A stretch of 64,000 nucleotides of DNA from assembly GCA_044892525.1 (NCBI GenBank), contig CM097885.1, positions 160,270,001 to 160,334,000 on the forward strand, written 5' to 3'. This DNA is from Schmidtea polychroa (taxonomy: Eukaryota). This document shows, piece after piece, positions 1 through 64,000 of the stretch; the stretch's first letter is position 1, and the number at the start of each line of letters is the position of its first letter. Made by a program: the position numbers and the translations under genes. The notes beneath the pieces were generated by a model. That model did no database searches. It was not told the origin of the DNA and saw only the letters and a program-made list of their open reading frames with translations.

Positions 1-1473
1 ATGACAAGGTTAGTTTAATTTTTTCGTCTCATTTCTTGAGTTTTGATTTCTAGTAGTTTTGAAAGTGATATTATTATCATAAAATTTAAAATAGGCAATT
101 CAATTATCCTTATTTAATAGGAAATATATTATATTTCCCAGACTATATTTGCACTAGGTCAACTTTACAAAGCAGAACATTGAAAGAAAAACATTCATTC
201 ATCCATAACTTGGTGTAAAGACAAATACAGAAAATATCAAAACGATTTCCAATCACTAGTGAAATTAAAAAAATTTATTTATTTATTCAGCTAAATTCCT
301 GATTACGGTAGTTGATAAAAATACAAAAATTGAATGTAGCTTTTAAGTCATTATTCACGCTGGTTAATAATTAATATTTTAATAATAAGAATGTTTTATA
401 CATCGCCTAATTGAAAATAATTTAATCGAATAAGTGAAAAAAAGATTATCTTATTTAGTAACAAAAATCGTCTTTTCTCAATTACCGATCCTCTTCATTT
501 GCTTATATTGCCCTGTCTCTTGAGTGACAATTGTATTCATTTCATTTAAACCCATATTTAACATTGCCTTTTAAATTAGTAATAAAATATCAAAAACTGA
601 AAGTAAATTAGTCATATGATTTTTGGAGTACTGTAAACATATTATAGTGTTATTTAAATATCACATTGAATTCCATTTATTTATAGTTTGTGTATATAAT
701 TGTTTTATATTGACTGCGAACAAACTAGCCCAAATTAAAAAATATATTAACTAATCAACAAATTTATTATTTGAAAGCTTTACATAAAATAAAATTTAAC
801 ATTTTACACATGGAGCGTCACGTAACAAATCAAAAACTCGCGCATTGGAACAAATTTAATTTACATACAGATTCACAACTAGAGGCTACATTGTCCGTAC
901 AGCATAAGACAAAATGCCCACCGGTGGCCACGTGTTTATACCCGACTGTTCGTCCGTTTGCACATTTTCTCGACAGTAAAAATAAATAATTTTAGTTTGG
1001 AAAAAATCAGAATAATCGAAAAAAGGCTACGATATAATTGTGAACTCTGTTTGAAAATCTAAATCTATATCAGGATCACAGGAAATGTGTTCCAAGATAA
1101 AAAAATATTTAACCCTTGAAAATGAGTTATGAATATTTTTCACTAGAAACGCTTTTAACTGCTAACTGTTAATCTGAAACTGTTTATTGAGTGTAAATAA
1201 ATCTGTTGTGTCGAAAAAAGATGCTGAGATATAAGAAATGATATTTGATGGTAAAAGATTATTATTCAATTTCCTCAATCGAATTGTTGAATAAACACCG
1301 GCATTATCAAGATGTCACGCGACAACGCATCAATCGCATACATTAAACGCAAATGAGTGGTTGACGGTTTCAACGATAGTTTTACAATGATAATTCTCTG
1401 GGTTTCAAACATCACAATATCTACTAAATGACGACTTATTGTTATCATAGAGATGTGAAAATTATTATGATTA

Positions 1474-1872
1474 AATTAGTATTTACACATCATTTTCCTT
1501 CATGGCATTAACCTGGCCACAGATTTGAAATTGAGAAGCACACTATTTTTGATTTATCTTTTTTATTCACAAATAAAGTTCAATATGAAATATTTTTCAA
1601 AAGGTAATTAGTATTTACACATCATTTTCCTTCATGGCATTAACCTGGCCACAGATTTGAAATTGAGAAGCACACTATTTTTGATTTATCTTTTTTATTC
1701 ACAAATAAAGTTCAATATGAAATATTTTTCAAAAGGTAATTAGTATTTACACATCATTTTCCTTCATGGCATTAACCTGGCCACAGATTTGAAATTGAGA
1801 AGCACACTATTTTTGATTTATCTTTTTTATTCACAAATAAAGTTCAATATGAAATATTTTTCAAAAGGTAAT
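1474..1872. repeat. Tandem repeat, 3 x 132 bp, essentially identical units
   Basis: Unit AATTAGTATTTACACATC...TCAAAAGGT starts at 1474, 1606 and 1738. Confidence 0.95.
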
Positions 1873-3663
1873 AACAGTAAAGTTTTTTTTTATTTCCATT
1901 GATCGAAATAAAGGCTTTATGGTTAGATGATAAAATCAATAAAATTCTTACGGACAAGTACAAATTCTAGGCAGAGCTTTTAACAAATTCTAATTGGACA
2001 AACGGTGGAATTTGTACGCTATTTTTCTATTGTAAAATCAAAAATAAGGACCAATGTTGTTATCCTAAGAATAACGCCTACTTAACGTTCCCACATGAAT
2101 TTAATATGGATTTGTATGTTTTTTAAAGGATGCTTATGCTCAAAAATCCTAAATTTGTCACCGGCAGTTATTTAATAGAATTCAATGTTTCAAAAAATTC
2201 GATATGGAAACGAAAAATGGAGTTTTATGGATAAATTTAAAATAATTTTTAAAAATTCAATGTTGTCTTTCAGAAATATTATTTCCCTTTTCTTCAATTA
2301 TCTTTTAAAATTTATTTAAGACACATTTTCGACAGTTTTTCTAAAAAAAACTTCAAAACAATTGGAAGGAAAGGAAATTTTTACCTTGTGAGCTTGTAGA
2401 TAAATCTTTTACAGGAAAAATAAATTTTTCAATGCGGTTTTTTAATGCTAAAAGTAAAAACGCGTTAATATTACTAATTGACAGAATTTTAAGCATGTTT
2501 GATAGAGTTAGTTCTAATTTTCTTTATCAAGAAAAATCCTATATTATATGAGGTGTCACGGATACAATTTATTGAAAAGTGAACACTAAAAATAATGTGT
2601 AAAATTTAGAGTCGAAAAAGATGAAGTTGGTGCAATTGAACAATCTTAACGAGGAATTCATCACAAGCACAAAGATAGAAAAACTCGTGTATTCAATATT
2701 TGGGGGCACATTTTTTTTGTAATAGATTAAGAAGTGGGCCAATGGGTGTTATGTTAGTTGTAAGATAAAATTACGTCATGAAGTATGAGAAGTTTATATG
2801 ATCGTACAGTTCCCCTCTACATCTACCTCAACTTTTGTATGTTTCATCATTGAAGAGTAATTTTAAAGTCAAAATAAATATATTGCATAGGCTTGGACGA
2901 ATTTTTATCCCATGAAATATGACCAAGACACAAAGATGGAAGCATGCCCATGCATTGTTTACATAATTTATTTTTAAACATAAAATAAGTGGTTTTAATG
3001 AATTAAAACCCGTTTAACAGTTAAAGTTTTGGATTACTCGAATTCCAGAGGTTAATGAAATGGATTACAATTTCACGTTTACTAGAACTAATATCTGCTT
3101 TGGAAGAATTTCAGTTATAATTTCATAATAACCTTGTGCAAATTAGCGGTTTCTCCAATTGTCAAGTGCAAGAATTTGTAAAATATTCAGCTCTCCACCT
3201 CAAATTCCTGAAACCATTAATGGGAGAACCCATGTTTACCAATAACCTCATGTAATATTTCTAAACTTGTATACCATTCTCTTATCAGCATTTTTCTATA
3301 GTTTTCCATTAATTAGAGAATATTAATTCAAAATTTTGGCATTTAATCATAATCAAATCCAGTTTCCAATAAGAGAAATTTGAGACAATCGGCTATGTAC
3401 TTTGTGGGCGTATTTTGCTTTTATCACTATATAGGTTGAAAAATAGGCTTCGGTTAAATTATTATTAAATCCAATGAAGCTCACTGACAGGGAGTGGCTT
3501 CATTAATCAAAATGAACGCAAAATTCCATTGAGGTTACATTGAAAGCATTTTACTCGTATTATCCGCGAAGATCACAAATTTTCAAACATGATTTTAGAA
3601 ATATTAAGAGCTGTCCCCAAAATTTCGTAATATTTTCCAATTTAAGTGCAGTAAATGACAAAC

Positions 3664-3832
3664 GGGATGGAGGGGATTGAGACTGGAAGGTAGGAGGGAG
3701 ATAGAGGAGGAAATGGGGGAAGATATGGAGGAGATAGGGAGGGGAGGGGAAGAGAGGTAGATGGGGAAAAGGATAGAAGAGGAGTAGAGAAGGGAGTGGG
3801 GAAGTAGAGGAGCAGAGGGATGGACAAGGATA
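3664..3832 (+). repeat. Polypurine (G/A) low-complexity tract
   Basis: Almost only G and A, with many GGG/GGGG runs, in an otherwise AT-rich background. Confidence 0.85.
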
Positions 3833-4411
3833 GTAAAGCATACTTAAACCATTATAATTTTGCTTATTTATTTAATTTAAAAATAAAATTAGGACCGTCA
3901 TCCACACTTAATAAAATTTGAGGTCTTTGACAAGCTTTTCATTAATCATATTTACTGAATTGTATACGATTTCTGTCGCTTCGCCCTGCTTATCAACAAT
4001 CGTTAAACACTTAAATACAGGAATTTACAAGCGTTTCAACACTCACTTTTTTACTGGCAAGATTAACATTTTCTGTGCTTTATTCACTTATTACTTGTCA
4101 AATTAATAAGCGCTCAGGCAAATTGCATACTAAAAACAATAATGGGCGGCTCCCAAATACGATTGATTTTATTGATCTTATTTCGTATTAATAAATTATA
4201 ATTAATTAATTAATTGATTGTGTATGTGTAATAGAAAGTTTAAAAATATTCCGGTTAAACATCATTATAAAAATTAAAATAAACATTTTAAAAAACTATA
4301 AAAATTATTATAAACTAAAAATATTAGTCTTGTAATTTCAGAAATATTATTAAAAATAATAATCAAATTATAAAATGTTAATTACATAAAATAATAAATC
4401 ATAACACTTAC

Positions 4412-4981
4412 CGGAGATATGAATATTCCATAGCATGTAACAATAAATGGACAATCATGACATCTGGTTACAACATCAAGATCACGGAAAATTCTTTTAT
4501 TTTCCTCAACTGAATGAGAACTACGTCTCATTTGTTTCACAGCCATTGGTATTGATGATAATCGTTTAAGACGCATTCGATACACGTTACCACAAGTTCC
4601 ATGACCCAGACTTGTTTCTATTTCGAATTCGTCCATTTTTGTGGTAATTTTCTATTAATATGTAAAATTATTATTCAATACTTATATTTAATACTTCATT
4701 GTTTATTGTCAATAAACCACTTTTTTGAAACAGTTCATCTTTTAATTCATTAATATTTAGTCTAATATTTCATAAAAACTAATGAAAAAAGTTTTAAAAA
4801 TACTTGTCAATTGATGACGGTGAGTGTGGTGACACATGAGTATCAGTATTTTCGATAGAAAACTTTGTTGACGGAGAACATGACCTTGTATTAGTTGTAA
4901 TTACTAAATATTATTAAAAACAAAAAATAAAGTTTAAAATATACATTTATTAGGCCTATTTCTATGCATAGATAAAATCAT
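4412..4981 (-). CDS. MAP2K7: MAP kinase kinase 7 (hemipterous-like), first four coding exons: 4981-4945, 4903-4804, 4761-4695, 4651-4412; kinase continues in exons not found in 1-4411
   Basis: Spliced product MILSMHRNRPNKLITT...SGLLTINNEKITTKMDEFEIETSLGHGTCGNVYRM...MAVKQMRRS...EENKRIFRDLDVVTRCHDCPFIVTCYG. The GxGTCG, AVKQMRRS, EENKRI and HDCP motifs are typical of MKK7. All introns are GT-AG and phase-compatible. Confidence 0.9.
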
Positions 4982-5612
4982 TTACAACGTTATAATAAAA
5001 AATTTAACATTGCCAACAAAATGTCGCGCTATTTATTATGCAAAGTCAAACAAAAAGGTGTTTAGTTTAAAATAATCTCAGCGCAACTTTTCTTTGTATA
5101 TTATTTAAAGTACAAGCAATTATTGTACAATTAAACTGTTTCATCATTTTAAAGTTGTATCAAAAGAAAATTAAGTTTTGGTAAAATTTAATAACAATTT
5201 TTTAATTATTTTTAAAACTAGAAGTTGGATTAAAAATTGTTATCCAATTATTTAATTAATTTCATCTCAAAATTTGCTTAAATAAATGAAATGTGGAATG
5301 AAAAATAAAATACAAAACACAGAAATTACACATTTCCCATTGTCTCTAAAATAAATTGTATAAAATTTTCAAAACATTGAGATAAAGCAGTTTTTCTATA
5401 AAATTTTCTAAGTAGTTTTATTAAATCATACAAGGTAATGATAACAGTGATGTTCAATAATTAATGTTTATTAATTATAGTTGTTTTAATAATTGAAAGG
5501 ACATGTTAGATTATTTAAATGTTTAAATATACTTTATTTATTAATTTTTATTTGTAAAGAAATTGTAACTGGCGATCCCGCCGAGAAAATTGAGCGGATT
5601 CACGCAGTGACA

Positions 5613-6590
5613 AGAAATCAGCATAGAAAGATGGTTATGGAATCTTTAACTAAACAGGCAAAAGACATTTTAAATTTTAATATCAGAAGATTCGAGGGCC
5701 AAAGCACGATAGAAGAAAAGAAATGGCTCAAGGATATTGAAGACTGGGTGATTCTTAATGATCTAAATTTAATAAGTATTTTTGATTTGTTATTGTCTGA
5801 AGAGTCATTTATTCTCTGGAAAGAATTTAAAGACATCTCCACAACAAATGAAAAAGCTCGTGAATGATTTATTGACACATTTACAAAAAAGAAGTCCATT
5901 ATGGATAAGATTTGTGACTTATCATCAATGAAACAAAATCATGACGAAAGATTCGTTACATTCGAGATACGAATGAAGAAACTCATTGACGAGGTTTTCG
6001 ACTGTGAAATTTCAAAAAAGAATATTGTTGAAATGATTGTGTGCAACAGAGTTCAGAATGAACGTTTGATAGAAAATATATCAACGAAGGCTAACATGAA
6101 GAGAGAAGAAATCAGAAATTTAGCAAAGGTATATGAGGCACGAGAAGGTTATGATGCAAAAGAACGATTGTAAGATGTTCAGACAGTAGCTAAATCAACA
6201 TATGCAAACGTTGCTCAAGATAAACAGAAGCAGTGGACTCAAAAATCATCTTTTGATAACAGAATATATTTAAGTCTTCAACCCGGAAAAAAGTTATCAA
6301 TATAGAAATGAAAGAAACGAAAGACAAATTGATAAAGTGAAACCGTGGCAGAACAATATAATGAAAGGACAACTACGGATCGTAGACCACCACCGCTAAT
6401 TTCAATGAAACATATCACGAGAAAGGTTTGTATTAGATGTTGTGGTTTATCTGAGCTAGCAGAAGAAAGGTTAAGACATGGTCAATGCTTTTGTTGTGTA
6501 CAAAGTGATCATATATATGCGTTTTGAGTGTCCGTTGAAGGGAAAATGTTTAATACGCGGTAAAGAAAGTCATTCATTTAGAAGTTGTTA
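5613..6590 (+). pseudogene. Gypsy gag (broken; degenerate CCHC knuckles at the end)
   Basis: ORF pieces 5493-5867, 5901-6173, 6345-6527; RRFEG..WLKDIE capsid-like motif; CFCC..DH knuckle remnant. Confidence 0.7.
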
Positions 6591-6859
6591 TTTGTTAGCA
6601 AAATTAAGAAGTAATACTCAAAAATCGGAATGAAAGGTGTATTGTATACACGAAAAAGACGACGATAGATTAATAGAATTGATAGAACCAATCATGCATA
6701 ATGTTGAGAAAAAAACCAAGAAGACCCTGTTGTTTACATTTCGTCAGTAGGGTCGAGACAGTAGATGAGTATAAAAAACGAAATGTTGTAACGAAGGATG
6801 TGATGTTTAAGAAGGATGAATATAGGAAGTGAAGTGCGATGGAAATAAATGAATTTTAT

Positions 6860-9800
6860 ATTGAAATGCTATGGGATTCAGGAGCTTCAATCAGTGTGAT
6901 GAGTGAAAGATGTTGGAGATTGATTGGTAGTCCAACATTGATGGAAAGCAGAGTATGGTTAAATTGAAGAGTTAGTAGAGAATTTATTAGAAGCTGGAGT
7001 TGTGAGAAAATTTCAGAGTCCGTGGAACACGGACTCTTGTGATAGTTGGAAAACCAGATGGTACTATAAGAATGTGTCTAGATTTTAGGTTATTAAATTT
7101 GTTGAGGTCTATAAATTAAAATTTAAATTTAAATAAAATTTAGGATAATAATTCAAATAGAAAGTAAGCGAAGAAAAAAGACAAGTAAAAGCGGGATCGC
7201 GCACAGAATCAATAGTAAAGGAAAGTGTGATGGAAACAGTATTAGAAAATGCCAAAAGCAATTACGAAAGGAAAGAATCCGGAAATCCGAGAAAAATCAA
7301 TAAAATGAAAAATCATCGAAATCGAATGGGAAAAACGGGACAGGTAGAGATTAGCTAATGGTCAACAAGATGATGATTAGGGATTTATCAGAAAATGGTT
7401 AGGAAGGGTCGAAAAACATTCAAATGTATGAAAACAGAAAACGTTAATTAATTAATTAATTGGCTAATGGAAAACCCGAGCCAATGGAGAACCCGAGAGA
7501 TAAAGGAAACCCGAGCTGGGTAAACAAGAAGAAAAGCAAACAGAAGGAAGATTTGGGCCCATTAGCTTGACACAATGATTAATGGGAAAAGAGCAAGGAG
7601 AAGATAGCGCGCGTAGGAAGACCGGAAGGGCTATTAATTATCTGGATTCGTTGGACCATTATGGATGACAGCCGAAGCAAATACGTAGGAGCAAATGTCA
7701 AATGAAAGATTGGCTCCGCAATAACCATTTGTCATCCTGATTTTGAGGAGTATATAAGGAAAGGGGAAATCAGAGAAAATCGGCATTTTGCCTCAGCTAA
7801 GGTTCGAAGAAACAGAGCTTAGGAAGAGACGGAAACGAATTAGGGAAAGTAGGGAAAAGACGAAATAGAATTAGGAATACGGAAAGGTGAAAAAGGAATC
7901 AAATCAAACAGAAACCGAGGAAAACGTGGGTCAAGAGAATCTAAAGGAATAAAAGGTGAATATTATTTGTTTGCAAAGCATCAACGCCGGGCGGAGAATC
8001 GTATAAAACTTTGATTAGTAATTGTAAAGTGGTGATAATAAATTGTGAACCTGTTGTTTCAATATACGTTGGGTCGTTCATTGTTTTGATTTAAAGAACA
8101 CTAGGAGTCAGAGGGAACCGACTTGAAATAATCTAAAACCCAACAAATTCAGTCACAAAAAAGTTGTCATTTCCGATGCCAGACATGCAGTTGTTATTGG
8201 ATTGTCTCGGTAAGTCAAAAATATTTTCATCAATTGATTTAGGTCAGGCCTATTATCAGATAGAGTTGCATGAAAATTCCCAAAGCAAGAGGGCATTTAG
8301 TACAAAAGAGGGACATTTCTATTTTAACAGGTTACCATTTGGTTTGTCAACAGCCCCTGCCACTTTTGAGAAATTGATGCATCAAATATTGGAGGGATTA
8401 ATTTTTAAAGGAGTGGTTGTATATCTTGATGACATTTTAATATATGCGGAAAATAAGGAAACTTAGGATAAACTTCTATTTTGAATTATTCACACGAATT
8501 AGAGATGCCGGTTTTAAAGTTAACCCTGAGAAATGCACGTTTTATAAAAGCGTATTAAATTTCATTGGACATACAGTGAGTGAAAAGGGAATTCAAACAA
8601 ATAAAAGAAAGATTTCAGAAATTGAAAATGCAACCAAACAAAAAAGTGTCACAGAATTGAGATCATTCTTAGGTTTACCGAATTATTATCGACGGTTTAT
8701 AAAGAATTATTCAATGATAGCAGCACCTTTGTATGCAGCAACGACAGGTAATGATAAAATGATTGTTAGGACTGAAGAATGTAGAAATGTTTTTTCAATT
8801 TAAAGAAACGTTTGTGTGAAGCACCAATATTAGAATTTCCAAGGGTAGATCGATTGCTTATCCTTGTTACGGATGCTAGTTTTTGAGTCTTAGGTGCAGT
8901 TTTATCTCAGATTAAGGAAGACGATACTGAAGGAGTGATAGCATATTGTTCAAGACATTTGACAACACATGAAATGGGATATTGTGTTATTAGAAAAGAT
9001 TTGTTGGCACTCCACGAGTTTATTGTACATTTCGGACAATATTTATATGGAAGAAGTTTTTTAGCCAAAACAGATCACAAGGCATTGGTGTTCATGAACA
9101 CGACAAAGAAATCAATAAGCCCACAGTTTCAAACACGGATAGCAAATTTATCTGAACACGATTTTGAGTTGCAATATAGGGAGGAAGAAGAACATGGAAA
9201 TGCAGATGGTATGTCTCGTTTAAATAATACGATATGCGCTCATTGTCGTCAGATGAAACACAAGGACACCAAAGAAACAAAGCGTAGAACTCGGTACATG
9301 AATAGTCTACAAGGAAGTTCAAACATTATGGAAATTATTAAACAGAAGCAAAACGAAGACAAAATTATTTATCATATCACATCTTAATGGAAATGAGGCT
9401 CATATATCTTATGAAACAATCAGTAGTAATATTTTCAAGTATTTAAAAATATTACAGATAGAAGACGACGTATTGATGATTAATACAGATGGAAAAATTG
9501 CAGTTGTAGTACCTGACACGTACGTAAAAACATTGGTAATTTATTTTCATATTGAATTATGCCATCTAGGCATTAAGAGACCTTATGTTATTTAAAAGAT
9601 TTTTTCTTTTGGCCATCCATGAATCAGAGTATTACGGAATGTATTAATAAATGCAAGATCTGTGCTAGTAGAAAGATGGATCAAGGAAGAACAAAGGAAA
9701 TTCTATTGCCAAGAACAGGAGATCGATTTTTAGAACAGATAGTAGTGGATATTGCATATATGGAAACTAAAGCAAGTAAGTAATATATGATAGTGATAAT

Positions 9801-10310
9801 AGATCGTTTTAGTAAATTGGTCAGTTTATCAACAACAAGTACACAGGATGAATTAACGATTTTGAATGTCATTCTGAATAATTGGATATATCGGTTTGGT
9901 AGACCAGAAAGCACTCTTACAGATAGAGGAGGAATTTTTGAAGGATCAAAGTTTCGTGATTGGATGAAAATATTTGGCAAAAGACAATAATTTAGTTCAC
10001 AATACCAACATCAATCAAATGGTTTAGCTGAACAAATAATAAGAACAGTTCGGGACATGCTGGCAACATCATTGACAGATATTAGAACAGAGAATAATTG
10101 ATGAGAATTGTTACCAAAGATTGAATTTAGTTTGAATGCTACAGTACAAAATTCGACAAATTTTTCACCTTTTGAAATTGTATATGGTCGGAAGACTAAT
10201 TTATATTCTAGATTAGGACACATACAAAAAAGCAGAGAAGAAATTGTAGATAAATCAAAAACAAATTTAGAGAAAGCAGCAACAACAATGAAAAATAGAG
10301 ATATAGACAA
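6860..10310 (+). pseudogene. Gypsy pol: protease (WDSGASIS), RT (CLDFRLLN, FGLSTAPATF, YLDD), RNase H, integrase (YHPQ-like HQSNG, SPFEIVYG)
   Basis: ORF fragments 8164-8466, 8444-8803, 8935-9387, 9787-9990, 10108-10314; interrupted by a solo LTR at 7100-8145. Confidence 0.9.
7100..8145 (+). mobile_element. Solo LTR nested in the Gypsy RT gene
   Basis: TGTTGAGG...CCCAACA with 4-bp TSD AATT. Removing it restores the in-frame RT sequence DFRLLNSVTKKLSFPMP. Homologous to 48769-49758. Confidence 0.88.
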
Positions 10311-11062
10311 GTAGGTACTCGAGTATTCATGGTGGGAGAGGAAGTATTAGTTCGTTTGGAACCACATAGACGAAAGAAGGAGGGAATTAAATATGAGGGA
10401 CTTTACAAAATTTTAAAATTCTTATCACCAAGACAAGTTGCATTACAATTTCCAAACTCAATCAAATCAAGAAGAATTGAATGACTGAAGAGATGCAAAG
10501 TAAATGAAGAGGAGGAGAGCGGTGTTCAATAATTAATGTTTATTAATTATAGTTGTTTTAATAATAGAAAGGACACGTTAGATTATTTAAATATACTTTA
10601 TTTGTCAATTGATATTATGATTTGTGAAGAAATTGTAACTATAACAATAAATTAAATGGAAAAATAAATCAGTGGTGAAATTTGAAAAAAAGTTCTTATA
10701 AAAATATTAAATTTAGTATTTAACAAATTTTTACCATTTTCTGTGCCATGCTCCGAAACCTTATTAAAAATGATTGACAATTGTCGACTAGTACATCGAA
10801 GAGATTAAACTCACTTATGTTACTTCTCTTTATTTTTAATAAAGATGAAATTTATTTAATCCAAATAATATCCGGAGTAATATTATTTGAAATTTAATTT
10901 AAGATACAATACATGTTAAAATATTTCTCATATTTACCATTAAAATATTTTATTTTTCCTTTCACATAGAAAACGAAATGTCATATTTGTCATCCTTAAT
11001 ATTTATTATAAATTTTAAATGCTCAAAAATGATAACATAAATATTTAGAAGAATATATAAAT

Positions 11063-11426
11063 CAGTGGTTCTCAATTAATATAAAAGCGCGGAACACCAT
11101 TCCTATGATTTTTTTACGCGGAACACCGACAAAAAATACTTGCCCACAATGAGTGAACAATCACAAATTATTAATCTGTCGTAAACCTAAACAATGTCTT
11201 CTTATAAGCAAAGAAAATACCACGCGTAACAATAACAATCAATAAAAACACTTTTATATCTGTATGTTTATATATCTGTGTAACGGCTTTCTTATTGAAT
11301 CATCTTATAAAAAATTAATTGAGGTTTTTGAGGATATGTATCTTAAATGCAAATTTTAAGATAAATTGCCATTTTTTTCGCGGAACACTGGAAGCGTAAT
11401 CGCGGAATACGGGTTGAGAACCACTG
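11063..11426. mobile_element. hAT-type MITE
   Basis: TIR CAGTGGTTCTCAA / TTGAGAACCACTG; exact 8-bp TSD ATATAAAT on both sides; internal GCGGAACAC subterminal repeats. Confidence 0.92.
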
Positions 11427-11565
11427 ATATAAATAATCAAATTAATCAGTCTAAAACTAATAATATGAATAATAATATAATGAAAACCAAAAGTAAATTA
11501 TTAGTTTGACTATCTAATAAAAATCATTTCAAAATTATTAATTATAATTTTTATCTTCGAAATTG

Positions 11566-12135
11566 TTATATAAATTTTAAGTTTTTACTTTCATTCATTA
11601 TTTCAAAATATTTTGACTGGCGTCGTTTTCGGTTTTCTTTGATTATGGGTTTTAAATACCAATTTGTATCATATATGCTATCGGTTCTCTGTTTTTCTAT
11701 TGAAGGTTGCTGAGGATCTTTACAAATGTTTTCTCTATACAACAATAAATTTCTCATAAATTCTTTTCTACTTTTATTTTCCATATAATCATTTGACGTA
11801 ACTATATTCGCAATATCTCTCCCGGTTGACGCCTGCAATAAATTGGATATCGTCAATCGTAAAACATCTAATATTATTGCAATCTGAAAAAATGTTTTTT
11901 CCGAAACATTTTCCAACAAAGTATATGAAGAATATATCAGTTCCAATAACTGATTTGATCTAATTTGATCTCTATACTTAATTATGGCGTCCAATATTTT
12001 CACACAACTTTCACAAAGGTAGTTTAATTCTTCATCGGTAACAACTTCTTTTTCTGTATCCTTTATTATCAGGTCTTTTAAATATCTCATTAATTCATTG
12101 ACCTTTTCTGTTGGAGAATTATAAACAATCGCCAT
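11566..12135 (-). CDS. Uncharacterised helical protein, 189 aa
   Basis: Uninterrupted ATG-to-stop ORF with protein-like composition; no motif recognised. Confidence 0.55.
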   Translation of the reverse strand: MAIVYNSPTEKVNELMRYLKDLIIKDTEKEVVTDEELNYLCESCVKILDAIIKYRDQIRSNQLLELIYSSYTLLENVSEKTFFQIAIILDVLRLTISNLLQASTGRDIANIVTSNDYMENKSRKEFMRNLLLYRENICKDPQQPSIEKQRTDSIYDTNWYLKPIIKENRKRRQSKYFEIMNESKNLKFI

Positions 12136-13117
12136 TTTATTAATTGTACTTATTGATTAACTTACAGATAGTCAAAAATTGAATATTTCTAATATATATA
12201 TATATATCAAAGTTTGTGTTTTCCCTCCTATACACGGTCTCAAATTACATCCAAATTCCCCCAAATTTGCAAGAATACTTTTAATACAAAATCCAAGTCA
12301 CTGGAAAAATATTCAAAAACTATATCAATATTCATTATAAAAATAATTAATTTTCAATTTGGGTGGCTACTACCAAGTTATAGTGATTGCAAAACCTAAA
12401 ACCGGAAACCGTTAGATGCTCCTGAGTAAAGAAAAAAACCGAATTTCCAAAAGCAAAACCGGTATTTTCGGTTTTTAAACTGCATTAAATATATGTTTTA
12501 GTTAAGTTTAAAATTCCCCACACTTCCAGTTTCCAGTTAAAAATTAATAAATAGTTATTTTTATTGTTGCTCTTACTTAAAAGTTTTGTTAATGAATTGA
12601 ATTCTAAATTTTTTATGTTGAATTTTATATAATTAATAAAAAAAGACAAATCATTAGAGGTTGAAGTTATTTTATTTGTTTCATTTAAAAATTTGTTATA
12701 TTTTTTATTATTCCGTCATTAGATAATATATATTTATGTATTAAGAAAACCCGGTTTTTAATTTTTGGCCAACATCGCAATCACGACCAAGTTAACTTTT
12801 GTCAACGTGAGTAGATGGATAGGGCACCGCTAGACCAGGACTCCGCTAGACCACATACCCCCACCCCCACTCTAGGGGACATTTTTAAAATTCTTTTCAA
12901 GGTCAAATTTTTTAATGTAAAGTTCATTTTTTTTTCTTTAAATTTGAAATTTGAGAGTTCCCGACAAGAGATATTATTATTATTTGAAAATAAAGGTCTT
13001 TGAAACACAGGGATTATTATTATATATATCCTAGTCTATCCGACAAAATATTTTGTCCCCCTATGGGTATTGTTCACAAAGGTACTGGTCATATTCAACA
13101 TGTCGCAAGGGTATTAT

Positions 13118-13540
13118 NNNNNNNNNNNNNNNNNNNNNNNNNNNNNNNNNNNNNNNNNNNNNNNNNNNNNNNNNNNNNNNNNNNNNNNNNNNNNNNNNNN
13201 NNNNNNNNNNNNNNNNNNNNNNNNNNNNNNNNNNNNNNNNNNNNNNNNNNNNNNNNNNNNNNNNNNNNNNNNNNNNNNNNNNNNNNNNNNNNNNNNNNNN
13301 NNNNNNNNNNNNNNNNNNNNNNNNNNNNNNNNNNNNNNNNNNNNNNNNNNNNNNNNNNNNNNNNNNNNNNNNNNNNNNNNNNNNNNNNNNNNNNNNNNNN
13401 NNNNNNNNNNNNNNNNNNNNNNNNNNNNNNNNNNNNNNNNNNNNNNNNNNNNNNNNNNNNNNNNNNNNNNNNNNNNNNNNNNNNNNNNNNNNNNNNNNNN
13501 NNNNNNNNNNNNNNNNNNNNNNNNNNNNNNNNNNNNNNNN
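13118..13540. other. Assembly gap (N run)
   Basis: Run of n. Confidence 1.
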
Positions 13541-13698
13541 ATTATTAGTTTTTATAATAAATTAAGACATTTAAAGATATATTGAATCACAGATCAATTC
13601 GATAACAATACGTCATCTATATCAATATCATTGGCATAATTGGCTTCATTGTCATCATCATTGAAATCTGGACTCATTCCGCTAAAAAGTGGACGAAT

Positions 13699-15429
13699 TT
13701 ATGAAATTACTTGATTAACATCTGGAACATCGACTCCTAAATAATGTCCATATGCGAGACTGGTATTAGGACCCACCCAAAGGCGCTTGTCATCGTTGTT
13801 CGACAAGGCTATTTTATTATTTTTAAAAGTAAAGAGCTGGTGGTTGCGTGTTCCTATTCTCGTTTGTGGCACCGTATATACTACGCTGTTGTTGTAGCAG
13901 TCTAAATACGACTGGTGCCCTATCTCAGTATTACCAAGCTGAACTCCCTTTGCTTTTAAATGATCTTTATCCCCTAACAAACTATAATACTTAGGTCTTA
14001 AGAAAACCCATTCCTTATACCCTAAACCTTTACTCTCATCCTTAAACTTCCCTATCACAGAATCAAGGTTTCTAGAGTATAAGGGATGTGCTGGGTCATA
14101 GTTGCTAGTATCTAAAAGATTATCACGAATCATTGCCGGCAAAAGAGTGTCAAGCTTACAATGCTTTATCTCTAAGAAAAAGGAGTCAGTGTCACCGGCA
14201 ACGATATATATATCACAATTAAATTTAGACCTGTACTTGGCCAATTCCACATATTGTAGTTGATACATTCTTAGTTTAGACAAATCTAACACTGTTTGAC
14301 CAATATAGCTAGGCCTGTCTAAACATATAGAATCTTTATCCAGATGAGCCACAATCAGATCATCAGCAATTTTGATAGATTTTCTGAAAGTTGGCTTTGA
14401 GGCATATACAATCATCTTTTCAGCTGAATTGCATAGCCTCAAATTCATCCTTTTCTTTAAGTTCTCAATGGATTTCCCATATAAGCTGTTGTTATAAAGC
14501 TTAAACAAATCTCTATATAACTCACTGGTGGATTGTGCTCTTTATGTTGTGTTTTTACCAATGTACGATTTAAAAATGGGTGCTTGCGTGAATTTAACTG
14601 CTCTATAAATTTTAACCACCGTCACACCGAGTGAAAGATAAAGTTTAAGAAGTCTCCAATGAAGAACATAGTTCTTCTTTGGCCAATGCGTGAGCATCAG
14701 CTTCTCGACTTTCGAGTTCGGTGGACACATCTTTTCCGCAGCAATAGGAAAGTCATTAAGGAAGTCATGCAAGCATTCGGGTATATCGATATCAACTTCC
14801 ATAGTATACCCATATGGAAGGTTATCAATATCATCATTCACACATTCAGAAAGTATAATATCCAAATCATCATACATCCATACAAAGTCAGCATAAGGCA
14901 GATTTTGGCTTAAGGCCCAACCATACAAGTTATTAATATCTATGTACAAGAGTTCAGTGTCTTCAGAACTAGCAACATAATGTTTGTTAACAAATGTTAA
15001 CCCACCCCGTATCCCTCCTTCATAGAAATTAAACATTTCCATGTCCTGCAAAAGTTCTATAGGTTCCGTTAATGTCATAAGCGCTGAGGCCCATGACATA
15101 CCGGGAATGCCATAGAAATTAAGAGGCTCAAGACCATTGTAAGCAATGGCCTTTGCACGGAATTGTTGAAAATAGTCTGCGAGGAGAAATACATCTAATT
15201 TAAGATAAGTTAACATGTAATCTAACATGTTGTTGCAATTTTGCTGAGTCCAAATAACTTGGGCTAATGCATACTCATCATTAGACACTGAATCCCAGAT
15301 CGGAGGTAGTTCAAGAGTTGATTCCAAAACCTCAAGCGATGTAGCGAAGTCATATGGAAAGATACCTTTGGATCGAACAATTGCGCCATCAAAAACAGAA
15401 GAAGTTAAAGGCAGATCGGAAAGAGTCAT
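13699..15429 (-). pseudogene. Family-B DNA polymerase of Polinton/Maverick-adintovirus type, 5'-truncated, one in-frame TAA at 14542-14544
   Basis: Motif A YIDINNLYGWALS, motif B KLYNNSLYGK, motif C GDTDS, plus GIRGG, GKFKDE, LRPKYYS, KAKGV. The two listed ORFs are in the same frame, joined by TAA-RAQSTSELYRDLF. Confidence 0.88.
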
Positions 15430-15787
15430 CTACGTATACCAATTAAAGAAATTTGAAATTTCAGTTTTTCAAGTAAATATTTAACCTAAGAATTTTTAGC
15501 GACAAATAAGGGAAAAAGATTGAAGGAATTCAATCTCAATAATTACGTGTTTCTGTAATGGGTAGTCAATAGCAAATTGTAATTATTGTGAGATAAGTGA
15601 ATCTTTCTCCAATTGCAATTCATTTTTATTACATATGTTTGCATGGAATAATAACATCTATAATATAAAAAATCAATAAACTTTATTATCGAAACACTCA
15701 AAGTTACCTGTGTGTTGAATTTTAATGTTTCATAAATAGTGAAATTTATTATAGAAATTGAAAAAGTGATAGGGAAATAAACTTTAA

Positions 15788-16740
15788 CCACTTAATGTAC
15801 GTGCCCGTGACCTATGCGGCCGCATCTTACTGGCAATTTTGTATGCGCCCGTGACATAGACGGGCGAACATTATATTTACTAATGATATTTACGTATAGC
15901 GTGTTTATAACGTGTTGTTTGAATTGTTTAATTATTTAATTTTTTTTAATTACTTTCTTTATTATATTATTTTTTATATGTTTATTTCAGTAAAACTAAT
16001 TCAATAAATCTAATTTGTGCCTTATTGTCATCATAATTTTTTGGTAAGTGAATTTAGAATATAATAATATATAAATAATATAATTATTTTATTTTTTTGA
16101 ATTATTTTCTTTATTATATTATTTTTATATGTTATTTCAGTAAAACACCTTTGAAAATGAGCGATAGTGAGTCAGAATATATCAATCTATCGGAAAGTGA
16201 TTCCGAAGAAAGTGATTATGCCGAAACTAAATCCGAGGTAAGCGACGATGAGGCCAATTTGGATTTAGCGAGAAACTGGTATACTATAAGTACAAATCAG
16301 CCGGTCCCTGTGCCACCAAGATATCCATTTATTGGGGCTACTGACTGCACTTTTGCACTGCCAGAACAACTTGATGTTTTAGCATATTATCAATTATTTT
16401 TTGATGATTCTTTGATCAATCAGATTGTTACGGAAACAAATAGATTTGCGGAACAGCAGCCAGGATCAGCATCAAGATCATGGTCGCCAGTTACTGCTAA
16501 AGAATTACACGTTTTTTCGGAATGAAAGTACTCCAAGGCATCGTGAACAAACCGGAGGAAAGAATGTTCTGGACAACTTATACAATTTACTATTTCGCCC
16601 CACCCCCAGATAAAGTACACTTGCTACGCCAATGAAAACAATTTTTTTTTATTTAATTTGGTATATAAACAAAATTTTCACTTAAAAAAATTCGATAAGA
16701 TTTTGACACAAAATTCAAAATAAATGTGTACTTTAAGTGG
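15788..16740 (+). mobile_element. Internally deleted piggyBac element
   Basis: TTAA TSD at 15784-87 and 16741-44; 13-bp TIR CCACTTAATGTAC / GTACTTTAAGTGG; transposase N-terminus (YQLFFDDSLINQIVTETNRFA..W.PVT..EL, then frameshifted FGMKVLQGIVNKP..FW). Confidence 0.9.
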
Positions 16741-18554
16741 TTAACACACAAGTACAACATATAATAAGATATCTTTGTAAAATTTCGATGTATATAAATG
16801 TTGCATATAATAATAACATTTAAAATTTACGTCTTATCTTCCTAACTTCGCTCATATGAAGTTATTGTGTGATGTCTCAGTATAGGATAATATCAGAGAA
16901 ACAAAGATCTTGTCACATAAAAGTATTAAAACAAAAATCTTCGTTAGAAAATTGAAGTAAAGTAAAGTATGATTCTTTTTCACTCCTTCTGTGTCAAAGT
17001 TCCAGGCATTTATATTGTCGTTTTGATGTGGCCGATTGGTACTGTGAATACTGTGTGTTTAGTTAATTAAATTTTAATTTATTTTTAATTTATTATCATT
17101 TCTTCTATCACCAACTAGGTTTATTCCAATTTTTCACTGTTTTAGTCGACATTGAAGTATCTATTAATTTTTTAATGTGTTTTGCTCTCCTCCTGTTTGC
17201 GTTTATTGATTTCATTACATTTGTTTAATATTTATTTAGTGTTCCATTTCATTATTACGGGTTTCTTTGATGTTTCTGTAATTTTTTGTCAATTCTTGTA
17301 ACGATGGGTTCTAGTCCAACATAAGATAAGGGTCTTAGGGGCCTATACTCACTCCTCCCCACTAAAAAAACAAAAGTACAAATGGAGGTGAAAATTCACA
17401 GTTAACAACGATAGCTTAAATACAATGGGAAAATATTTTCCGATTAGAATATGATATGAATGACATTTTACATAATTGCATATTTTTGGTGAAGGTTCAC
17501 TGACCCTATACAAATTTACTACAAATAATTAATTTTAGATTACATTATGATAAGACACTTTCAGAAGAAGATACTTTCAGTCAGTGTCACATTCATACAT
17601 AGATACACTGAACTCGCGCCTAGAGCAAACAAACAAATGAAATTAAAAAAATTATTAAAAATTAACATTTTTGAATTTTAACTTCAACGACTTATTTTAT
17701 GTGTAAACTATTTTATATATTTGATTATTACCTATGCATTCAGGTGATCATAATAATTTCAATTTGAGTTGTCCGTTATTAAAATATTCCCAGAGGTTGA
17801 AATGCCTGCAACGGACCGTACCCGGGACAGTAAAACTACAACCAAAGAAGTTGTAGGAAAAGGACTCGTTCGAATCCTTATACCGTCACAACATAGAATG
17901 ACATCCACTTGTTCAAGTTAATATAAAATTAATGACCTGCCACAATATAAAACACAAAACATTTTTAAATAGAGAGCAGAGCTGTACCATTTTTGTTTTT
18001 ATACATAATATTTTCCCTCATAAAATAACAGTTATCATAGAACTAAGCAATAATAGACATACACCAAAACCTTATGAAATCAAATCAATCCTTACCGTAT
18101 CGTGTGAATTTGAAATTGCTTAGTCAAATAATTCCTTAAATTGGCGCTTTAACTCCTTGAATATCGAGTATAAGCTTGAAGGTTGTTAAAGGTTTAGATT
18201 TTTATTAACAAAAAAATGGTAATAGTCTGCCGAGACGTTGACCTTATACAGGCTTTTGTTTGTTCACTTGACCAATCAGGTGCGATCACGTTTACGCGTT
18301 CTGATCATTTAATTTTATCATTTTTTAGTTTAAATTCCAATAAATTTGATTGATCTATTTCATCTGTGGTTTTAATTGTTGGTTTTTACTTTTCTTTTCC
18401 TGGTGTACTGAGCGATCCTCTTGTTTCAGTTTAACCTCTTAGGAGATCTGATTCTCCTTGCTAATTTGTGTCTTTTTTCGGTTATTTTTATGAATTTCTG
18501 CTTTAAATTTGTCCAACTTCTTCATGTAATATTAACTATATTAACTATATATTA

Positions 18555-18680
18555 ACTATATATTAACTTCCCTTTGTATGTATGTTTAAATGTTTATATG
18601 AGCCATGCAAATCATGCGACAAGCAAATCCACTTCCTGTGATCGGATCGAGCTGAAATTTGGCAGATAGATTTTTCGTTA
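18555..18680 (-). repeat. Dispersed repeat, copy 1 (resembles the ends of non-autonomous Helitron/Helentron-type elements)
   Basis: Reverse-complement match to 32725-32850 (GCCAAATTTCAGCTCGATCCGATC...ACATACATACAAAG..GAAGTTAATATAG). The class assignment is tentative. Confidence 0.45.
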
Positions 18681-19426
18681 GTTTTTATTTGTGTTATTTA
18701 TTCATTTAGGCTTTAGTTGGTGTTTTTTCCGTGAATTTAAAAGCTGTTATGCGATTTCTATGTTGTGTAGCTTCGTCTCGGCTTACAATGCATTACCTCT
18801 TTAAATTTACTTTACTAATTTTAAATATCTTATTTTGGTTTTTCCTACTGGAATCCATTCCATATTCGCACGATTCTTAGCCGAACATTTGGAATCCCGG
18901 ATACACTCCTCTTGTTCTTCGATTTTCGGTATATCAAAGTATTCGGAGGTTCTCATGAATCCGTTTGGCACAGGTTAAGAGCCTCTATGAAAAATTACAA
19001 TTATTGTTTATTGTGTAGTCAGGGTACTTATTTAACCTATCACGTATACATCATCGAAAACATAATTAAAGTGAAAATTCAAAAAAACATAAAATATCTG
19101 TGTATTTTTGCTTCGAAATCAAGCATACATTTATATTTGGTTGATAGTAACCAAAATTAGAAGGGAGATTTTCTATTTTATAAAATTATCACAAACGGCA
19201 TCTAGTGATAAAAAATTACTAAATTCTACCGGATTATTTTTTCTAATTTTCAACCAATAAACAATGTTGACTGTTTTTTCTCACAACTTTGTATTTGCGG
19301 ATGTCAGTTGGTTGAGGTGCAAGACAATGTGAAAAGTTCCGAAAGGTATTAGTAAATCTCAAAGAAAAACCAACGATCAACAGTCATTGTTCGAGAAATT
19401 TGGAAAATAAAATATGAAAGACAGGT

Positions 19427-20227
19427 TTAGGTAATAGATTTCGAATGATTCCTTCTGTACGTTTTATCAAGCGTTCGCAGAGAATAAATCTTTTTCTGTT
19501 TTTCAATTCTTTTTGTGGGATTTTTGGTTTTGGCTTGAAATTTGTTATTGTTATTTGTACATTGAACTCCTTCAGAATCGGTAAGAATTTTATCCAGAGG
19601 TTGGTCGTTGTCATCACTGTCACCGTTAGAGATTGCGGTAATATAGCCTGGCATAATCGTATTTGAAGGAATCATTTGATGATGAGGCGAGTAAATTACC
19701 CAGGGATTGTTAATTATAGAATTATTAGCTTCTAAACTGGGATGAATGTGTTGAAATGTGGTCACTGGTGGAGGAGTTAAAGTTGATGAGCAGGAATTAT
19801 CATATGCTAGAGTTTCGACAAGTTCATCTATTTGCTTTTGATCTTGACTTGCATTTGCGTACGGTAAGCAAGGCTGAGGCCCAGGGACTGCTGATACAGT
19901 CGGCTGAGCAATTGAAACTACTCCATATTCTGGATGAGAATAAAGATTTGGTGTATATCCATATGATGAATGTGGCTGATACCATTGCCTGAACCACGGA
20001 TTGTACATGGGCTGGGCGTTGAAATATGGATAAGAGTTCAATGGTGGTAGAAAGTTAGTTTGGGGATACATATTATGACCATATACGGGCTGTACCGACA
20101 AAGGTTTTGGTGAATGGACTGACGACGTAAGTTGGTTGTGCATAGTTATATAATTAGTTATACTTCCATCTGAATCTTCAGTTTGACCGGCATTCAACGA
20201 AATAGAATTGTGCTTTGGACAGTTCAT
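19427..20227 (-). CDS. Uncharacterised Pro/Tyr/Gln/Asn-rich low-complexity protein with basic C-terminus, 266 aa
   Basis: Long uninterrupted ORF in AT-rich DNA; no family motif recognised. Confidence 0.55.
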   Translation of the reverse strand: MNCPKHNSISLNAGQTEDSDGSITNYITMHNQLTSSVHSPKPLSVQPVYGHNMYPQTNFLPPLNSYPYFNAQPMYNPWFRQWYQPHSSYGYTPNLYSHPEYGVVSIAQPTVSAVPGPQPCLPYANASQDQKQIDELVETLAYDNSCSSTLTPPPVTTFQHIHPSLEANNSIINNPWVIYSPHHQMIPSNTIMPGYITAISNGDSDDNDQPLDKILTDSEGVQCTNNNNKFQAKTKNPTKRIEKQKKIYSLRTLDKTYRRNHSKSIT

Positions 20228-20836
20228 AAAATCATAATTGTCTTCATTATTTTTAAAAGTTGGCTGGGTGTTGTATGCGATTCGATATGCTAATTTACCT
20301 AAATGAAAAGAAATAAGAAAAAGACATCAAAACCAACAAATAATCTTTAACATATACATTTTTAAGAGAATAATTATCTAACCAATCATGGTAAAAAAAT
20401 CACTGACAATAATAAAAGCTATATTCAATAATTAAAGTTTTTATCTAATTTTTTACTACACATGTTTGCATGGAATAACAACTTTTATATATAAATTTAA
20501 AAGTTGTAGAAAAAATAAATTGAACACACAGACAAAACACATAGTAAAAGATTTTTAAAATTTTAATATTTGGAGAGGCTGATTAAAATTAAGAATTCAA
20601 TGCCGAAAACACTGATTAACTAAATTTTAAAAAATATTAACTGTCAAAAAAGAAAGAATAAACAGTAAATGATGAGAGCGAATTTCGTTTTAAATGGTTA
20701 TTATGAATACCAAAAGGTTTCTCTACCTCTATAATATACAAATTTAGAAAGAAAAACTTAAAAGTCAAAATAAAAACCTGAAAACATTATTTAATAAAAA
20801 ATCACCTAAAAAATTTACCACCAATTCTAAAGAATA

Positions 20837-21497
20837 AACTGACCGTTATGGAAGATTTCAAACCCGAAATAAATAATGAATTTTTAAAAGAAGTTAAACT
20901 TTTTATAAAATTTGCTATGAATATATCGAAGAATGGATAGTGAACTTTAGAGCATTAAATTGTTTCAAATGGACCCTTCTAAATAGTAAAATTGAATAGA
21001 AAGAAGTTTCTTCAGCAGTCGAATTTGTAATGAAGGAAGTAAAAGATATTGTTATTAATGACAATTTTCTCTTTGAAGAAATTCGAAAAGTAAATTTATA
21101 TTTAAATGAAGAAAAATTGAAGAAATGGAACGATGAGAAAATAGAACTTGACAATAGATGGGTAGAAATCTTTCGGCATTTTAGAGTAGAACATATCCCC
21201 CATGAAAATTTAAAAGTTTTAATAGAAATTTCCTTATATTGTCCAGGCACTAATGCTGCTGTTGAAAGGGTATTTTCACTAGGGAATGATTATTGGAGCA
21301 GTGAGAAGTCGCAACATTCTGTAAAAACATTATCTGCCGTCTTAACGGTCAAATTTAATATGCAAAATGAAAGTTATTCGGATGTGGCTACATTATTAGA
21401 CGAACATCCTCATTTAGCAAAAAAAATCCACTTCGAAGAAAAATATGTTTTTAAAAGAAAATATAGTTTTTATCGTTTTTTCTTTTTTCACCTATGA
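20837..21497 (+). pseudogene. hAT transposase C-terminal fragment (dimerisation domain)
   Basis: WVEIF...LIEISLYCPGTNAAVERVFS....W...Q.SVKTL.A.L.VK.N; the same frame extends upstream through one stop. Confidence 0.75.
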
Positions 21498-21837
21498 AAT
21501 ACTTGCAAAGTGTACTCTTTTTGAACAAAAAATAGTTGGTCATCTTACTAAAATAGATTTAAAAAATGAAAATATGTGGCTAATAATATAAAAACATCAA
21601 ATTTAAGTTTAAATTTATTAAAAATTACTCTAATTTATAGAAAATCCAAATAAAAACCAAATTTATAATTTGAATGAAAGTAACTGATGAAAAATCATGA
21701 GTCATTTATAGAAATTTTTATTCCGAGGAAATGGATGTATCATATTTTGTTTCATTGACAGAGACGGAGCCAAAGAATTTATTTATGAGGGAACTTTTAT
21801 TTCTTCCACTTTCACCACTGATTATTTTATCCTTTGA

Positions 21838-21904
21838 ATTGAAAAGAGAGTTTGAAGACTATAAATCAGTATATTACTGATTTATAGTCTTCAAACTCTC
21901 TTTT

Positions 21905-21908
<4 letters not shown>
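21838..21908. repeat. Perfect 34-bp-arm palindrome (3-nt loop), followed by (TA)n
   Basis: ATTGAAAAGAGAGTTTGAAGACTATAAATCAGTA-tat-TACTGATTTATAGTCTTCAAACTCTCTTTTCAAT. The same arms flank an internal segment at 27386-27527. Confidence 0.95.
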
Positions 21909-21944
<36 letters not shown>

Positions 21945-22935
21945 AAAATATCAGTAAAGATGTAATTGGGAAAACGAAGAGTAAAACTTGACACTCCGTA
22001 TAGCAAATTTAAATTATGAAACCCTATAATACACGTTATTAATCGTAATTTATGACTATTTACGATAATGTATGCGCCACCAAGGAGTTGAATTTACTGT
22101 TTGAAGGAGCTTTCTCGATGCAATAAGATCGACATTTAAAGCTAAAATTGTTGGAGTTATGATAACTGCATCTCATAATTCCGAATATGATAATGGATTT
22201 CAGTTAGTTGATCCAGATAGTGAAATGCTTATAAGGAAATGTGAATTCATTGCCATGGAAGATATGGCATTTTGAATTCAGACAAATTATGCAGATGGAT
22301 TAAAATATTACGGAAATATTTGCTATTTTAATTCTTAGCTACAAGTTTATTTCCATATTGTTGAACTGAAAGAAACTATGCTTAGATTTTCTGTTAAGGA
22401 TATTCCTGAGGAATTCATTATCAACAGAATTAGTGTTGGTAGCAGAGTGCGGTTCCCTTCGAAGGCCACGAACTAATGCCTAAAAATTGGGCCAGGTTTG
22501 GAGGCTTCTAAAGTTGATCGAGCTTCACCATAAAAAGGTCCTTTATTGATTTCAATGAAAATATAAATTTGATCAAGCTGGAGGAATTGGTTGCAATGAC
22601 TCAATGGGAATTTTGGACAACAAGGAGATTACTACTAGAAAGGAGGCGCTTCAAGGAAGTGAAAATTTTCAAATCCGTAAAATTTTTAAAACGATTTTAT
22701 TATTTGTAAAGTTGATTTATGTTGATACAATTTTTATTCACTACTATGGTGATTAATGGGTTTGTAGACTGGGGAATGCTCAATTGATTCCAAATTGAAT
22801 CCAGCTCGTTTATAAAGTCAAAAGATTACTGCTGTGTGCCCAGTATTCTTTCTAGATACAGCCAGATACTGGTAGATTTATGACACTCAAAACAATTCTA
22901 CAATTTCTATTATCACACTCATACAAAAAAGCGCG

Positions 22936-23068
22936 CAAATATTTGTTAAAACTATTAGAAAAAAACGATTACTCTTCAAGTTAAATCTGATGACACGATA
23001 GTTAATGTTGAATCGAAAATGCAGGATAAAGAAGGCATTTCACCAAACCAACAAAGATTAATTTTTCA
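22936..23068 (+). pseudogene. Ubiquitin-like fragment with a 1-nt frameshift
   Basis: [43 protein letters not shown] aligns by eye to ubiquitin residues 2-45. Confidence 0.8.
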
Positions 23069-23149
23069 GGTACAATCATCATTCATGAAGTTAAAAGACG
23101 AAATATGTTCCAACCTTAGAAAAAATGATAAAATTAACTATTCATATGT

Positions 23150-24760
23150 TTTCATGAAGTTTGAAGAAATTTAATTCTTGAAGACCTACCGAGGTTCGAG
23201 TCAATAGGCTTTAGAATCAAATAAAAAGAAATTGCAATATTTGGTAGGAGATCCTATAAAATTGATAGAGAATCTTGGCCACTCAGCCAAGGTATGTTAA
23301 GTTAAAGCTAGATTACAATCGAAAGGAGCTAGCGTACAAGAACCTTCTACATTTAGAAGCCAAGAGAAAAAGATTTAGAAGCACTAGTCAGTTTAATTAG
23401 GACGTTTATTGTACAGCTAGAAAATGTGGAGAGAAACGTTGAATCAATTTTAGATGAATGGATGGTTGTATCAAAGATTTGCAGAGAAAGTAGAGATTTT
23501 AAAAGGTTGGTTGCAAAAAAGAATTGCAGAGAATAAAATTAATTTGAGAAATCAAACAAAGCAAAGATTTTTCTAAATTTCAATATGAGAGGGATGCAAG
23601 AAAACCTTTAGATACATAATTAGGGTCTCATTTTATGTTTATTGAAATATATAGAAGGAAAGTAAAATGTTTTAGTTGCTGCGGATACCATTTTACAAAG
23701 GATTGCTCAAACCTTCAAGGACAAAGTGAAAATTCAATATTGTGGAAATGATTACTATATTCAAAAAGACATAACTTGAGTTTTTGTCCGGAATTCAAGA
23801 AGATAAATATAGAACAGCGAATGATAAAGGTGGAAGATTTGAAGCTCTGTCCCAATTGTTTGATGAACAATCTTGTTAAGTAAAAAAACATTTCGAGTGA
23901 AAAGAAATTGAAAAATGAGTCAAAACATCTGTCCACATTTATGAGTATTTAAGAGAATCATTTAGATCAGTTGAAGAAATGAATAAGCCCCAGGACAGTC
24001 CTTATTATACTTGAAAATGGAAACAGACACATTGTAGTCAACGCCGTTAAGTTTTGTCAGTGCTAGTATGGCATCAAAACTCAATCTTAAGGGGAAAGAA
24101 ATTTACACACCAATAAAGGCTTTCAGTGGAAAATAGAGGAAACCTCAGCTTAATAGGTAAAAATGATATTAAAGAATATAGAACGAAATGTTGTTATAAC
24201 TTTAAGAACAACGGCACTCAAGTCAGTAACAGGTGATATCGATTGGAGTACAGCTGCTCAATCGTGGTCACACTTGAAAGGAATAACATTTCCATCTATC
24301 CATTGAAAACAGATTGTTGATATTTTAATCGATGCAAATTATTTAGATTTACAGAAGACAATTAGATAAGTCAGTAGTAAATACAACAATCATATTGCAA
24401 GATTGACATAACTGGACTGGTCTATGTTGGAGGGTCAGCAGTTGGAAAGACTTTCTTTCACCAAGAAAATTTTGTGCAAACAATTTTTGTCATTGAAAAA
24501 AGTGTGGAAGTTAAAACTCAGCAATTATTTAGTTGCGCTGACGATAATCATAAATCTGTAATTCAAAAAGAATTATTTGCAGTTAATGAAGGCTTATCCC
24601 AACTCATTTAAATGAGTCAAAGAAGTATTTCCATGTGGCAACGGCAAGGTTAGAGTAATGAAAATAAGAGTGATGATTCTACAAAGTTATCATTGATTGA
24701 GTTGACAAGATGTCAAGAGGTGGAGGATGTAGTGAAATTGATTGAGTATTTCCACTCTTA
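23150..24760 (+). pseudogene. Heavily degraded Bel/Pao-like gag-protease remnant
   Basis: Fragments KCFSCCGYHFTKDC and HNLSFCPEFKKINIEQR..KVEDLKLCPNCL resemble the Bel/Pao Cys-His array; downstream protease-like debris. Confidence 0.5.
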
Positions 24761-26630
24761 GGATATGCGTCCAATCAGATGTTTTGGTTTTAAATATTTT
24801 ACTTGTTCAAATGTATCATAAAACTTCATTTCATTTTAGACTATTGATCAGTATCTTACTATTTTATTTAACACGAATTTTGAGTATTCGTTAGCAACTC
24901 TCCAACAGGGACTTAAAAAAGATGTCCCTAAAATTCATGTTAATTATAAAACAGTCAAGTTTTTTAATAAATACAATGTCAATTATAAAGAAACCAGTGG
25001 TGAAAATTGAAAAAAGTCAATTGCAAAGATAAATAATATTATAAATGTGATGAACGCAGTTCCAAATCGGTGGCTCACAATATCATTTTAGGGATTACAT
25101 AAAAAAGACTTAACTTTAAGAGCGGCCTTGGCATCAAACTACCAATGACGCTATGGACTGGAAACAATTAATATCTCAGTGAGTGCTAAAGTATTCTTGA
25201 TATTAGTGAATCTTCTATTACCGCTCAAATGTTTTTTTATCTTATCATTATTTTGAGTTAATCTAATTATATAATAAAAAAAATAATTTTTAATATTTTA
25301 GCAAATATACATCCCCTAATACTAGACCCATTTTTAGTATTCCAAATATTGAATATATAATTATATAAAAGAGGTCCGTGGTGTCTTCAAAGTTAAAATA
25401 TGTATCTTTTTCAATTTTACACTTTCAATTTGAAAACAAAAATATTGGGAACCAATGTGTCATATAATTATTTTCTGTTTTGAAGTCCCATAATATTGAA
25501 ATCAGTTCTCGAAATATCCTAATACTTTATTTAATATAACCAAATATATAAATTTTAGAAAATAATGTCTTGCTTTCAATTTAACACAGCAAATTCAAAA
25601 ATAATAGAATTCAAAAAACAATATTATTCAGATATTCAATTATTTCCCCTTTTAATTACATACCTGAAGTGTAGCATTATCATAGAGTTATTTACACATT
25701 GCAAAACATAAAATCTTTATGGAGTGTGTTGGGATTATTTAAATCCACCAAAATGAGTAATTACAAATAACAAATTATTGCCCAAAACTTTTATTAAAAT
25801 TCTGAAAAATTCACATTTTAAATTTTGTCTGATTATGTTAGTGAATTTCAATGGAATTTTTTCATAAAAATGTAAGTTATTTTTAATGTTTAAATTTATT
25901 AAATAAATAAATAAACATTAAAAATATATTGAGCCAATTTCCCATAATTTCCTCTTTCATCAAAGATTTTGTATAAAAATTGTAATGTGGTGATAATGAC
26001 GTTTTAATAATAATAAACCACTAAAACTCACAAATTTATTCCTTCGTTTTCCCAAATATGAAAATGTACTTCAGGTACCATACTTGTAAATGTTTTCCAA
26101 GTTCATATAAAAAAGATTATTTGCTTAAAAATGGTATATCTATTTTAGGTAGTGTATTTTATAACTTTTTTGAATGTTCGTTTTATTATAGAAATTGTAT
26201 GCACAATGTTTATATGTTTCACTAATTTGTTTACCCTTCCTTGAATTCTATCATAAATTTTCACCACACAGGTGAATTTGTATGTTTCTTATAATATAAT
26301 TTATTTTTTATTTTGTAGGCGGCTATTTTATGTGGAATAATAACGATTTATATTTAAGAAAACCTTTACGAGAAAGTAATTGTGTTTAAAAAATATGAAG
26401 ATGTATTTCATATAAAGAATGAAAATGTATATCAAGATGCCATTCTAAAATACCTAGTGATCTTTGTCATGTTTTCAACCAGGGCAAAAGTGAAACAAGA
26501 AAAGTCACCAACAACTTAAAATAATGAAATGGATGACTGAAAGACGAGATTGACAAACCGATTCAATCTATTCAGAAATATAGCAAAAATCTGCAATTCT
26601 GTAAAAGACTACTATTATGGATTCAGTCAG

Positions 26631-27141
26631 CTACTTAAGGCATATAATCCTACTATCTGGAAATTTATTAATTACTGTTTTGGGAAGAGATATTTTACGA
26701 AGGATCGATTTCGCTAGATTTGTTTCACAGTTGAGATTGTCATCATTATTGCAGGCTTGAAATTCTTGATTTCGAATAGAGCAAACAGAATTCATTTTTT
26801 TGGTACCTTTTAACTTTAAATTCGTGGATGACTTTAGATTTTTATAAACTTTAAAATTCAAATTTCTGTCAAATTGAGGCAACGAATTGTTAGATTCTTC
26901 CAATAACTGATCTTCTGTGACAAATGAACCATATCCCAATTTGCAAATGAAATCTAAACAACTCTATTCCATCAGTAGAAACTATTTCTCCATTAAGACT
27001 TATCTCTTTGTCATTCGAGTTAAAATCAAGATCTCTTTCATTTATTTTCATTGAAAAATCACCAAATGATTCAGTTCTCAACGAATTCAGATTATTATAA
27101 GGATTACAAGGATTACAAGGATTATATCAGATTACAAGGAC
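26631..27141 (-). other. Possible terminal exon / 3' region of the MARF1-like gene (ambiguous)
   Basis: Acceptor TTTTAG at about 27141. The phase-compatible frame stops after VLVI, yet two overlapping open frames (26890-27081, 26631-26939) follow. Confidence 0.3.
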
Positions 27142-27385
27142 TAAAACAATGGTAAAAATAAATTATGGAAAATCAGTATTACTTATAATCCATGAATTTT
27201 ACATTGAAAGGAGCACGGTTTATAATTGAATAAAAAATTAAGGAGATATGATAAATTATAAGTATAAAATTAAAAATAAAATATTAACTATATAAAGATA
27301 ATTATATAAAATATTTAAAAAATAATATTTTCAAATTAACATTTTAAATGTATAATGTTAAAAGTTTAAAAATATAAAATAATCA

Positions 27386-27527
27386 TTTATTAAAAAGAGA
27401 GTTTGAAGACTATAAATCAGTAATATATCGATTTTTTTTGATACTCACGAATTTTCGGCACTGCCTTTTTCAAGTGAATTTAAAATATATTACTGATTTA
27501 TAGTCTTCAAGCTCTCTTTTTAATAAA
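27386..27527. mobile_element. MITE/foldback element with about 40-bp TIRs; related pieces at 10655, 21800-21908, 24985 and 32270-32480
   Basis: TIR AAAAAGAGAGTTTGAAGACTATAAATCAGTAATATAT; the adjacent CAGTGGTGAAA segment recurs at the other loci. Confidence 0.75.
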
Positions 27528-28022
27528 TTCAATGGAAAAATAAACAGTGGTGAAATTGGAAAAAAAATTCTTATAATAAAATAATAAATTTAACATATTG
27601 ATGTGAATGAAATGTATGAACAATGAAATCTGTCATTCTGAAAATATCAATATTTGACACTTAAAAACCTTCTCAAATATATTGCGTGTTTTAATAATAT
27701 TGTAAAAAAAATCAATTATTGGAAATTGTTTATTTTATGGACGTGAGAAATAAGAAATTCACGGTAGCCAATACAAATGAAAGTGAATCAAAGCCATTAA
27801 AACACTTCCTTATATATTTTTAAACGTATTTGAAACCTTTTTATATAATGTTGACATAAACTTTAGCCAAAAATTAAATTGACATTTCCCATTAACTAGA
27901 AAATAAATCAACTGAATAATATTTTCATTTTTACTACCTAAAAACTCCGAATAAACACAAGTCAACTGTACCATATGTAAAGATCACTGGTTTTAAAATA
28001 TACATTTCTTAGAACGACTTAC

Positions 28023-31000
28023 CTACAAAATCCTGACATAGAACTAGTGATGCTCGAATTCCTCTACCTTTAAGAGTAACAACGAAATCACAAGCTTGGA
28101 TTAAACTGAACAAAGACGGATAGCCATAGTTTTGGCATTTCAATGGAATTCCGTAATGTTGTTCATAGAATCCTTCCAACTGAATTAATGGCATTTTGCA
28201 TTGATTGAATCTCATCAGATCTTTTAAATCCCTTGAAAACAAAATAAGAGGCTTTAGTCGAATGTGTAAACCACTAGAACCTGGATATTGAAGGAGAGAA
28301 CTATCATTAACTATCTGAAGAATTAAAAAGATTGGTAGTTTACTGCAAATTTAAAAATTCAATTTCATTATAAACTGTCATTATTCATGTTTAACGCTTT
28401 GGCTACCATTATGTTACACCATGCATGACATGCCAAAAAGAACATAATTCTGATTGGCTCTTTACATCTCGGTTTGAATTCTGGATGCACTCAGTTTCTC
28501 TACACCAAACACCACTGAGATACATTCTCTATAGTGGTGGTTGGCGTGTAAAGCAATTCACTCACTGAATTTACCGATTGGCTATATTTACCAATTAATC
28601 ATCATCAATTTGAATATGAATTTGATGTTTTTTGGAAATTTATTTTAGCCATTTTAGAAATGGCTTTCAGGTAAGATATTTAATTTTAAGTAAAGTTTAA
28701 GTCTTGAATTTTGATCCATATAGATATGAGATCATTATTCAAGTTCTTAAATATTACTTTTAATCAACAATATAATTATAAATTATTTTTAATTAATTTT
28801 CAGGCTTTTTAGGAATTTTATGTCTTTTACTAAAGTATTTTGGAATTATTTCGAAAAAATGTGAGTCCAATATATTTTTAATTATAATTAATTAAATAAA
28901 TCAATCAATGTATTTTTTTAAAACATTTTGGGAAAAATCGCTGATTAGAATAATTTTTTTAATTTTTGTAATTTTTTTTCTGAGCTCAATATGAGGGGAT
29001 TCTTAAAGGAAATCAAATCTGGAGTAAAAAGATTTTGAACCAAATTCATCTGCTCTTGATATTTTCATTAAAAATATAATTTAAAAAATTTTCAACGATC
29101 TTTTTTTTCTAAAAATTGTCTAAAATAGAATTATTATAGAAACGTATCTCATCGTTACAATTTTACGAATCAAAAGTTTGTATGTATTTTTTATTATGTG
29201 TTGTGCTTGTGTGCATTTTTTAATTTTCCTTCCACTTTTCAGATTTCTATAATATAAGATGTATCTCATTGAGCTATAAATGAGAACATCAACCTGAAAT
29301 CAAAGTAAGTATGTATGTTTCTATAATGTAAGATTATTGATTTTTTTGTTATATTATAGGAAATGCATCTCAGTGGTGTTTGGTGTATACTGATGGGTAC
29401 TTAATGTCTTAATATATGTGCTTAAGTTGAAGTGTTTAAAATTATTTACCAACATTCCTTTTACCTAGTTACTATTTCCATAACCAATGCCGCTTCCACA
29501 CAGCAAGCAAAGGATACGTCACACCGAGCACCATACGCGAAGGGCGTTGAAATCATCTTGCAAACACTTTAATTTAAAAATTTGCTTCTATGAAAACAAG
29601 AAAAATAAATTTATCGTAGATACCTTTTACTATTTAAATTTTTTATGACTGTTATATATTAATATAATTATATATTATATCTGTACTATTTATACTTAAA
29701 AATAAAATGTGATATATTATAATAATACTTATAAGCGCTCAAGTATTTTCCTATTACCTGTTTTATAGTTTCTGATGAAAATATATCGCCAATAACTTCA
29801 TTATGACGCCAAAACAATCTTTGGGTCAGGCGACATGACCCTATTTTTTGTTCACGTGTGAATATTTTAATAGTGAATAACTACATAAAATGACTTCGAA
29901 ATCAATGTTAAGGACGAGTAAAACCTGAGATAAATCGAATGCAATGAGGCCAAGAGCTGGAGATTTTTGATAAGTTTGTGAAACCAGTATAATTTGAGAA
30001 CCCCTGATACTTTTGAAGGGGAACCTTTGAGAAAATTCAACAGATATAATATTATACAATTTTAACTTAATAAGACACATACATACAATCTACAACAGTG
30101 TTTTCCAACTTATGGAAGGCACAAAATTTATATTTTTGTAAAAATGGTTGGGAAACACTGATATAGGCATTCCGAAAAAAATTATTTTTTGTCGTAATTA
30201 GCACAATGAAAATTTATAAGTGGAAATATATTACTTGAATTATATCTTGCATTTCATTTTGAATAAGCATTAAATTTGGTTCTTCCCGATATTTATATCG
30301 ATATTTTTCCAAAAATTGGTAGTCCGGTAGAGAGCCAGATGGAATTTCTAGCAAAACTAGTAAAACTTTGTGAACTATGTATTTGACGTGATTGCGATCT
30401 GCAAGACAGACAAACATTTCACTTTGTTCGACTAACGCCTCTTTATCTTCAGGATCAGATGAAAGGGGCACTTGTTCTGTTGATTCAACAGGTGTATTAT
30501 AGGTTTTCGTTTTGCAATTTGGAGATATGGTAGAATAGTTCTGGATTTTCGCGATTTTCGGAACTTTTTCAAACAATTGTTGCAATGACAAAACTGCGTA
30601 ATCCTCCAAATTGAGAACATATCCAAAGGTTTTTAAATAGAAGTTAGGAAACTCAGACAATTGAATTCGCTTATTAAAACTCTTTTCTAAAAGATTTAAC
30701 GTTTGTTCTGCTAATGCTCGTAACATTTCATATTGAGTAAGTATGACATATTTTTCACCATGTTCTTCAATAATCTATAATAGTATATTAATATTGAAAT
30801 ATAATAATATTATTTAATGGGCTAGAATCCAAGAAATATAATAATATTATTTAATGGGCTAGAATCCAAGAAATTTAAAATTTGTTTAACTGCGTCAAAA
30901 AAACCACACGCGCTCGCATTAAGTTAAATTAAAATATATGATCATATATCAAGTAATACAAAATAAAATGATGAAACACAAGAAGACGCAAGCACCAAGA

Positions 31001-31986
31001 TAGTTTAGAGTAGAGTTGCCACCTCTCCGAGTTTCATTGAGTTATCTCCGGGCTCCAGGTTTAGCTATTATTTCTCCGGACGACGATGTAACATTGAATA
31101 TGCGCAAAATTATGTCAATTCCATCTCGCGGCAGCCGATACAACTAACACTCTTTCGCGCCAATACATCGCTACTGCGGAGACGATCGACGCGCACATTC
31201 GATTGCACCGTTCATATTAACACGACGCGCGAAAGCACGTGGATAAAGAATCTCTTTTGGACCTGTTCAGTCAAGGCTACATTGATGATAGTCTAATATA
31301 GTTAGATAATCCGTGCTCCGTGTTGATTGATGATGAAAGGTAAGTTATATTGATAGTTACTTTACACGTAATTAAATTGATGCTGATTTTAATAGGCTGA
31401 TAGAAATTCTATTCAATTAATTATAGTGTAAAGTCTAGGGTTGCCACCTCTCCGGGTATGGCCCGGAGACTCTGGGTTTCAGTGAGTTATCTATGGGCTC
31501 CGGATACTGTCTACGGGCGAGACCCAGATCTGAGGTAACAACCCTTAGTTATGAGCAAAATAAAAAAATAAAATAGGAATATGAAAAGTTAGAAAAGATT
31601 TATATGCGAAGGAACTATGAAACAGAATGCAAAAGAGAAAACCGAGCAGAGGTTAATTAAATAATAATTTTAGAAAAATTCCCAAGTAAAATAACGATAA
31701 GATCCGCTGAATAAATTTAATATAAAAGAATTAATTTAATTTAATTCTAAAATAAAATAGATACCGTATTTTCCGGAGTGTAAGTCGCTACTTTTTTTCT
31801 ATTTAAAGACTAGTGCGATAAATACAAGGCAGTATATGATAAATATTTTATTGTTTTAGAAACTTATATGATAAATCACTGAAATGAATGCAAAAGAATT
31901 CCACAGATAATGCGTAGGCGGACACCAAAAATTAGTATAAACAGTAGAGATGGGTAATAATAATTACTTTCATTAATTAATAATTT

Positions 31987-32039
<53 letters not shown>

Positions 32040-35000
32040 ATTATTAACATTTCTTCCTTCCAAAAGTCAAAATAACAAAGTTTTTTATAGAAAAAATATA
32101 TAAATTACCAAGTTGCAATAACAAGTACAATTATTAATTATCACAACATTGTTGGTAAATCATATGATATTTCTTCCAAATAGTGCATTATAAACAGTAT
32201 AGAAAGAAAAAATTAAATTTCAAAAAGTATTAAATGTACTGAAATCAAATTTATATATATTATATATAGATTTATAGTCTCCAGGCTCTCTTTTTAATAA
32301 ATTCAATGGAAAAAATAATCAGCGGTGAAATTAAAAAACAAGTTCTTATAATACTATATTTTTACAGTTAATTTTTTTCTACTTATTATATTTTCACTGA
32401 AAAAAGGCAGTGCTGAAAATTCGTGAGTATCAAAAAACATCGATATATTACTGATTTATAGTCTTCGAGCTCTCTTTGTAAAAATATAATTTTTAAAACT
32501 CTATATCTAACTCTTACATTCTCTCAAAATTATAATTTCAATATGCATGCTCAATTCTATGAAATATTTAATATTACGCAAAATCACCTAGTTAAGAAAT
32601 TACTTTGAAAGGAACATTTTATTAATATTATGAAAGAAATTTTGAAAATATTATTTAAATTGAATATTTTCAAAAACGTTAATTATAGTACTTTCGATCG
32701 ATCTGAAATTTTGAAAGAATACATTGTTCTCGATGACAAATCTATCTGCCAAATTTCAGCTCGATCCGATCATGGGAAGAGTTAATTTGTCGTCACAAGA
32801 TTTGCATGGCCATACAAACATTCAAACATACATACAAAGTGAAGTTAATATAGAAAGAGTAAAAAAGGAATAAACAATGATAAACAACTTTATTCATTTA
32901 TGTAAATTAAAAATTATTTATTCAACATTTTAATTAAATAATTTTTCATAATTATGTTTAAAATACTCGATTAAACCCGTATAATCTTCAGAATCCTTTC
33001 AATTTCATCAATTCTACACCTAAATCCGAAATATAAAAGTTTCTATAATCTAAAAAAAAATCGATGAAATTATAGTATAGTAACACACAAACTTACCTGT
33101 GTGTAAAAATTTAATGTTCCAAAAGTTAAAAGTTTTATTATAGGAATTGAGAAAGTGACAGAAAAATAATTTTACATACAAACACAGCACACATAATACA
33201 CCAAACACCACTGAGAACCGCTTCCTATAATATAACAAAAAAATAAATAATCTTACATTATAGAAACATACATACTTACTTAGATTTCACGTTGATGTTC
33301 TCATTTAGAGTGCAGTCAGATACAGCTTATACTATAAAAATCTGAAAATTCGAAGAAAAATTAAGAACTCCACACAAACACAACACATACTAAAAAACAC
33401 ATAAAAACTTTTGATTCATCGAAATGCACCGCTGAGATACGTTTCTATATAATTCTATTTTAGACAATTTTTAGAAAAAAAAATATCGCTGAAAATTTTT
33501 TAAAATATATTTTTAATGAAATTTTCAAGAGCAGATGAATTTGGTTCAATGTCTTTTCAATCCAAGTTTGCTTTCCTGAAAGAAGCCTCTCATATTGAGC
33601 TCAGAAAATAATTACAAAAATTAAAAAAAATTATTATATTCATATTCGGCGATTTTTCCCAAATTTTTTAGAAAAATACATATTTTTGGTAATTGATTTA
33701 TTTAATTATAATTAAAAACATCTGACTCATATTTTTTCGAAATAATTAGAAAATACTTATAAATAAATGTCATAAAATTCCTAAAAAACCCTTGAAAATT
33801 AATTAAAAATAATTTATAATTATACTGTTGATTAAAAGTAATATTTAAGAACTTGAATAATGATCTCATATCTATATGGATCAAAATTCAAATCTTACCT
33901 GAAAGCCATTTGAAAAATGGCTAAAATAAATTTCCAAATGAGAAATCATGATTCATTAAATTGGTGAGTGAAAAATTGCTCTACACGCCAACCGAATGTA
34001 TCTCAGTGGTGTTTGGTGTAGTGGCGGTTGGCGCGTAGAGCAATTGCTCACTCACCGATTCATTTACTCATCATCACTTTTTATTCACATTTATTCATTC
34101 ATCATGAATTTGAAATTTATTTTAGTAGAGTAAGTATGTATGTTTCCATAATGTAAGATTATTGATTTTTTATTATATTATAGAAAACGGTTCTCAGTGG
34201 TGTTTCGCTTTTTTATTGCGAAAATTAGAAGTAATTAACATATTGTTAACATATCATTATTTTTAATATATTAAAAATTCATGGGGAAAAAATTTAGATT
34301 TTGAATCGGACAACTCGACTTTGAACTTTCGAGAAAAGGACGACAAAACATCGTAAGAACTGTTTAAAAATATTTTTGAAGTTAATATTTTTTTATATTT
34401 CTAGATATTTCTCTGGAAACGCTACCTTTTTGCGGAGGTGAAGAATTGACAATTTAAGATTTTTTTATTTAATTACAAATAATTAAAATATTTTACAGTA
34501 TATCAGATATTTCTTGTCAAACGACTTTGTGTGAAGGTAGCATTTCTAATATTCAACAAGTTCCATCGACATCTTTGGATTTGCAGAAAAAAAATCTAAA
34601 ATCGTAAATTTTAATAACTTGAATAAAAAAAAATAAGTTCATAGAATTTCAAAAAATGACAAAATTCGCCATATAAATGAGCTGGAGAAAGAAGATTACA
34701 AAAACTTAAAAACCTACGCTGCTTCTTTCTCAATTGTCTTAAAAAATTAATGTGTTTGGTGATTTCTTTATTTATTTAAAGTTAAAAATATATCTAACTT
34801 ACATTTTATCGAAATAATTCCAAATAAATTCATAAAATGTCATAAAATTCCTAAAAAACCTGAAATTTAATTATCAATATTTTATATTCTAAATGCTGGT
34901 TAAAAGTAATAATTGAGAACTTGAATAATGATCTCATAATTATATAAAATCAAAATTCAAGTCTTAAAAATTACTTAAAATTAAAAAAATTACCTGAAAA

Positions 35001-37850
35001 CGATTTTTCAAAAATGAAGTTAAGTAATCATTGTCACTGGTGTGCACACCAACGTATATTATAGACAATGTTAACTTTCGGACTTAGGCGTATAAAAAGG
35101 GTTATTTCGCATAGATTTAAACATGTTGGTTAAACTATCGTGTACAACAGCAATCAACATATTAAATAAATCATATTTTTAATTTCTTCGTTAAATTTTT
35201 CATTTTTATTCACTGATGTGTGATTTTCAGGGAATATTACCAACGACAATAAAGACGAAAATGATTTTCATGATATAAATTTGTTTTATTATATATTTTT
35301 TATTTCATGACTATCTATTTTATGACTATCTACGGAAGTAATAAATCAGCAACCCAAATATTCAAGAGGTCGGAACGATAGGCGGATGTGACCCGCGGAT
35401 GAACAAGCTACTGATAAGAACTAGGCATTAAACTGATCAATCTGATGGTTGACTTAAAGGCCAGGGCTTGTCACTGGTCTTTAACCTAGGTTTCATGACA
35501 TAATGCTGTCCAAATATTTGAAAACCATCAAAGACTTAACAGAATATTAAAAAGATCTAAGAATAAATAATCTAATAATATTATTAAACGAGATATAGAG
35601 GATATAGAAGAGGACATTAATCAACAAAACAATAGTGAGGACCATTAAAAATTAAGCAATAAAGACCAATAATCACAGTCATGAACAATGAATGATAAAG
35701 GGACGTTAAACCTTCTATAGGAAGTCTTGAACCCGATAAGCGAAAATGCAATAAGGAGTAGTTCTAACGCAGGAACTTATCTACTAATTGATTTTTATTC
35801 ACTGTGCACATTACCAACATAGTTATTGCCATGGGTATACAAATGGCAAACGATAATATTCATGAAGTTTTTCAGGGAAGAGTTGATAGCAAATTTGTTA
35901 GCAACCCATAGAGCATTTAAACAACACNNNNNNNNNNNNNNNNNNNNNNNNNNNNNNNNNNNNNNNNNNNNNNNNNNNNNNNNNNNNNNNNNNNNNNNNN
36001 NNNNNNNNNNNNNNNNNNNNNNNNNNNNNNNNNNNNNNNNNNNNNNNNNNNNNNNNNNNNNNNNNNNNNNNNNNCTGCATCTAATAATTCAATTAATTTT
36101 GTAAATCCGTATTCAGCAACTTTGCACTGTCTGCTAAAATGATGGTGGTAGGACGGAATAAATTTATTAAATGGTAATCGGCATCTAGGTGATTGTTTCA
36201 ATAAGTCTATAACTTCTATAGCGAATTGAGAAGTGCGCTCTTTTTCTTCAGATGTTTGTATTCGTTTAGGCATTGCAATATATATGTCATCGTCACTATT
36301 AATAACTTCTACAGTGCTATCAGGAATTTCGTTTAACAAATCTTCAATGAAACATACACCATAGTCACCAATATGAAAATCTTTGTGAAATAGCAATTTG
36401 TATTGGGTAGGATATTCAGATAATCTACAGGATTTTGTGATTTTCGATTTTAATACTTTCATCATTTCATTTGTAAATCGACGAACTTGAACTTTGTGGC
36501 CCAAATAGAGCATTCGAACATATCCAGTTCCAATAACATGTACTACTTGAGGAAGGGCTTCAATTAATTCATGCAATTTTGAAAATCCGTAATCTGCTAC
36601 CCTACATTGTTTTCCAAAATGATGATGATACGTCGGAATGAATTTACTAAGAGACATTTTACAGTTAGGTTGATGCTTCATTAAATCAACCACTTCCCTA
36701 CTAAATTGATGAAGTCTGTCTACCAAAATTCCTCCTAGACCATTAACAGATTGATTATAACTATCTGAAGAATAAATTAATGTGACAATAAAAATAAAAT
36801 ATTTCAAACTTCATTATTTAAAAGGTATATTAGAGAGAAATTTATATTATTTATATATGTGGATGTACGATCTCAGTTGAAAGTATTTTTTTATACCACG
36901 ACTGCACAAACACAATTTTTTGATTACATATTGTAAATTGAAGCCATTTAAAATACAATAACGGATACAATATATAGAAATGAGATAAATGTAGGTATTC
37001 TGGCGATACTTAAACTAGCGCTCATCAGTTTCAATTCTTTCGCCCTTGAAGTGTTTAATAAATCATGTAATATTTTTCATAAATAGATAACTGAATCGAC
37101 GAATGAAAATTGGAAAAGGCCGACCACTAAACTTACCTTAACACATTATGAGCGGGTAGTGATGCGTAGGGGGCGTAATTTGCGAGTTAAGCAAAACATG
37201 AGCGTTTGAAAATGAAGTAATAGATTCAAAAGTAATAATTAAATTCTAATAAAATTGCGTAATATACTACTTACAACTATACTTAACCTTGTTTTATCAA
37301 AAGTTTGACAATCTTCTTGGAGGATCTTTTTTTTCGGGATGTAGCTGATCTACTTTTTTCCACAGTAAGTTCGCTTATCTATTCTTTTGCTACATATAAA
37401 AAAAATTTTACTTCTTTTTTGAATTTGGGTTTAATGTTTTAAAACCACATTAAATAGTGCACGATTGCATAGAATCATACAGGGCCTTTTGCCCATTTCT
37501 TTGTACGACGTACTATCGAGAAATACAACATGTTAATCAGCGCGATCAACACATTTCATAAATTTTTTATAATCATATATGCATATTAACTTCTAAATTC
37601 TTTCTTTTGTCGCCCAATTCATTTTGTGTCTTTCTACAGTATCTACTGCATTTATTTCTGAAAGCATTCGGATGGTTCTTTTTGATTGTGTAATAAAATG
37701 TTTTGCCGACGATGGAACATAGATTCCCCTTTTATAGTTTCCCATTATCCAAATAAAGAGGAAGGCTTATGTGTGTACGAATAGTGCCACAAGTCTGGAA
37801 TCTATGCTGTAAGAGTATTTCACAAGTTTCGACACTATTATAATAGTTAT

Positions 37851-37922
<72 letters not shown>

Positions 37923-38097
37923 ATAACTATTATAATAGTGTCGAAACTTGTGAAATACTCTTACAGCATAGATTTCAGACTTGTGGCACTATTCGTACAC
38001 ACATAAGCCTTCCTCTTTATTTGGATAATGGGAAACTATAAAAGGGGAATCTATGTTCCATCGTCGGCAAAACATTTTATTACACAATCAAAAAGAA

Positions 38098-38142
<45 letters not shown>

Positions 38143-41100
38143 AACCTATACAACTACTATACAACATTTAAGAGATAGGTTTTTCAGTTTATAATGAAAC
38201 TCACAGCTCAATCTGCTTTTAGATTGGAATCTTTCAAAAAAAAAAAGAAAAAAAATCAAATTTAATATAATATACCATAAGGCCCGTCGGGCATTAGGGG
38301 AGAGATTCTCGACCCTCTGATGTCTAAAGCTTTTGAGTTCATTCCAGTGAACGCTGAGCCAGCGCTCGAGCGTTAAACGAGAGATCTGATGGGTTGATGT
38401 TGAGGTATTGAGTCTTCCAGAATCAGGCGCCAATTCTTTTTGATATAATAAGAATATATTGGATACAGATATGGTTATGCACTGAAATACTATAATATAT
38501 ATAGGATATAGTTGGTGAGTTTTGGTAGTCCAGGGGTAGTGGTTGGAAGGTAGTGGATGGAAGATAGTGGATGGAAGGTAGTGGATGGAAGGTAGTGGAT
38601 GGAAAGTAGTGGATGGAAGGCAGTGGTTGGAAGGTGAAGGTTCGTTGAAGGTAGTGGTTGAGAAAGTTGTGGGTCGTTAACAGGTCGTGGTAGGTAGAAA
38701 AGGAAGTGGTTGGTAGAAAAGGTAGTAGATAGATGGTGGAAGTGGTTGGTTTATAGGTATTGGTTTATCGGTAGTGGTTAGTAGGTGGTGGTAGTGGTCG
38801 AGAGTCAGAGATTAAAGGTGGTAGTTAAAAGGGTGGTATTTAAAGGGTATTAGTTAAGGGGGGTAGTTAAAGGTAGTAGTTAAAGGTAGTAGTTAAAGGT
38901 AGTAGTTAAAGGTAGTAGTTAAAGGTAGTAGTTAAGGGTAGTAGTTAAGGGTAGTGGTTAAGGGTAGTAGTTAAAGGTAGTGGTAGAAGGGTAGTGGAGG
39001 TATGGGATTGGATGAAAGGTTGTGGTTAGTTGAAAGGTAATGGTTGAAAGTTAATGGTTGAAAGGTAGATGTAGTATTTTTTAGGTATAGGTTGGAAGGT
39101 ATTGGTGGAAGGAATTGATATTTATAGGTTTAGAAAGGTTGTGGTAAACCAGTGCGGTGGTGGAGTTACTAAAAATTACTATAAGATAGATACAAATAAG
39201 ACAACACAACGAAAAAAGATAAGTGATCCATAGGGTACTATGGCTTTCCGGTTGGATTGGTTTGAGTGATTGGGTTAGGCTTCCATTGATTGAGTGTTTG
39301 ATTTGAGATATATGAGATGTTAGATGGGATTGATTGTTTGAGATGGGCTTCCTAGTTTGATTGGATTGATTGATTAGTTTGGCGTCCATTGAGTAAGTGA
39401 TTCACAAAAAATAACAAAAAATACAAATAAGTCATTGGAGTAGTGTGAAAAAGCAAGCAAGGTAGTATGGCTTTTCATGGTCTTTAATTGGATTGGGGTA
39501 TTGGTTTTTCATGTTGGGTGGCTTCTGATTAATATGTGCATCTGAGTGTTGGACCATAGGTACGACTTCTGTTATTGGCGTGACCTTTAATTGAACTTCA
39601 TCATTTGTGTTGAGAACCTATTTTCACTTGTAATGACGCGTAGTGATCAAATAAAAATTTGATCAATTTAACAGTGTGAACTCAATGTTGCGAGCTGATG
39701 AGCTGAAGACTCGAGAAGGTTTGTCATAATTTTATCAGACGTAATTCCAAGTTCGTCTAAAGTCATTTTGACAGATCCAACAAGTATTGTGTGAACACTT
39801 TGTGGTAAAGTTTTACGTAGTATTGTGGTGCTCCAAGATGTGTATGGGTGTAATCTTTCATTTTGAGCTTATGTTAAAATACAGAGGAGAAAAACTGCCC
39901 AATGATTGTGCTCAAAAATAGAAGTCGAAAAGCACAAAAATCCATAACTAAGAATATTTAATTTGTTATAGACGTCTTATTCGGAAATGTCGAAAATGTT
40001 TACGATTTTGTTTCTCATTGATTGTATAAGTATTGTGGGTAATAGAGACATAAGAACTTGTGCTTTAGCGTTTTAAGCAATATTTTATTTGAGAAAGATA
40101 ATTCTGTCAGTAATAATTAAGTGTTCGGGGCGTTATCCTTGCCTAGGAAGAAACTTATTGAGTAATTGATGATACCAGAAAGATATCTTGAATACAGTAT
40201 GTATGGGTTGTATCAACAAGTACCCTTTAGAAATCTCTAAATAAGTTTTATAGTCGCTAAAAATCAACAATTGTATAAGTGTGGTGATCTCGTAAGTTTT
40301 ATGTTGGTACAAAGATAAAAAAGAGTTGTGTGGTAATGCGGATTTCATTTTTCAAATCAAATATTTCTTGGACTCGTGAATTTGAAAAGTAAGTTTTTTT
40401 AACTATAGATAAATCGAAAGATAATAAATTACTAAAATGATTGAAAGTTAAGATTAGTACCGAAGGTAGAAAACAACACAAAAGTCTAGAGATATGTGAT
40501 AGTTCAATTGGATGAGATATTAAATATAGTTACAAAAAGTTTTGTATGTAAAAATTTTAAATAAATATAAATATATCAAAATCTTCAAAATCATTGAATA
40601 TGTTTAGAAATAAATTTCAACTCCTAAGGGTTCAGTGTCTAATCTAGTGTGTAAGTTTTCATATAATGAGTGAAATGCCACATGCATTAAGGAGACTACC
40701 CGTCATCCAAATACGGGTTCAGGAACATAACCGATTGAAATGCGTGAGTCATATTATTGTGTAAAGAGATAAAATGTGTAAAGAGATAACTAACTTAAAG
40801 ACTTTCAAAATTTTATATAACTTTCATAAATGGAAAAGAATTTTATGAGACATTGGCGATTAAATCACATTACTCCATTATAAACATTCAATCAGCAACG
40901 AATTTATTGAAATTATTTAATTAACTCATTAAATTATAACTATTACATCATTATTGTTTTGCGTTGATAACTGTTAACATAGATTATGATGACAGAATGA
41001 TGATGAGGATAATTTACTTGAAATATATTCCAATTGTTTGATGTTTTGAAGTTTATATTTAAAGCTGGCCATCATTTTTTCGATATATATATTGATATAA

Positions 41101-44100
41101 AACTTGCTTGGGAAGAGAGGGTATTCCGTTATGACACCTTTGTATAAACCATAATAATTGCGACCTTTATTATAATTAAACTGATTAATTTGCTTCTCGA
41201 CTACTTCTGGAACATAATCTGTTTCAATAACAATTGGTGTTAATTACTTTAATATGATTGAACAGGAACGTCATTGCATCTCATCCACTATTTCTGAACA
41301 TTAAAATTGCGAAGTTCTATCTTTGGTTGCAAATAAATTCAGGTGAATTTCACCGACATTAATATTAATATTTAAAAATTTTTTAATTATAAATAGAAAA
41401 TTTAAATAAATTCTAATAATATTTGTGATCAGAAAATATATTTTGGATGATTGGTATAAAAATGCCATAAAATTTATTGCAATAACCATCTTCCAAACTT
41501 TTCTCATTTGACTTTTATAGTGAGCTCATAAATGAACATCAATACAAATAAGCAACATGTGGCGCATTTTATGCATTATGAATGTGTTAAAAACATTAAT
41601 AATTATGGGAATGCTAATATTTGAAAGGCATGATAATATTTAATTTTTACAAATTTATTTATTAACTAACTAATTACTTGGAGAACCTGATGTTTGATCC
41701 TGCCTAGTCTTGTAAGATCCATCTAGAAAATTGAAAAGTTAAGACAAAAAGTATAGTCTGAAAGTATGCTCACGGAAATAGACCGTGTTATTAATTATAT
41801 TAATCATATTAATAATATTGGATAGAGGCTGCACCTAGTGATGCAAACACTGTCATTTTTACCGGGAAACTCCGGATTTGGAGATCATTATTTGGGCCCA
41901 GATTAACAATACAACTCTTCTGGGTTGGGTCAGTGGGTTAATTCAAATTTACAATTTGGCTTATATTTTCAATACAAGCTAAAAACTAAACATATTATGC
42001 ATGTTCCCACCAAAAACCGAGATCCTAGTCGAGAAAGTCGACACAACAAACAATGTAATCGTCTCTGGGCTGGTAGACTTGTATAAATTAGAATTTTTGG
42101 AAAATAATGTATAATGAATTTTTGAATTTTAATTTTTTTTGATTTACAACGAATTGAATAAATTGTGTAAATGTAGATTTATATGTTTTTATTATCTCCT
42201 CCTTTCCACAACAACGAAATTCTTTTTCTCCGGGTCAACATTTGAACAAAAAATGTATATATATTTTGAATTGAATTTATTAATCTAATTTTATGGAAAT
42301 GAAAAAGAAAAATTTTCTGAAGTCCTATTTGTTACCATTATTGCGAAGAATCTGGATTCTTTTTCTATATAATTTAATATTTTCATATCAAAATGCAAAA
42401 TGTTAAAATTTTTTAAAAAGTTTATTTTTCACTAGAATTTTAATTTCTTTATTTCATCCTTTCCATATGTTTGAAACTGATGGTCGTTTAATAAAATTTT
42501 GATCAGATTTAGTGAAGCATGAACTTTTCCATAGACACAAATGTATTAGATGCATTTCATTAAGACTGATTGTAGTGTGGAGGTAAGTGATGGAGATAAG
42601 ATGATGGTGGGAGGATTCTGGATAAACCAAGCTTAGAAAATACAAATAATGTTGGAGGTAACGATGAGTGTGGCCCAAAGACTGTGAGCGCGATACCTTT
42701 TGAGTATGTATACAAATAATGGATTTCAACGTCACAAAACGTGACGGGCATGGTCTAGTGAGGGATAAGTGCATGAGTATTAATCTATTAAAACATTGAG
42801 ATAAAACAATTATGATCATATTTCTTCCCATTGTGCATTTGACCTGTTTTCTAATAATTCCAACATACAACTTTTTCCTTGAGTATTTTGTTTGTCCTCC
42901 CATATAAGGATATATAAATTAAATAAAGTATATAAGATATAAAATAATTTATAATTTGAATTCTTAAAAGGTTGAATGATAAGTTGACCTGTTTTATCAT
43001 CCCATTGAATTTTCTTGATTCCAGATTGAGAATTTACGATTTTGATCCCCTGAATGCAATTTAACAAATGCTCTAACGGTACTCCTTCTATAGATTCATC
43101 ATCTTAAAGAATTTTTAAAAGGCATGTTAAAAAAAGCCTTACCAGGTGATTCTGTATTTTCTTCGGATTCCCGAATGTTATTCAATGGCTCCGACTCCAA
43201 TTGATCAGGTGCATTTGTAGCAATGGGAATTTTCATAATTTTGATATCATGAAATTCACTTTTGTAACAAGACAAAAAGCTTATTAAATGAACAGATCCT
43301 TTATGAGATTGCAAGATTTTATGAACTTGTTCCTTGAATAATTTCAATGATATCTCGACATTCGGTAGAATAGCTGATTCAAGAGCTGCAATATAATCTT
43401 CTGTTCCTTCTTTGCAATGTTGAACACAAACTAATGACTCCATAGTTTCACCTAACTGAGTACAAACAATAAACTTTTATTAATATATTTAAAAGAAATT
43501 TTAGGATAAGTTAAATTTCTAGCAAAATTCATAAATACCGTTAAAAGAGATGAAGTTATTTTGCTATGTTCCTGGTAAGTAAATGTCCTTTCCTATTTGA
43601 TTTTGCCCTAAAATAATAAAAAAGACTGCTGTTTCCTCAAACTTTGCTTTTGTTATCAGAACAGTGGTATTTTGAAAGTTAGTTATTTCTCGGAATATTC
43701 AGAATGAATTCACTTCTAAATGAACTTGGAGTAATTATTGAAAAATTCGAAAACTTTTCAAAAATAACAGTAGAAATAGCATGATCCTAAGCACAACAAT
43801 TCTGTCAAATAAACCAATTTATGAAGACAAGAGAAAAGGGTTCTCAGTGGAAGCATTTGCCAATATATGTAAATTATGTAATGCAGACAACATCATTCTT
43901 TGGTTGTCATCATTTTCAATTAATAAATATTAGAATGTTAATGAAAGATTTATACCTCATAATTTTTTAAATTAAAAATATTAAATTTACACTAAAATAT
44001 ATACGCGTATATAGAAGTCTGGGTGGATAGGTAGTAGAAATTCCTATTCGAATATCGAAATACCGAATTATTCACCTTTTTTAACTTTTCGATATTCGAC

Positions 44101-47100
44101 AAATGCATTAATTATTCGTTTTTTAGTGTAATATTTTGTAAATTTTGATTTCTAAATAAACATTGTATCCAAGAATACTCATTTTTTTAAATACCAATAA
44201 CGCAGGTAAACCCTTGTAACCCCAGATGTTGGAATGTGATTTTAAAGGGGGATTATTTTTTAAACAAAAAATCAGAATGAGAAATATTAATTTTTGAAGA
44301 AAAACTTACTGTTAATTATTCCTTTATAAACGTTTTATCCAAATAACAGACTATATTAATAAAACATTAAAAGCATTCAATCTGAATACAGTTTTTGATA
44401 GATCTACTAGGTGTTCTTTCACTAATGGAACTGGAGTCAGAGAATTAAGAAAAAATTGTACAACTTTAATAACTGTAGGAGTATAGCAATTTTTATTTAA
44501 AAAATTGGACGATATGGGTACAGAAATTATTAAAAAATTATTGAGGTACTAAAAGGAAAATGACTGAATATTGAAATGAAACATTAATAACGTCATTTAT
44601 TCATCTAAAAACTAGAGATTAGGGTTTCTACCTCGGTAAAAATTTACCGGTAAATAATTAAGCAAAAAATCGTCTAGTTTAAATAAAAAATTATTATAAG
44701 TGTTGGGCTAGAGCCAAAAATTGAGAGCTTGTTTTAATGAGTCGGAAATACATAGCATAGAAACCGCACGAATTAGAATTAAAATCTATGATTATTCACC
44801 AAATAATACAAAGTAAAGTACACAACACATTGAGAATAAATAAAACACGTATAATAAAATGAAGGAATGCAAGAAATTGCAATCACCAACACAATTAAGA
44901 GAGAAATAACGCTTTTGAAAAACCTGCCAACTCGAAAATAAAAGAATAATAAATAAAATAAATAATTGTGTAAAATACTTTTTTACGGATGTCTAACATT
45001 TGAATAATATAAACATTGCAAGCTTTGTGATACCCAGTGCAAATCCAAATAGTAGACTAGTTTCTAGCATTTGGCTCTCATCAGTACTATGCAGGAGACG
45101 CGAAGATTTGATTCAACTCTATTGCATACTTAACTGGAACACTGGAAATCACATCACTTGCAAATTAGCTAATTCACAGAAAAAATATCTGCAAACTTGT
45201 CAACATGGCGTATGAAAAATCATATTCACCCCCGGAGACCAAAATAGTCTATACACAGAAACGTTTACGGATCCACTTGTAAACAGTTCCTGTTTATAGA
45301 CTATATAGAACAACATTTATGAATTGGGAAAAAGGGCGGATCCCTGCGCAAAATTGAATAACATCCAGTAATTAAGATCAACCAATATACCGCGTTAGTC
45401 GAAGGTAACCGGTAATTCAAAAATGTTTTTAATATTTTAGAAGTTTATCTCAAACTTTTATGGTTCATGAAATTTTGTTTTTGAGTAATTTTTGAAGTTT
45501 TTATATCAACTTAAAAATCAATTTTACGATATCTTTTTTATACTATCATTTTTTTCTTAAAATTGTCTAAAAAAAAGTTATTAATATTGCTAATATTGCC
45601 TCATAAATATATATTGTAAGTTTGGATCTATTTTTTAATGAGTTATGTTTGTGTTCCGTATTTATTTTTTTCACCTTTTCAATTTCTATAGTGTAGTGTA
45701 TCTCATTGCACTTGTAAAGAATAACATCAAGTGTTTCTATATTATAACGTTATTTATTTTTCCCCAATATTAAAGGTGTATCTCAGTGGAGTTTGATATG
45801 GTGAAAAATTAAAAAAGTATATTGTAATCAACATACTTCTGATGGATTTGAGGCTTGCGTAATGGAATTTATTGCAGTATTAGTCAAGCTTATTATTTTC
45901 CAATTTTGATTTCCTCCAACATCCTTGATTTCCACAAAGTCTTTCATTCTATAAAAATCAGAAATGCATATGCTTCGATGATATTTCTTTTCATAAAGTT
46001 CCATGAATTTATAGACCGACAAAGAATACCCAGCAACAGATTTCAATAAAGTTGCTACTTCTTGTTTGATGTTAATTGGCGATGGAATTGTATTATTACT
46101 AACGAGATTAACCTGTATTCGTTTGTATCCAATTTTCTTTCGGTGAAATTGAGAAATAGCCAATCGGGCGTCTTCCATGCTGCCCAATCGCACTATTCCA
46201 CAATTCGATCCATCTGGTTGAGTTTGAATCAAAACACTGTGAACTCGTTTAATTGCATTTTGAAATTGATTAAGCAATAATTTCCTCCATTCTTTCGCGC
46301 TAATATTATAATCAAGATTCGTAACAAGCAAGTCGATACTTTGTCCATTAGAAATATTTGATTCCGAGGATTCGTTTGTGATTGGTAAATTTGCCGTTCG
46401 GTGAATTGTTGTCGACTTGTTTCGATTGCTGTTTTCTGAAGAATTTACTGGATTTCCTTTTAATGAAATCGATTTCGATTTATTTCGAGTTGACTTGAAA
46501 GACTTTCGGAAATTTTCTTGAGATTTATACGGAACATTTTTATCTTGATATTGGACAATTCGTTTTTGAATAATTTGATTCATTTCGTTTGATGCGGCTT
46601 TAACCGATTCAATGTTATTCGAGCTGACATTAATGTAATTGCTGTTCAAATAATTCGTTGGCTCAATTGAATTCACCTGGATGTTGTTTAAAACGGCTAT
46701 TTGGTTTGATTGGTAATTCATTTGGGGTAAAAATGAATGAAGGTGGTTCATGTTGACCATTGTTCGATAATAATCAGAGTTATTAATGAAATTAGTATTT
46801 TGCAATCCTATATAGTATCCTTCGGGGCCGGTTTCGTTAGTTGTGTAATTAAATTGATAATTTATTGCATTACTAGCATTAGGAATAGGATTGATATTCG
46901 GGATTGGATATAGTGGAGTATTAATTTGTCCATTGAGATTTTGTGGCACATATGTAGGATAATTCGCATCAAACATATGAAGAAATTGAGGATCATTTGA
47001 TTGTTGGATTGATTGGAAATTATTTGCTATTAAATTCGAGTTTTGAAATGCTTCTTCTTCACTTATGAATGACTGGATTGGCTGTTTTAAATATTCAACA

Positions 47101-47162
47101 GACTTATTAGAGATCTGATTCGACTGACCAATTGGATACATCTGTTGTGTTTGATAATTCAT
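28023..47162 (-). CDS. MARF1: MARF1/Limkain-b1-like RNA-binding protein (RRM + multiple LOTUS/OST-HTH); exons 47162-45837, 43455-43143, 43102-42989, 36764-(gap 36075), 30774-30235, 28314-28023
   Basis: RRM DLLVTNLDY...HRKKIGYKRIQV; GVPLEHLLNCIQGIKI; LOTUS repeats [36 protein letters not shown] and [31 protein letters not shown]. GT-AG junctions are phase-consistent where visible. Confidence 0.92.
28503..29385 (+). mobile_element. TA-flanked MITE (Tc1/mariner-like), copy A
   Basis: TA|CACCAAACACCACTGAGA...TCTCAGTGGTGTTTGGTG|TA. Confidence 0.85.
30096..30160. mobile_element. 65-bp hAT-like TIR remnant
   Basis: CAGTGTTTTCCAAC...GTTGGGAAACACTG; flanking 8-mers differ (ATCTACAA vs ATATAGGC). Confidence 0.45.
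31011..31547 (+). mobile_element. hAT (TAGGGTTGCCA-type) ends / MITE; duplicated left end at 31011 and 31436
   Basis: TAGAGTTGCCACCTCTCCG and TAGGGTTGCCACCTCTCCG; degenerate right end GGTAACAACCCTTA at about 31547. Confidence 0.45.
31987..32037. repeat. (AAT)n microsatellite
   Basis: Direct reading. Confidence 0.95.
32725..32850 (+). repeat. Dispersed repeat, copy 2 (see 18555-18680)
   Basis: Reverse-complement similarity to 18555-18680. Confidence 0.45.
33199..34018 (-). mobile_element. TA-flanked MITE, copy B (inverted relative to copy A); partial copies at 34021-34206, about 34780-35000 and about 45420-45800
   Basis: Same TIRs and TA flanks; internal sequence is the reverse complement of 28503-29385. 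Confidence 0.85.
35928..36074. other. Assembly gap (N run), truncates a MARF1 exon
   Basis: Run of n. Confidence 1.
37142..37852 (-). mobile_element. piggyBac transposase 3' remnant with terminal TTAA|CACATT end
   Basis: DNYYNSVETCEILL...CGTIR, CIYDYKKFMKCVDRAD, IVRRTKKWAK; TTAA at 37138-41. Confidence 0.8.
37673..38138. repeat. About 180-bp near-perfect inverted duplication (37673-37852 / 37921-38100) around (TA)n, followed by a second (TA)n
   Basis: Arms differ at a single position by inspection. Confidence 0.9.
38545..39070 (+). repeat. G-rich minisatellite arrays (14-bp GGAAGGTAGTGGAT and 13-bp TTAAAGGTAGTAG units)
   Basis: Direct reading of tandem units. Confidence 0.9.
45049..45090 (-). 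ncRNA. Minimal type-I hammerhead ribozyme motif (degenerate stem II closing pair)
   Basis: Minus strand ATAGTA-CTGATGA-GAGCCAAATGCTA-GAAAC-TA-GTC-TACTAT: perfect 6-bp stem I, intact CUGAUGA/GAAA core, GUC cleavage triplet and short palindromic stem III. Confidence 0.7.
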
Positions 47163-47623
47163 GGAGTTTTCTTTTTTGTCTGATGTATTGAATTTTCTTT
47201 TGACATTCAATTTAATAAGCCAATTAATTTTCAGATGATCAATTAAGCATGTCGTCTTTCGATCTAAATAATTTTCAAATTTATTAATTCCAGATGAATT
47301 ATTTTTGAAAAATTGAAATTAAATATTAACTAAAATAAATAGATAATAATATCATTACTTTTGCTATTGAATTTTATGCGTAATATTTTACCGAGTATTA
47401 AAATGCAAATGATTTGATAAAACAAATTTATTAACATGAAATTAAATTTTGCTGGATTTTTTAAATACCTATATGAAAAACACTGTTCTTTTAAAGTCAA
47501 CATTGTATTTGATATTATTTAAGGATTATCGGCTTTTAAAAACAGGGTTTTAATTAAAAATTGCTGGTTATATATACAAACTTAATTTATAAAAATTTTA
47601 ATTATTAATAATTTACAATTTAA

Positions 47624-47858
47624 ACTTTTAGTGCCCAAATCTGAATTCAATTAAAAAAAAAATTTTTATCGAAACGCTACAACTGCTGAACCAACAGTCA
47701 CGACAGATGTGTATATCAGTTCATCGCAGCGCATTAGTCCCAACGATATGTGTTCCTTGCAAATACTGACAGACACGAGAGGTCGAAATACTATCTAATG
47801 ACTAAATTATGGAAGAAAATAATGGCAGTACTTTTAAGTACCGTTAGGTACTAAAGGG
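47624..47858. mobile_element. Possible piggyBac-type MITE
   Basis: TTAA on both sides; degenerate 12-bp TIR ACTTTTAGTGCC vs CCCTTTAGTACC (9/12). Confidence 0.35.
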
Positions 47859-47919
47859 TTAAAGACATTTATTATTATTATTTTGCAAAACCAAAACGAC
47901 TCAATACATTTATTTGTTG

Positions 47920-48075
47920 NNNNNNNNNNNNNNNNNNNNNNNNNNNNNNNNNNNNNNNNNNNNNNNNNNNNNNNNNNNNNNNNNNNNNNNNNNNNNNNNN
48001 NNNNNNNNNNNNNNNNNNNNNNNNNNNNNNNNNNNNNNNNNNNNNNNNNNNNNNNNNNNNNNNNNNNNNNNNNNN
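47920..48075. other. Assembly gap (N run)
   Basis: Run of n. Confidence 1.
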
Positions 48076-48768
48076 AAATCGAAAATAAATAATAAACGCG
48101 GGAAACCAGTATGGTTGAACTCCAAATTGAAAGACAAATTCAGGAAACATAATGAAAGTTAATAAGGGATACACTGAGAAAGTTAATACGAAAAACAAAA
48201 ATTATTGGGAAGCCGGAAACCATGGGAAACCCGAAGCGTAGTGAGACCTGATTGATCAGATAAGAGAGAGAATATTCCGAGCGCCAATCTAGAACGAACA
48301 AATTAAAATAATTTGGAAACCTTCAAATGTTTACCTAGGATTCCGAGAAGATAATTAATTGCAATTCTGTAAATAATTGCTCTCACAGGAAAAGTATAAA
48401 AAGAGAGCTCAAAAACAGACAACCCGCCAGTTGGTCGAAGAAACAAAGGGACGCTCAGTGAATCAGGCGACCAGTAATCAGGAAACGAAATATCGTAATT
48501 GAAAAAAAGTTTAATCCGCGTAACAGAAAGGTGACTATCAACATTGACGATTTACATATTTGGGCAAAAATAGATAAAGGAAATAAATAATTTGTTTGAC
48601 TGAATAAAAAAACAGTTATAATTTTGTAAATTAAAATTTTGTATATTAAGGAATCATTTTTAAATGCGCTCTAAGTCTATAAATTTTAATAAAACAATTG
48701 CTTTTTGTTGCAATTCATTTGGTTTAGATTATAATAAATTAAGAATCCGATTTTCTTTTATTTATTTA

Positions 48769-49758
48769 TGTTAAGTTTTATGATATCAAAATCAACCGTT
48801 GGTTACTCTGACTCCACGTGTTCCAAAATCAATAAACACAAACTCCCAACGTATATTTGTTTTATAACAATTCACAACTCTCAACAATTAATCACACTGT
48901 TGGTTAATCACAATTCTCACACAATTTCAGATCTAACTCCGCCCTGGAAGGTCTCGCCCTTGTACGATTTAAAAAATAAGTTTCACCTTTTGTTTGATTC
49001 CGCTCTCTGATCCGAACTCTTTTAATATTCCTTTCTGACTCCTAAATTCCTCTTATAATTCCTTTTTCCTTTTATTTTATTCCTCGAACTCCTATCGTCT
49101 GTTTCTTCGTATCCCTACCTAAGGCTATCGCCGATTATGTGAATTTTGAGTTTCCTTATATACTCCCATAATTGTTGTAATTGCCCCATTTTTGACCTAA
49201 TTGGTTTTGACTTCTTTAGCTATCATTCCCTAATTGACTATTTTTGTTGACCCTCTTCGTAATTCCCCTTCTTTTGTTTACCCTCGTTTATCCGGTTGTT
49301 TGGATAATTGCCCTCTGAATTCCTCGTTTGTTTACCCTTCCAAATTGCCGTGCTCGGGTTTTCTTCATCGCTCGGGTTCTCCATTGGCTCGGGCTTTCCA
49401 TTAGCTCGGGTTTCCCATTAGCCAATTAATTAATTAATTAATATTTTACGTTTTTCCACATTTGTCTGTTTTACGACCCTTTCTACACATTTTCTAACTA
49501 TTTCTTGCTCACTGTCTTCTTCACCATCCCCTAATCTACCCCTCTCCCATTTTCAGCTTCAATTTCGATAACTTCTCACTTTATTCCACTTCCTCAGGTT
49601 TGCGCATTTTTCCATTTTATGTCTGATTGTACCCTTTTATAGTTCTGTTTTTATCATATCTTTCTTTGCCATTGCTTCTCTGCTTGACCGCCATTCAATT
49701 TCGGGTTTCCTTTTAATCTGAACTATATGATTTAATAATTTATTTTCAAACCTCAACA
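48769..49758 (-). mobile_element. Solo LTR, same family as 7100-8145
   Basis: TG...CA ends with 4-bp TSD TTTA; shares AATTAATTGGCTAATGG.AAACCCGAG repeats and the terminal AATATACGTTGGG...GGAGTCAGAG...AACA block. Confidence 0.88.
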
Positions 49759-50161
49759 TTTATGACATTGAATTATAAAATTTTTAGTTATATTATAATG
49801 AACTAGAGAGAGAGACGATGAACAAAAAGTAAAATGATTCTAACAAACGAGGCAAGTTTTTGACTATTTGGATTACTAAATGCCCTTTTGGAATGTCAAA
49901 GTGTCAATGGAAAATTTCCGGAGCTTTGCATAATTTATTTTAGGTTTATAGTTATTTTATTTTATTTTTATTTAATTCTTCTGTAAGTATAACTATATTA
50001 GATTGTTACATTTTAATCACCATTGCCGTTTTTGACAATTTCTCAATTAGGTTTGGTTTTCTTTTTGGTCATTGTCGTCCCCATAACGTCGGGGAAAGGA
50101 TATTTAAAAAAACTATACAGCTCACCTCGGGACTATTTAAACTATACGGCTCACCTCGGGA

Positions 50162-50415
50162 CTATTTAATGCCCTATGTAAAAAATATGAAATAAAACGC
50201 AACCGAATCGCTGCTTACAACTCACAAGTAAACGGAAAAATCGAAAGATTACATAGGATACTTAAAAAAAGCATTAGAAACAGAGCAAACGACAGATATT
50301 GGCTCACCGAACTACCGACAATCCTACTGGGTTTAAGGAGCACCCCCAAATCAATCGACAACGATAGCTCTTCTTTTAAAGTTTTCGGCAGACAATCAAA
50401 TCTCCCATCACTCAA
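50162..50415 (+). pseudogene. Gypsy integrase C-terminal core fragment
   Basis: LFNALCKKYEIKRNRIAAYNSQVNGKIERLHRILK...WLTELPTILLGLRSTP...VFG. Confidence 0.8.
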
Positions 50416-50651
50416 AAACAAAACAACAAAAAATACAGAAACAAACAAACAAAAGTAATTTTAAAAAGGAGACCTGACGCAATAGTAAAATTGAAGAAAA
50501 TAAAAAATCGATGCAAAAAGAAATTAGAGAAGAAATTTCGAGAAATAATAATCTTGGAAATAAAAAGGACAAAAATCTGTGAAAACAAAAGAAATTGAAT
50601 TTAAGAATCGTCAAACGTGTTGGGGTTACACCTCGGCTGACCACTCTACCA

Positions 50652-51109
50652 TGTTGACGGGTCTAAGGGTTGATTGTCCATCTCGAATAAAAGGTGCCAC
50701 CGATTTGTCAACCTGGAGTGAAACCCCACATAACTTTCTTCCAACATAGTGCCCGTGAATCACTTCACGTTGGTACTGCACTATGCAGGCGAGACGCCAG
50801 CAAGCAGGTGAGCTTCTGCCTTAAAACTACTCCTTGCTGAGGCCTCGACTTCCCATTCACGACTGCCGATAGAAGGGCTTACGTCCATTTCCTTACACAA
50901 CCGCTTATCGGGATTCGCTGAATGCAAATTGGGAATTTCTCACTAGATCTTGCGGGTTCTCTACTCGACCCACTTAATTAAAGTCTAATTATTCATGAAC
51001 GAAGACGTGTAAGACAACAAGATTTATTAATTTCAATGTTATGACACAAGGATTCAGCTGTACACTTTACTAACGTTTATCGAAAGAAGAGAAAACATCG
51101 TAATCAACA
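50652..51109 (-). mobile_element. Putative LTR-like segment (TGTTGA...TCAACA), relatively GC-rich
   Basis: 6-bp terminal inverted repeat; minus-strand AATAAA followed by a GT-rich tract; no TSD, boundaries uncertain. Confidence 0.35.
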
Positions 51110-51151
51110 TAGATCGGATCCTTGTTCCTCATCCTGACCGCCACTGGGATT

Positions 51152-51904
51152 TTATTGTTTCTCCCATTCAGTGTCGGCGAATAATTCGTCGAGGTTGAAA
51201 AACTCGGAAGCGTTCTCTTCCCACCTTACGCCAGCGGCTGATATGATTCGTGCCGAGGGTCCCGTTGTTAGGTCGATGGACACGTGAGAGTTGCCACCGC
51301 TGGTTGAGTCCTCTATTGCTGGGATGTTTGGCTTTGTAGTAGCGCGCTCGCGCTGTCTCTTCTTGCGCTCTGCACGAGAGAGTTGTTTTCGCTTGGGTTT
51401 GCTTGAAGATGCCACTTGCAGAAGGGTGACTGATACGGATGGACTAGCAGTGGGGGGCTTACTGGTACCCGTGATGACAACATCTGGTCGCTTGGGGGAC
51501 AATTCGGTTTCGACGCAGTCTCGGCACGGTCTCTTGAATGGTGGAGATGGATTCGAGGAAAGGTTGTGATGAGGCGGAAAGATGTCATCGGCCTCTCGGA
51601 TGGGAATCTGCACTATTTTTCGGGTTGTAGCCGCCTGCACGTAAACCTTATGCAGTGCCTCGGATTGTTCTCTGATTAGACTTCTTTGGGCACGGCTCTC
51701 AGATATTAGCGCGTCCCGGCAATGCTCGCTACGATCGAGCTTCCTTTGGATCTCTTTCATCCGAGCGGGACTAAACCATGTCCCTTCCAGCTCGTCTATC
51801 TTCCTCTTGTAACGTCCAATCTGAGTTTGTAGGTCCTTTATCACCGTATTTTTATCCGCGCACGAGAAGCACGGCCGTAATGCTGATTTAGTGGTTGGTA
51901 GCAT
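51152..51904 (-). CDS. Uncharacterised protein (CxxC + coiled coil, Pro/Ser linker, basic NLS-like stretch, acidic W/F-containing tail); probably TE-borne
   Basis: Intact, relatively GC-rich ORF (262 aa from 51940; likely start 51904 after an acceptor-like TAG). Confidence 0.65.
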   Translation of the reverse strand: MLPTTKSALRPCFSCADKNTVIKDLQTQIGRYKRKIDELEGTWFSPARMKEIQRKLDRSEHCRDALISESRAQRSLIREQSEALHKVYVQAATTRKIVQIPIREADDIFPPHHNLSSNPSPPFKRPCRDCVETELSPKRPDVVITGTSKPPTASPSVSVTLLQVASSSKPKRKQLSRAERKKRQRERATTKPNIPAIEDSTSGGNSHVSIDLTTGPSARIISAAGVRWEENASEFFNLDELFADTEWEKQ

Positions 51905-53854
51905 GCTTGCTATAAATAATACTAATGAAATGTAGAACATACGATTTTAGAATAAATTAGATACGACCTACGGCCATTCGTGGATGCTTGACCGACGAAA
52001 AGAAGGAAAACTTATTCTACAATCCGGTTTTACCACGGATCTTATTTGTTGAAACAATTTATTTAACCAAAGGCCATCGGTTTGACGCATGCTATTAACT
52101 TTGACTCTCTATTGATCTAACCGTATACATGAGGGGCGTAATAATTAATAGGGGGTAAATATAATATTGGTGAAACACTATAATAATGCTTTAGTAGAGG
52201 GACATTATAGTATGCGACTACACCTTGCTATAAATCATCTATTTAAATTTATTACAAACAAATTACTATCGCTATTCTCAACATATTTTTTGATTCGAAA
52301 TTTGTTATTGGAAGTGCACTTTTAATTCGGTAGTGAATGTGATTATCTATATTGTCTACCATTTGTCTGAGAATATGTGATGAGTTTACATCAGCCATTA
52401 CTTGAACACCCTAATGGGATATCTCATCGGTCATAACACATGTCCAAATTTACGGATACTACTGTCGACTAGTTGATTACATTATCGACCTATTGTGAAT
52501 GTCACGTGTCGCGACTATTATGTATGCTAGTCTGATATTCTGTGCTCTCACCACATGGATTCGTGTATGGCTACTATCTTATCTCACTCACTTGGTGTAT
52601 GCCATTTTCACGGTGATTTTATCGATCCTGTTGTCGTATGATTTTCTCTGCACAGTGATTTAATTGAGTTATGATTTATGCTACCGCCAGTTCTCATCGC
52701 GGAATTTTACCCTTATCAACTTGTGTGAATGATCACCATCGTTTGGAAATTTATTGGATCTTTTCAGTGATCGTCGAGGGAATAATGCTACCAAATACTG
52801 AAGCATATTACTACTCTCGTCATTCTACTCGGATTTTCCTATTCAGATGTAATGCCGTCTCGATGAAACCTGCCCTTAGCCATTCGAAATTTTCTCTCAG
52901 GTTCAATAATTTGGATATATACAGTGATGCCCTGGCTCTTATTGTAGAAATAAATGTTATTAATTGAATTTGATGATATTTTACCTGTTTATAATTTTTG
53001 AAATAACTAAGTCTATAAAAACTTTCTGATTATAATATTAGAGAGGTTTTCGTAGAATCTCGCATTTTTCAGTTTCGAGTTAGTTAAAGTTTTTAGGATA
53101 CTTTCGTAACCCGACATACAATCTGGACAGGCTAGATGACGTTGGGTCTATGATAACGGAATTTCATACGAAATTAGTTCTACTGAGTCCGGCAAATAGA
53201 CGTTGTCGCAATTAACTTGATGAAACCATGTTTCCAGATGAAGCGTACTATGAGATGTCGTTATTTTTGACGAAGTTCACTAAATCGTTGTCTGGATCTC
53301 ATTTTTCAATAGGGGTAAGATTTACGAAAACGACTTGACGAAAGAAAAAGGAATGCGACGCCCTCAGTCACTGTGTAAATCCTTGAAAATCCCTTCATTC
53401 GTACGACTATCTCTGTGAAAATCATTGTCTGCCAGCGATTCTTTTAACCATGACCCCTTGTGATAATTTAGTCGCATCTTCAGCGATAGGACCCGTGAAG
53501 AAGCCTTCACATTTCGGCCCAATCTAGCTGCGTGATTGAAATACTCCATGTCCACCGGCTGAGCTCCCGAAGGCACCTCATACCATGACATGGAGTATCT
53601 CAACTCCACGTTACTCGTTAAATGAAAATTCATAAAATCTTTAATTCAAATAAAATACGGACATCTGGATAAAAATATTTTATTAATTCTGAAATACTTA
53701 AATAATACAAATTACATCAATACGTTAAAGTTATTAAAATGAAGAATCAAATGAAGAGAGTTAACTAAAATATTTAATCGTTAATATTTAACATTACTAT
53801 TAGCTTTGCAAATACTTAAATAAATCTATAAACAAATGAAATACCCCTCACTAT

Positions 53855-54483
53855 TGTTAGGCTGAGTCAAAATTCAATGTTGTTCGTTCCAAATAGTCCT
53901 AATGGTGGTCCGTTGGATGTCGATTGTTGTGATGAATGGTATTTCGGTCTCTGAACTGGTTTTGAATAGATGTGGAGTTTTCTGAATGACGGTTGCTTGG
54001 CTAGTAGTGTCGATCCTATGAAATGCTCGGGGTTAACAGTAAAAACAGTAAACATTTTTCTTACCTATGAAATGCTCGGGGTTAACAGTAAATTTAATGT
54101 TTTTGGTAGTTGTATATATATCAAATTCTTATTTGTGCGGACCAATCAGAGTTGAGTACCGCTTATTTCTATTAATTTAATATAATTTTCTTGTTTTTAG
54201 GTTGTTTTTTCCTTATTTTCTTTATTTTTAATATGTTTTTCTATTTATTTCCTTAATTTCCTTATTATTTCTTGAATTCCTCTTTATTTATTTGTCAACT
54301 TGTTCTATTTTAATCTTTTCTTAATTTTATTTTTTGTTTTAATTCTTATGTCTTAATTATTATTTTCCTTATATCTTATTCTATTTTATTTCTGATTTTA
54401 TTTATTTTATTTTTATTTTTCTTAATGTTCTACTTCCCTACTTTCTTATTTTTCAACGATTAAATTTTCGACTCAGCCCAACA
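53855..54483 (-). mobile_element. LTR (629 bp), probable 3' LTR of the large cargo-bearing element
   Basis: About 20-bp terminal inverted repeat TGTTAGGCTGAGTCAAAATT / AATTTTCGACTCAGCCCAACA. Minus-strand A-rich U3, ATTGG (CCAAT) box and TATATATA. Flanks are not a TSD, consistent with one LTR of a larger element. Confidence 0.6.
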
Positions 54484-54717
54484 AATCACTCGGGGACCCA
54501 TCAAAATTGCGTCCCGCAATTGCATAATTAACTTAATTCATTCATTCAAAAAAAAAAAAAAAAATATAACACGAACACTGAAAATTATACAACAATGATA
54601 AAAATTTTATTGTAAGATCAAGGTCAAAGCAAGACCAAGCAAGTATCACTTAAGGTGATAGTTGGTACATACAATAAAAGTTTCCACATATAATAACACA
54701 AATGTTTGAATTAGAGT

Positions 54718-55386
54718 TTATGAATTGTTAACCATTGATGCTTCTGCTGGCGGCTGTTGGTTGGTTTGGGTATTGATGTTGAGATAGGTCTGACTATTAG
54801 ATTTCGGCTGGATTGGTTGATTACTCGGGGTTCGAGGTCGGAATGGGGTTGGGTTAAGATTTGTCAGGGGCACTTCTTGAGGATTTTGGTTCGAGGTTAC
54901 TCTTATTGATGTCGAGATTCTACATCTATTTCGAACTTCGTAAATTTTCATGAATATTGGTAGACATAGGAGGAGGGTCTCTGCGATCACCACATATATG
55001 AGATAATGGGTGTCATTGATCTCGGGAGGTGTTTTTGGCTTTTCTACAAGATTTTCAAAATCCTCTTGTTGCATTTGTTGTTCCAACTGGTCGATCTGTT
55101 GGCTTTGTTCGAAGATTTGTTTGTTTATCATTTTACAAATGGGATTCTTTTTACACATTGTTTGGATGTTGTTGATGTGTGATCGGGTTGATTGAATGGT
55201 TTGGATGATATGGGTTTTTACGGTCATCGGGTATGTGCATTGACTGGATTCTTGTTTAGGTTCTTGATTTTGATTTCGGTAATCTCGTACGATTTTCGGT
55301 TGGGCGTTTAATTGTTTGTTCTCCATCAGAATCATCAATACCATCATTGTTATCATCATCTCGCCTCGCATGATACTATTATACAT
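54718..55386 (-). CDS. Element cargo: type-I membrane protein (signal peptide, helical Cys-containing ectodomain, TM, Pro/Asn-rich tail)
   Basis: MMITMMVLMILM..LNAQ leader; TM YLIYVVIAETLLLCLPIFM; intact 222-aa ORF. Confidence 0.75.
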   Translation of the reverse strand: MYNSIMRGEMMITMMVLMILMENKQLNAQPKIVRDYRNQNQEPKQESSQCTYPMTVKTHIIQTIQSTRSHINNIQTMCKKNPICKMINKQIFEQSQQIDQLEQQMQQEDFENLVEKPKTPPEINDTHYLIYVVIAETLLLCLPIFMKIYEVRNRCRISTSIRVTSNQNPQEVPLTNLNPTPFRPRTPSNQPIQPKSNSQTYLNINTQTNQQPPAEASMVNNS

Positions 55387-55426
55387 TCATTATGTTTATT
55401 TACAATTGGTTTTAATGACCCTTAAT

Positions 55427-56179
55427 TTAATGGTTCTGATTTGGATTATTTTCACCGATTCTCATCAAGGTGGACTCTGCTTTAATTACCCTGTGTCTTA
55501 ACTCGGGCAGCATTTCCAATTGTCGGTCTTTTTCACGGGCTTCTCTCTTTAGATGTCTAATTTCTTTTTCCAAGCGTCTAATTTCTTCCCTTTTCTTTTC
55601 AAGGTTTCTTTTTAGCTCGATTTGTAGGAGATCTTGTTCGTTTTCTTGCAGGTAATTTTGTTGTTGATGTTTTCTTTCTATTTCTCTATATTTGCGGACC
55701 CACTTCCTCATTTCTTTACTTTCCCGTTGGTTTTCTTCTAGTTGTCGTTTTAATTTATTTATAGCTGTTTGGCGCTCCTTCGCCTCAGTTTTCCAGTAGT
55801 CTTGGATTACCTCCTTTGCTTTGAAGCTTGCCCTCTCTTTCCATAGCTCTTCCGCTATCTTTTCCCAGTTTTTCCCTCGCTTCCTTTGTTCGTGTAGCCA
55901 TTCATTTTCCTCTTCCGTTTCTCTTTTTATTTCCCCCAACGCTTCGCACTCTTTCTTTAACACCTTTATCATTTTCCGGTCCTCTAGGTATTTGTTTATT
56001 AATCTCCCGTTTTCGTATTTCTCTTCCCGTAACTCGGCCTTTAGCGTTTGTGTTTCTGTTGTTTCTGCCTCAATCTCTCCCTCTTCTACGTCGCTCATAA
56101 TTTCTATCATTTCCTCGATTTTCATATCTATAATATGTACAGTTAATGGTGCGCTATAGTGCGACTTATACGTATACAT
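55427..56179 (-). CDS. Element cargo: coiled-coil protein (likely start 56125)
   Basis: E/K/R-rich heptads over about 220 aa; intact ORF. Confidence 0.75.
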   Translation of the reverse strand: MYTYKSHYSAPLTVHIIDMKIEEMIEIMSDVEEGEIEAETTETQTLKAELREEKYENGRLINKYLEDRKMIKVLKKECEALGEIKRETEEENEWLHEQRKRGKNWEKIAEELWKERASFKAKEVIQDYWKTEAKERQTAINKLKRQLEENQRESKEMRKWVRKYREIERKHQQQNYLQENEQDLLQIELKRNLEKKREEIRRLEKEIRHLKREAREKDRQLEMLPELRHRVIKAESTLMRIGENNPNQNH

Positions 56180-56293
56180 TGATATAAAATTTAATAGTTT
56201 GGGTTACAGTCCCTTGAATACTTTTACAATACTTTAATTTTTTTGTTTGGGATATACGTCCCGGTTTTTAGTTTTTCATCTTTTCATCCACCC

Positions 56294-57403
56294 TTATACG
56301 AAGGTTTCCTCCTGGCCTACATAACCTTCATCACTATCGACCGCGGAATGTAACTGTATCGCAATAGGGTCGTATGGTAGGTAATATTGGGGAATTTGAG
56401 CTCTCAATTCATTAATTTCGTCTCTTAGAGCTCGAGTGATGTTCAATTCCTCGTCGAGCAGATAGGTGAGATACCTTGTCTCTTCGTCTTTCGCCTCTAT
56501 CTGTTTGTCTAGGGCCTTGATTTTCTCGTCGCCCTTCCATTTTTCAATTTCTATTTCTAAGTTTTTAATATTTTCGGTGTACATTTTCCTTTCGTTTTCT
56601 AATTTTCTGTTTTTTCCCGCTAGGACCATGTTTCTTTGTTCCAGCGATCCTTGTAATCCATTAAGGTCTCTTTTCATTTCTTCTACCTGATTTACTAATT
56701 CCACAACCCGTCCCGCTTGTTGGGTTATCATCTCTTCCATTGCGGCATTCTCGTGCTCTCTTATGTCGCACTTCATTGCCAAATGTCGCTCAAACTCCAT
56801 AGCCTTTGTTTGCCAGGTTTGGCTTCGGGCGGCGACCTTTCTCAACCTTTTCAATTCTTCCTTTATTATTAAATTCTCCTCCCATTTACCTTGTTCGCTT
56901 TCATATCCGAGTCTCATGGGCAATTCTTTCATCTCTTTTTTCATTTCTCTGTTTTGTCTTTTCCATTTTCTCGCTTCTGCCACTAAGTGCATCATTTTCC
57001 TGTCTTCTATTTGTTTTTCCGCTTCGCGCTTGGTGTTCTCATCGGTAAGTCTCTTTCTCGCTTCCTGCACTAGCTGCTTTAAGTAGTGGCTGTGTGCTTC
57101 TTGGCGGGTATTTTCTAGTGACGCCCATTTTGATGCTCTTTTGCATGCTTCTGCTTCCGCTCTTAAGTTGTGTATTAACCATTGGTATTGACTATTCTCA
57201 TCTTCTCTAGTTTCTTCGATGTGATTTCGGGTGAGATTAGTTAGTTGGAACATTACTTTGTTCCATTTTTTGTTATGTTCTCGGAGAATTTGTGTCTTGT
57301 TGACATTGGTTGGGTCTATCACAGTTTCGGTTATTTTCTCTTTTGTCATCTCTAAATCATAGACATCGATTAATCTTTTATTATGAAAAAGGAATTTATT
57401 CAT
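56294..57403 (-). CDS. Element cargo: long coiled-coil (SMC/myosin-tail-like) protein (likely start 57349)
   Basis: 369-aa intact ORF with continuous heptads and an acidic C-terminus. Confidence 0.8.
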   Translation of the reverse strand: MNKFLFHNKRLIDVYDLEMTKEKITETVIDPTNVNKTQILREHNKKWNKVMFQLTNLTRNHIEETREDENSQYQWLIHNLRAEAEACKRASKWASLENTRQEAHSHYLKQLVQEARKRLTDENTKREAEKQIEDRKMMHLVAEARKWKRQNREMKKEMKELPMRLGYESEQGKWEENLIIKEELKRLRKVAARSQTWQTKAMEFERHLAMKCDIREHENAAMEEMITQQAGRVVELVNQVEEMKRDLNGLQGSLEQRNMVLAGKNRKLENERKMYTENIKNLEIEIEKWKGDEKIKALDKQIEAKDEETRYLTYLLDEELNITRALRDEINELRAQIPQYYLPYDPIAIQLHSAVDSDEGYVGQEETFV

Positions 57404-57541
57404 TATTTACTGTTTCTTGGGGAATTTTCGCATCATTTTTGGGTTTTCATATTTAGGGTTTTCATACTATTATTATATAATATTTTATTGGTTATATACA
57501 CCGATATATACAGATTATTATATACAACATTATTCGATTGG

Positions 57542-58930
57542 TTACTCCGTTCTACCCTTCTCCTCTTTCCTCACGGTCATCTTGATATATATGGTATCAT
57601 TTCTCGCCATATCTTCTACTCTTTGTTGTGAGATGAACGTAGGTGCTCCTGTTGCTGATCCTTCTTCGTTGAGGGGCCTCTGGTAAGCTATTTGATTCCC
57701 CGTTGTTTTGAAGCTTTGCTCATGTATACTTTGGTTGTTCATCAGAGTAATATCGATTTTTGCCTGGAACGGCCATTCTAATATTTCGTCGTATTCTCCT
57801 TTACATAACAGAAAGAAAATCGAAAAGTGCGTATCCAATCCGGTTCCGTCCCCGTTGGGATATACCTTCATTTTCATTTTGTACCCATTTTTCCAAGAAT
57901 GGAATGTAGGACTTGTTATTCTTGTCTCTTCTCCGGTTTTTGCTTTTCGTATTCTTTCTTTTACTCCCGTTATTTTCCATATGTAGGGTGCTGTTGGGGT
58001 TATCTCATTTAGATTTATTTCCCGTATTTTCTGATGTAGCTCCTTGGCCTGATTATTACTGATTTCTGTTCGGTTTATTTGCATCTTTATGTTTGCTCGG
58101 GCTTCTTCGAACGCTTCCCTTTCTTCTAGTAGTTCTTTGACTAACACTTTCAACGATGTTATCTCTATCTCCATTTGTTTTACTTTCTCTTCGCTTTCTT
58201 GTAGCGCAGTCGACCACATTTCTGCGTGAGTTGAAGCATTTTCTACTAAATGATGTGGTAACTCACCTCGGTGTAGTAGTTTCTGACAACCCCATCTACC
58301 TAGTACACATGTCATTCTTTTCTTTGCGCATTCCCTTAGATGCTGTGCCACCTTCATTATTTCCCCTTGGTTACATCCGTTTGGGCATTCCCCACTGAAC
58401 TCTGCACATACTCTCTCCTCTTGGACATTGTGATGTTTGAGGGTGAGATTTATCCACGTATCTATTTCTCCACAGTGTTCACATCTTTCCAATCTCTCTT
58501 CACACTGCCTTTGATGCTCTTTTTCTTCGCTTGCTCGAATGGTTTTATGGCACCTTTCACACTGGCCAATTCTGTACATACATTCTCCCATATGTTGTAC
58601 TACCTTCCATATTACTCCTTTCCATTCGCATGGGGCATTTTTGCATCCCAGGTTGGTGTTTAACATGTCTTTCACTGCGGCTTTATCCTCGTTAGTGTCT
58701 TCTAAACTCGATATTAGTGTCTCTTTACACACCGGGCACCTCTGTGGTCTATTCTTTATTGCTTCACTGATACATTCTTTACATACTCTGCATCCACATT
58801 GCGTTTGGTGAGGTTCCTTTAACAACTTTTCACATATTCCGCACATAACATGTTTGTGTATTCTGATCGTTGTAGATTTTCGGACTTGCTCGACAATCTC
58901 TCTGAACTCTTCTCTTTGTCGTTTATCCAT
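57542..58930 (-). CDS. TRAF: Element cargo: full-length TNF receptor-associated factor (RING, about 5 TRAF zinc fingers, coiled coil, MATH/TRAF-C)
   Basis: CGICEKLLKEPHQTQCGCRVCKEC...CPVC; C..C...HxxxC fingers; MATH YIWKI...SPTF...GYKM...YPNGDGTG..THFSIFF.L.KGEYD..L.WPF...G.P.F. Intronless. Confidence 0.95.
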   Translation of the reverse strand: MDKRQREEFREIVEQVRKSTTIRIHKHVMCGICEKLLKEPHQTQCGCRVCKECISEAIKNRPQRCPVCKETLISSLEDTNEDKAAVKDMLNTNLGCKNAPCEWKGVIWKVVQHMGECMYRIGQCERCHKTIRASEEKEHQRQCEERLERCEHCGEIDTWINLTLKHHNVQEERVCAEFSGECPNGCNQGEIMKVAQHLRECAKKRMTCVLGRWGCQKLLHRGELPHHLVENASTHAEMWSTALQESEEKVKQMEIEITSLKVLVKELLEEREAFEEARANIKMQINRTEISNNQAKELHQKIREINLNEITPTAPYIWKITGVKERIRKAKTGEETRITSPTFHSWKNGYKMKMKVYPNGDGTGLDTHFSIFFLLCKGEYDEILEWPFQAKIDITLMNNQSIHEQSFKTTGNQIAYQRPLNEEGSATGAPTFISQQRVEDMARNDTIYIKMTVRKEEKGRTE

Positions 58931-59015
58931 TCTATAATTATATGTACAAATAGTTCTTATCGATACAGATTCGATATTTTATTTACAATTATTTACATTT
59001 TAAGCTAGGTTTGGT

Positions 59016-59399
59016 TTAGGGTTCGGAAGAGTCGGCTTCGTGCCCGCTCTCCTCTCTATTCATTAGCCATTCCGACCAGTCTTCTATTTCTGTCTGTTCT
59101 GCTTCCTCCATCATTCTGTCTATTTCAATTTCCCGTCGACGGCTATATTGGGTTATCCTCTCTATCTCTCTTTGCATTTGTTCGATTTTTACCCTCTGGT
59201 CTTCAATTATCTTCAAATAACTAAATCCTCTGTTCATACTCTCGATCAGGTTTCTGTGCATCGTCAGTCCTTGTTCTTGCAAATTGGACACTAATTGTGC
59301 TAATACGGCACATTGTTGCTTCCATAATTCTTCAGTTACTGTATTGTGGTTCATTTCGTTATTTCCTTGATCCATTCCTAATTTATATACACTTTTCAA
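59016..59399 (-). CDS. Element cargo: small coiled-coil protein (likely start 59375)
   Basis: Intact 127-aa ORF, heptad-rich, acidic W-containing tail. Confidence 0.65.
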   Translation of the reverse strand: MKSVYKLGMDQGNNEMNHNTVTEELWKQQCAVLAQLVSNLQEQGLTMHRNLIESMNRGFSYLKIIEDQRVKIEQMQREIERITQYSRRREIEIDRMMEEAEQTEIEDWSEWLMNREESGHEADSSEP

Positions 59400-59535
59400 C
59401 TCTTATGTAAATTTAATTTTATTTTATGATTCCCGTTATTGTATAATATTGATACCGCGCTTATATAGAGATATAGTACTGTTATATACATAAGATATAC
59501 TTACTTTTTACAATTATATACAGTCATATTCCTTT

Positions 59536-62500
59536 CTATATACGTGAGTTTGGAGGGCGCTGAACGTTCCAGGCCTCCACCCACTGTTCTTGTTTGATAT
59601 CACTTGGTCGTTTCACTCGATGTTGGAAGTTTCTGATTCGGGTCATTTCTAGTTCTCCGCGATGTCGTTTATCTTTAATTATTTTTATTGTTCCCCCCGT
59701 TATGATTAGGAATGCCCCTGTTATTATTATCCCACTGATCCACATCATCTGCTTCACGCTTATACTCTCTGGTTTTTCCTTGTTTGTTAATGTTGATATC
59801 GCTTCTGTACTTTTCTCGTTTCCTCTTTTGCCATTTCCTTTCATCATTTCCCGTATTCTTGCTATTTCCTCGTTCATACCCTCCTTTGCCATCTTTTGTA
59901 TTTTTTCCATCTCTTCCTCCGAAACATAGTTGTCCTGAGCTTCCTCACCAGTTTTCTTGTGCTTTCCTCCTTCGTTCTTTTCGTCGTGGTTTTTTCTTTT
60001 CTTTCCTCTTTTCCCCGGGTATCGTCGGCATTCTCTTTTTGATTCATTCCTCCAGATACAAACCGTGTATTCTTTCGGCGGCTGCTGCTGCGTCACATAT
60101 TGATGGCATCTCTCGCCTGGTCCTAATCTTGAAATACAGACTTTGTGCTCTTTTCTAGGTTGGATCTGCGTTATTACTACTTCACCACCTTTTCCTAGGT
60201 GTACCTCTTTTCCTTTGACGTTCGTTATTCTCTTCCCGTCTCGATTTCGGTATGCTTCTTGTATTCTTACTTCTGTTATTGGTTCTGTGGCCTCATTTAT
60301 CAGTACTAGTTTCTGATACGCTCTAGACATGCATCTTCCTAGTATGCACCTTTCCTTTAAGTCCCATTCTTCCTTTAAATCCCACTGCTGCTCTTGTGCT
60401 TGCTTTTTCTTTTCTTGCTTTAGTTCATCCTCTTTGCTATCTTGATTCTCCGCTTCTTTGGTTTCTTTTATCGTTCTCGTCCCTCCCTGAGCTGTTACTA
60501 ACTCTATCATGGTAAGCATAATTATCATTAATATCATATTTGTCTCTATTTCTTTGTTAGTGAAAGGTAGGCATACCCTCTGTTTTCCATTATTCGATTT
60601 TTCCTCCTCTTTGGTCTTAGTTCCCGGGCTGTTTCCCTCTCTTTTCGTATCCGAATCCTTGTTTTCCGGTTTACCCTCCTCCTGTTCTCTTTTCTCTTTA
60701 TCCTCCTTTCGGCCTTTTCCGTTATTGTCATCGTGTTTATCTCCCCCGCTGTCGTTTAAAATGTCGTCCTCGACATTTATATCGTTCAATAATCTGCGAT
60801 ATGCTGTTAGCACTCTGTTTCTTGCTAATTTTGCTTCGAATTCAAACTCTTTTCTACCCGTTGCAGCATGTCTCTTTCTATTCCATTCTTTAACTAACTC
60901 TCTCAATTGCATACGACGATGTTTCCCAATTCGTTGTTGCTCGTTCTGATTTTGCGTGAATTTTAGGTCTTCTCTATTTAATACTATTAAAATTATTTTA
61001 GGTGTCCCCCCCTTAGTTAGGGTATTCTTTACCATCGCATTTTCTCCGTTTTCGTAGAATTCGTTTACATTTATCGCATATTTATTATTTTGTGGTACTC
61101 TCCAGGTTAATAATAATTTCATTGCTTCTAGATTTTTCCGTACCGCATTCCATTGAAACTGAGATGTGTTTTTGCACATATTTTCGACTTCTTCTTTTGT
61201 CGCATTTTTGCAAATAAATCTGATCATTTCTAAGTTTGGCTGTATGGTTGCCCAGTCCAAGGTGGAATTTCCTTCATTGGACTTTTCGTCTAGTTTCGAT
61301 CCTGATTGATGTAGGATGTGGAGTGTTTTTGGGTGTATTTTCGTTATAGCTGCATACATCATGGCGGTTTCACCTTGTTCATTTTTCGTGTTGGTTTCCT
61401 CGCCCATCTCTCCAAGGATTCTCACGATCGTTATTGCTCTATTTTCTTTCGCCGCTAGTATTGCTTGTTGTAGGGGTGTTCTGGAATCCTTCGTTACCAT
61501 CGTAAATGCTCGAGGCAAGAAGGTTTTGATTTTCCCGATATCTAAATCCGTGGTTTGATCTCTTGCGTATGTGTGTACGGCTTTTATTATTTTGGACAAT
61601 ATTATTTCGTCTGGCAGCTCTAGCATTTCCTCAAAGAACACTTCTTTTGCTTTGCGTATTATTGCCTCTTGATCTATACTCATTGATTTGGTTTCGATGA
61701 CGTTGTTTGTGACCGTTTGGTTCGTTGTTGACTTTGATTCCCTGGATTTCTCATACCTTATTTTCGTTTTCTTTCCGTTTGGATTATTGATTCGTTCCTC
61801 TGCTGTAAGTATTTGGATAATATCCAGGTAATTCTCGCGGATGTTATTCATTGTGTCCATCATATATAACACACTTACCGTTTCCCAATATTTATTTCGT
61901 ACTTGGTTAGTAAATTGGAATAGGGATTTTTCGAATGTGTCGATTCGCTTTTTTGCTAACTGTTCGTCTTTATGATTTGTGAATTTTATCCCTCGTTCTA
62001 GTAATTGATTCGGGATTTCGAATAACTGATGTCCTTTCATAGCTTCTCTCATCAGCGTGTTCTCTCCTCTCGTGAACGCTTCGTTTACGTTGATCCTATA
62101 ATCGTTTCGAATTGGATTTCTCCATGTGATTAATATTCCGGTAATTGTCGTCAGTTTTTCTTTGATCGCTGTTAACAATCCATCATACATGTTTCCGACT
62201 TCCCGATTGTCCTCATATGATAGTAGTTCCATCAATGACGTGAACGCCTCGGTACTTCTCCCTTCGATAGCATGGTGTAGAGCGTTTTTCCGCTCGTGGT
62301 CTTGTGTAGTTATTTTCGATCCGGTATCGAGTAATGCGGTTATAATGTCTTTTGTTTTGCCTCTGTTTGCGGCTATCATTAATGGTGTGTAACCTTGGTT
62401 GTTTGTTTGTTCTGTTGATCGCTTGCAGTCGTGAAATGCTTCTATTGTTTCTAGTATTTGCTCGTTGTTACCTACTTTCATGAGTTTGTGTAATGGTGTG

Positions 62501-64000
62501 TCTCCGTAATGATCTGTTATTGTAAATAATATTGGCCATTGGCTTTTGACTACTCGCAATAATGGGTGTGTCCTTTCTCTATTTGCATAGTTCTCGATCA
62601 TCGTCAATAATCCTCCTAATATTTCGAAATCTAATCGATCTTTTGCCCATCCAGGTATTTTAATTTTTACCTCTTTTACAATCTTTTCCGCTTCTGATGG
62701 TTGGATACCTAATCGTCCAGTGATCGGTTCTGCGGGTTGTTGCATCATGTTCATTCGGTAGGTTTGCGAACGTGTGGTTAATGTACGGCCTTCTGGTTGA
62801 CTAGTGGCTGTTTTTGGAATTGATTTGCATCGTGCCACGTTTACGTATATTGGTCTGGTAAAGGGGTTATTTACCAATTTCACTCTTACATTAGTTTCGC
62901 CTACGAATAAGATCTCATATGGTCCTTTTCCGTTGCGTTGTAACTTTTTTGTGGTTCCTGGAATTAATTCCGGGGTTTCTATCATTACCCAATCACCTGT
63001 TTGGAACGTATGTTGCTTCACGTTTTTCTTTCGATCGTGTAAATCTTTATAACTTTCCTGGTAGAACTTGATATTTAATCCCGCAGTTTCCCAAATTTCT
63101 TGCATTCTTTCCTTGAATTTCGTAACATAATCATCGATCTCCATATACTGCGATATCGGTGGTTGGTATTCCAGGTCCATTGGCATATTACATTCTCTTC
63201 CGTACATTAATTTGAATGGGCTCATTTTCGTTGATGCGTGAATCGACATTCTGTACGCCATAAGACATAGGTTTATATATTCGTCCCAATCTCGTTGGTG
63301 ACGGTCAACGTAGTTTGATAACATTTGTATAAGTGTTCCATTAAATCTTTCCGTCATCCCATTGGTTTGAGGGTGGTATGGAGATGTTCTTAGTTTTGCT
63401 ATTTTGAAGTAATTTGTTACTTCGCTCATTATCTCACTCATAAAATTAGTTCCCTGATCGGTTAAGATTTGTTTTGGTGTTCCATATCGGCAACATATCT
63501 CTTCTACCAAAATTTTTGCGATTGTTTTAGCTTTTTGGTCTGGCATCGCGAATGCTTCTGGAAATTTCGTAAGAAAGTCTGTGATCACTAGAATGTAAAC
63601 GTTTCCTTTATCTGACTCTGGTAGTGGACCAACTACGTCCATGGATATCATTGTCATTGGTTCTATTGGTACTGGCATTGGCGTTAAAGGTGCTTTCCAT
63701 TTCGATCCAGTATTCTTCCTGGTTGCACAAGTTAGACAATTTTTTACCCATTCGGTTACATCTTCAGTTAACGTAGGCCAAAAATATTTCTGTTTCATTC
63801 TTGCTAACGTCTTTTTCGATGACATATGTCCTCCCAATCTCCCATCGTGATATTGCGTTAGTAACTCTTTTCGTCGGTTTTCCGGTATACACATTAATCG
63901 TTTTTCCCCATCCATTATCAGCAACCAATCTTTCTCTATAATATATCGGTGTCGGTGTTTATCCATATGTTCTTTTAATTTTTGGTCTTTCGCATATACC
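59536..64000 (-). CDS. Pol C-terminus: integrase (H2C2 zinc finger, DDE core, GPY motif) fused to two ankyrin blocks and a signal-peptide/ectodomain/TM module; ORF open to the window edge
   Basis: H..GH...CLTC, SMDVVGP, TDQGTNF, YHPQTNGMTER, KGPYEI; ankyrin GDTPLH, GYTPLMIAA, RTPLQQA, GETAMMYAA; hydrophobic MILMIIMLTMIELVTAQ and WISGIIITGAFLIITGGTI; no stops over 1476+ codons. Confidence 0.93.
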   Translation of the reverse strand, partial: VYAKDQKLKEHMDKHRHRYIIEKDWLLIMDGEKRLMCIPENRRKELLTQYHDGRLGGHMSSKKTLARMKQKYFWPTLTEDVTEWVKNCLTCATRKNTGSKWKAPLTPMPVPIEPMTMISMDVVGPLPESDKGNVYILVITDFLTKFPEAFAMPDQKAKTIAKILVEEICCRYGTPKQILTDQGTNFMSEIMSEVTNYFKIAKLRTSPYHPQTNGMTERFNGTLIQMLSNYVDRHQRDWDEYINLCLMAYRMSIHASTKMSPFKLMYGRECNMPMDLEYQPPISQYMEIDDYVTKFKERMQEIWETAGLNIKFYQESYKDLHDRKKNVKQHTFQTGDWVMIETPELIPGTTKKLQRNGKGPYEILFVGETNVRVKLVNNPFTRPIYVNVARCKSIPKTATSQPEGRTLTTRSQTYRMNMMQQPAEPITGRLGIQPSEAEKIVKEVKIKIPGWAKDRLDFEILGGLLTMIENYANRERTHPLLRVVKSQWPILFTITDHYGDTPLHKLMKVGNNEQILETIEAFHDCKRSTEQTNNQGYTPLMIAANRGKTKDIITALLDTGSKITTQDHERKNALHHAIEGRSTEAFTSLMELLSYEDNREVGNMYDGLLTAIKEKLTTITGILITWRNPIRNDYRINVNEAFTRGENTLMREAMKGHQLFEIPNQLLERGIKFTNHKDEQLAKKRIDTFEKSLFQFTNQVRNKYWETVSVLYMMDTMNNIRENYLDIIQILTAEERINNPNGKKTKIRYEKSRESKSTTNQTVTNNVIETKSMSIDQEAIIRKAKEVFFEEMLELPDEIILSKIIKAVHTYARDQTTDLDIGKIKTFLPRAFTMVTKDSRTPLQQAILAAKENRAITIVRILGEMGEETNTKNEQGETAMMYAAITKIHPKTLHILHQSGSKLDEKSNEGNSTLDWATIQPNLEMIRFICKNATKEEVENMCKNTSQFQWNAVRKNLEAMKLLLTWRVPQNNKYAINVNEFYENGENAMVKNTLTKGGTPKIILIVLNREDLKFTQNQNEQQRIGKHRRMQLRELVKEWNRKRHAATGRKEFEFEAKLARNRVLTAYRRLLNDINVEDDILNDSGGDKHDDNNGKGRKEDKEKREQEEGKPENKDSDTKREGNSPGTKTKEEEKSNNGKQRVCLPFTNKEIETNMILMIIMLTMIELVTAQGGTRTIKETKEAENQDSKEDELKQEKKKQAQEQQWDLKEEWDLKERCILGRCMSRAYQKLVLINEATEPITEVRIQEAYRNRDGKRITNVKGKEVHLGKGGEVVITQIQPRKEHKVCISRLGPGERCHQYVTQQQPPKEYTVCIWRNESKRECRRYPGKRGKKRKNHDEKNEGGKHKKTGEEAQDNYVSEEEMEKIQKMAKEGMNEEIARIREMMKGNGKRGNEKSTEAISTLTNKEKPESISVKQMMWISGIIITGAFLIITGGTIKIIKDKRHRGELEMTRIRNFQHRVKRPSDIKQEQWVEAWNVQRPPNSRI

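Follow-up and report, generated by a model that had tools for sequence, protein, structure and literature searches.

Shared spacer motifs and candidate splice acceptors of five accessory genes behind pol in a Burro-like giant retrotransposon of Schmidtea polychroa

The window analysed here, a whole stretch of 64,000 nt of Schmidtea polychroa DNA, contains the 3′ part of a Burro-like giant Ty3/gypsy retrotransposon that carries five accessory genes behind pol, as shown by domains, order and open frames, and the five spacers of this array share a non-random, strand-specific grammar. As read from the DNA, splicing at the TAG before each of the five start codons is a modestly favoured explanation, and its preferred form, which we hold tentatively, is that element RNA would be divided into cargo messages by trans-splicing of the host spliced leader (SL). 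The features, including five element ORFs of which one encodes a TRAF protein, all lie on the minus strand, as follows.

59536..64000, minus strand: 3′ part of the Ty3/gypsy pol polyprotein, running past the window edge; 1487 open codons
59376..59535, minus strand: spacer 1, 160 nt; TGTAHATA at 59522, 59490 and 59391; GTAAGT at 59504; AATAAA at 59423; TAG ending at 59378
59016..59375, minus strand: c1, 119 aa, without a Pfam family
58931..59015, minus strand: spacer 2, 85 nt; TGTAHATA at 58997, 58987 and 58948; AATAAA at 58983; TAG ending at 58932
57542..58930, minus strand: c2, 462 aa, full TRAF-type protein (RING, zinc fingers, coiled coil, MATH), intronless
57350..57541, minus strand: spacer 3, 192 nt; TGTAHATA at 57526, 57512 and 57500; variant TGTCTATG at 57365; AATAAA at 57489, 57400 and 57382; eight ATGs; TAG ending at 57352
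56294..57349, minus strand: c3, 351 aa, charged, coiled-coil-like
56126..56293, minus strand: spacer 4, 168 nt; TGTA at 56228, 56208 and 56178; TGTACATA at 56141; ATTAAA at 56238 and 56195; TAG ending at 56128
55427..56125, minus strand: c4, 232 aa, charged, coiled-coil-like
55372..55426, minus strand: spacer 5, 55 nt; TGTAAATA at 55404, overlapping AATAAA at 55400; TGTA at 55385; TAG ending at 55376
54718..55371, minus strand: c5, 217 aa, signal-peptide-like start, one transmembrane-like helix, without a Pfam family
54549..54717, minus strand: 3′ end of the array; AATAAA at 54611, then a GT/T-rich stretch and a T run, as read by eye
51152..51904, minus strand: c6, the neighbouring ORF, 250 aa, GC 0.51; T-rich acceptor at 51910

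The Pfam domains of pol are Integrase_H2C2, rve and Ank_2, and its parts follow the order integrase, two ankyrin blocks, a signal-peptide-like stretch, an ectodomain-like part and a transmembrane-like helix, the membrane stretches being read from the letters. The gypsy-type integrase at the end of pol is as expected of a Ty3/gypsy LTR retrotransposon, and its closest pol relatives have the order RT-RNaseH-integrase. In a FastTree integrase tree (37 of 144 rows), the integrase grouped with long-tailed pols, in a clade (support 0.967) of pols with ankyrins (P0004) or with an in-frame Monjiviricetes fusion domain (P0016, P0021); the top integrase identity was 58% over 274 residues. The ankyrin repeats after the integrase, the RING and MATH/TRAF cargo and the place of the integrase among pols with an in-frame fusion glycoprotein all agree with Burro (GYPSM1-like) elements, the match being one of architecture only. 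The GC content, about 0.27, fits a dugesiid planarian host, as does the architecture. A repeat search indicated no long direct repeat inside the 64-kb window, the 5′ half of the element lying beyond it, and no further element copies were detected within the window by tblastn and the repeat search; an exact protein look-up matched 0 of 10 proteins.

Among the cargo proteins, c2 gave MATH (E 2e-27) and RING in Pfam, with TRAF2/TRAF3 as its top PDB matches. Its homologue search returned one match, P0001, whose start falls within one residue of Met 58930, and this was the only match of the cargo against 151 collected proteins; the homologue searches with c3 and c4 returned none. The single-sequence structure model of c5 had a pLDDT of 49 and was too poor for a fold search, and homology of c5 to the pol tail was rejected (best E 0.46).

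A preliminary description of this DNA had proposed a TAG acceptor 1-5 nt before an in-frame ATG of every cargo ORF. The six minus-strand sites were confirmed letter for letter, namely TAG-GA-ATG at 59375, TAG-A-ATG at 58930, TAG-AG-ATG at 57349, TAG-AT-ATG at 56125, TAG-TATC-ATG at 55371 and TAG-CAAGC-ATG at 51904. The background of a TAG at this distance is 5-9% per ATG: over the whole window, 70 of 1160 ATGs on the minus strand have one (6.0%), in the host flank 41 of 826 (5.0%) and within the element 21 of 238 (8.8%). The observed pattern is above chance. When the final 50 nt of every spacer were dinucleotide-shuffled, TAG at 1-5 nt came up at rates of 0.113, 0.101, 0.068, 0.192 and 0.024, and YAG at 0-6 nt, a looser rule, at rates of 0.156, 0.130, 0.281, 0.312 and 0.049; by hand calculation, five of five element ORFs under the looser rule with two ATG tries per ORF corresponds to a p of about 0.002. 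Under a strict first-in-frame-ATG rule, only two of the six ORFs pass (59375 and 58930), and hence the pattern rests on the second ATG taken in four ORFs; the ATGs described as internal thus number four of six and not five.

The choice of the second ATG is independently supported by composition, by the purine at -3 and by the start of P0001. In the 45 nt that follow each ATG, the skipped ATG at 57403 leads into spacer-like sequence (T 0.40, GC 0.20) and the chosen one into coding-like sequence (T 0.13, GC 0.36), and the same holds for the skipped 51940 (T 0.40, GC 0.29) and its chosen counterpart (T 0.24, GC 0.51); the contrast was weaker for 56179 versus 56125 (T 0.29 versus 0.18), and composition was uninformative for 55386 versus 55371. 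A purine occupies -3 at six of six chosen ATGs and at one of four skipped ATGs.

The sixth site, at 51904, is dropped from the array, as c6 probably lies outside it in another, cis-spliced unit: its acceptor is T-rich, removal of a putative cis intron of 58 nt (51967-51910) would place ATG 51977 in frame with c6, and TGTAHATA is absent from the minus strand between 52916 and 51152, with none near c6. An integrase remnant is present on the opposite strand at 50141-50452, and a conceivable LTR would span 54503 to 50074.

The enrichment of TGTAHATA, which we take to be the Pumilio-element consensus, is much stronger than the TAG-ATG pattern. The 660 nt of spacer hold 11 sense and 0 antisense copies (shuffle mean 0.58; reached in 0 of 2000 shuffles), which are 11 of the 27 matches of the window, at a density of 16.7 per kb, as against 0.08-0.15 for flanking host DNA and 0 for element coding DNA; TGTA is also strongly enriched in the spacers (17 versus 6.8 expected). 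The copies are placed directly after stops and directly before TAGs, and most follow stops rather than precede starts. With 11 TGTAHATA against 1 VGTAHATA in the spacers, the leading T belongs to the motif, as expected of a UGUA core but not of a splice donor; a cryptic donor was accordingly rejected, the T being present in 11 of 12.

An alignment of the five spacer ends revealed the TGTA...TAG-ATG block only. The distance from TGT to the ATG is 16, 18, 16, 16 and 14 nt and that to the TAG end is 14, 17, 14, 14 and 10 nt, the latter being exactly 14 nt at three sites. Because the distance to the ATG is the steadier one, and because a TAG 1-2 nt from the ATG itself supplies the purine at -3, start context may account for some of the pattern. 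The pattern TGTA-N3-12-TAG-N1-5-ATG, chosen post hoc, has six matches in the window, four of which are cargo starts. The 14-nt pattern taken from the three sites gave 8 further one-mismatch matches versus 2.9 expected, 0 of them at evident starts, and is circular and not evidence.

The claim that the spacers resemble host acceptors holds for some sites: in a crude model built from 9 hand-picked host sites, 58932, 56128 and 51910 reached the 92nd, 89th and 96th percentile of host-flank AGs, whereas 57352, 55376 and 59378 reached the 68th, 57th and 44th. A TAG stands before five of five element ORFs, yet only two of five score like host acceptors and three are weak; those of c1, c3 and c5 are A-rich, without a pyrimidine tract. 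The supposedly canonical GTAAGT donor behind the pol stop is in its described position, starting at 59504, 32 nt after the stop (59536), but is not special, as nine GT(A/G)AG sites occur on the minus strand in 54.7-64 kb, GTAAGT occurs 32 times in the window versus 26.2 expected (9 of 100 shuffles reach 32), and its exonic side is AAA, not AG. As a cargo donor it was rejected by position, since from behind pol it cannot free a monocistronic cargo mRNA. AATAAA, said to occur in most spacers, does so in four of five, but at chance level (6 versus 5.0 expected; 753 of 2000 shuffles). Nor is AWTAAA, present in five of five gaps, above chance (10 versus 7.2 expected; 340 of 2000 shuffles), or TATAWA enriched in the spacers (9 versus 8.2; 872 of 2000 shuffles). 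The most convincing candidate poly(A) site of the array lies in 54549..54717.

The spacers contain 2, 1, 8, 3 and 2 upstream ATGs in any frame (spacers 1-5), so 5′ ends near the chosen ATG would be needed if the ORFs are translated by scanning, and a splice acceptor near that ATG is the simplest fit. Resolution by an IRES or a ribozyme was rejected as unsupported, the spacers having no stable fold (z from -0.82 to +1.66), zero Rfam matches and upstream ATGs throughout. Taken together, the earlier proposal that one long transcript is resolved into monocistronic cargo mRNAs is partly supported, the spacer grammar and the upstream ATGs fitting acceptors, but the AATAAA and donor arguments fail.

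In the SL trans-splicing that we prefer, transcription would begin in the 5′ LTR of the element, beyond the window, and yield a single long RNA, as expected from the family; some of this RNA would be kept whole as genome and some cut up like a flatworm operon. Each spacer would serve as a short 3′ UTR with UGUA-type motifs and then A(A/U)UAAA, and 24-70 nt past the latter a deliberately weak UAG acceptor would receive the host leader, the addition of which would strip the upstream AUGs of the spacer and leave the following ORF with a cap-bearing 5′ end 1-4 nt ahead of its start codon. UGUAHAUA may be the binding site of an RNA-binding protein of the host, for which Pumilio and CFIm25 are the likeliest candidates, their binding specificities fitting UGUA-type motifs; once bound, this protein could control how the 3′ end of each cargo message is formed or how the message is translated. 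The GTAAGT at 59504 would be due to chance, or could be a U1 site damping the first poly(A) signal.

Planarians are described as trans-splicing (PMC10899757), SL targets in Macrostomum as enriched in stem-cell genes (PMC8629364), and a gap limit of 300 nt has been used for flatworm operons (PMC12582326); the gaps of the element (160, 85, 192, 168 and 55 nt) are on the same strand and all below this limit, which counts for an SL-resolved operon. On the other side, a flatworm leader is described with a terminal AUG (PMC12582326), and such an AUG would not be in frame with the ORF at any of the six sites, creating upstream frames of 9, 3, 2, 2, 40 and 23 codons. In S. mansoni, trans-splice acceptors reportedly exceed cis acceptors in strength and U content (PMC5832876), so that the A-rich acceptors of c1, c3 and c5 count against the leader, as does the statement that cis donors outcompete it (PMC4558846). 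A bolder form, which we regard as rather doubtful, is that a giant, possibly env-bearing animal retroelement has assembled captured and orphan genes into a genuine operon of five, resolved by the host SL, with a single host protein that binds UGUAHAUA at either end of each gap and so chooses between genome RNA and cargo messages; the motif might define planarian trans-splice sites generally, and the last 333 pol residues (ATG 60537, behind CACTAAC and TAG) might be a sixth cistron doubling as the polyprotein tail.

Retrovirus-style cis-splicing would explain the TAG sites and the upstream ATGs equally, by splicing one non-coding exon close to the 5′ LTR, as leader, onto any of five weak acceptors, with nested messages ending at the poly(A) site near 54590 and UGUAHAUA as 3′ UTR control elements. 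Such a leader raises no frame problem, weak acceptors suit an RNA that must also remain unspliced, AATAAA is unenriched inside the array with a clear signal and GT/T-rich tail behind c5, and spliced subgenomic RNAs are standard in the gypsy env and complex retrovirus class. We nevertheless consider it unlikely on balance, because the leader donor would lie beyond the window, the sole named donor (59504) being behind pol, because five acceptors at least 5 kb from the leader demand fine control, and because the order UGUA, A(A/U)UAAA, UAG repeats in each gap. One small internal promoter per cargo gene, with the TGTA...TAG block 14-18 nt before the ATG as a start-site motif of unspliced messages with very short 5′ UTRs, would agree with the poor scores of three acceptors, with a motif spacing that varies less to the ATG than to the AG and with a planarian start-site motif described at 30-40% of constitutive and stem-cell genes (PMC10558129). 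That motif may itself mark trans-splice sites, however, and TATAWA is unenriched, most motif copies directly follow stops, and an element that also terminated in each gap could not produce genome RNA; we hold this explanation, too, to be unlikely.

It is also conceivable, but improbable, that no new 5′ ends are made, TAG being an AT-rich start context and the spacers 3′-UTR-like regulatory relics of captured genes, with reinitiation or leaky scanning on long RNAs. TAG does supply the -3 purine at four sites, the intronless TRAF points to RNA-mediated capture, and AATAAA is at chance level. Against this, the spacers are unstructured, perfect motifs between fully element-adapted ORFs suggest upkeep, and ribosomes that have read a long ORF reinitiate poorly when 55-192 nt and as many as eight ATGs have to be crossed. 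Very improbable is that the TAG-ATG pattern reflects chance and the choice of ATGs, with the TGTAHATA enrichment alone being real: the pattern was defined after the data were seen, with n=5 and two of six ORFs passing the first-ATG rule, but the p value under loose rules, the exact 14-nt spacing common to three sites, and composition, -3 context and P0001 oppose it.

The section on Burro in PMC6431247 does not deal with the expression of accessory ORFs in these giant planarian retroelements, and in the literature covered, which took in few subscription papers and neither of the main two on Burro, we found no report of a retroelement operon run by host trans-splicing. Should the leader be used, host trans-splicing would serve an operon inside a retroelement, and this would account for the gain of genes by such elements without added promoters. 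The five coordinates and the motif make the reading testable in existing planarian long reads. Burro1 cargo has been reported to protect stem cells (PMC13465017).

As in gypsy env and complex retroviruses, the downstream ORFs each stand behind a putative weak acceptor; here, no leader donor is visible in the window, and the 3′-UTR-like motifs repeated in every gap are not known to belong to that scheme. SL-resolved flatworm operons (PMC12582326, PMC8629364, PMC5832876) similarly have same-strand genes less than 300 nt apart and an AG near each downstream start, but they are host genes with SL reads, whereas the present array has A-rich candidate acceptors and lies inside a retroelement needing full-length RNA. 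The solo LTRs of ta-TRIM (PMC4558846) are likewise a case of an LTR element meeting SL acceptors in a flatworm, although there the LTR is joined in cis to an ancestral trans-splice acceptor and so expresses a host gene, and the element has no operon of its own. There is also a close likeness to the Burro/GYPSM1 elements of dugesiid planarians (PMC6431247), in which an integrase is followed by ankyrin repeats, with MATH/TRAF and RING cargo and separate accessory ORFs, and the integrase relatives P0016 and P0021 show the env placement described for Burro. Burro exceeds 30 kb and has a giant ORF1 with gag, env, BIR and BCL2-like parts, the region corresponding to which lies here beyond the window. 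The TRAF-C of Burro1 is inside ORF1, and that of the D. tigrina element is in an upstream ORF (PMC6431247), whereas the present element carries a full TRAF as the second of five downstream ORFs.

On the minus strand of the AT-rich window (GC about 0.27), the stretch from 64000 to 54718 is a purine-rich unit that holds the end of pol and five ORFs. The pol part, at the upper end of the unit, comprises 1487 open codons with an integrase and ankyrin repeats. The cargo ORFs behind it, c1 to c5, are as follows.

59375, minus strand: start of c1, 119 aa
58930, minus strand: start of c2, 462 aa, an intronless TRAF
57349, minus strand: start of c3, 351 aa
56125, minus strand: start of c4, 232 aa
55371, minus strand: start of c5, 217 aa

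No family was assigned to c1, c3, c4 and c5 at curated cut-offs. Within pol (60562-59536, minus strand), a signal-peptide-like stretch and a membrane-protein-like tail of 333 aa begin at ATG 60537, which is preceded by a branch-point-like CACTAAC and a TAG ending at 60546, 8 nt before the ATG. This tail may be a sixth cistron in in-frame fusion with pol; a similarity between it and c5 was not found.

The preliminary description had placed a TAG shortly before the ATG of each cargo ORF and of a neighbouring ORF at 51904, and all six sites, as well as the GTAAGT, were located at the positions it gave. As a background, TAG was present 1-5 nt upstream in 70 of the 1160 minus-strand ATGs of the window. 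When the final 50 nt of the individual spacers were shuffled, the chance per site was 0.02-0.19 for the TAG rule and 0.05-0.31 when any YAG at 0-6 nt was accepted, and the five element sites jointly gave about 0.002 by a hand calculation with two ATG tries per ORF; we regard chance as a very improbable explanation. A genuine weakness is that only two of six ORFs pass under a first-ATG rule. Four of the chosen ATGs, and not five as had been stated, are second in frame. The base composition downstream clearly supported the choice of 57349 and 51904 and weakly that of 56125, with no support for 55371. A purine at -3 is present in all six chosen ATGs and absent in three of the four skipped ones, and P0001, a homologue of c2, starts within one residue of the Met at 58930. 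The pattern is real for five sites, and it is richer than had been described.

The spacers also carry a motif that had been overlooked, TGTAHATA, which occurs 11 times in their 660 nt and never in antisense, against a shuffle expectation of 0.58 (0 of 2000 shuffles reached 11). These are 11 of the 27 matches in the window; the density in the host flank was 0.08-0.15 per kb, and element coding DNA had none. Position 5 was T in six copies, A in three and C in two, and the leading T was retained in 11 of 12. This is the Pumilio-element consensus, and it contains the CFIm25 UGUA core. One group of copies begins 14-23 nt past the upstream stop in four of five spacers, and a second copy or variant begins 14-18 nt ahead of each cargo ATG (exact in c1, c2 and c4, variant in c3 and c5), with an identical TGT-to-TAG span of 14 nt in c1, c3 and c4. 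The spacers were unstructured and matched no Rfam family. AATAAA, which had been noted in most of them, proved to be at chance level (6 seen vs 5.0 expected; 753 of 2000 shuffles reached the count).

The ORF at 51904 had been counted with the array. It lies 2.8 kb beyond the best poly(A) signal of the array, has a GC of 0.51 and a T-rich acceptor (96th percentile of host-flank AGs in a crude nine-site model), and comes with a candidate intron of 58 nt, the removal of which would bring in a further in-frame ATG; no TGTAHATA was found near it, and an integrase remnant lies downstream on the opposite strand (one single comparison gave E 5e-6, and the Pfam rve_3 match, at E 0.006, stayed below the cut-off). 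The ORF is most plausibly an ordinary cis-spliced gene belonging to a neighbouring unit; it could also lie inside a very long LTR. The 4.4-kb block 50074-54503, which contains this ORF, is either a long LTR or a separate element. Its minus-strand ends resemble TG...CA, a CCAAT-like box lies near 54140, and several short AT-rich gaps in it look like introns; on the plus strand it holds an integrase remnant (50141-50452) with a tandem duplication of 29 nt. At 54015-54092, two exact copies of a 29-nt sequence stand 49 nt apart. In minus-strand reading, TAG closes the first copy and GTAAG follows directly, so that a possible intron of 49 nt lies framed by the duplication. At 54530-54565 (plus strand), short repeats of ATTC lead into a run of about 17 A, which resembles a non-LTR insertion tail; a 19-nt inverted repeat (53854-53872 / 54466-54484) was also observed.

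Elsewhere, the window holds a MARF1-LOTUS gene in pieces, in which a candidate intron of 40 nt has AAG as its acceptor (43103-43142, minus strand), and a kinase exon, among several transposon remnants. A decayed gypsy element (5437-10592, plus strand) carries short repeats at its termini (5446 and 10518), and an inverted piece related to it lies near 49.4 kb (49345-49553, minus strand). Two adjacent ORFs broken by a stop (13699-15429, minus strand) resemble a family-B DNA polymerase of the Polinton type. A palindrome of 215 nt, perfect and without a loop, surrounds an AT run (37672-38101) and is either a real element or an assembly artefact.

With respect to expression, the observed basis is the gene order, the spacer motifs and the upstream ATGs (2, 1, 8, 3 and 2 in spacers 1 to 5). 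The cargo ORFs would need their own 5' ends near the ATG, which would form at the TAG, and a flatworm leader could make such ends without any donor. A splicing mechanism at the cargo TAGs is plausible but unproven, and resolution of the array by the host spliced leader (SL), the most probable of the readings considered, is possible but less likely than not. The acceptors had been likened to those of the host; in a crude model of nine hand-picked, unverified host acceptors, this held for c2 and c4 (92nd and 89th percentiles of host-flank AGs) but not for c3, c5 and c1 (68th, 57th and 44th). Weak acceptors would be suitable because the RNA must partly remain whole. Against the leader, PMC12582326 has it ending in AUG, which would not be in frame at any of the six sites (about 0.09 if frames are equal, by hand calculation), and S. 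mansoni trans-splice acceptors are reported to be U-rich and strong (PMC5832876).

Also against the leader, cis donors are said to beat it (PMC4558846). Cis-splicing from an LTR leader is rather unlikely. The donor at 59504, which had been singled out, is not distinctive, GT(A/G)AG occurring nine times on the minus strand of the element, and because it lies behind the pol stop, splicing from it would still leave over 4 kb of pol ahead of c1. Internal promoters, an unlikely source of the cargo RNAs, would agree with the planarian start-site motif reported in PMC10558129. In its Fig. 2G, this Initiator motif is most frequent at constitutive and stem-cell genes. These classes are trans-spliced in Macrostomum, and the motif may mark trans-splice sites. 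Start context with reinitiation is improbable.

Among titles and abstract beginnings, we found no paper on an LTR element that resolves its cargo by trans-splicing, and the transcripts of the element type may already be described in Grohme 2018 and Lee 2026. The element type and its TRAF and ankyrin cargo are already known (PMC6431247), and there are reports on Burro expression (PMC8532177, PMC10558129, PMC11410931) and function (PMC13465017). In a FastTree phylogeny of 37 of 144 rows, the integrase fell in a clade with a support of 0.967. The members of this clade are long-tailed; ankyrins are present in one of them, and a Monjiviricetes fusion domain stands in frame in two. This agrees with how PMC6431247 describes Burro. 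The close integrase relatives P0004, P0014 and P0024 have an aspartic protease domain behind the integrase, an unusual order. From the architecture and composition, we infer the element to be Burro and its host to be a planarian. The planarian SL is covered in PMC10899757, and the array resembles flatworm SL operons in that its gaps of 55-192 nt fall within the 300 nt used as the operon criterion in PMC12582326 and PMC8629364.

Follow-up and report, generated by a model that had tools for sequence, protein, structure and literature searches.

A recently inserted giant Gypsy element in Schmidtea polychroa carries accessory genes, including a TRAF, under purifying selection

Introduction

Which kind of retroelement carries a TRAF gene, ankyrin repeats and membrane proteins behind its integrase, and what would such a cargo do for it? 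The question is raised by a stretch of 64,000 nucleotides of Schmidtea polychroa (assembly GCA_044892525.1, contig CM097885.1, positions 160,270,001 to 160,334,000), referred to here as the window. An earlier note, made from the letters of this sequence, had placed an intact Gypsy-type element with such a cargo at its right-hand end, had pointed to the giant Burro elements, and had cautioned that a match to a described family would remove the novelty.

Burro/GYPSM1 elements (Jurka 2007 and Grohme 2018, as cited in PMC6431247, section 7) are giant planarian gypsy-like LTR elements, and their published cargo comprises MATH/TRAF, ankyrin, BIR, Bcl-2 and Smc-like motifs together with an in-frame env (PMC6431247). 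Members of the Burro-like group measure about 30 kb or more with their LTRs and have internal regions of up to 25 kb; a possible interference with apoptosis and ubiquitination was proposed, and left untested, in the same paper (PMC6431247). RNA of BURRO1 increases when PIWI is knocked down (PMC8532177).

Results

The element proved to be a complete Gypsy element of 30,018 bp on the minus strand, with an internal region of 22,286 bp, and the window covers its 3' third. Positions beyond the window are given in extended coordinates, to which 160,270,000 is added to obtain the position on this contig (G000:C1). Its ends were delimited as follows.

50614..50617, no strand: left copy of the 4-bp target-site duplication; the right copy lies outside the window, past the 5' LTR
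50618..54483, minus strand: 3' LTR, 3,866 bp, with TG...CA ends and the same sequence as the 5' LTR
51152..51940, minus strand: LTR-encoded 262-aa ORF with a hydrophobic N-terminus, a helical middle and an Arg/Lys-rich stretch
53855..54483, minus strand: first 629 bp of the LTR, closed by a repeat of the LTR start that is internal and inverted
54484..54530, minus strand: GC-rich conserved motif at the expected position of the polypurine tract, not purine-rich
76770-80635, extended coordinates, beyond the window: 5' LTR, with the primer site starting 7 nt inside

The two LTRs were identical at 3,866/3,866 bp, the 5' partner being found at 100% identity 26,152 bases to the right, where a matching LTR had been anticipated; gag, PR, RT and RH, expected on the same side, are present in ORF1 beyond the window. 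The LTR itself had been placed wrongly at 53855-54483, as these 629 bp are only the start, in sense direction, of the true one. Past the inverted repeat at 53855 the LTR continued with ATAGT(A/G)AGGG in 22/22 loci that have the site (the window's G in 2/22), which together with the full-length match rules out the 629-bp unit as an LTR or a separate element. Ten other LTR pairs, from copies drawn among the best-scoring hits, were 99.92-100% identical, and 4-bp duplications flanked all eight scorable copies among ten others, two being not scorable. The element is a recently inserted, intact and very young copy, as the earlier note had supposed in calling it young or selected. Its neighbours had been described as decayed transposable elements, and the other remains are indeed fragmented, but the intact 262-aa ORF belongs to the element's own LTR. 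That ORF was open in 10/10 other LTRs, at lengths of 262-314 aa, and matched no Pfam family. A search with NYN for where the adjacent host gene begins gave no match.

The primer site matched host tRNA-Pro(TGG) plus CCA at 18/18 bases. No polypurine tract was found before the 3' LTR, and plus-strand priming is therefore unexplained. The core pattern of the GC-rich motif in its place had 566 exact matches in the genome, compared with 0 for a control, and was retained in 12/12 copies listed. A stable hairpin at this motif was not supported (z = -0.25).

ORF1 encodes 4,617 amino acids without a stop, in the order Gag, Bcl-2-like domain, viral fusion protein, PR-RT-RH-IN, ankyrins and membrane protein. 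Its 3' part lies within the window.

59536..64000, minus strand: 3' end of ORF1, open to the right and running to extended coordinate 73389
62900..63890, minus strand: Gypsy integrase with H2C2 zinc finger, rve core and C-terminal domain (Pfam)
61100..62520, minus strand: two ankyrin-repeat modules, in frame after the integrase (Pfam Ank_2, E=1.4e-19)
59536..60543, minus strand: predicted C-terminal membrane protein of ORF1 (hydropathy and model)

The Pfam domains were Retrotrans_gag, CCHC, Monjiviricetes_fusion, protease, RT, RNase H, integrase and ankyrin, in this order. Retrotrans_gag (E=1.6e-10) was followed by three CCHC knuckles at residues 251-265, 271-285 and 287-303. The fusion glycoprotein (PF24664, E=2.9e-70), ahead of the protease in one frame, showed a signal-like segment (1597-1617), an RxKR site at residue 1862 and a transmembrane segment (2180-2196), and RT carried YIDD at residue 2817. 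Residues 2510-2620, between PR and RT, gave no Pfam hit, the published dUTPase-like call having been made by HHpred.

Individually weak tests agreed on a putative Bcl-2-like domain at residues 1484-1555: a Pfam hit below cut-off (E=0.021), 12 best Foldseek rows that all belonged to the Bcl-2 family (E 0.19-0.67, from a poor model with pLDDT 44), and the same weak hit ahead of Env in P0001 and P0019. A profile search of solved structures with this region reached at best an E of about 2. The ubiquitin-like units before it were likewise below the Pfam cut-off, with E=0.004 and 0.1-0.2, respectively, for two units and no hit for a third. No MATH was hit inside ORF1 when three overlapping parts were scanned with Pfam, and no BIR in ORF1 or in eight other scanned element ORFs.

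The C-terminal membrane protein was predicted to have a signal-like segment from 60543, an ectodomain at 60010-60390, a transmembrane segment at about 59700-59750 and a tail of 50 aa. Its ectodomain was modelled as all-beta with nine strands (pLDDT 68.5); no Foldseek match was obtained at E<=0.001, the best VIA score (Z 7.1) lay among unrelated beta-sandwiches, and for the ORF1 C-terminus the ESM Atlas gave no hit that could be used. Upstream of ORF1 come a RING ORF of 161 aa (75942-76427, extended coordinates) and a 74-bp tandem array. This RING gene, the fusion glycoprotein and the Bcl-2-like domain all lie to the right of the window.

After ORF1 follow five accessory ORFs, all co-oriented with it.

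59016..59375, minus strand: 119-aa helical ORF
57542..58930, minus strand: full-length intronless TRAF of 462 aa, with RING, Cys/His-rich zinc-finger region, coiled coil and MATH
56294..57403, minus strand: 369-aa charged ORF with predicted coiled coil; likely start 57349 (351 aa in most copies)
55427..56179, minus strand: 250-aa charged ORF with predicted coiled coil; likely start 56125
54718..55386, minus strand: 222-aa predicted type-I membrane protein; likely start 55371

The co-oriented, stop-free run that had been noticed was therefore real, from 59536-64000 to 54718-55386 on the minus strand, although the 10 kb assigned to cargo include the integrase itself. The ORFs filled 8,623/9,517 bases, and in 200 shuffles stop-free runs reached at most 187 codons. 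Pfam bore out the integrase, the ankyrins and the RING-MATH TRAF, and hydropathy the two proteins with signal and transmembrane segment; neither the ankyrins nor the first membrane protein, however, form ORFs of their own, as both stand in frame with the integrase at the end of ORF1. The three ORFs described as coiled coils are charged and poor in Pro and Gly, their coiled coils being putative, and none matched a Pfam family above cut-off. For the 222-aa protein a signal peptide, a Cys-bearing helical ectodomain, a transmembrane segment at 129-145 and a variable tail were predicted. Pfam gave no family for it, and its ESM Atlas hits were all weak: one US6 row at 0.75, the others unnamed and scoring no higher than 0.85.

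The TRAF was recognized by Pfam (MATH E=2e-27, RING E=1e-4) and by solved structures, namely TRAF1/2/3 at E of about 1e-27 and the RING-zinc fingers of TRAF6 at E=1.5e-14. A large protein search yielded nothing at E<=0.001 from 3,806 candidates, a result that is uninformative because solved TRAFs match strongly. In a tree of 40 MATH domains (30 loci of 150 scored, from 1,484 candidates, plus element copies), the element domains grouped with five intronless full-length host TRAFs, with weak support (82/79) and a long-branch warning. The 1.5-kb flanks of these 30 loci held no other cargo. Among the 150 best MATH matches in the genome, 121 sat in frames of 671-4,846 codons, by hand count.

The accessory ORFs are probably translated from spliced subgenomic RNAs, because a conserved AG stands just before each accessory start codon. 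For four ORFs, (C/T)AG was found at <=6 nt from the start in 17/17, 17/17, 18/18 and 19/20 aligned copies, compared with a background of 20%, in counts that are not independent as the copies are related; for the 119-aa ORF it was found in only 4/16, the copies listed having mostly AAG. A candidate splice donor, AG/GTAAG, lies in the LTR at about 54060-54066. No spliced reads were seen in four runs of assembled contigs compared with 54600-63900, a range with the LTR outside it, and three of these runs were RNA only by guess. One of the three touched all 30 bins of this range, mostly at 90-95% identity, which shows neither transcription nor splicing.

We then examined whether the cassette recurs. 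Copies of the cargo were present on all four large contigs, and of the 150 best integrase matches about 65 sat in frames of >=4,700 codons (hand count). Among 20 copies, 15 had all six coding units in order and 2 more the five accessory ORFs in order, while the remaining 3 were truncated or interrupted; the TRAF was stop-free in 92/93 scored copies. Summed dN/dS against the window copy was 0.01 for the integrase, 0.08 for the ankyrins, 0.10 for the ectodomain, 0.12 for the 119-aa ORF, 0.11-0.13 for the TRAF, 0.10 for the 369-aa ORF and 0.07 for the 250-aa ORF. Apart from the last membrane gene, the cargo ranged over 0.07-0.16, well under 1 at synonymous distances that reach and exceed 1. The 222-aa protein changed fastest, at 0.21-0.44, a rate that is inflated because the 20 copies were picked for divergence of this very ORF; its tail gave 0.65 nonsynonymous and may be near neutral, as the neutral expectation ignores transition bias. 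In 13/13 regions pN/pS was higher for private than for shared variants, as expected if selection acts on the replicating lineage. These results show purifying selection on a cargo that is multicopy and syntenic.

The same genome holds a sister family, Burro1-like and 35.0 kb long (G000:C1:203518589-203553598). It shares the primer site, the pre-LTR motif, the upstream RING ORF, the membrane protein after the ankyrins, and the 3' order of small ORF, TRAF, coiled coils and membrane protein. RT was 89% identical between the two, compared with 29% for the TRAF. Its 151-aa ORF matched the 119-aa ORF at 36% over 55 residues, its 532-aa ORF the 369-aa ORF at 32%, and its single ankyrin module both of our ankyrin halves. 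In contrast to the window element, it has MATH within its own 4,688-aa ORF1, a 392-aa BIR-RING IAP after the TRAF, one ankyrin module and LTRs of 4,766 bp. Its Bcl-2 region gave no Pfam Bcl-2 hit.

Discussion

Our analysis indicates that the element is almost certainly a Burro-type giant Gypsy. It shares with Burro the length of about 30 kb, multi-kb LTRs, many copies, tandem repeats, accessory ORFs, MATH/TRAF cargo and a giant ORF1, in which Gag, CCHC knuckles, candidate ubiquitin-like units, a putative Bcl-2-like domain, an env in frame between gag and pol, PR-RT-RH-IN and ankyrins are joined. The suspected connection thus holds and so does the caution about novelty, since the published anatomy (PMC6431247) matches in kind. 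Judged by that description rather than by DNA identity to the Burro1-4 consensus, the element type is already known but the element is not Burro1 itself, because no MATH was hit in its ORF1, of 4,617 aa compared with 4,873, and no BIR in any scanned ORF. Downstream of ORF1 its TRAF forms a complete gene from RING to MATH; in Dugesia tigrina the MATH ORF is placed upstream (PMC6431247). Section 7 of that paper makes no mention of two extra membrane proteins, a primer site or selection on the cargo, and no description of the two proteins was found in the literature examined, a scope that leaves out Grohme 2018.

As far as the available parts of PMC13524379 go, the HSV/gB-type GAG-ENV-POL errantiviruses Smed_errantivirus_1-6 likewise have a class III fusion protein ahead of a Gypsy pol; that of the element described here is of gB/chuvirus type and stands between gag and pol. 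Judged by eye, Smed_errantivirus_5 comes nearest to the Env of this element and Smed_errantivirus_6 to that of the sister. TRAF, ankyrin, accessory and Burro do not occur in those parts of its main text, nor does the supplement, in the portion available, give an LTR or primer site for the six elements. Accessory ORFs are also present in foamy-like endogenous retroviruses of fish (PMC6431247). Like these and the complex retroviruses, the window element has accessory genes both in the LTR and at its 3' end, which are probably expressed from spliced RNAs. It differs in its Gypsy-type pol, its class III fusion protein, an env that precedes pol within a single frame, and a size almost double theirs. 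Complex retroviruses, too, carry accessory ORFs.

What, then, might the extra genes do? We propose, with a probability of roughly 0.6, that they serve the element by damping the death and immune signals of the expressing cell. Host tRNA-Pro would prime reverse transcription. ORF1 is predicted to cross the ER membrane twice: the signal-like segment after the Bcl-2-like domain would bring the fusion glycoprotein outside, its transmembrane segment would return PR-RT-RH-IN and the ankyrins to the cytosol, and a second signal-like segment would place the beta-sandwich domain outside, the parts being freed by signal peptidase and the element's protease. The accessory ORFs would be expressed from spliced subgenomic RNAs. 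Ubiquitin, apoptosis and JNK/NF-kB-type pathways of the host would then be the targets of the TRAF, a predicted E3 ligase and adaptor, together with the IAP-type RING, the ankyrins and the Bcl-2-like domain. This function is inferred from domains, by analogy with the accessory genes of complex viruses, and we lean slightly towards host signalling as the main job of the cargo. Half of it, namely the three charged ORFs and the two membrane proteins, shows no homology to signalling proteins and might have a structural role.

It is possible, though rather unlikely, that the cargo serves mainly the building, movement and release of particles, with coiled-coil and membrane proteins for scaffold, trafficking and attachment and TRAF/RING ubiquitin for budding. 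The fusion glycoprotein, the all-beta sandwich after the integrase and the rapid change of the 222-aa surface protein are consistent with such a role. So is a signal-like segment after the integrase in the distant Env-Pol polyproteins P0002, P0007 and P0015, two of which, by eye, have a transmembrane segment and what we take to be a fibronectin-type-III-like motif. Against it, the Bcl-2-like domain, the IAP-type RING, the TRAF and the sister's BIR-RING IAP share a theme of apoptosis and ubiquitin; the two roles are, moreover, compatible.

LMP1 of EBV signals constantly through host TRAFs, and a membrane protein of the element might in the same way mimic a receptor and recruit its TRAF. Both membrane genes are linked to a TRAF in both families, 42/50 columns of the ORF1 tail are invariant in 7 copies, the sister's 328-aa membrane protein has one PMEE motif, and TKQE occurs in the ORF1 tail of 2/13 copies listed. 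We nevertheless consider this improbable, and the coherent receptor-TRAF kit of the earlier note remains conjectural: both tails of the window copy lack a canonical TRAF-binding motif, as do 16/18 other homologues of the 222-aa protein, whose tail varies freely.

It is very improbable that the cargo is retained for the benefit of the host, supplying it, once domesticated, with TRAF and IAP activity in stem cells or immunity. TRAFs are expanded in planarians and influence cell survival, according to the parts available of PMC6109357 and PMC7586133, but the cargo genes are spread over dozens of dispersed insertions, all very young and many broken since they inserted, and the excess of private over shared pN/pS also speaks against it. 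An assembly chimera, or neutral host DNA carried by a young element, can practically be dismissed: nothing was found to support it, no single-copy cargo unlinked to the element was seen, and the matching LTRs with target duplication, the copies on four large contigs, the low dN/dS and a distant sister family with the same cassette all argue against it.

Returning to the proposal that the cargo damps cell death and immune signalling, a tentative and rather unlikely extension would regard Burro-type elements as complex invertebrate retroviruses in all but name. They would pass from one planarian cell to another in enveloped particles bearing a fusion protein and one or two dedicated surface proteins, express accessory genes through splicing, start the plus strand with no polypurine tract, and keep infected stem cells alive by means of a TRAF, a RING and a Bcl-2 protein of their own.

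In summary, the element type itself is not new. As MATH matches in this genome are dominated by retroelement copies, counts of the planarian TRAF expansion need to be checked for element-derived transcripts. Importantly, this family makes the published idea of interference with apoptosis and ubiquitination easier to test, with cargo genes that are separate, intact in many copies and under purifying selection.

Element boundaries and surroundings

Used as a query against the species' own genome, the piece at 53855-54483, which the earlier note had proposed as an LTR, gave a 100% match 26,152 bases rightward, and extension of this match yielded a 3,866-bp repeat (50618-54483) with 0 mismatches, TG...CA ends and a 4-bp duplication. 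An LTR with a matching 5' partner was found as proposed, but the 629 bp are only the start of the 3,866-bp LTR. As a separate LTR, the shorter piece was ruled out; it is closed by an internal inverted copy, which was never an element end (22/22 loci examined). The boundaries of the whole element are given below (G000:C1, the window's contig in its own genome).

G000:C1:160320618-160350635, minus strand: whole element, 30,018 bp, reaching 16.6 kb right of the window

The element is genuine, Burro-type and, with its mismatch-free LTRs, very young; a young element was one reading of the earlier note. Ten LTR pairs showed 99.92-100% identity, with 4-bp duplications in 8/8 scorable cases. An 18-nt primer site matches host tRNA-Pro(TGG) plus CCA; in both giant families, that of the window and a sister family, this site is set 7-8 nt inward from the end of the LTR. 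No polypurine tract was found at 54484-54530, before the 3' LTR; this interval holds instead a conserved GC-rich motif, common to both giant families, with 566 exact genome matches. The tRNA-Pro(TGG) pattern had 1,583 matches genome-wide, and a long tandem array of these tRNA genes, with a 475-bp unit, was seen from G000:C1:130901009 onwards (L059-L061). Tandem elements with a common LTR were seen at G000:C2:177678140-177730581, where two cargo sets lie between three LTR-site matches spaced about 26.2 kb apart, and at similar pairs.

A 340-bp inverted repeat (92%) flanks the whole element (window 50148-50478 and, in fetched locus L002, ~9076-9412), and because it brackets the element, the latter was probably inserted into an older element. 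The neighbouring host gene is as follows.

Window 28009-47162 (minus strand): host gene with MARF1/LOTUS domains, several exons (45828-47162 matches Pfam MARF1_LOTUS at E=1.6e-8)

Further LOTUS-like exons were read by eye in this interval, and the element, which has the same orientation as the gene, stands some 3.4 kb upstream of the last exon seen. MARF1 is linked to retrotransposon silencing. Elsewhere in the window, two adjacent minus-strand frames at 13699-15429 resemble by eye a fragment of protein-primed DNA polymerase B and may be Polinton-like, and a perfect 215-bp palindrome with a run of TA at its centre (37672-38101) adjoins 13-14-bp tandem arrays.

Coding content, copies and selection

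Six co-oriented minus-strand frames, present as the earlier note had stated, cover 8,623 of 9,517 bases, while the longest stop-free run in 200 shuffles was 187 codons. The integrase, ankyrins and RING-MATH TRAF were confirmed by Pfam. From its 5' LTR, the element carries the 18-nt primer site, a 161-aa RING ORF, a 74-bp tandem array, ORF1 (4,617 aa), five accessory ORFs, the GC-rich motif and a 3' LTR with a 262-aa ORF. ORF1 encodes, in order, Gag with three knuckles, weak ubiquitin-like units, a Bcl-2-like domain, a fusion glycoprotein (PF24664, E=3e-70), protease, RT, RNase H, integrase, two ankyrin modules and a final membrane protein. An Env search returned 759 relatives at E<=0.001, and protease or RT lay downstream of Env in 9 of the 12 long relatives scanned. 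This homology, together with the AT-richness of the genome, points to a planarian host. By eye, a signal-like segment follows the integrase in three Env-Pol polyproteins from other assemblies (P0002, P0007, P0015), followed by a TM in P0002 and P0007; P0007, labelled bacterial at source, is probably a mis-binned animal contig.

Because the genome searches score only the best candidates, copy counts are lower bounds and skewed to young copies: the TRAF had no stops in 92/93 scored copies, about 65 of the best 150 integrase matches had frames of at least 4,700 codons (hand count), and the 222-aa ORF had at least 150 matches, at 100% to 51% identity. To cover this ORF's range of divergence, 20 copies were selected and retrieved. 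All six coding units occurred in order in 15 (three with the ORF1 end only), so that the cargo is multicopy and syntenic, a point the earlier note had marked for checking; in two others the 10 kb retrieved held the five accessory ORFs but no ORF1, and a further three were truncated or interrupted. Within single copies, adjacent ORFs have strongly unequal synonymous distances, a sign of recombination. In the mosaic copies L040 and L042-L044 the distance is about 1.0-1.2 for the 250-aa ORF versus 0.02-0.17 for the integrase, which suggests that subfamilies have exchanged cargo modules.

dN/dS was summed against the window copy, with 12 to 20 copies per region and copies aligning over <60% of a region dropped. 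It was 0.01 for the integrase, 0.07-0.16 for the ankyrins, ectodomain, tail, TRAF and three charged ORFs, and 0.21-0.44 for the 222-aa protein, whose tail may be near neutral. All regions fell below a simple neutral expectation, one without transition bias or relatedness, and variants in at least two copies were more synonymous than private variants in 13/13 regions. The cargo is real and, as had been supposed, selected.

Proposed expression and function

ORF1 is predicted to cross the ER membrane twice, with two signal-like and two TM segments, the first signal-like segment being a by-eye reading below the hydropathy threshold. Its ectodomain is a predicted beta-sandwich, for which structure comparison gave no family match. 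The accessory genes would be expressed from spliced RNAs: (C/T)AG lies within 6 nt of the start of four accessory ORFs in 17/17, 17/17, 18/18 and 19/20 aligned copies, against a background of 20%, though in only 4/16 for the 119-aa ORF, and a candidate splice donor lies at ~54060-54066. No spliced read turned up in the four sets of assembled contigs compared over 54600-63900. At its boldest, the element could be a complex retrovirus-like agent that is enveloped, splices its accessory genes and primes the plus strand in a non-canonical way, a tentative reading to which we give a probability of about one in four.

The coherent receptor-TRAF kit envisaged in the earlier note fared less well. Neither membrane-protein tail of the window copy contains a canonical TRAF-binding motif, and the 222-aa protein tail varies between copies, so that a closed receptor-TRAF circuit is disfavoured. 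A signalling role is suggested by homology of the TRAF, IAP-type RING, Bcl-2-like domain and ankyrins.

Relationship to known elements

A MATH search led to the sister family, which is commoner and has MATH within a 4,791-codon frame; one copy spans 35.0 kb with 4,766-bp LTRs. In common with the window element it has the primer site, the motif before the LTR, the RING ORF upstream and the 3' order, and it carries an additional BIR-RING IAP; identity between the two is 89% for RT, 62% for Env and 29% for TRAF. Host TRAF frames that are full-length and lack introns (454-473 codons) were seen at L004, L007, L008, L012 and L017; with 27-31% identity to the element's TRAF, they are candidates for its source or for retrocopies.

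Burro/GYPSM1 exceeds 30 kb, with an ORF1 of 4,873 aa, an in-frame env, accessory ORFs, and MATH_TRAF_C, BIR, ankyrin, Smc, Bcl-2, ubiquitin-like and dUTPase-like domains, and has been suggested to meddle with apoptosis and ubiquitination (PMC6431247). Six gB-type env elements are described from Schmidtea mediterranea (PMC13524379); that main text does not mention TRAF, ankyrin or accessory genes. Other literature was also drawn on (PMC11410931, PMC8532177, PMC6109357, PMC7586133, PMC13238120). The literature searched, with Grohme 2018 and Repbase lying outside it, gave no account of the primer site, of selection on the cargo, of a complete TRAF gene downstream or of the two additional membrane proteins.

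The window element is Burro-type, not Burro1 itself, and is a further member of a kind already known. Since the sister family bears the hallmarks given for Burro1, the cassette is a common and old feature of the group, and its cargo may function in host signalling.

Follow-up and report, generated by a model that had tools for sequence, protein, structure and literature searches.

A full-length TRAF gene carried by a Burro-type retrotransposon of Schmidtea polychroa

The element and its genes

The window, a stretch of 64,000 nt from Schmidtea polychroa (assembly GCA_044892525.1, contig CM097885.1, positions 160,270,001 to 160,334,000), contains at 57542..58930 on the minus strand a full-length TRAF2/3/5-type ORF of 462 aa without intron, recognized from the ORF list, Pfam and fold match. 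Reading the window together with neighbouring genome stretches, we found that this ORF lies inside an LTR element of 30,018 bp; the proposal of the initial annotation that the TRAF is borne by a retroelement was thus confirmed. The element has two identical 3,866-bp LTRs (TG...CA), the 3′ LTR at 50618..54483 (minus strand) and the 5′ LTR at G000:C1:160346770-160350635, and a 4-bp target-site duplication, AACG, at 50614..50617 with a second copy just after the far LTR. Identical LTRs flanked by a target duplication indicate that the insertion is very young.

The polyprotein, 4,617 aa long, has the order Gag-Env-PR-RT-RH-IN-Ank. Its 3′ part (integrase, ankyrin repeats and tail) occupies 59536..64000 on the minus strand, with the start outside the window at G000:C1:160343389; Pfam matches were Retrotrans_gag, zf-CCHC, Monjiviricetes_fusion (E 1e-70), RVP, RVT_1, RNaseH, rve and Ank. 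Five ORFs follow downstream of the polyprotein (119, 462, 369, 250 and 222 aa), all on the minus strand. Apart from the TRAF these are a 119-aa ORF (59016..59375) and two coiled-coil ORFs of 369 aa (56294..57403) and 250 aa (55427..56179), each with a homologue in a second element family (family B, see below), and a 222-aa ORF with hydrophobic stretches taken from the ORF list (54718..55386). Upstream, on the same strand, a 161-aa ORF with an IAP-like RING at its end (L012:5942-6427) also has a homologue in family B. The ORF list gives one more ORF, of 262 aa, within the LTR (51152..51940, minus strand); it has a signal-peptide-like start and is without a Pfam family above cut-off. A 74-bp tandem repeat array is situated in the element's 5′ internal region (L012:4703-5363).

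Judged by its layout against the description in PMC6431247, the TRAF's element is a young Burro-type gypsy LTR retrotransposon. It has the length of ∼30 kb with long LTRs and a target-site duplication, the single ORF in the range of 4,500-5,100 aa in which Gag is followed by Env, then by PR-RT-RH-IN and ankyrins, and MATH_TRAF_C cargo, here in an accessory ORF. The combination characteristic of Burro1 proper, a MATH domain inside ORF1 plus a BIR gene, was not seen in the TRAF's element and is present in family B. A search for the Ubl segment in the polyprotein gave a weak ubiquitin match (E 0.074); for the BCL2-like segment the sequence search of the polyprotein gave no match, and fold matches to Bcl-xL/Mcl-1 were weak (E 0.27-0.6) and came from a poor model (pLDDT 49).

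Several other features were seen around the element. A host MARF1/Limkain-like gene with LOTUS domains (window 30214-47162, minus strand) ends ∼3.5 kb away from the 3′ LTR. A different gypsy element has left integrase remnants next to the TRAF's element (window 50148-50617 and L013), and a related piece in inverted orientation lies on the far side. Broken pieces of a PolB2-type DNA polymerase, Polinton-like, are located at window 13699-15429 (minus strand; Pfam E 1e-12).

Domain architecture and base composition of the TRAF

All parts of a TRAF2/3/5-type protein are present. The RING (58727..58843; aa 29-68; Pfam E 9e-5) has eight Cys ligands, C30, C33, C45, C47, C50, C53, C65 and C68. It is followed by five TRAF-type zinc fingers (58226..58645; aa 96-235, from alignment and model), a TRAF-N coiled coil (58013..58225; aa 236-306, with a model helix at 232-306) and a MATH/TRAF-C domain (57566..57994; aa 313-455; Pfam E 2e-27, with sequence and fold comparison), all on the minus strand. 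The AlphaFold2 model (mean pLDDT 91.6) places the zinc fingers and a long helix between RING and MATH, and its best fold matches are TRAF3 and TRAF2. By sequence, the MATH domain is nearest to TRAF3/2/1 (E ∼1e-27), ahead of TRAF4 (1e-19) and TRAF6 (1e-10). An insertion in zinc finger 3 is common to the element TRAF and planarian host TRAFs. We checked 27 metal-ligand positions, and all were invariant in 50 of 50 copies chosen by protein score.

The complete intronless architecture described in the initial annotation was therefore borne out. The absence of introns is not diagnostic of element origin, since host TRAFs at L015-L018, L020 and L022 are intronless too. The annotation had also pointed to a purine and Lys-Glu bias in common with the other element ORFs. 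The purine part of this observation holds, with a fraction of 0.65 in the TRAF, 0.63 in the polyprotein and 0.51-0.55 in host TRAFs (n=5); the Lys-Glu part is only slight (0.22 versus 0.15-0.20).

The RING cysteine

The element RING reads CGCRVC, as had been noted initially. Residue C47 (58790-58792) stands at the site of His in most animal TRAFs, so that the protein departs from a C3HC4 RING with His as fourth ligand. The initial annotation contrasted this with CGHRFC in host TRAFs; this contrast was not upheld. We read 40 host loci (a few overlap, and one RING is present twice), and 32 of their 33 RINGs carry Cys at the His position, the single His belonging to the TRAF4-like L059. A further His RING in L204 is unrelated and lies on the opposite strand. 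TRAFs of Dendrocoelum have Cys at this position likewise. An element-specific His-to-Cys variant is rejected by the host and Dendrocoelum RINGs; judged from these sequences, Cys is old in the TRAFs of planarians, and the element received it by inheritance.

Among 150 representatives scanned for the RING pattern, 69 had His, 14 had Cys and 67 gave no pattern match. Two crinoid TRAF3-like proteins have Cys at the same RING position, indicating that the His-to-Cys change arose more than once. Zinc is commonly bound by Cys, so that the element RING should keep its fold, and with its inherited Cys it would still bind zinc.

Copy number and selection

A DNA search of the genome with the TRAF gave 363 candidates, with 40/40 scored at 99-100%. 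Among the best 92 protein matches to the element TRAF, 91 are without a stop. We also chose 30 copies by upstream DNA, so that the choice does not rest on the TRAF itself; the gene was present in all 30 and intact in 26.

Variants found in at least two haplotypes comprised 62 non-synonymous and 102 synonymous changes (ratio 0.15), while singleton variants comprised 68 non-synonymous and 43 synonymous changes plus two stops (ratio 0.39). Pairwise ratios for four intact diverged copies were 0.10-0.13 with dS up to 0.82; comparisons to diverged subfamily copies gave dN 0.068-0.084, dS 0.69-0.82 and a ratio of 0.10. For the two most distant copies the domain ratios were 0.06-0.09 (RING), 0.09 (zinc fingers), 0.12-0.14 (coiled coil) and 0.07-0.10 (MATH). 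All these values are simple counts without transition correction, which lowers the ratio somewhat, not to the observed level. The element's RT and integrase have tighter ratios (near 0) and its ankyrin tail is similar to the TRAF (0.14), as estimated from 20 copies taken by protein score, with slight inflation by local misalignment in six of the 20.

By these counts, the element TRAF is under purifying selection with dN/dS of 0.10-0.15 for the gene as a whole, and all four domains are constrained. Such selection tells that the protein matters to the element; it says nothing on what the protein does. The initial annotation had suggested that the TRAF is maintained in the element, a view with which a dN/dS of about 1, or a single-copy retrocopy nearly identical to a host gene, would be at odds. 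What we observed was 0.10-0.15 across multiple copies, RING included, 363 candidates, and a best host match of 31% identity. A neutral retrocopy, a passenger beside or inside the element, is refuted by this dN/dS, held over dS up to 0.8, and finds no close host gene as its source; we give it next to no probability.

A second element family and the origin of the TRAF

Family B, Burro1-like, is represented by L049-L052 (G000:C1:96.63-96.67 Mb) and L045-L048. Its elements have a MATH domain in the polyprotein, a 474-aa Cys-RING TRAF and an adjoining BIR-RING IAP. The family B TRAF gave 392 candidates, was intact in 24 of 30 copies and showed a ratio of 0.14. It occupies the same downstream slot, in the same gene order, as the TRAF of the element in the window (family A). 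The TRAFs of the two families are 29% identical; their pol regions are 73% identical. A BIR was found beside the TRAF in 30/30 family B loci versus 0/38 family A loci; hence the family A TRAF is selected without an adjoining IAP.

In a tree of 45 rows, which took 31 of the 150 representatives, the TRAFs of families A and B are sisters (98/92) inside a clade with planarian host Cys-RING TRAFs (99/99), apart from other animals. A mixture-model tree, with 11 rows left out, kept the clade with planarian host TRAFs (99) and placed the element pair in a three-way group with P0092 (90). The two element sequences are on long branches and are of unusual composition. On MATH alone, in a tree also without 11 rows, the grouping with planarian host TRAFs was not settled. 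We looked for a close host donor and found none: the nearest host gene is 31% identical at best, and P0092, the nearest tree row, has no close relative in the genome (33% at best). A word-based homologue search for the element TRAF returned nothing at E 1e-10.

The shared gene order and the sisterhood of the TRAFs point to a single capture before families A and B split, and we infer that it was made from a host gene. The old capture proposed initially is supported by the 31% best host match and by the sister TRAF in a second family with 73% identical pol. The phylogenetic check that had been suggested thus placed the element TRAF with planarian Cys-RING TRAFs and without a near-identical host orthologue; it did not fix donor or direction. 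AU tests rejected neither a topology that unites all host genes and leaves the elements outside (p 0.216) nor a topology in which the elements group with the tandem-type gene L056 (p 0.31), so that donor and direction of transfer are not fixed by the tree. Both topologies leave room for a reverse or two-way flow, in which the intronless host TRAFs and the planarian expansion would descend from element TRAFs, and several host TRAFs are indeed without introns. However, in base make-up the host genes are host-like, and they have orthologues in Dendrocoelum and Dugesia; the tandem host family has GT-AG introns and its own clade (100/99). We regard such a flow as very improbable.

Apparent size of the TRAF family

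The initial annotation warned that such elements could inflate the apparent TRAF family size. Element candidates total ∼1,050 (363 + 392 + 295) versus 1,551 MATH candidates, about two-thirds, a crude share as the searches compared are unlike. The elements can thus inflate the TRAF/MATH counts of the genome; that inflation accounts for the whole planarian TRAF expansion is, however, less likely. By a hand count, ∼87 of the 150 rows listed are host-type loci, mostly clustered on C2, and the clustered host family has GT-AG introns in three of three loci checked and makes up a separate clade in the MATH tree (100/99). Large host TRAF clusters with Cys RING and a short zinc-finger region are situated at G000:C2 ∼1-5 Mb and 105-124 Mb (L021-L044); the C2 cluster has introns in the coiled coil, and some loci have two MATH domains (L205).

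For S. mediterranea 121 MATH domains were reported (PMC6109357). In a transcriptome, element copies that are nearly identical would be merged, and so these 121 domains are likely to reflect mostly real host expansion. Counts of planarian TRAFs, as well as RNAi experiments, must separate hundreds of near-identical element copies from this expansion.

Spacers between the downstream ORFs

The downstream ORFs are separated by AT-rich spacers of 40-160 bp. The spacer before the TRAF (58931..59015, minus strand, as are the others) contains TGTAAATA twice and AATAAA, and ends with TAGA just before the ATG; the one after the TRAF (57404..57541) contains TGTATATA three times, starting 16 nt past the stop, and then AATAAA. 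A TGTAHATA motif occurs 14 nt past the polyprotein stop (59376..59535) and also in the spacer between the 250-aa and 222-aa ORFs (55387..55426). Considering five spacers of family A and six of family B, we observed TGTAHATA no more than 30 nt past the upstream stop (at 14-23 nt) in 9 of the 11. It is often doubled and mostly followed by AATAAA, and several spacers end with AG near the ATG. In 2,000 dinucleotide shuffles the number of spacers with the motif was 0.34 on average and 3 at maximum versus 9 observed, a generous test as the motif was chosen post hoc and the spacers of the two families are homologous. Ten of the 13 sense-strand occurrences in the 30-kb element fall in the downstream spacers, the motif is kept in diverged copies, and it was found at 0 of 7 host TRAF 3′ ends.

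In sequence the motif is similar to both the Pumilio element and the poly(A) element UGUA. Its position after the stops of accessory ORFs hints at operon-like, ORF-by-ORF processing, which we offer as a working hypothesis. One could speculate further that UGUAHAUA and AAUAAA cut the transcript of the 3′ cargo into single mRNAs, with a trans-spliced leader or an LTR leader, and that the TRAF and the IAP of the sister family, acting in trans, would make a mobile stem-cell survival module; taken as a whole, this scenario seems to us quite unlikely. The literature listing that we searched gave no description of a spacer UGUAHAUA motif in Burro elements. The motif offers a direct handle on the retrotransposon's expression of five or six downstream genes.

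What the element TRAF may do

We propose, with a probability of roughly 0.55, that the element TRAF is a selected accessory gene, likely a trimeric signalling adaptor promoting the survival of cells with an active element. Trimers would form through the coiled coil and MATH, as they do in other TRAFs, and the altered MATH groove would bind partners other than those of host TRAF2-like proteins. For the RING and zinc fingers we envisage a role as scaffold or partner-dependent ligase, as in TRAF2/3/5. The output would feed TAK1/p38/JNK and cell-death pathways, and the TRAF would act alongside other element cargo: a putative BCL2-like segment, ankyrin and RING, plus the IAP in family B.

Roles of MATH groove residues were assigned from TRAF2. 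The groove segment of the element TRAF (TTGNQIAY...GSATG) is partly changed compared with TRAF2 and host genes; PD-x-x-S...NIASG is retained in host TRAF2-like genes and in the polyprotein MATH of family B. In TRAF6, L74H is a ligase-dead mutation (PMC5632801). The position of Leu74 is Glu in the element TRAF and non-Leu in all host RINGs read; with no Leu there, the element TRAF is unlikely to be a stand-alone Ubc13 ligase.

These features bear on the suggestion of the initial annotation that the TRAF may be a decoy. A dominant-negative decoy would either trimerise together with host TRAFs or sit on receptor tails, blunting innate immunity against the element; the groove residues unlike those of host TRAF2-like genes and family B polyprotein MATH, and the missing Leu, are in agreement with it, and planarian TRAFs have been tied to RIG-I/TAK1/p38 immune responses (PMC7958881). 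Still, the host RINGs are without that Leu too, and constraint on the RING and zinc fingers equals that on MATH, beyond what a decoy needs. The notion of a pure decoy is weakened by this constraint, and we hold the decoy role to be doubtful; with all TRAF domains constrained, a working adaptor fits better than a stripped decoy.

It could also be that the changed groove picks a new substrate, a silencing or restriction factor, which the RING or a recruited IAP tags for removal. The fully constrained RING, the family B IAP directly after the TRAF in 30/30 loci and the further upstream RING ORF in both families are consistent with such a re-targeted ligase or adaptor. Subfamily amino-acid changes cluster at aa 395-421, near the groove, as the idea would have it; yet synonymous changes are concentrated there as well (12 synonymous, 9 non-synonymous), which fits recombination, and positive selection at the groove was not shown. 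The copies fall into two MATH haplotypes at aa 395-447, which differ by clusters of both synonymous and non-synonymous changes, a pattern that suggests recombination between subfamilies. Given also that family A has no BIR beside the TRAF (0/38 loci), we consider re-targeting unlikely.

For the survival-promoting adaptor that we favour, an anti-apoptotic or immune role, as raised initially, would be plausible. Cell death rises upon knockdown of host TRAF2-like genes (PMC7586133, in S. mediterranea; PMC8807557), and the BIR-RING gene of Burro1 was reported, second-hand in PMC13465017, to protect stem cells against apoptosis. BURRO1 RNAi is reported not to have rescued smedwi-2 knockdown animals (PMC8532177); this experiment addressed a different question, yet it gives no sign of a strong effect.

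Comparison with known systems

Burro1-4/GYPSM1 are giant gypsy-like planarian elements (PMC6431247, citing Jurka 2007 and Grohme 2018), described there as having a huge ORF, Gag-Ubl-BCL2-like-Env-PR-RT-RH-IN-ankyrin, tandem repeats and accessory ORFs. Cargo in print includes MATH_TRAF_C, BIR, BCL2-like, ankyrin and RING, with MATH_TRAF_C in ORF1 in S. mediterranea and in an upstream accessory ORF in D. tigrina (PMC6431247). The element in the window is similar in its length of ∼30 kb, long LTRs, tandem repeats, accessory ORFs and TRAF/MATH and RING cargo. It differs in that family A has neither the polyprotein MATH nor the BIR gene and carries its TRAF downstream of pol, as a separate gene with the complete RING-ZnF-CC-MATH order. 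Family B is alike in gene order, Cys-RING TRAF slot, homologous flanking ORFs and spacer motif; it adds the polyprotein MATH and a BIR-RING IAP after a TRAF that is only 29% identical.

Planarian TRAF2-like host genes (D. japonica TRAF2-like A, P0019; Dendrocoelum TRAF-2/4/5, P0009, P0011 and P0024; Smed-TRAF-2A/B) have the same domain order, Cys where a RING is present, the finger-3 insertion, and are often intronless. In contrast to the element TRAF, to which they are ∼30% identical, these genes have few copies each and host base make-up, and they keep the PD-x-x-S and NIASG groove motifs lost in the element. Vertebrate TRAF2/3/5 are similar in fold and MATH sequence; they have His as fourth RING ligand and many introns.

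Elements of the Burro kind with TRAF/MATH cargo have already been described (PMC6431247), and the whole selected TRAF is a fuller variant of known cargo. In the literature searched, with the two main Burro papers outside reach, we found no description of a full-length RING-TRAF accessory gene under selection. Where a MATH domain was known as Burro cargo, there is now an entire TRAF, under selection and common to two families. The closest counterpart is B-IAP of Burro1 (Lee et al. 2026 Dev Cell, as cited in PMC13465017), a tested host-derived survival gene on Burro, whereas a survival role of the element TRAF is a proposal and family A is without an IAP. Beside B-IAP, the element TRAF makes a second testable candidate for Burro action on host cell survival.
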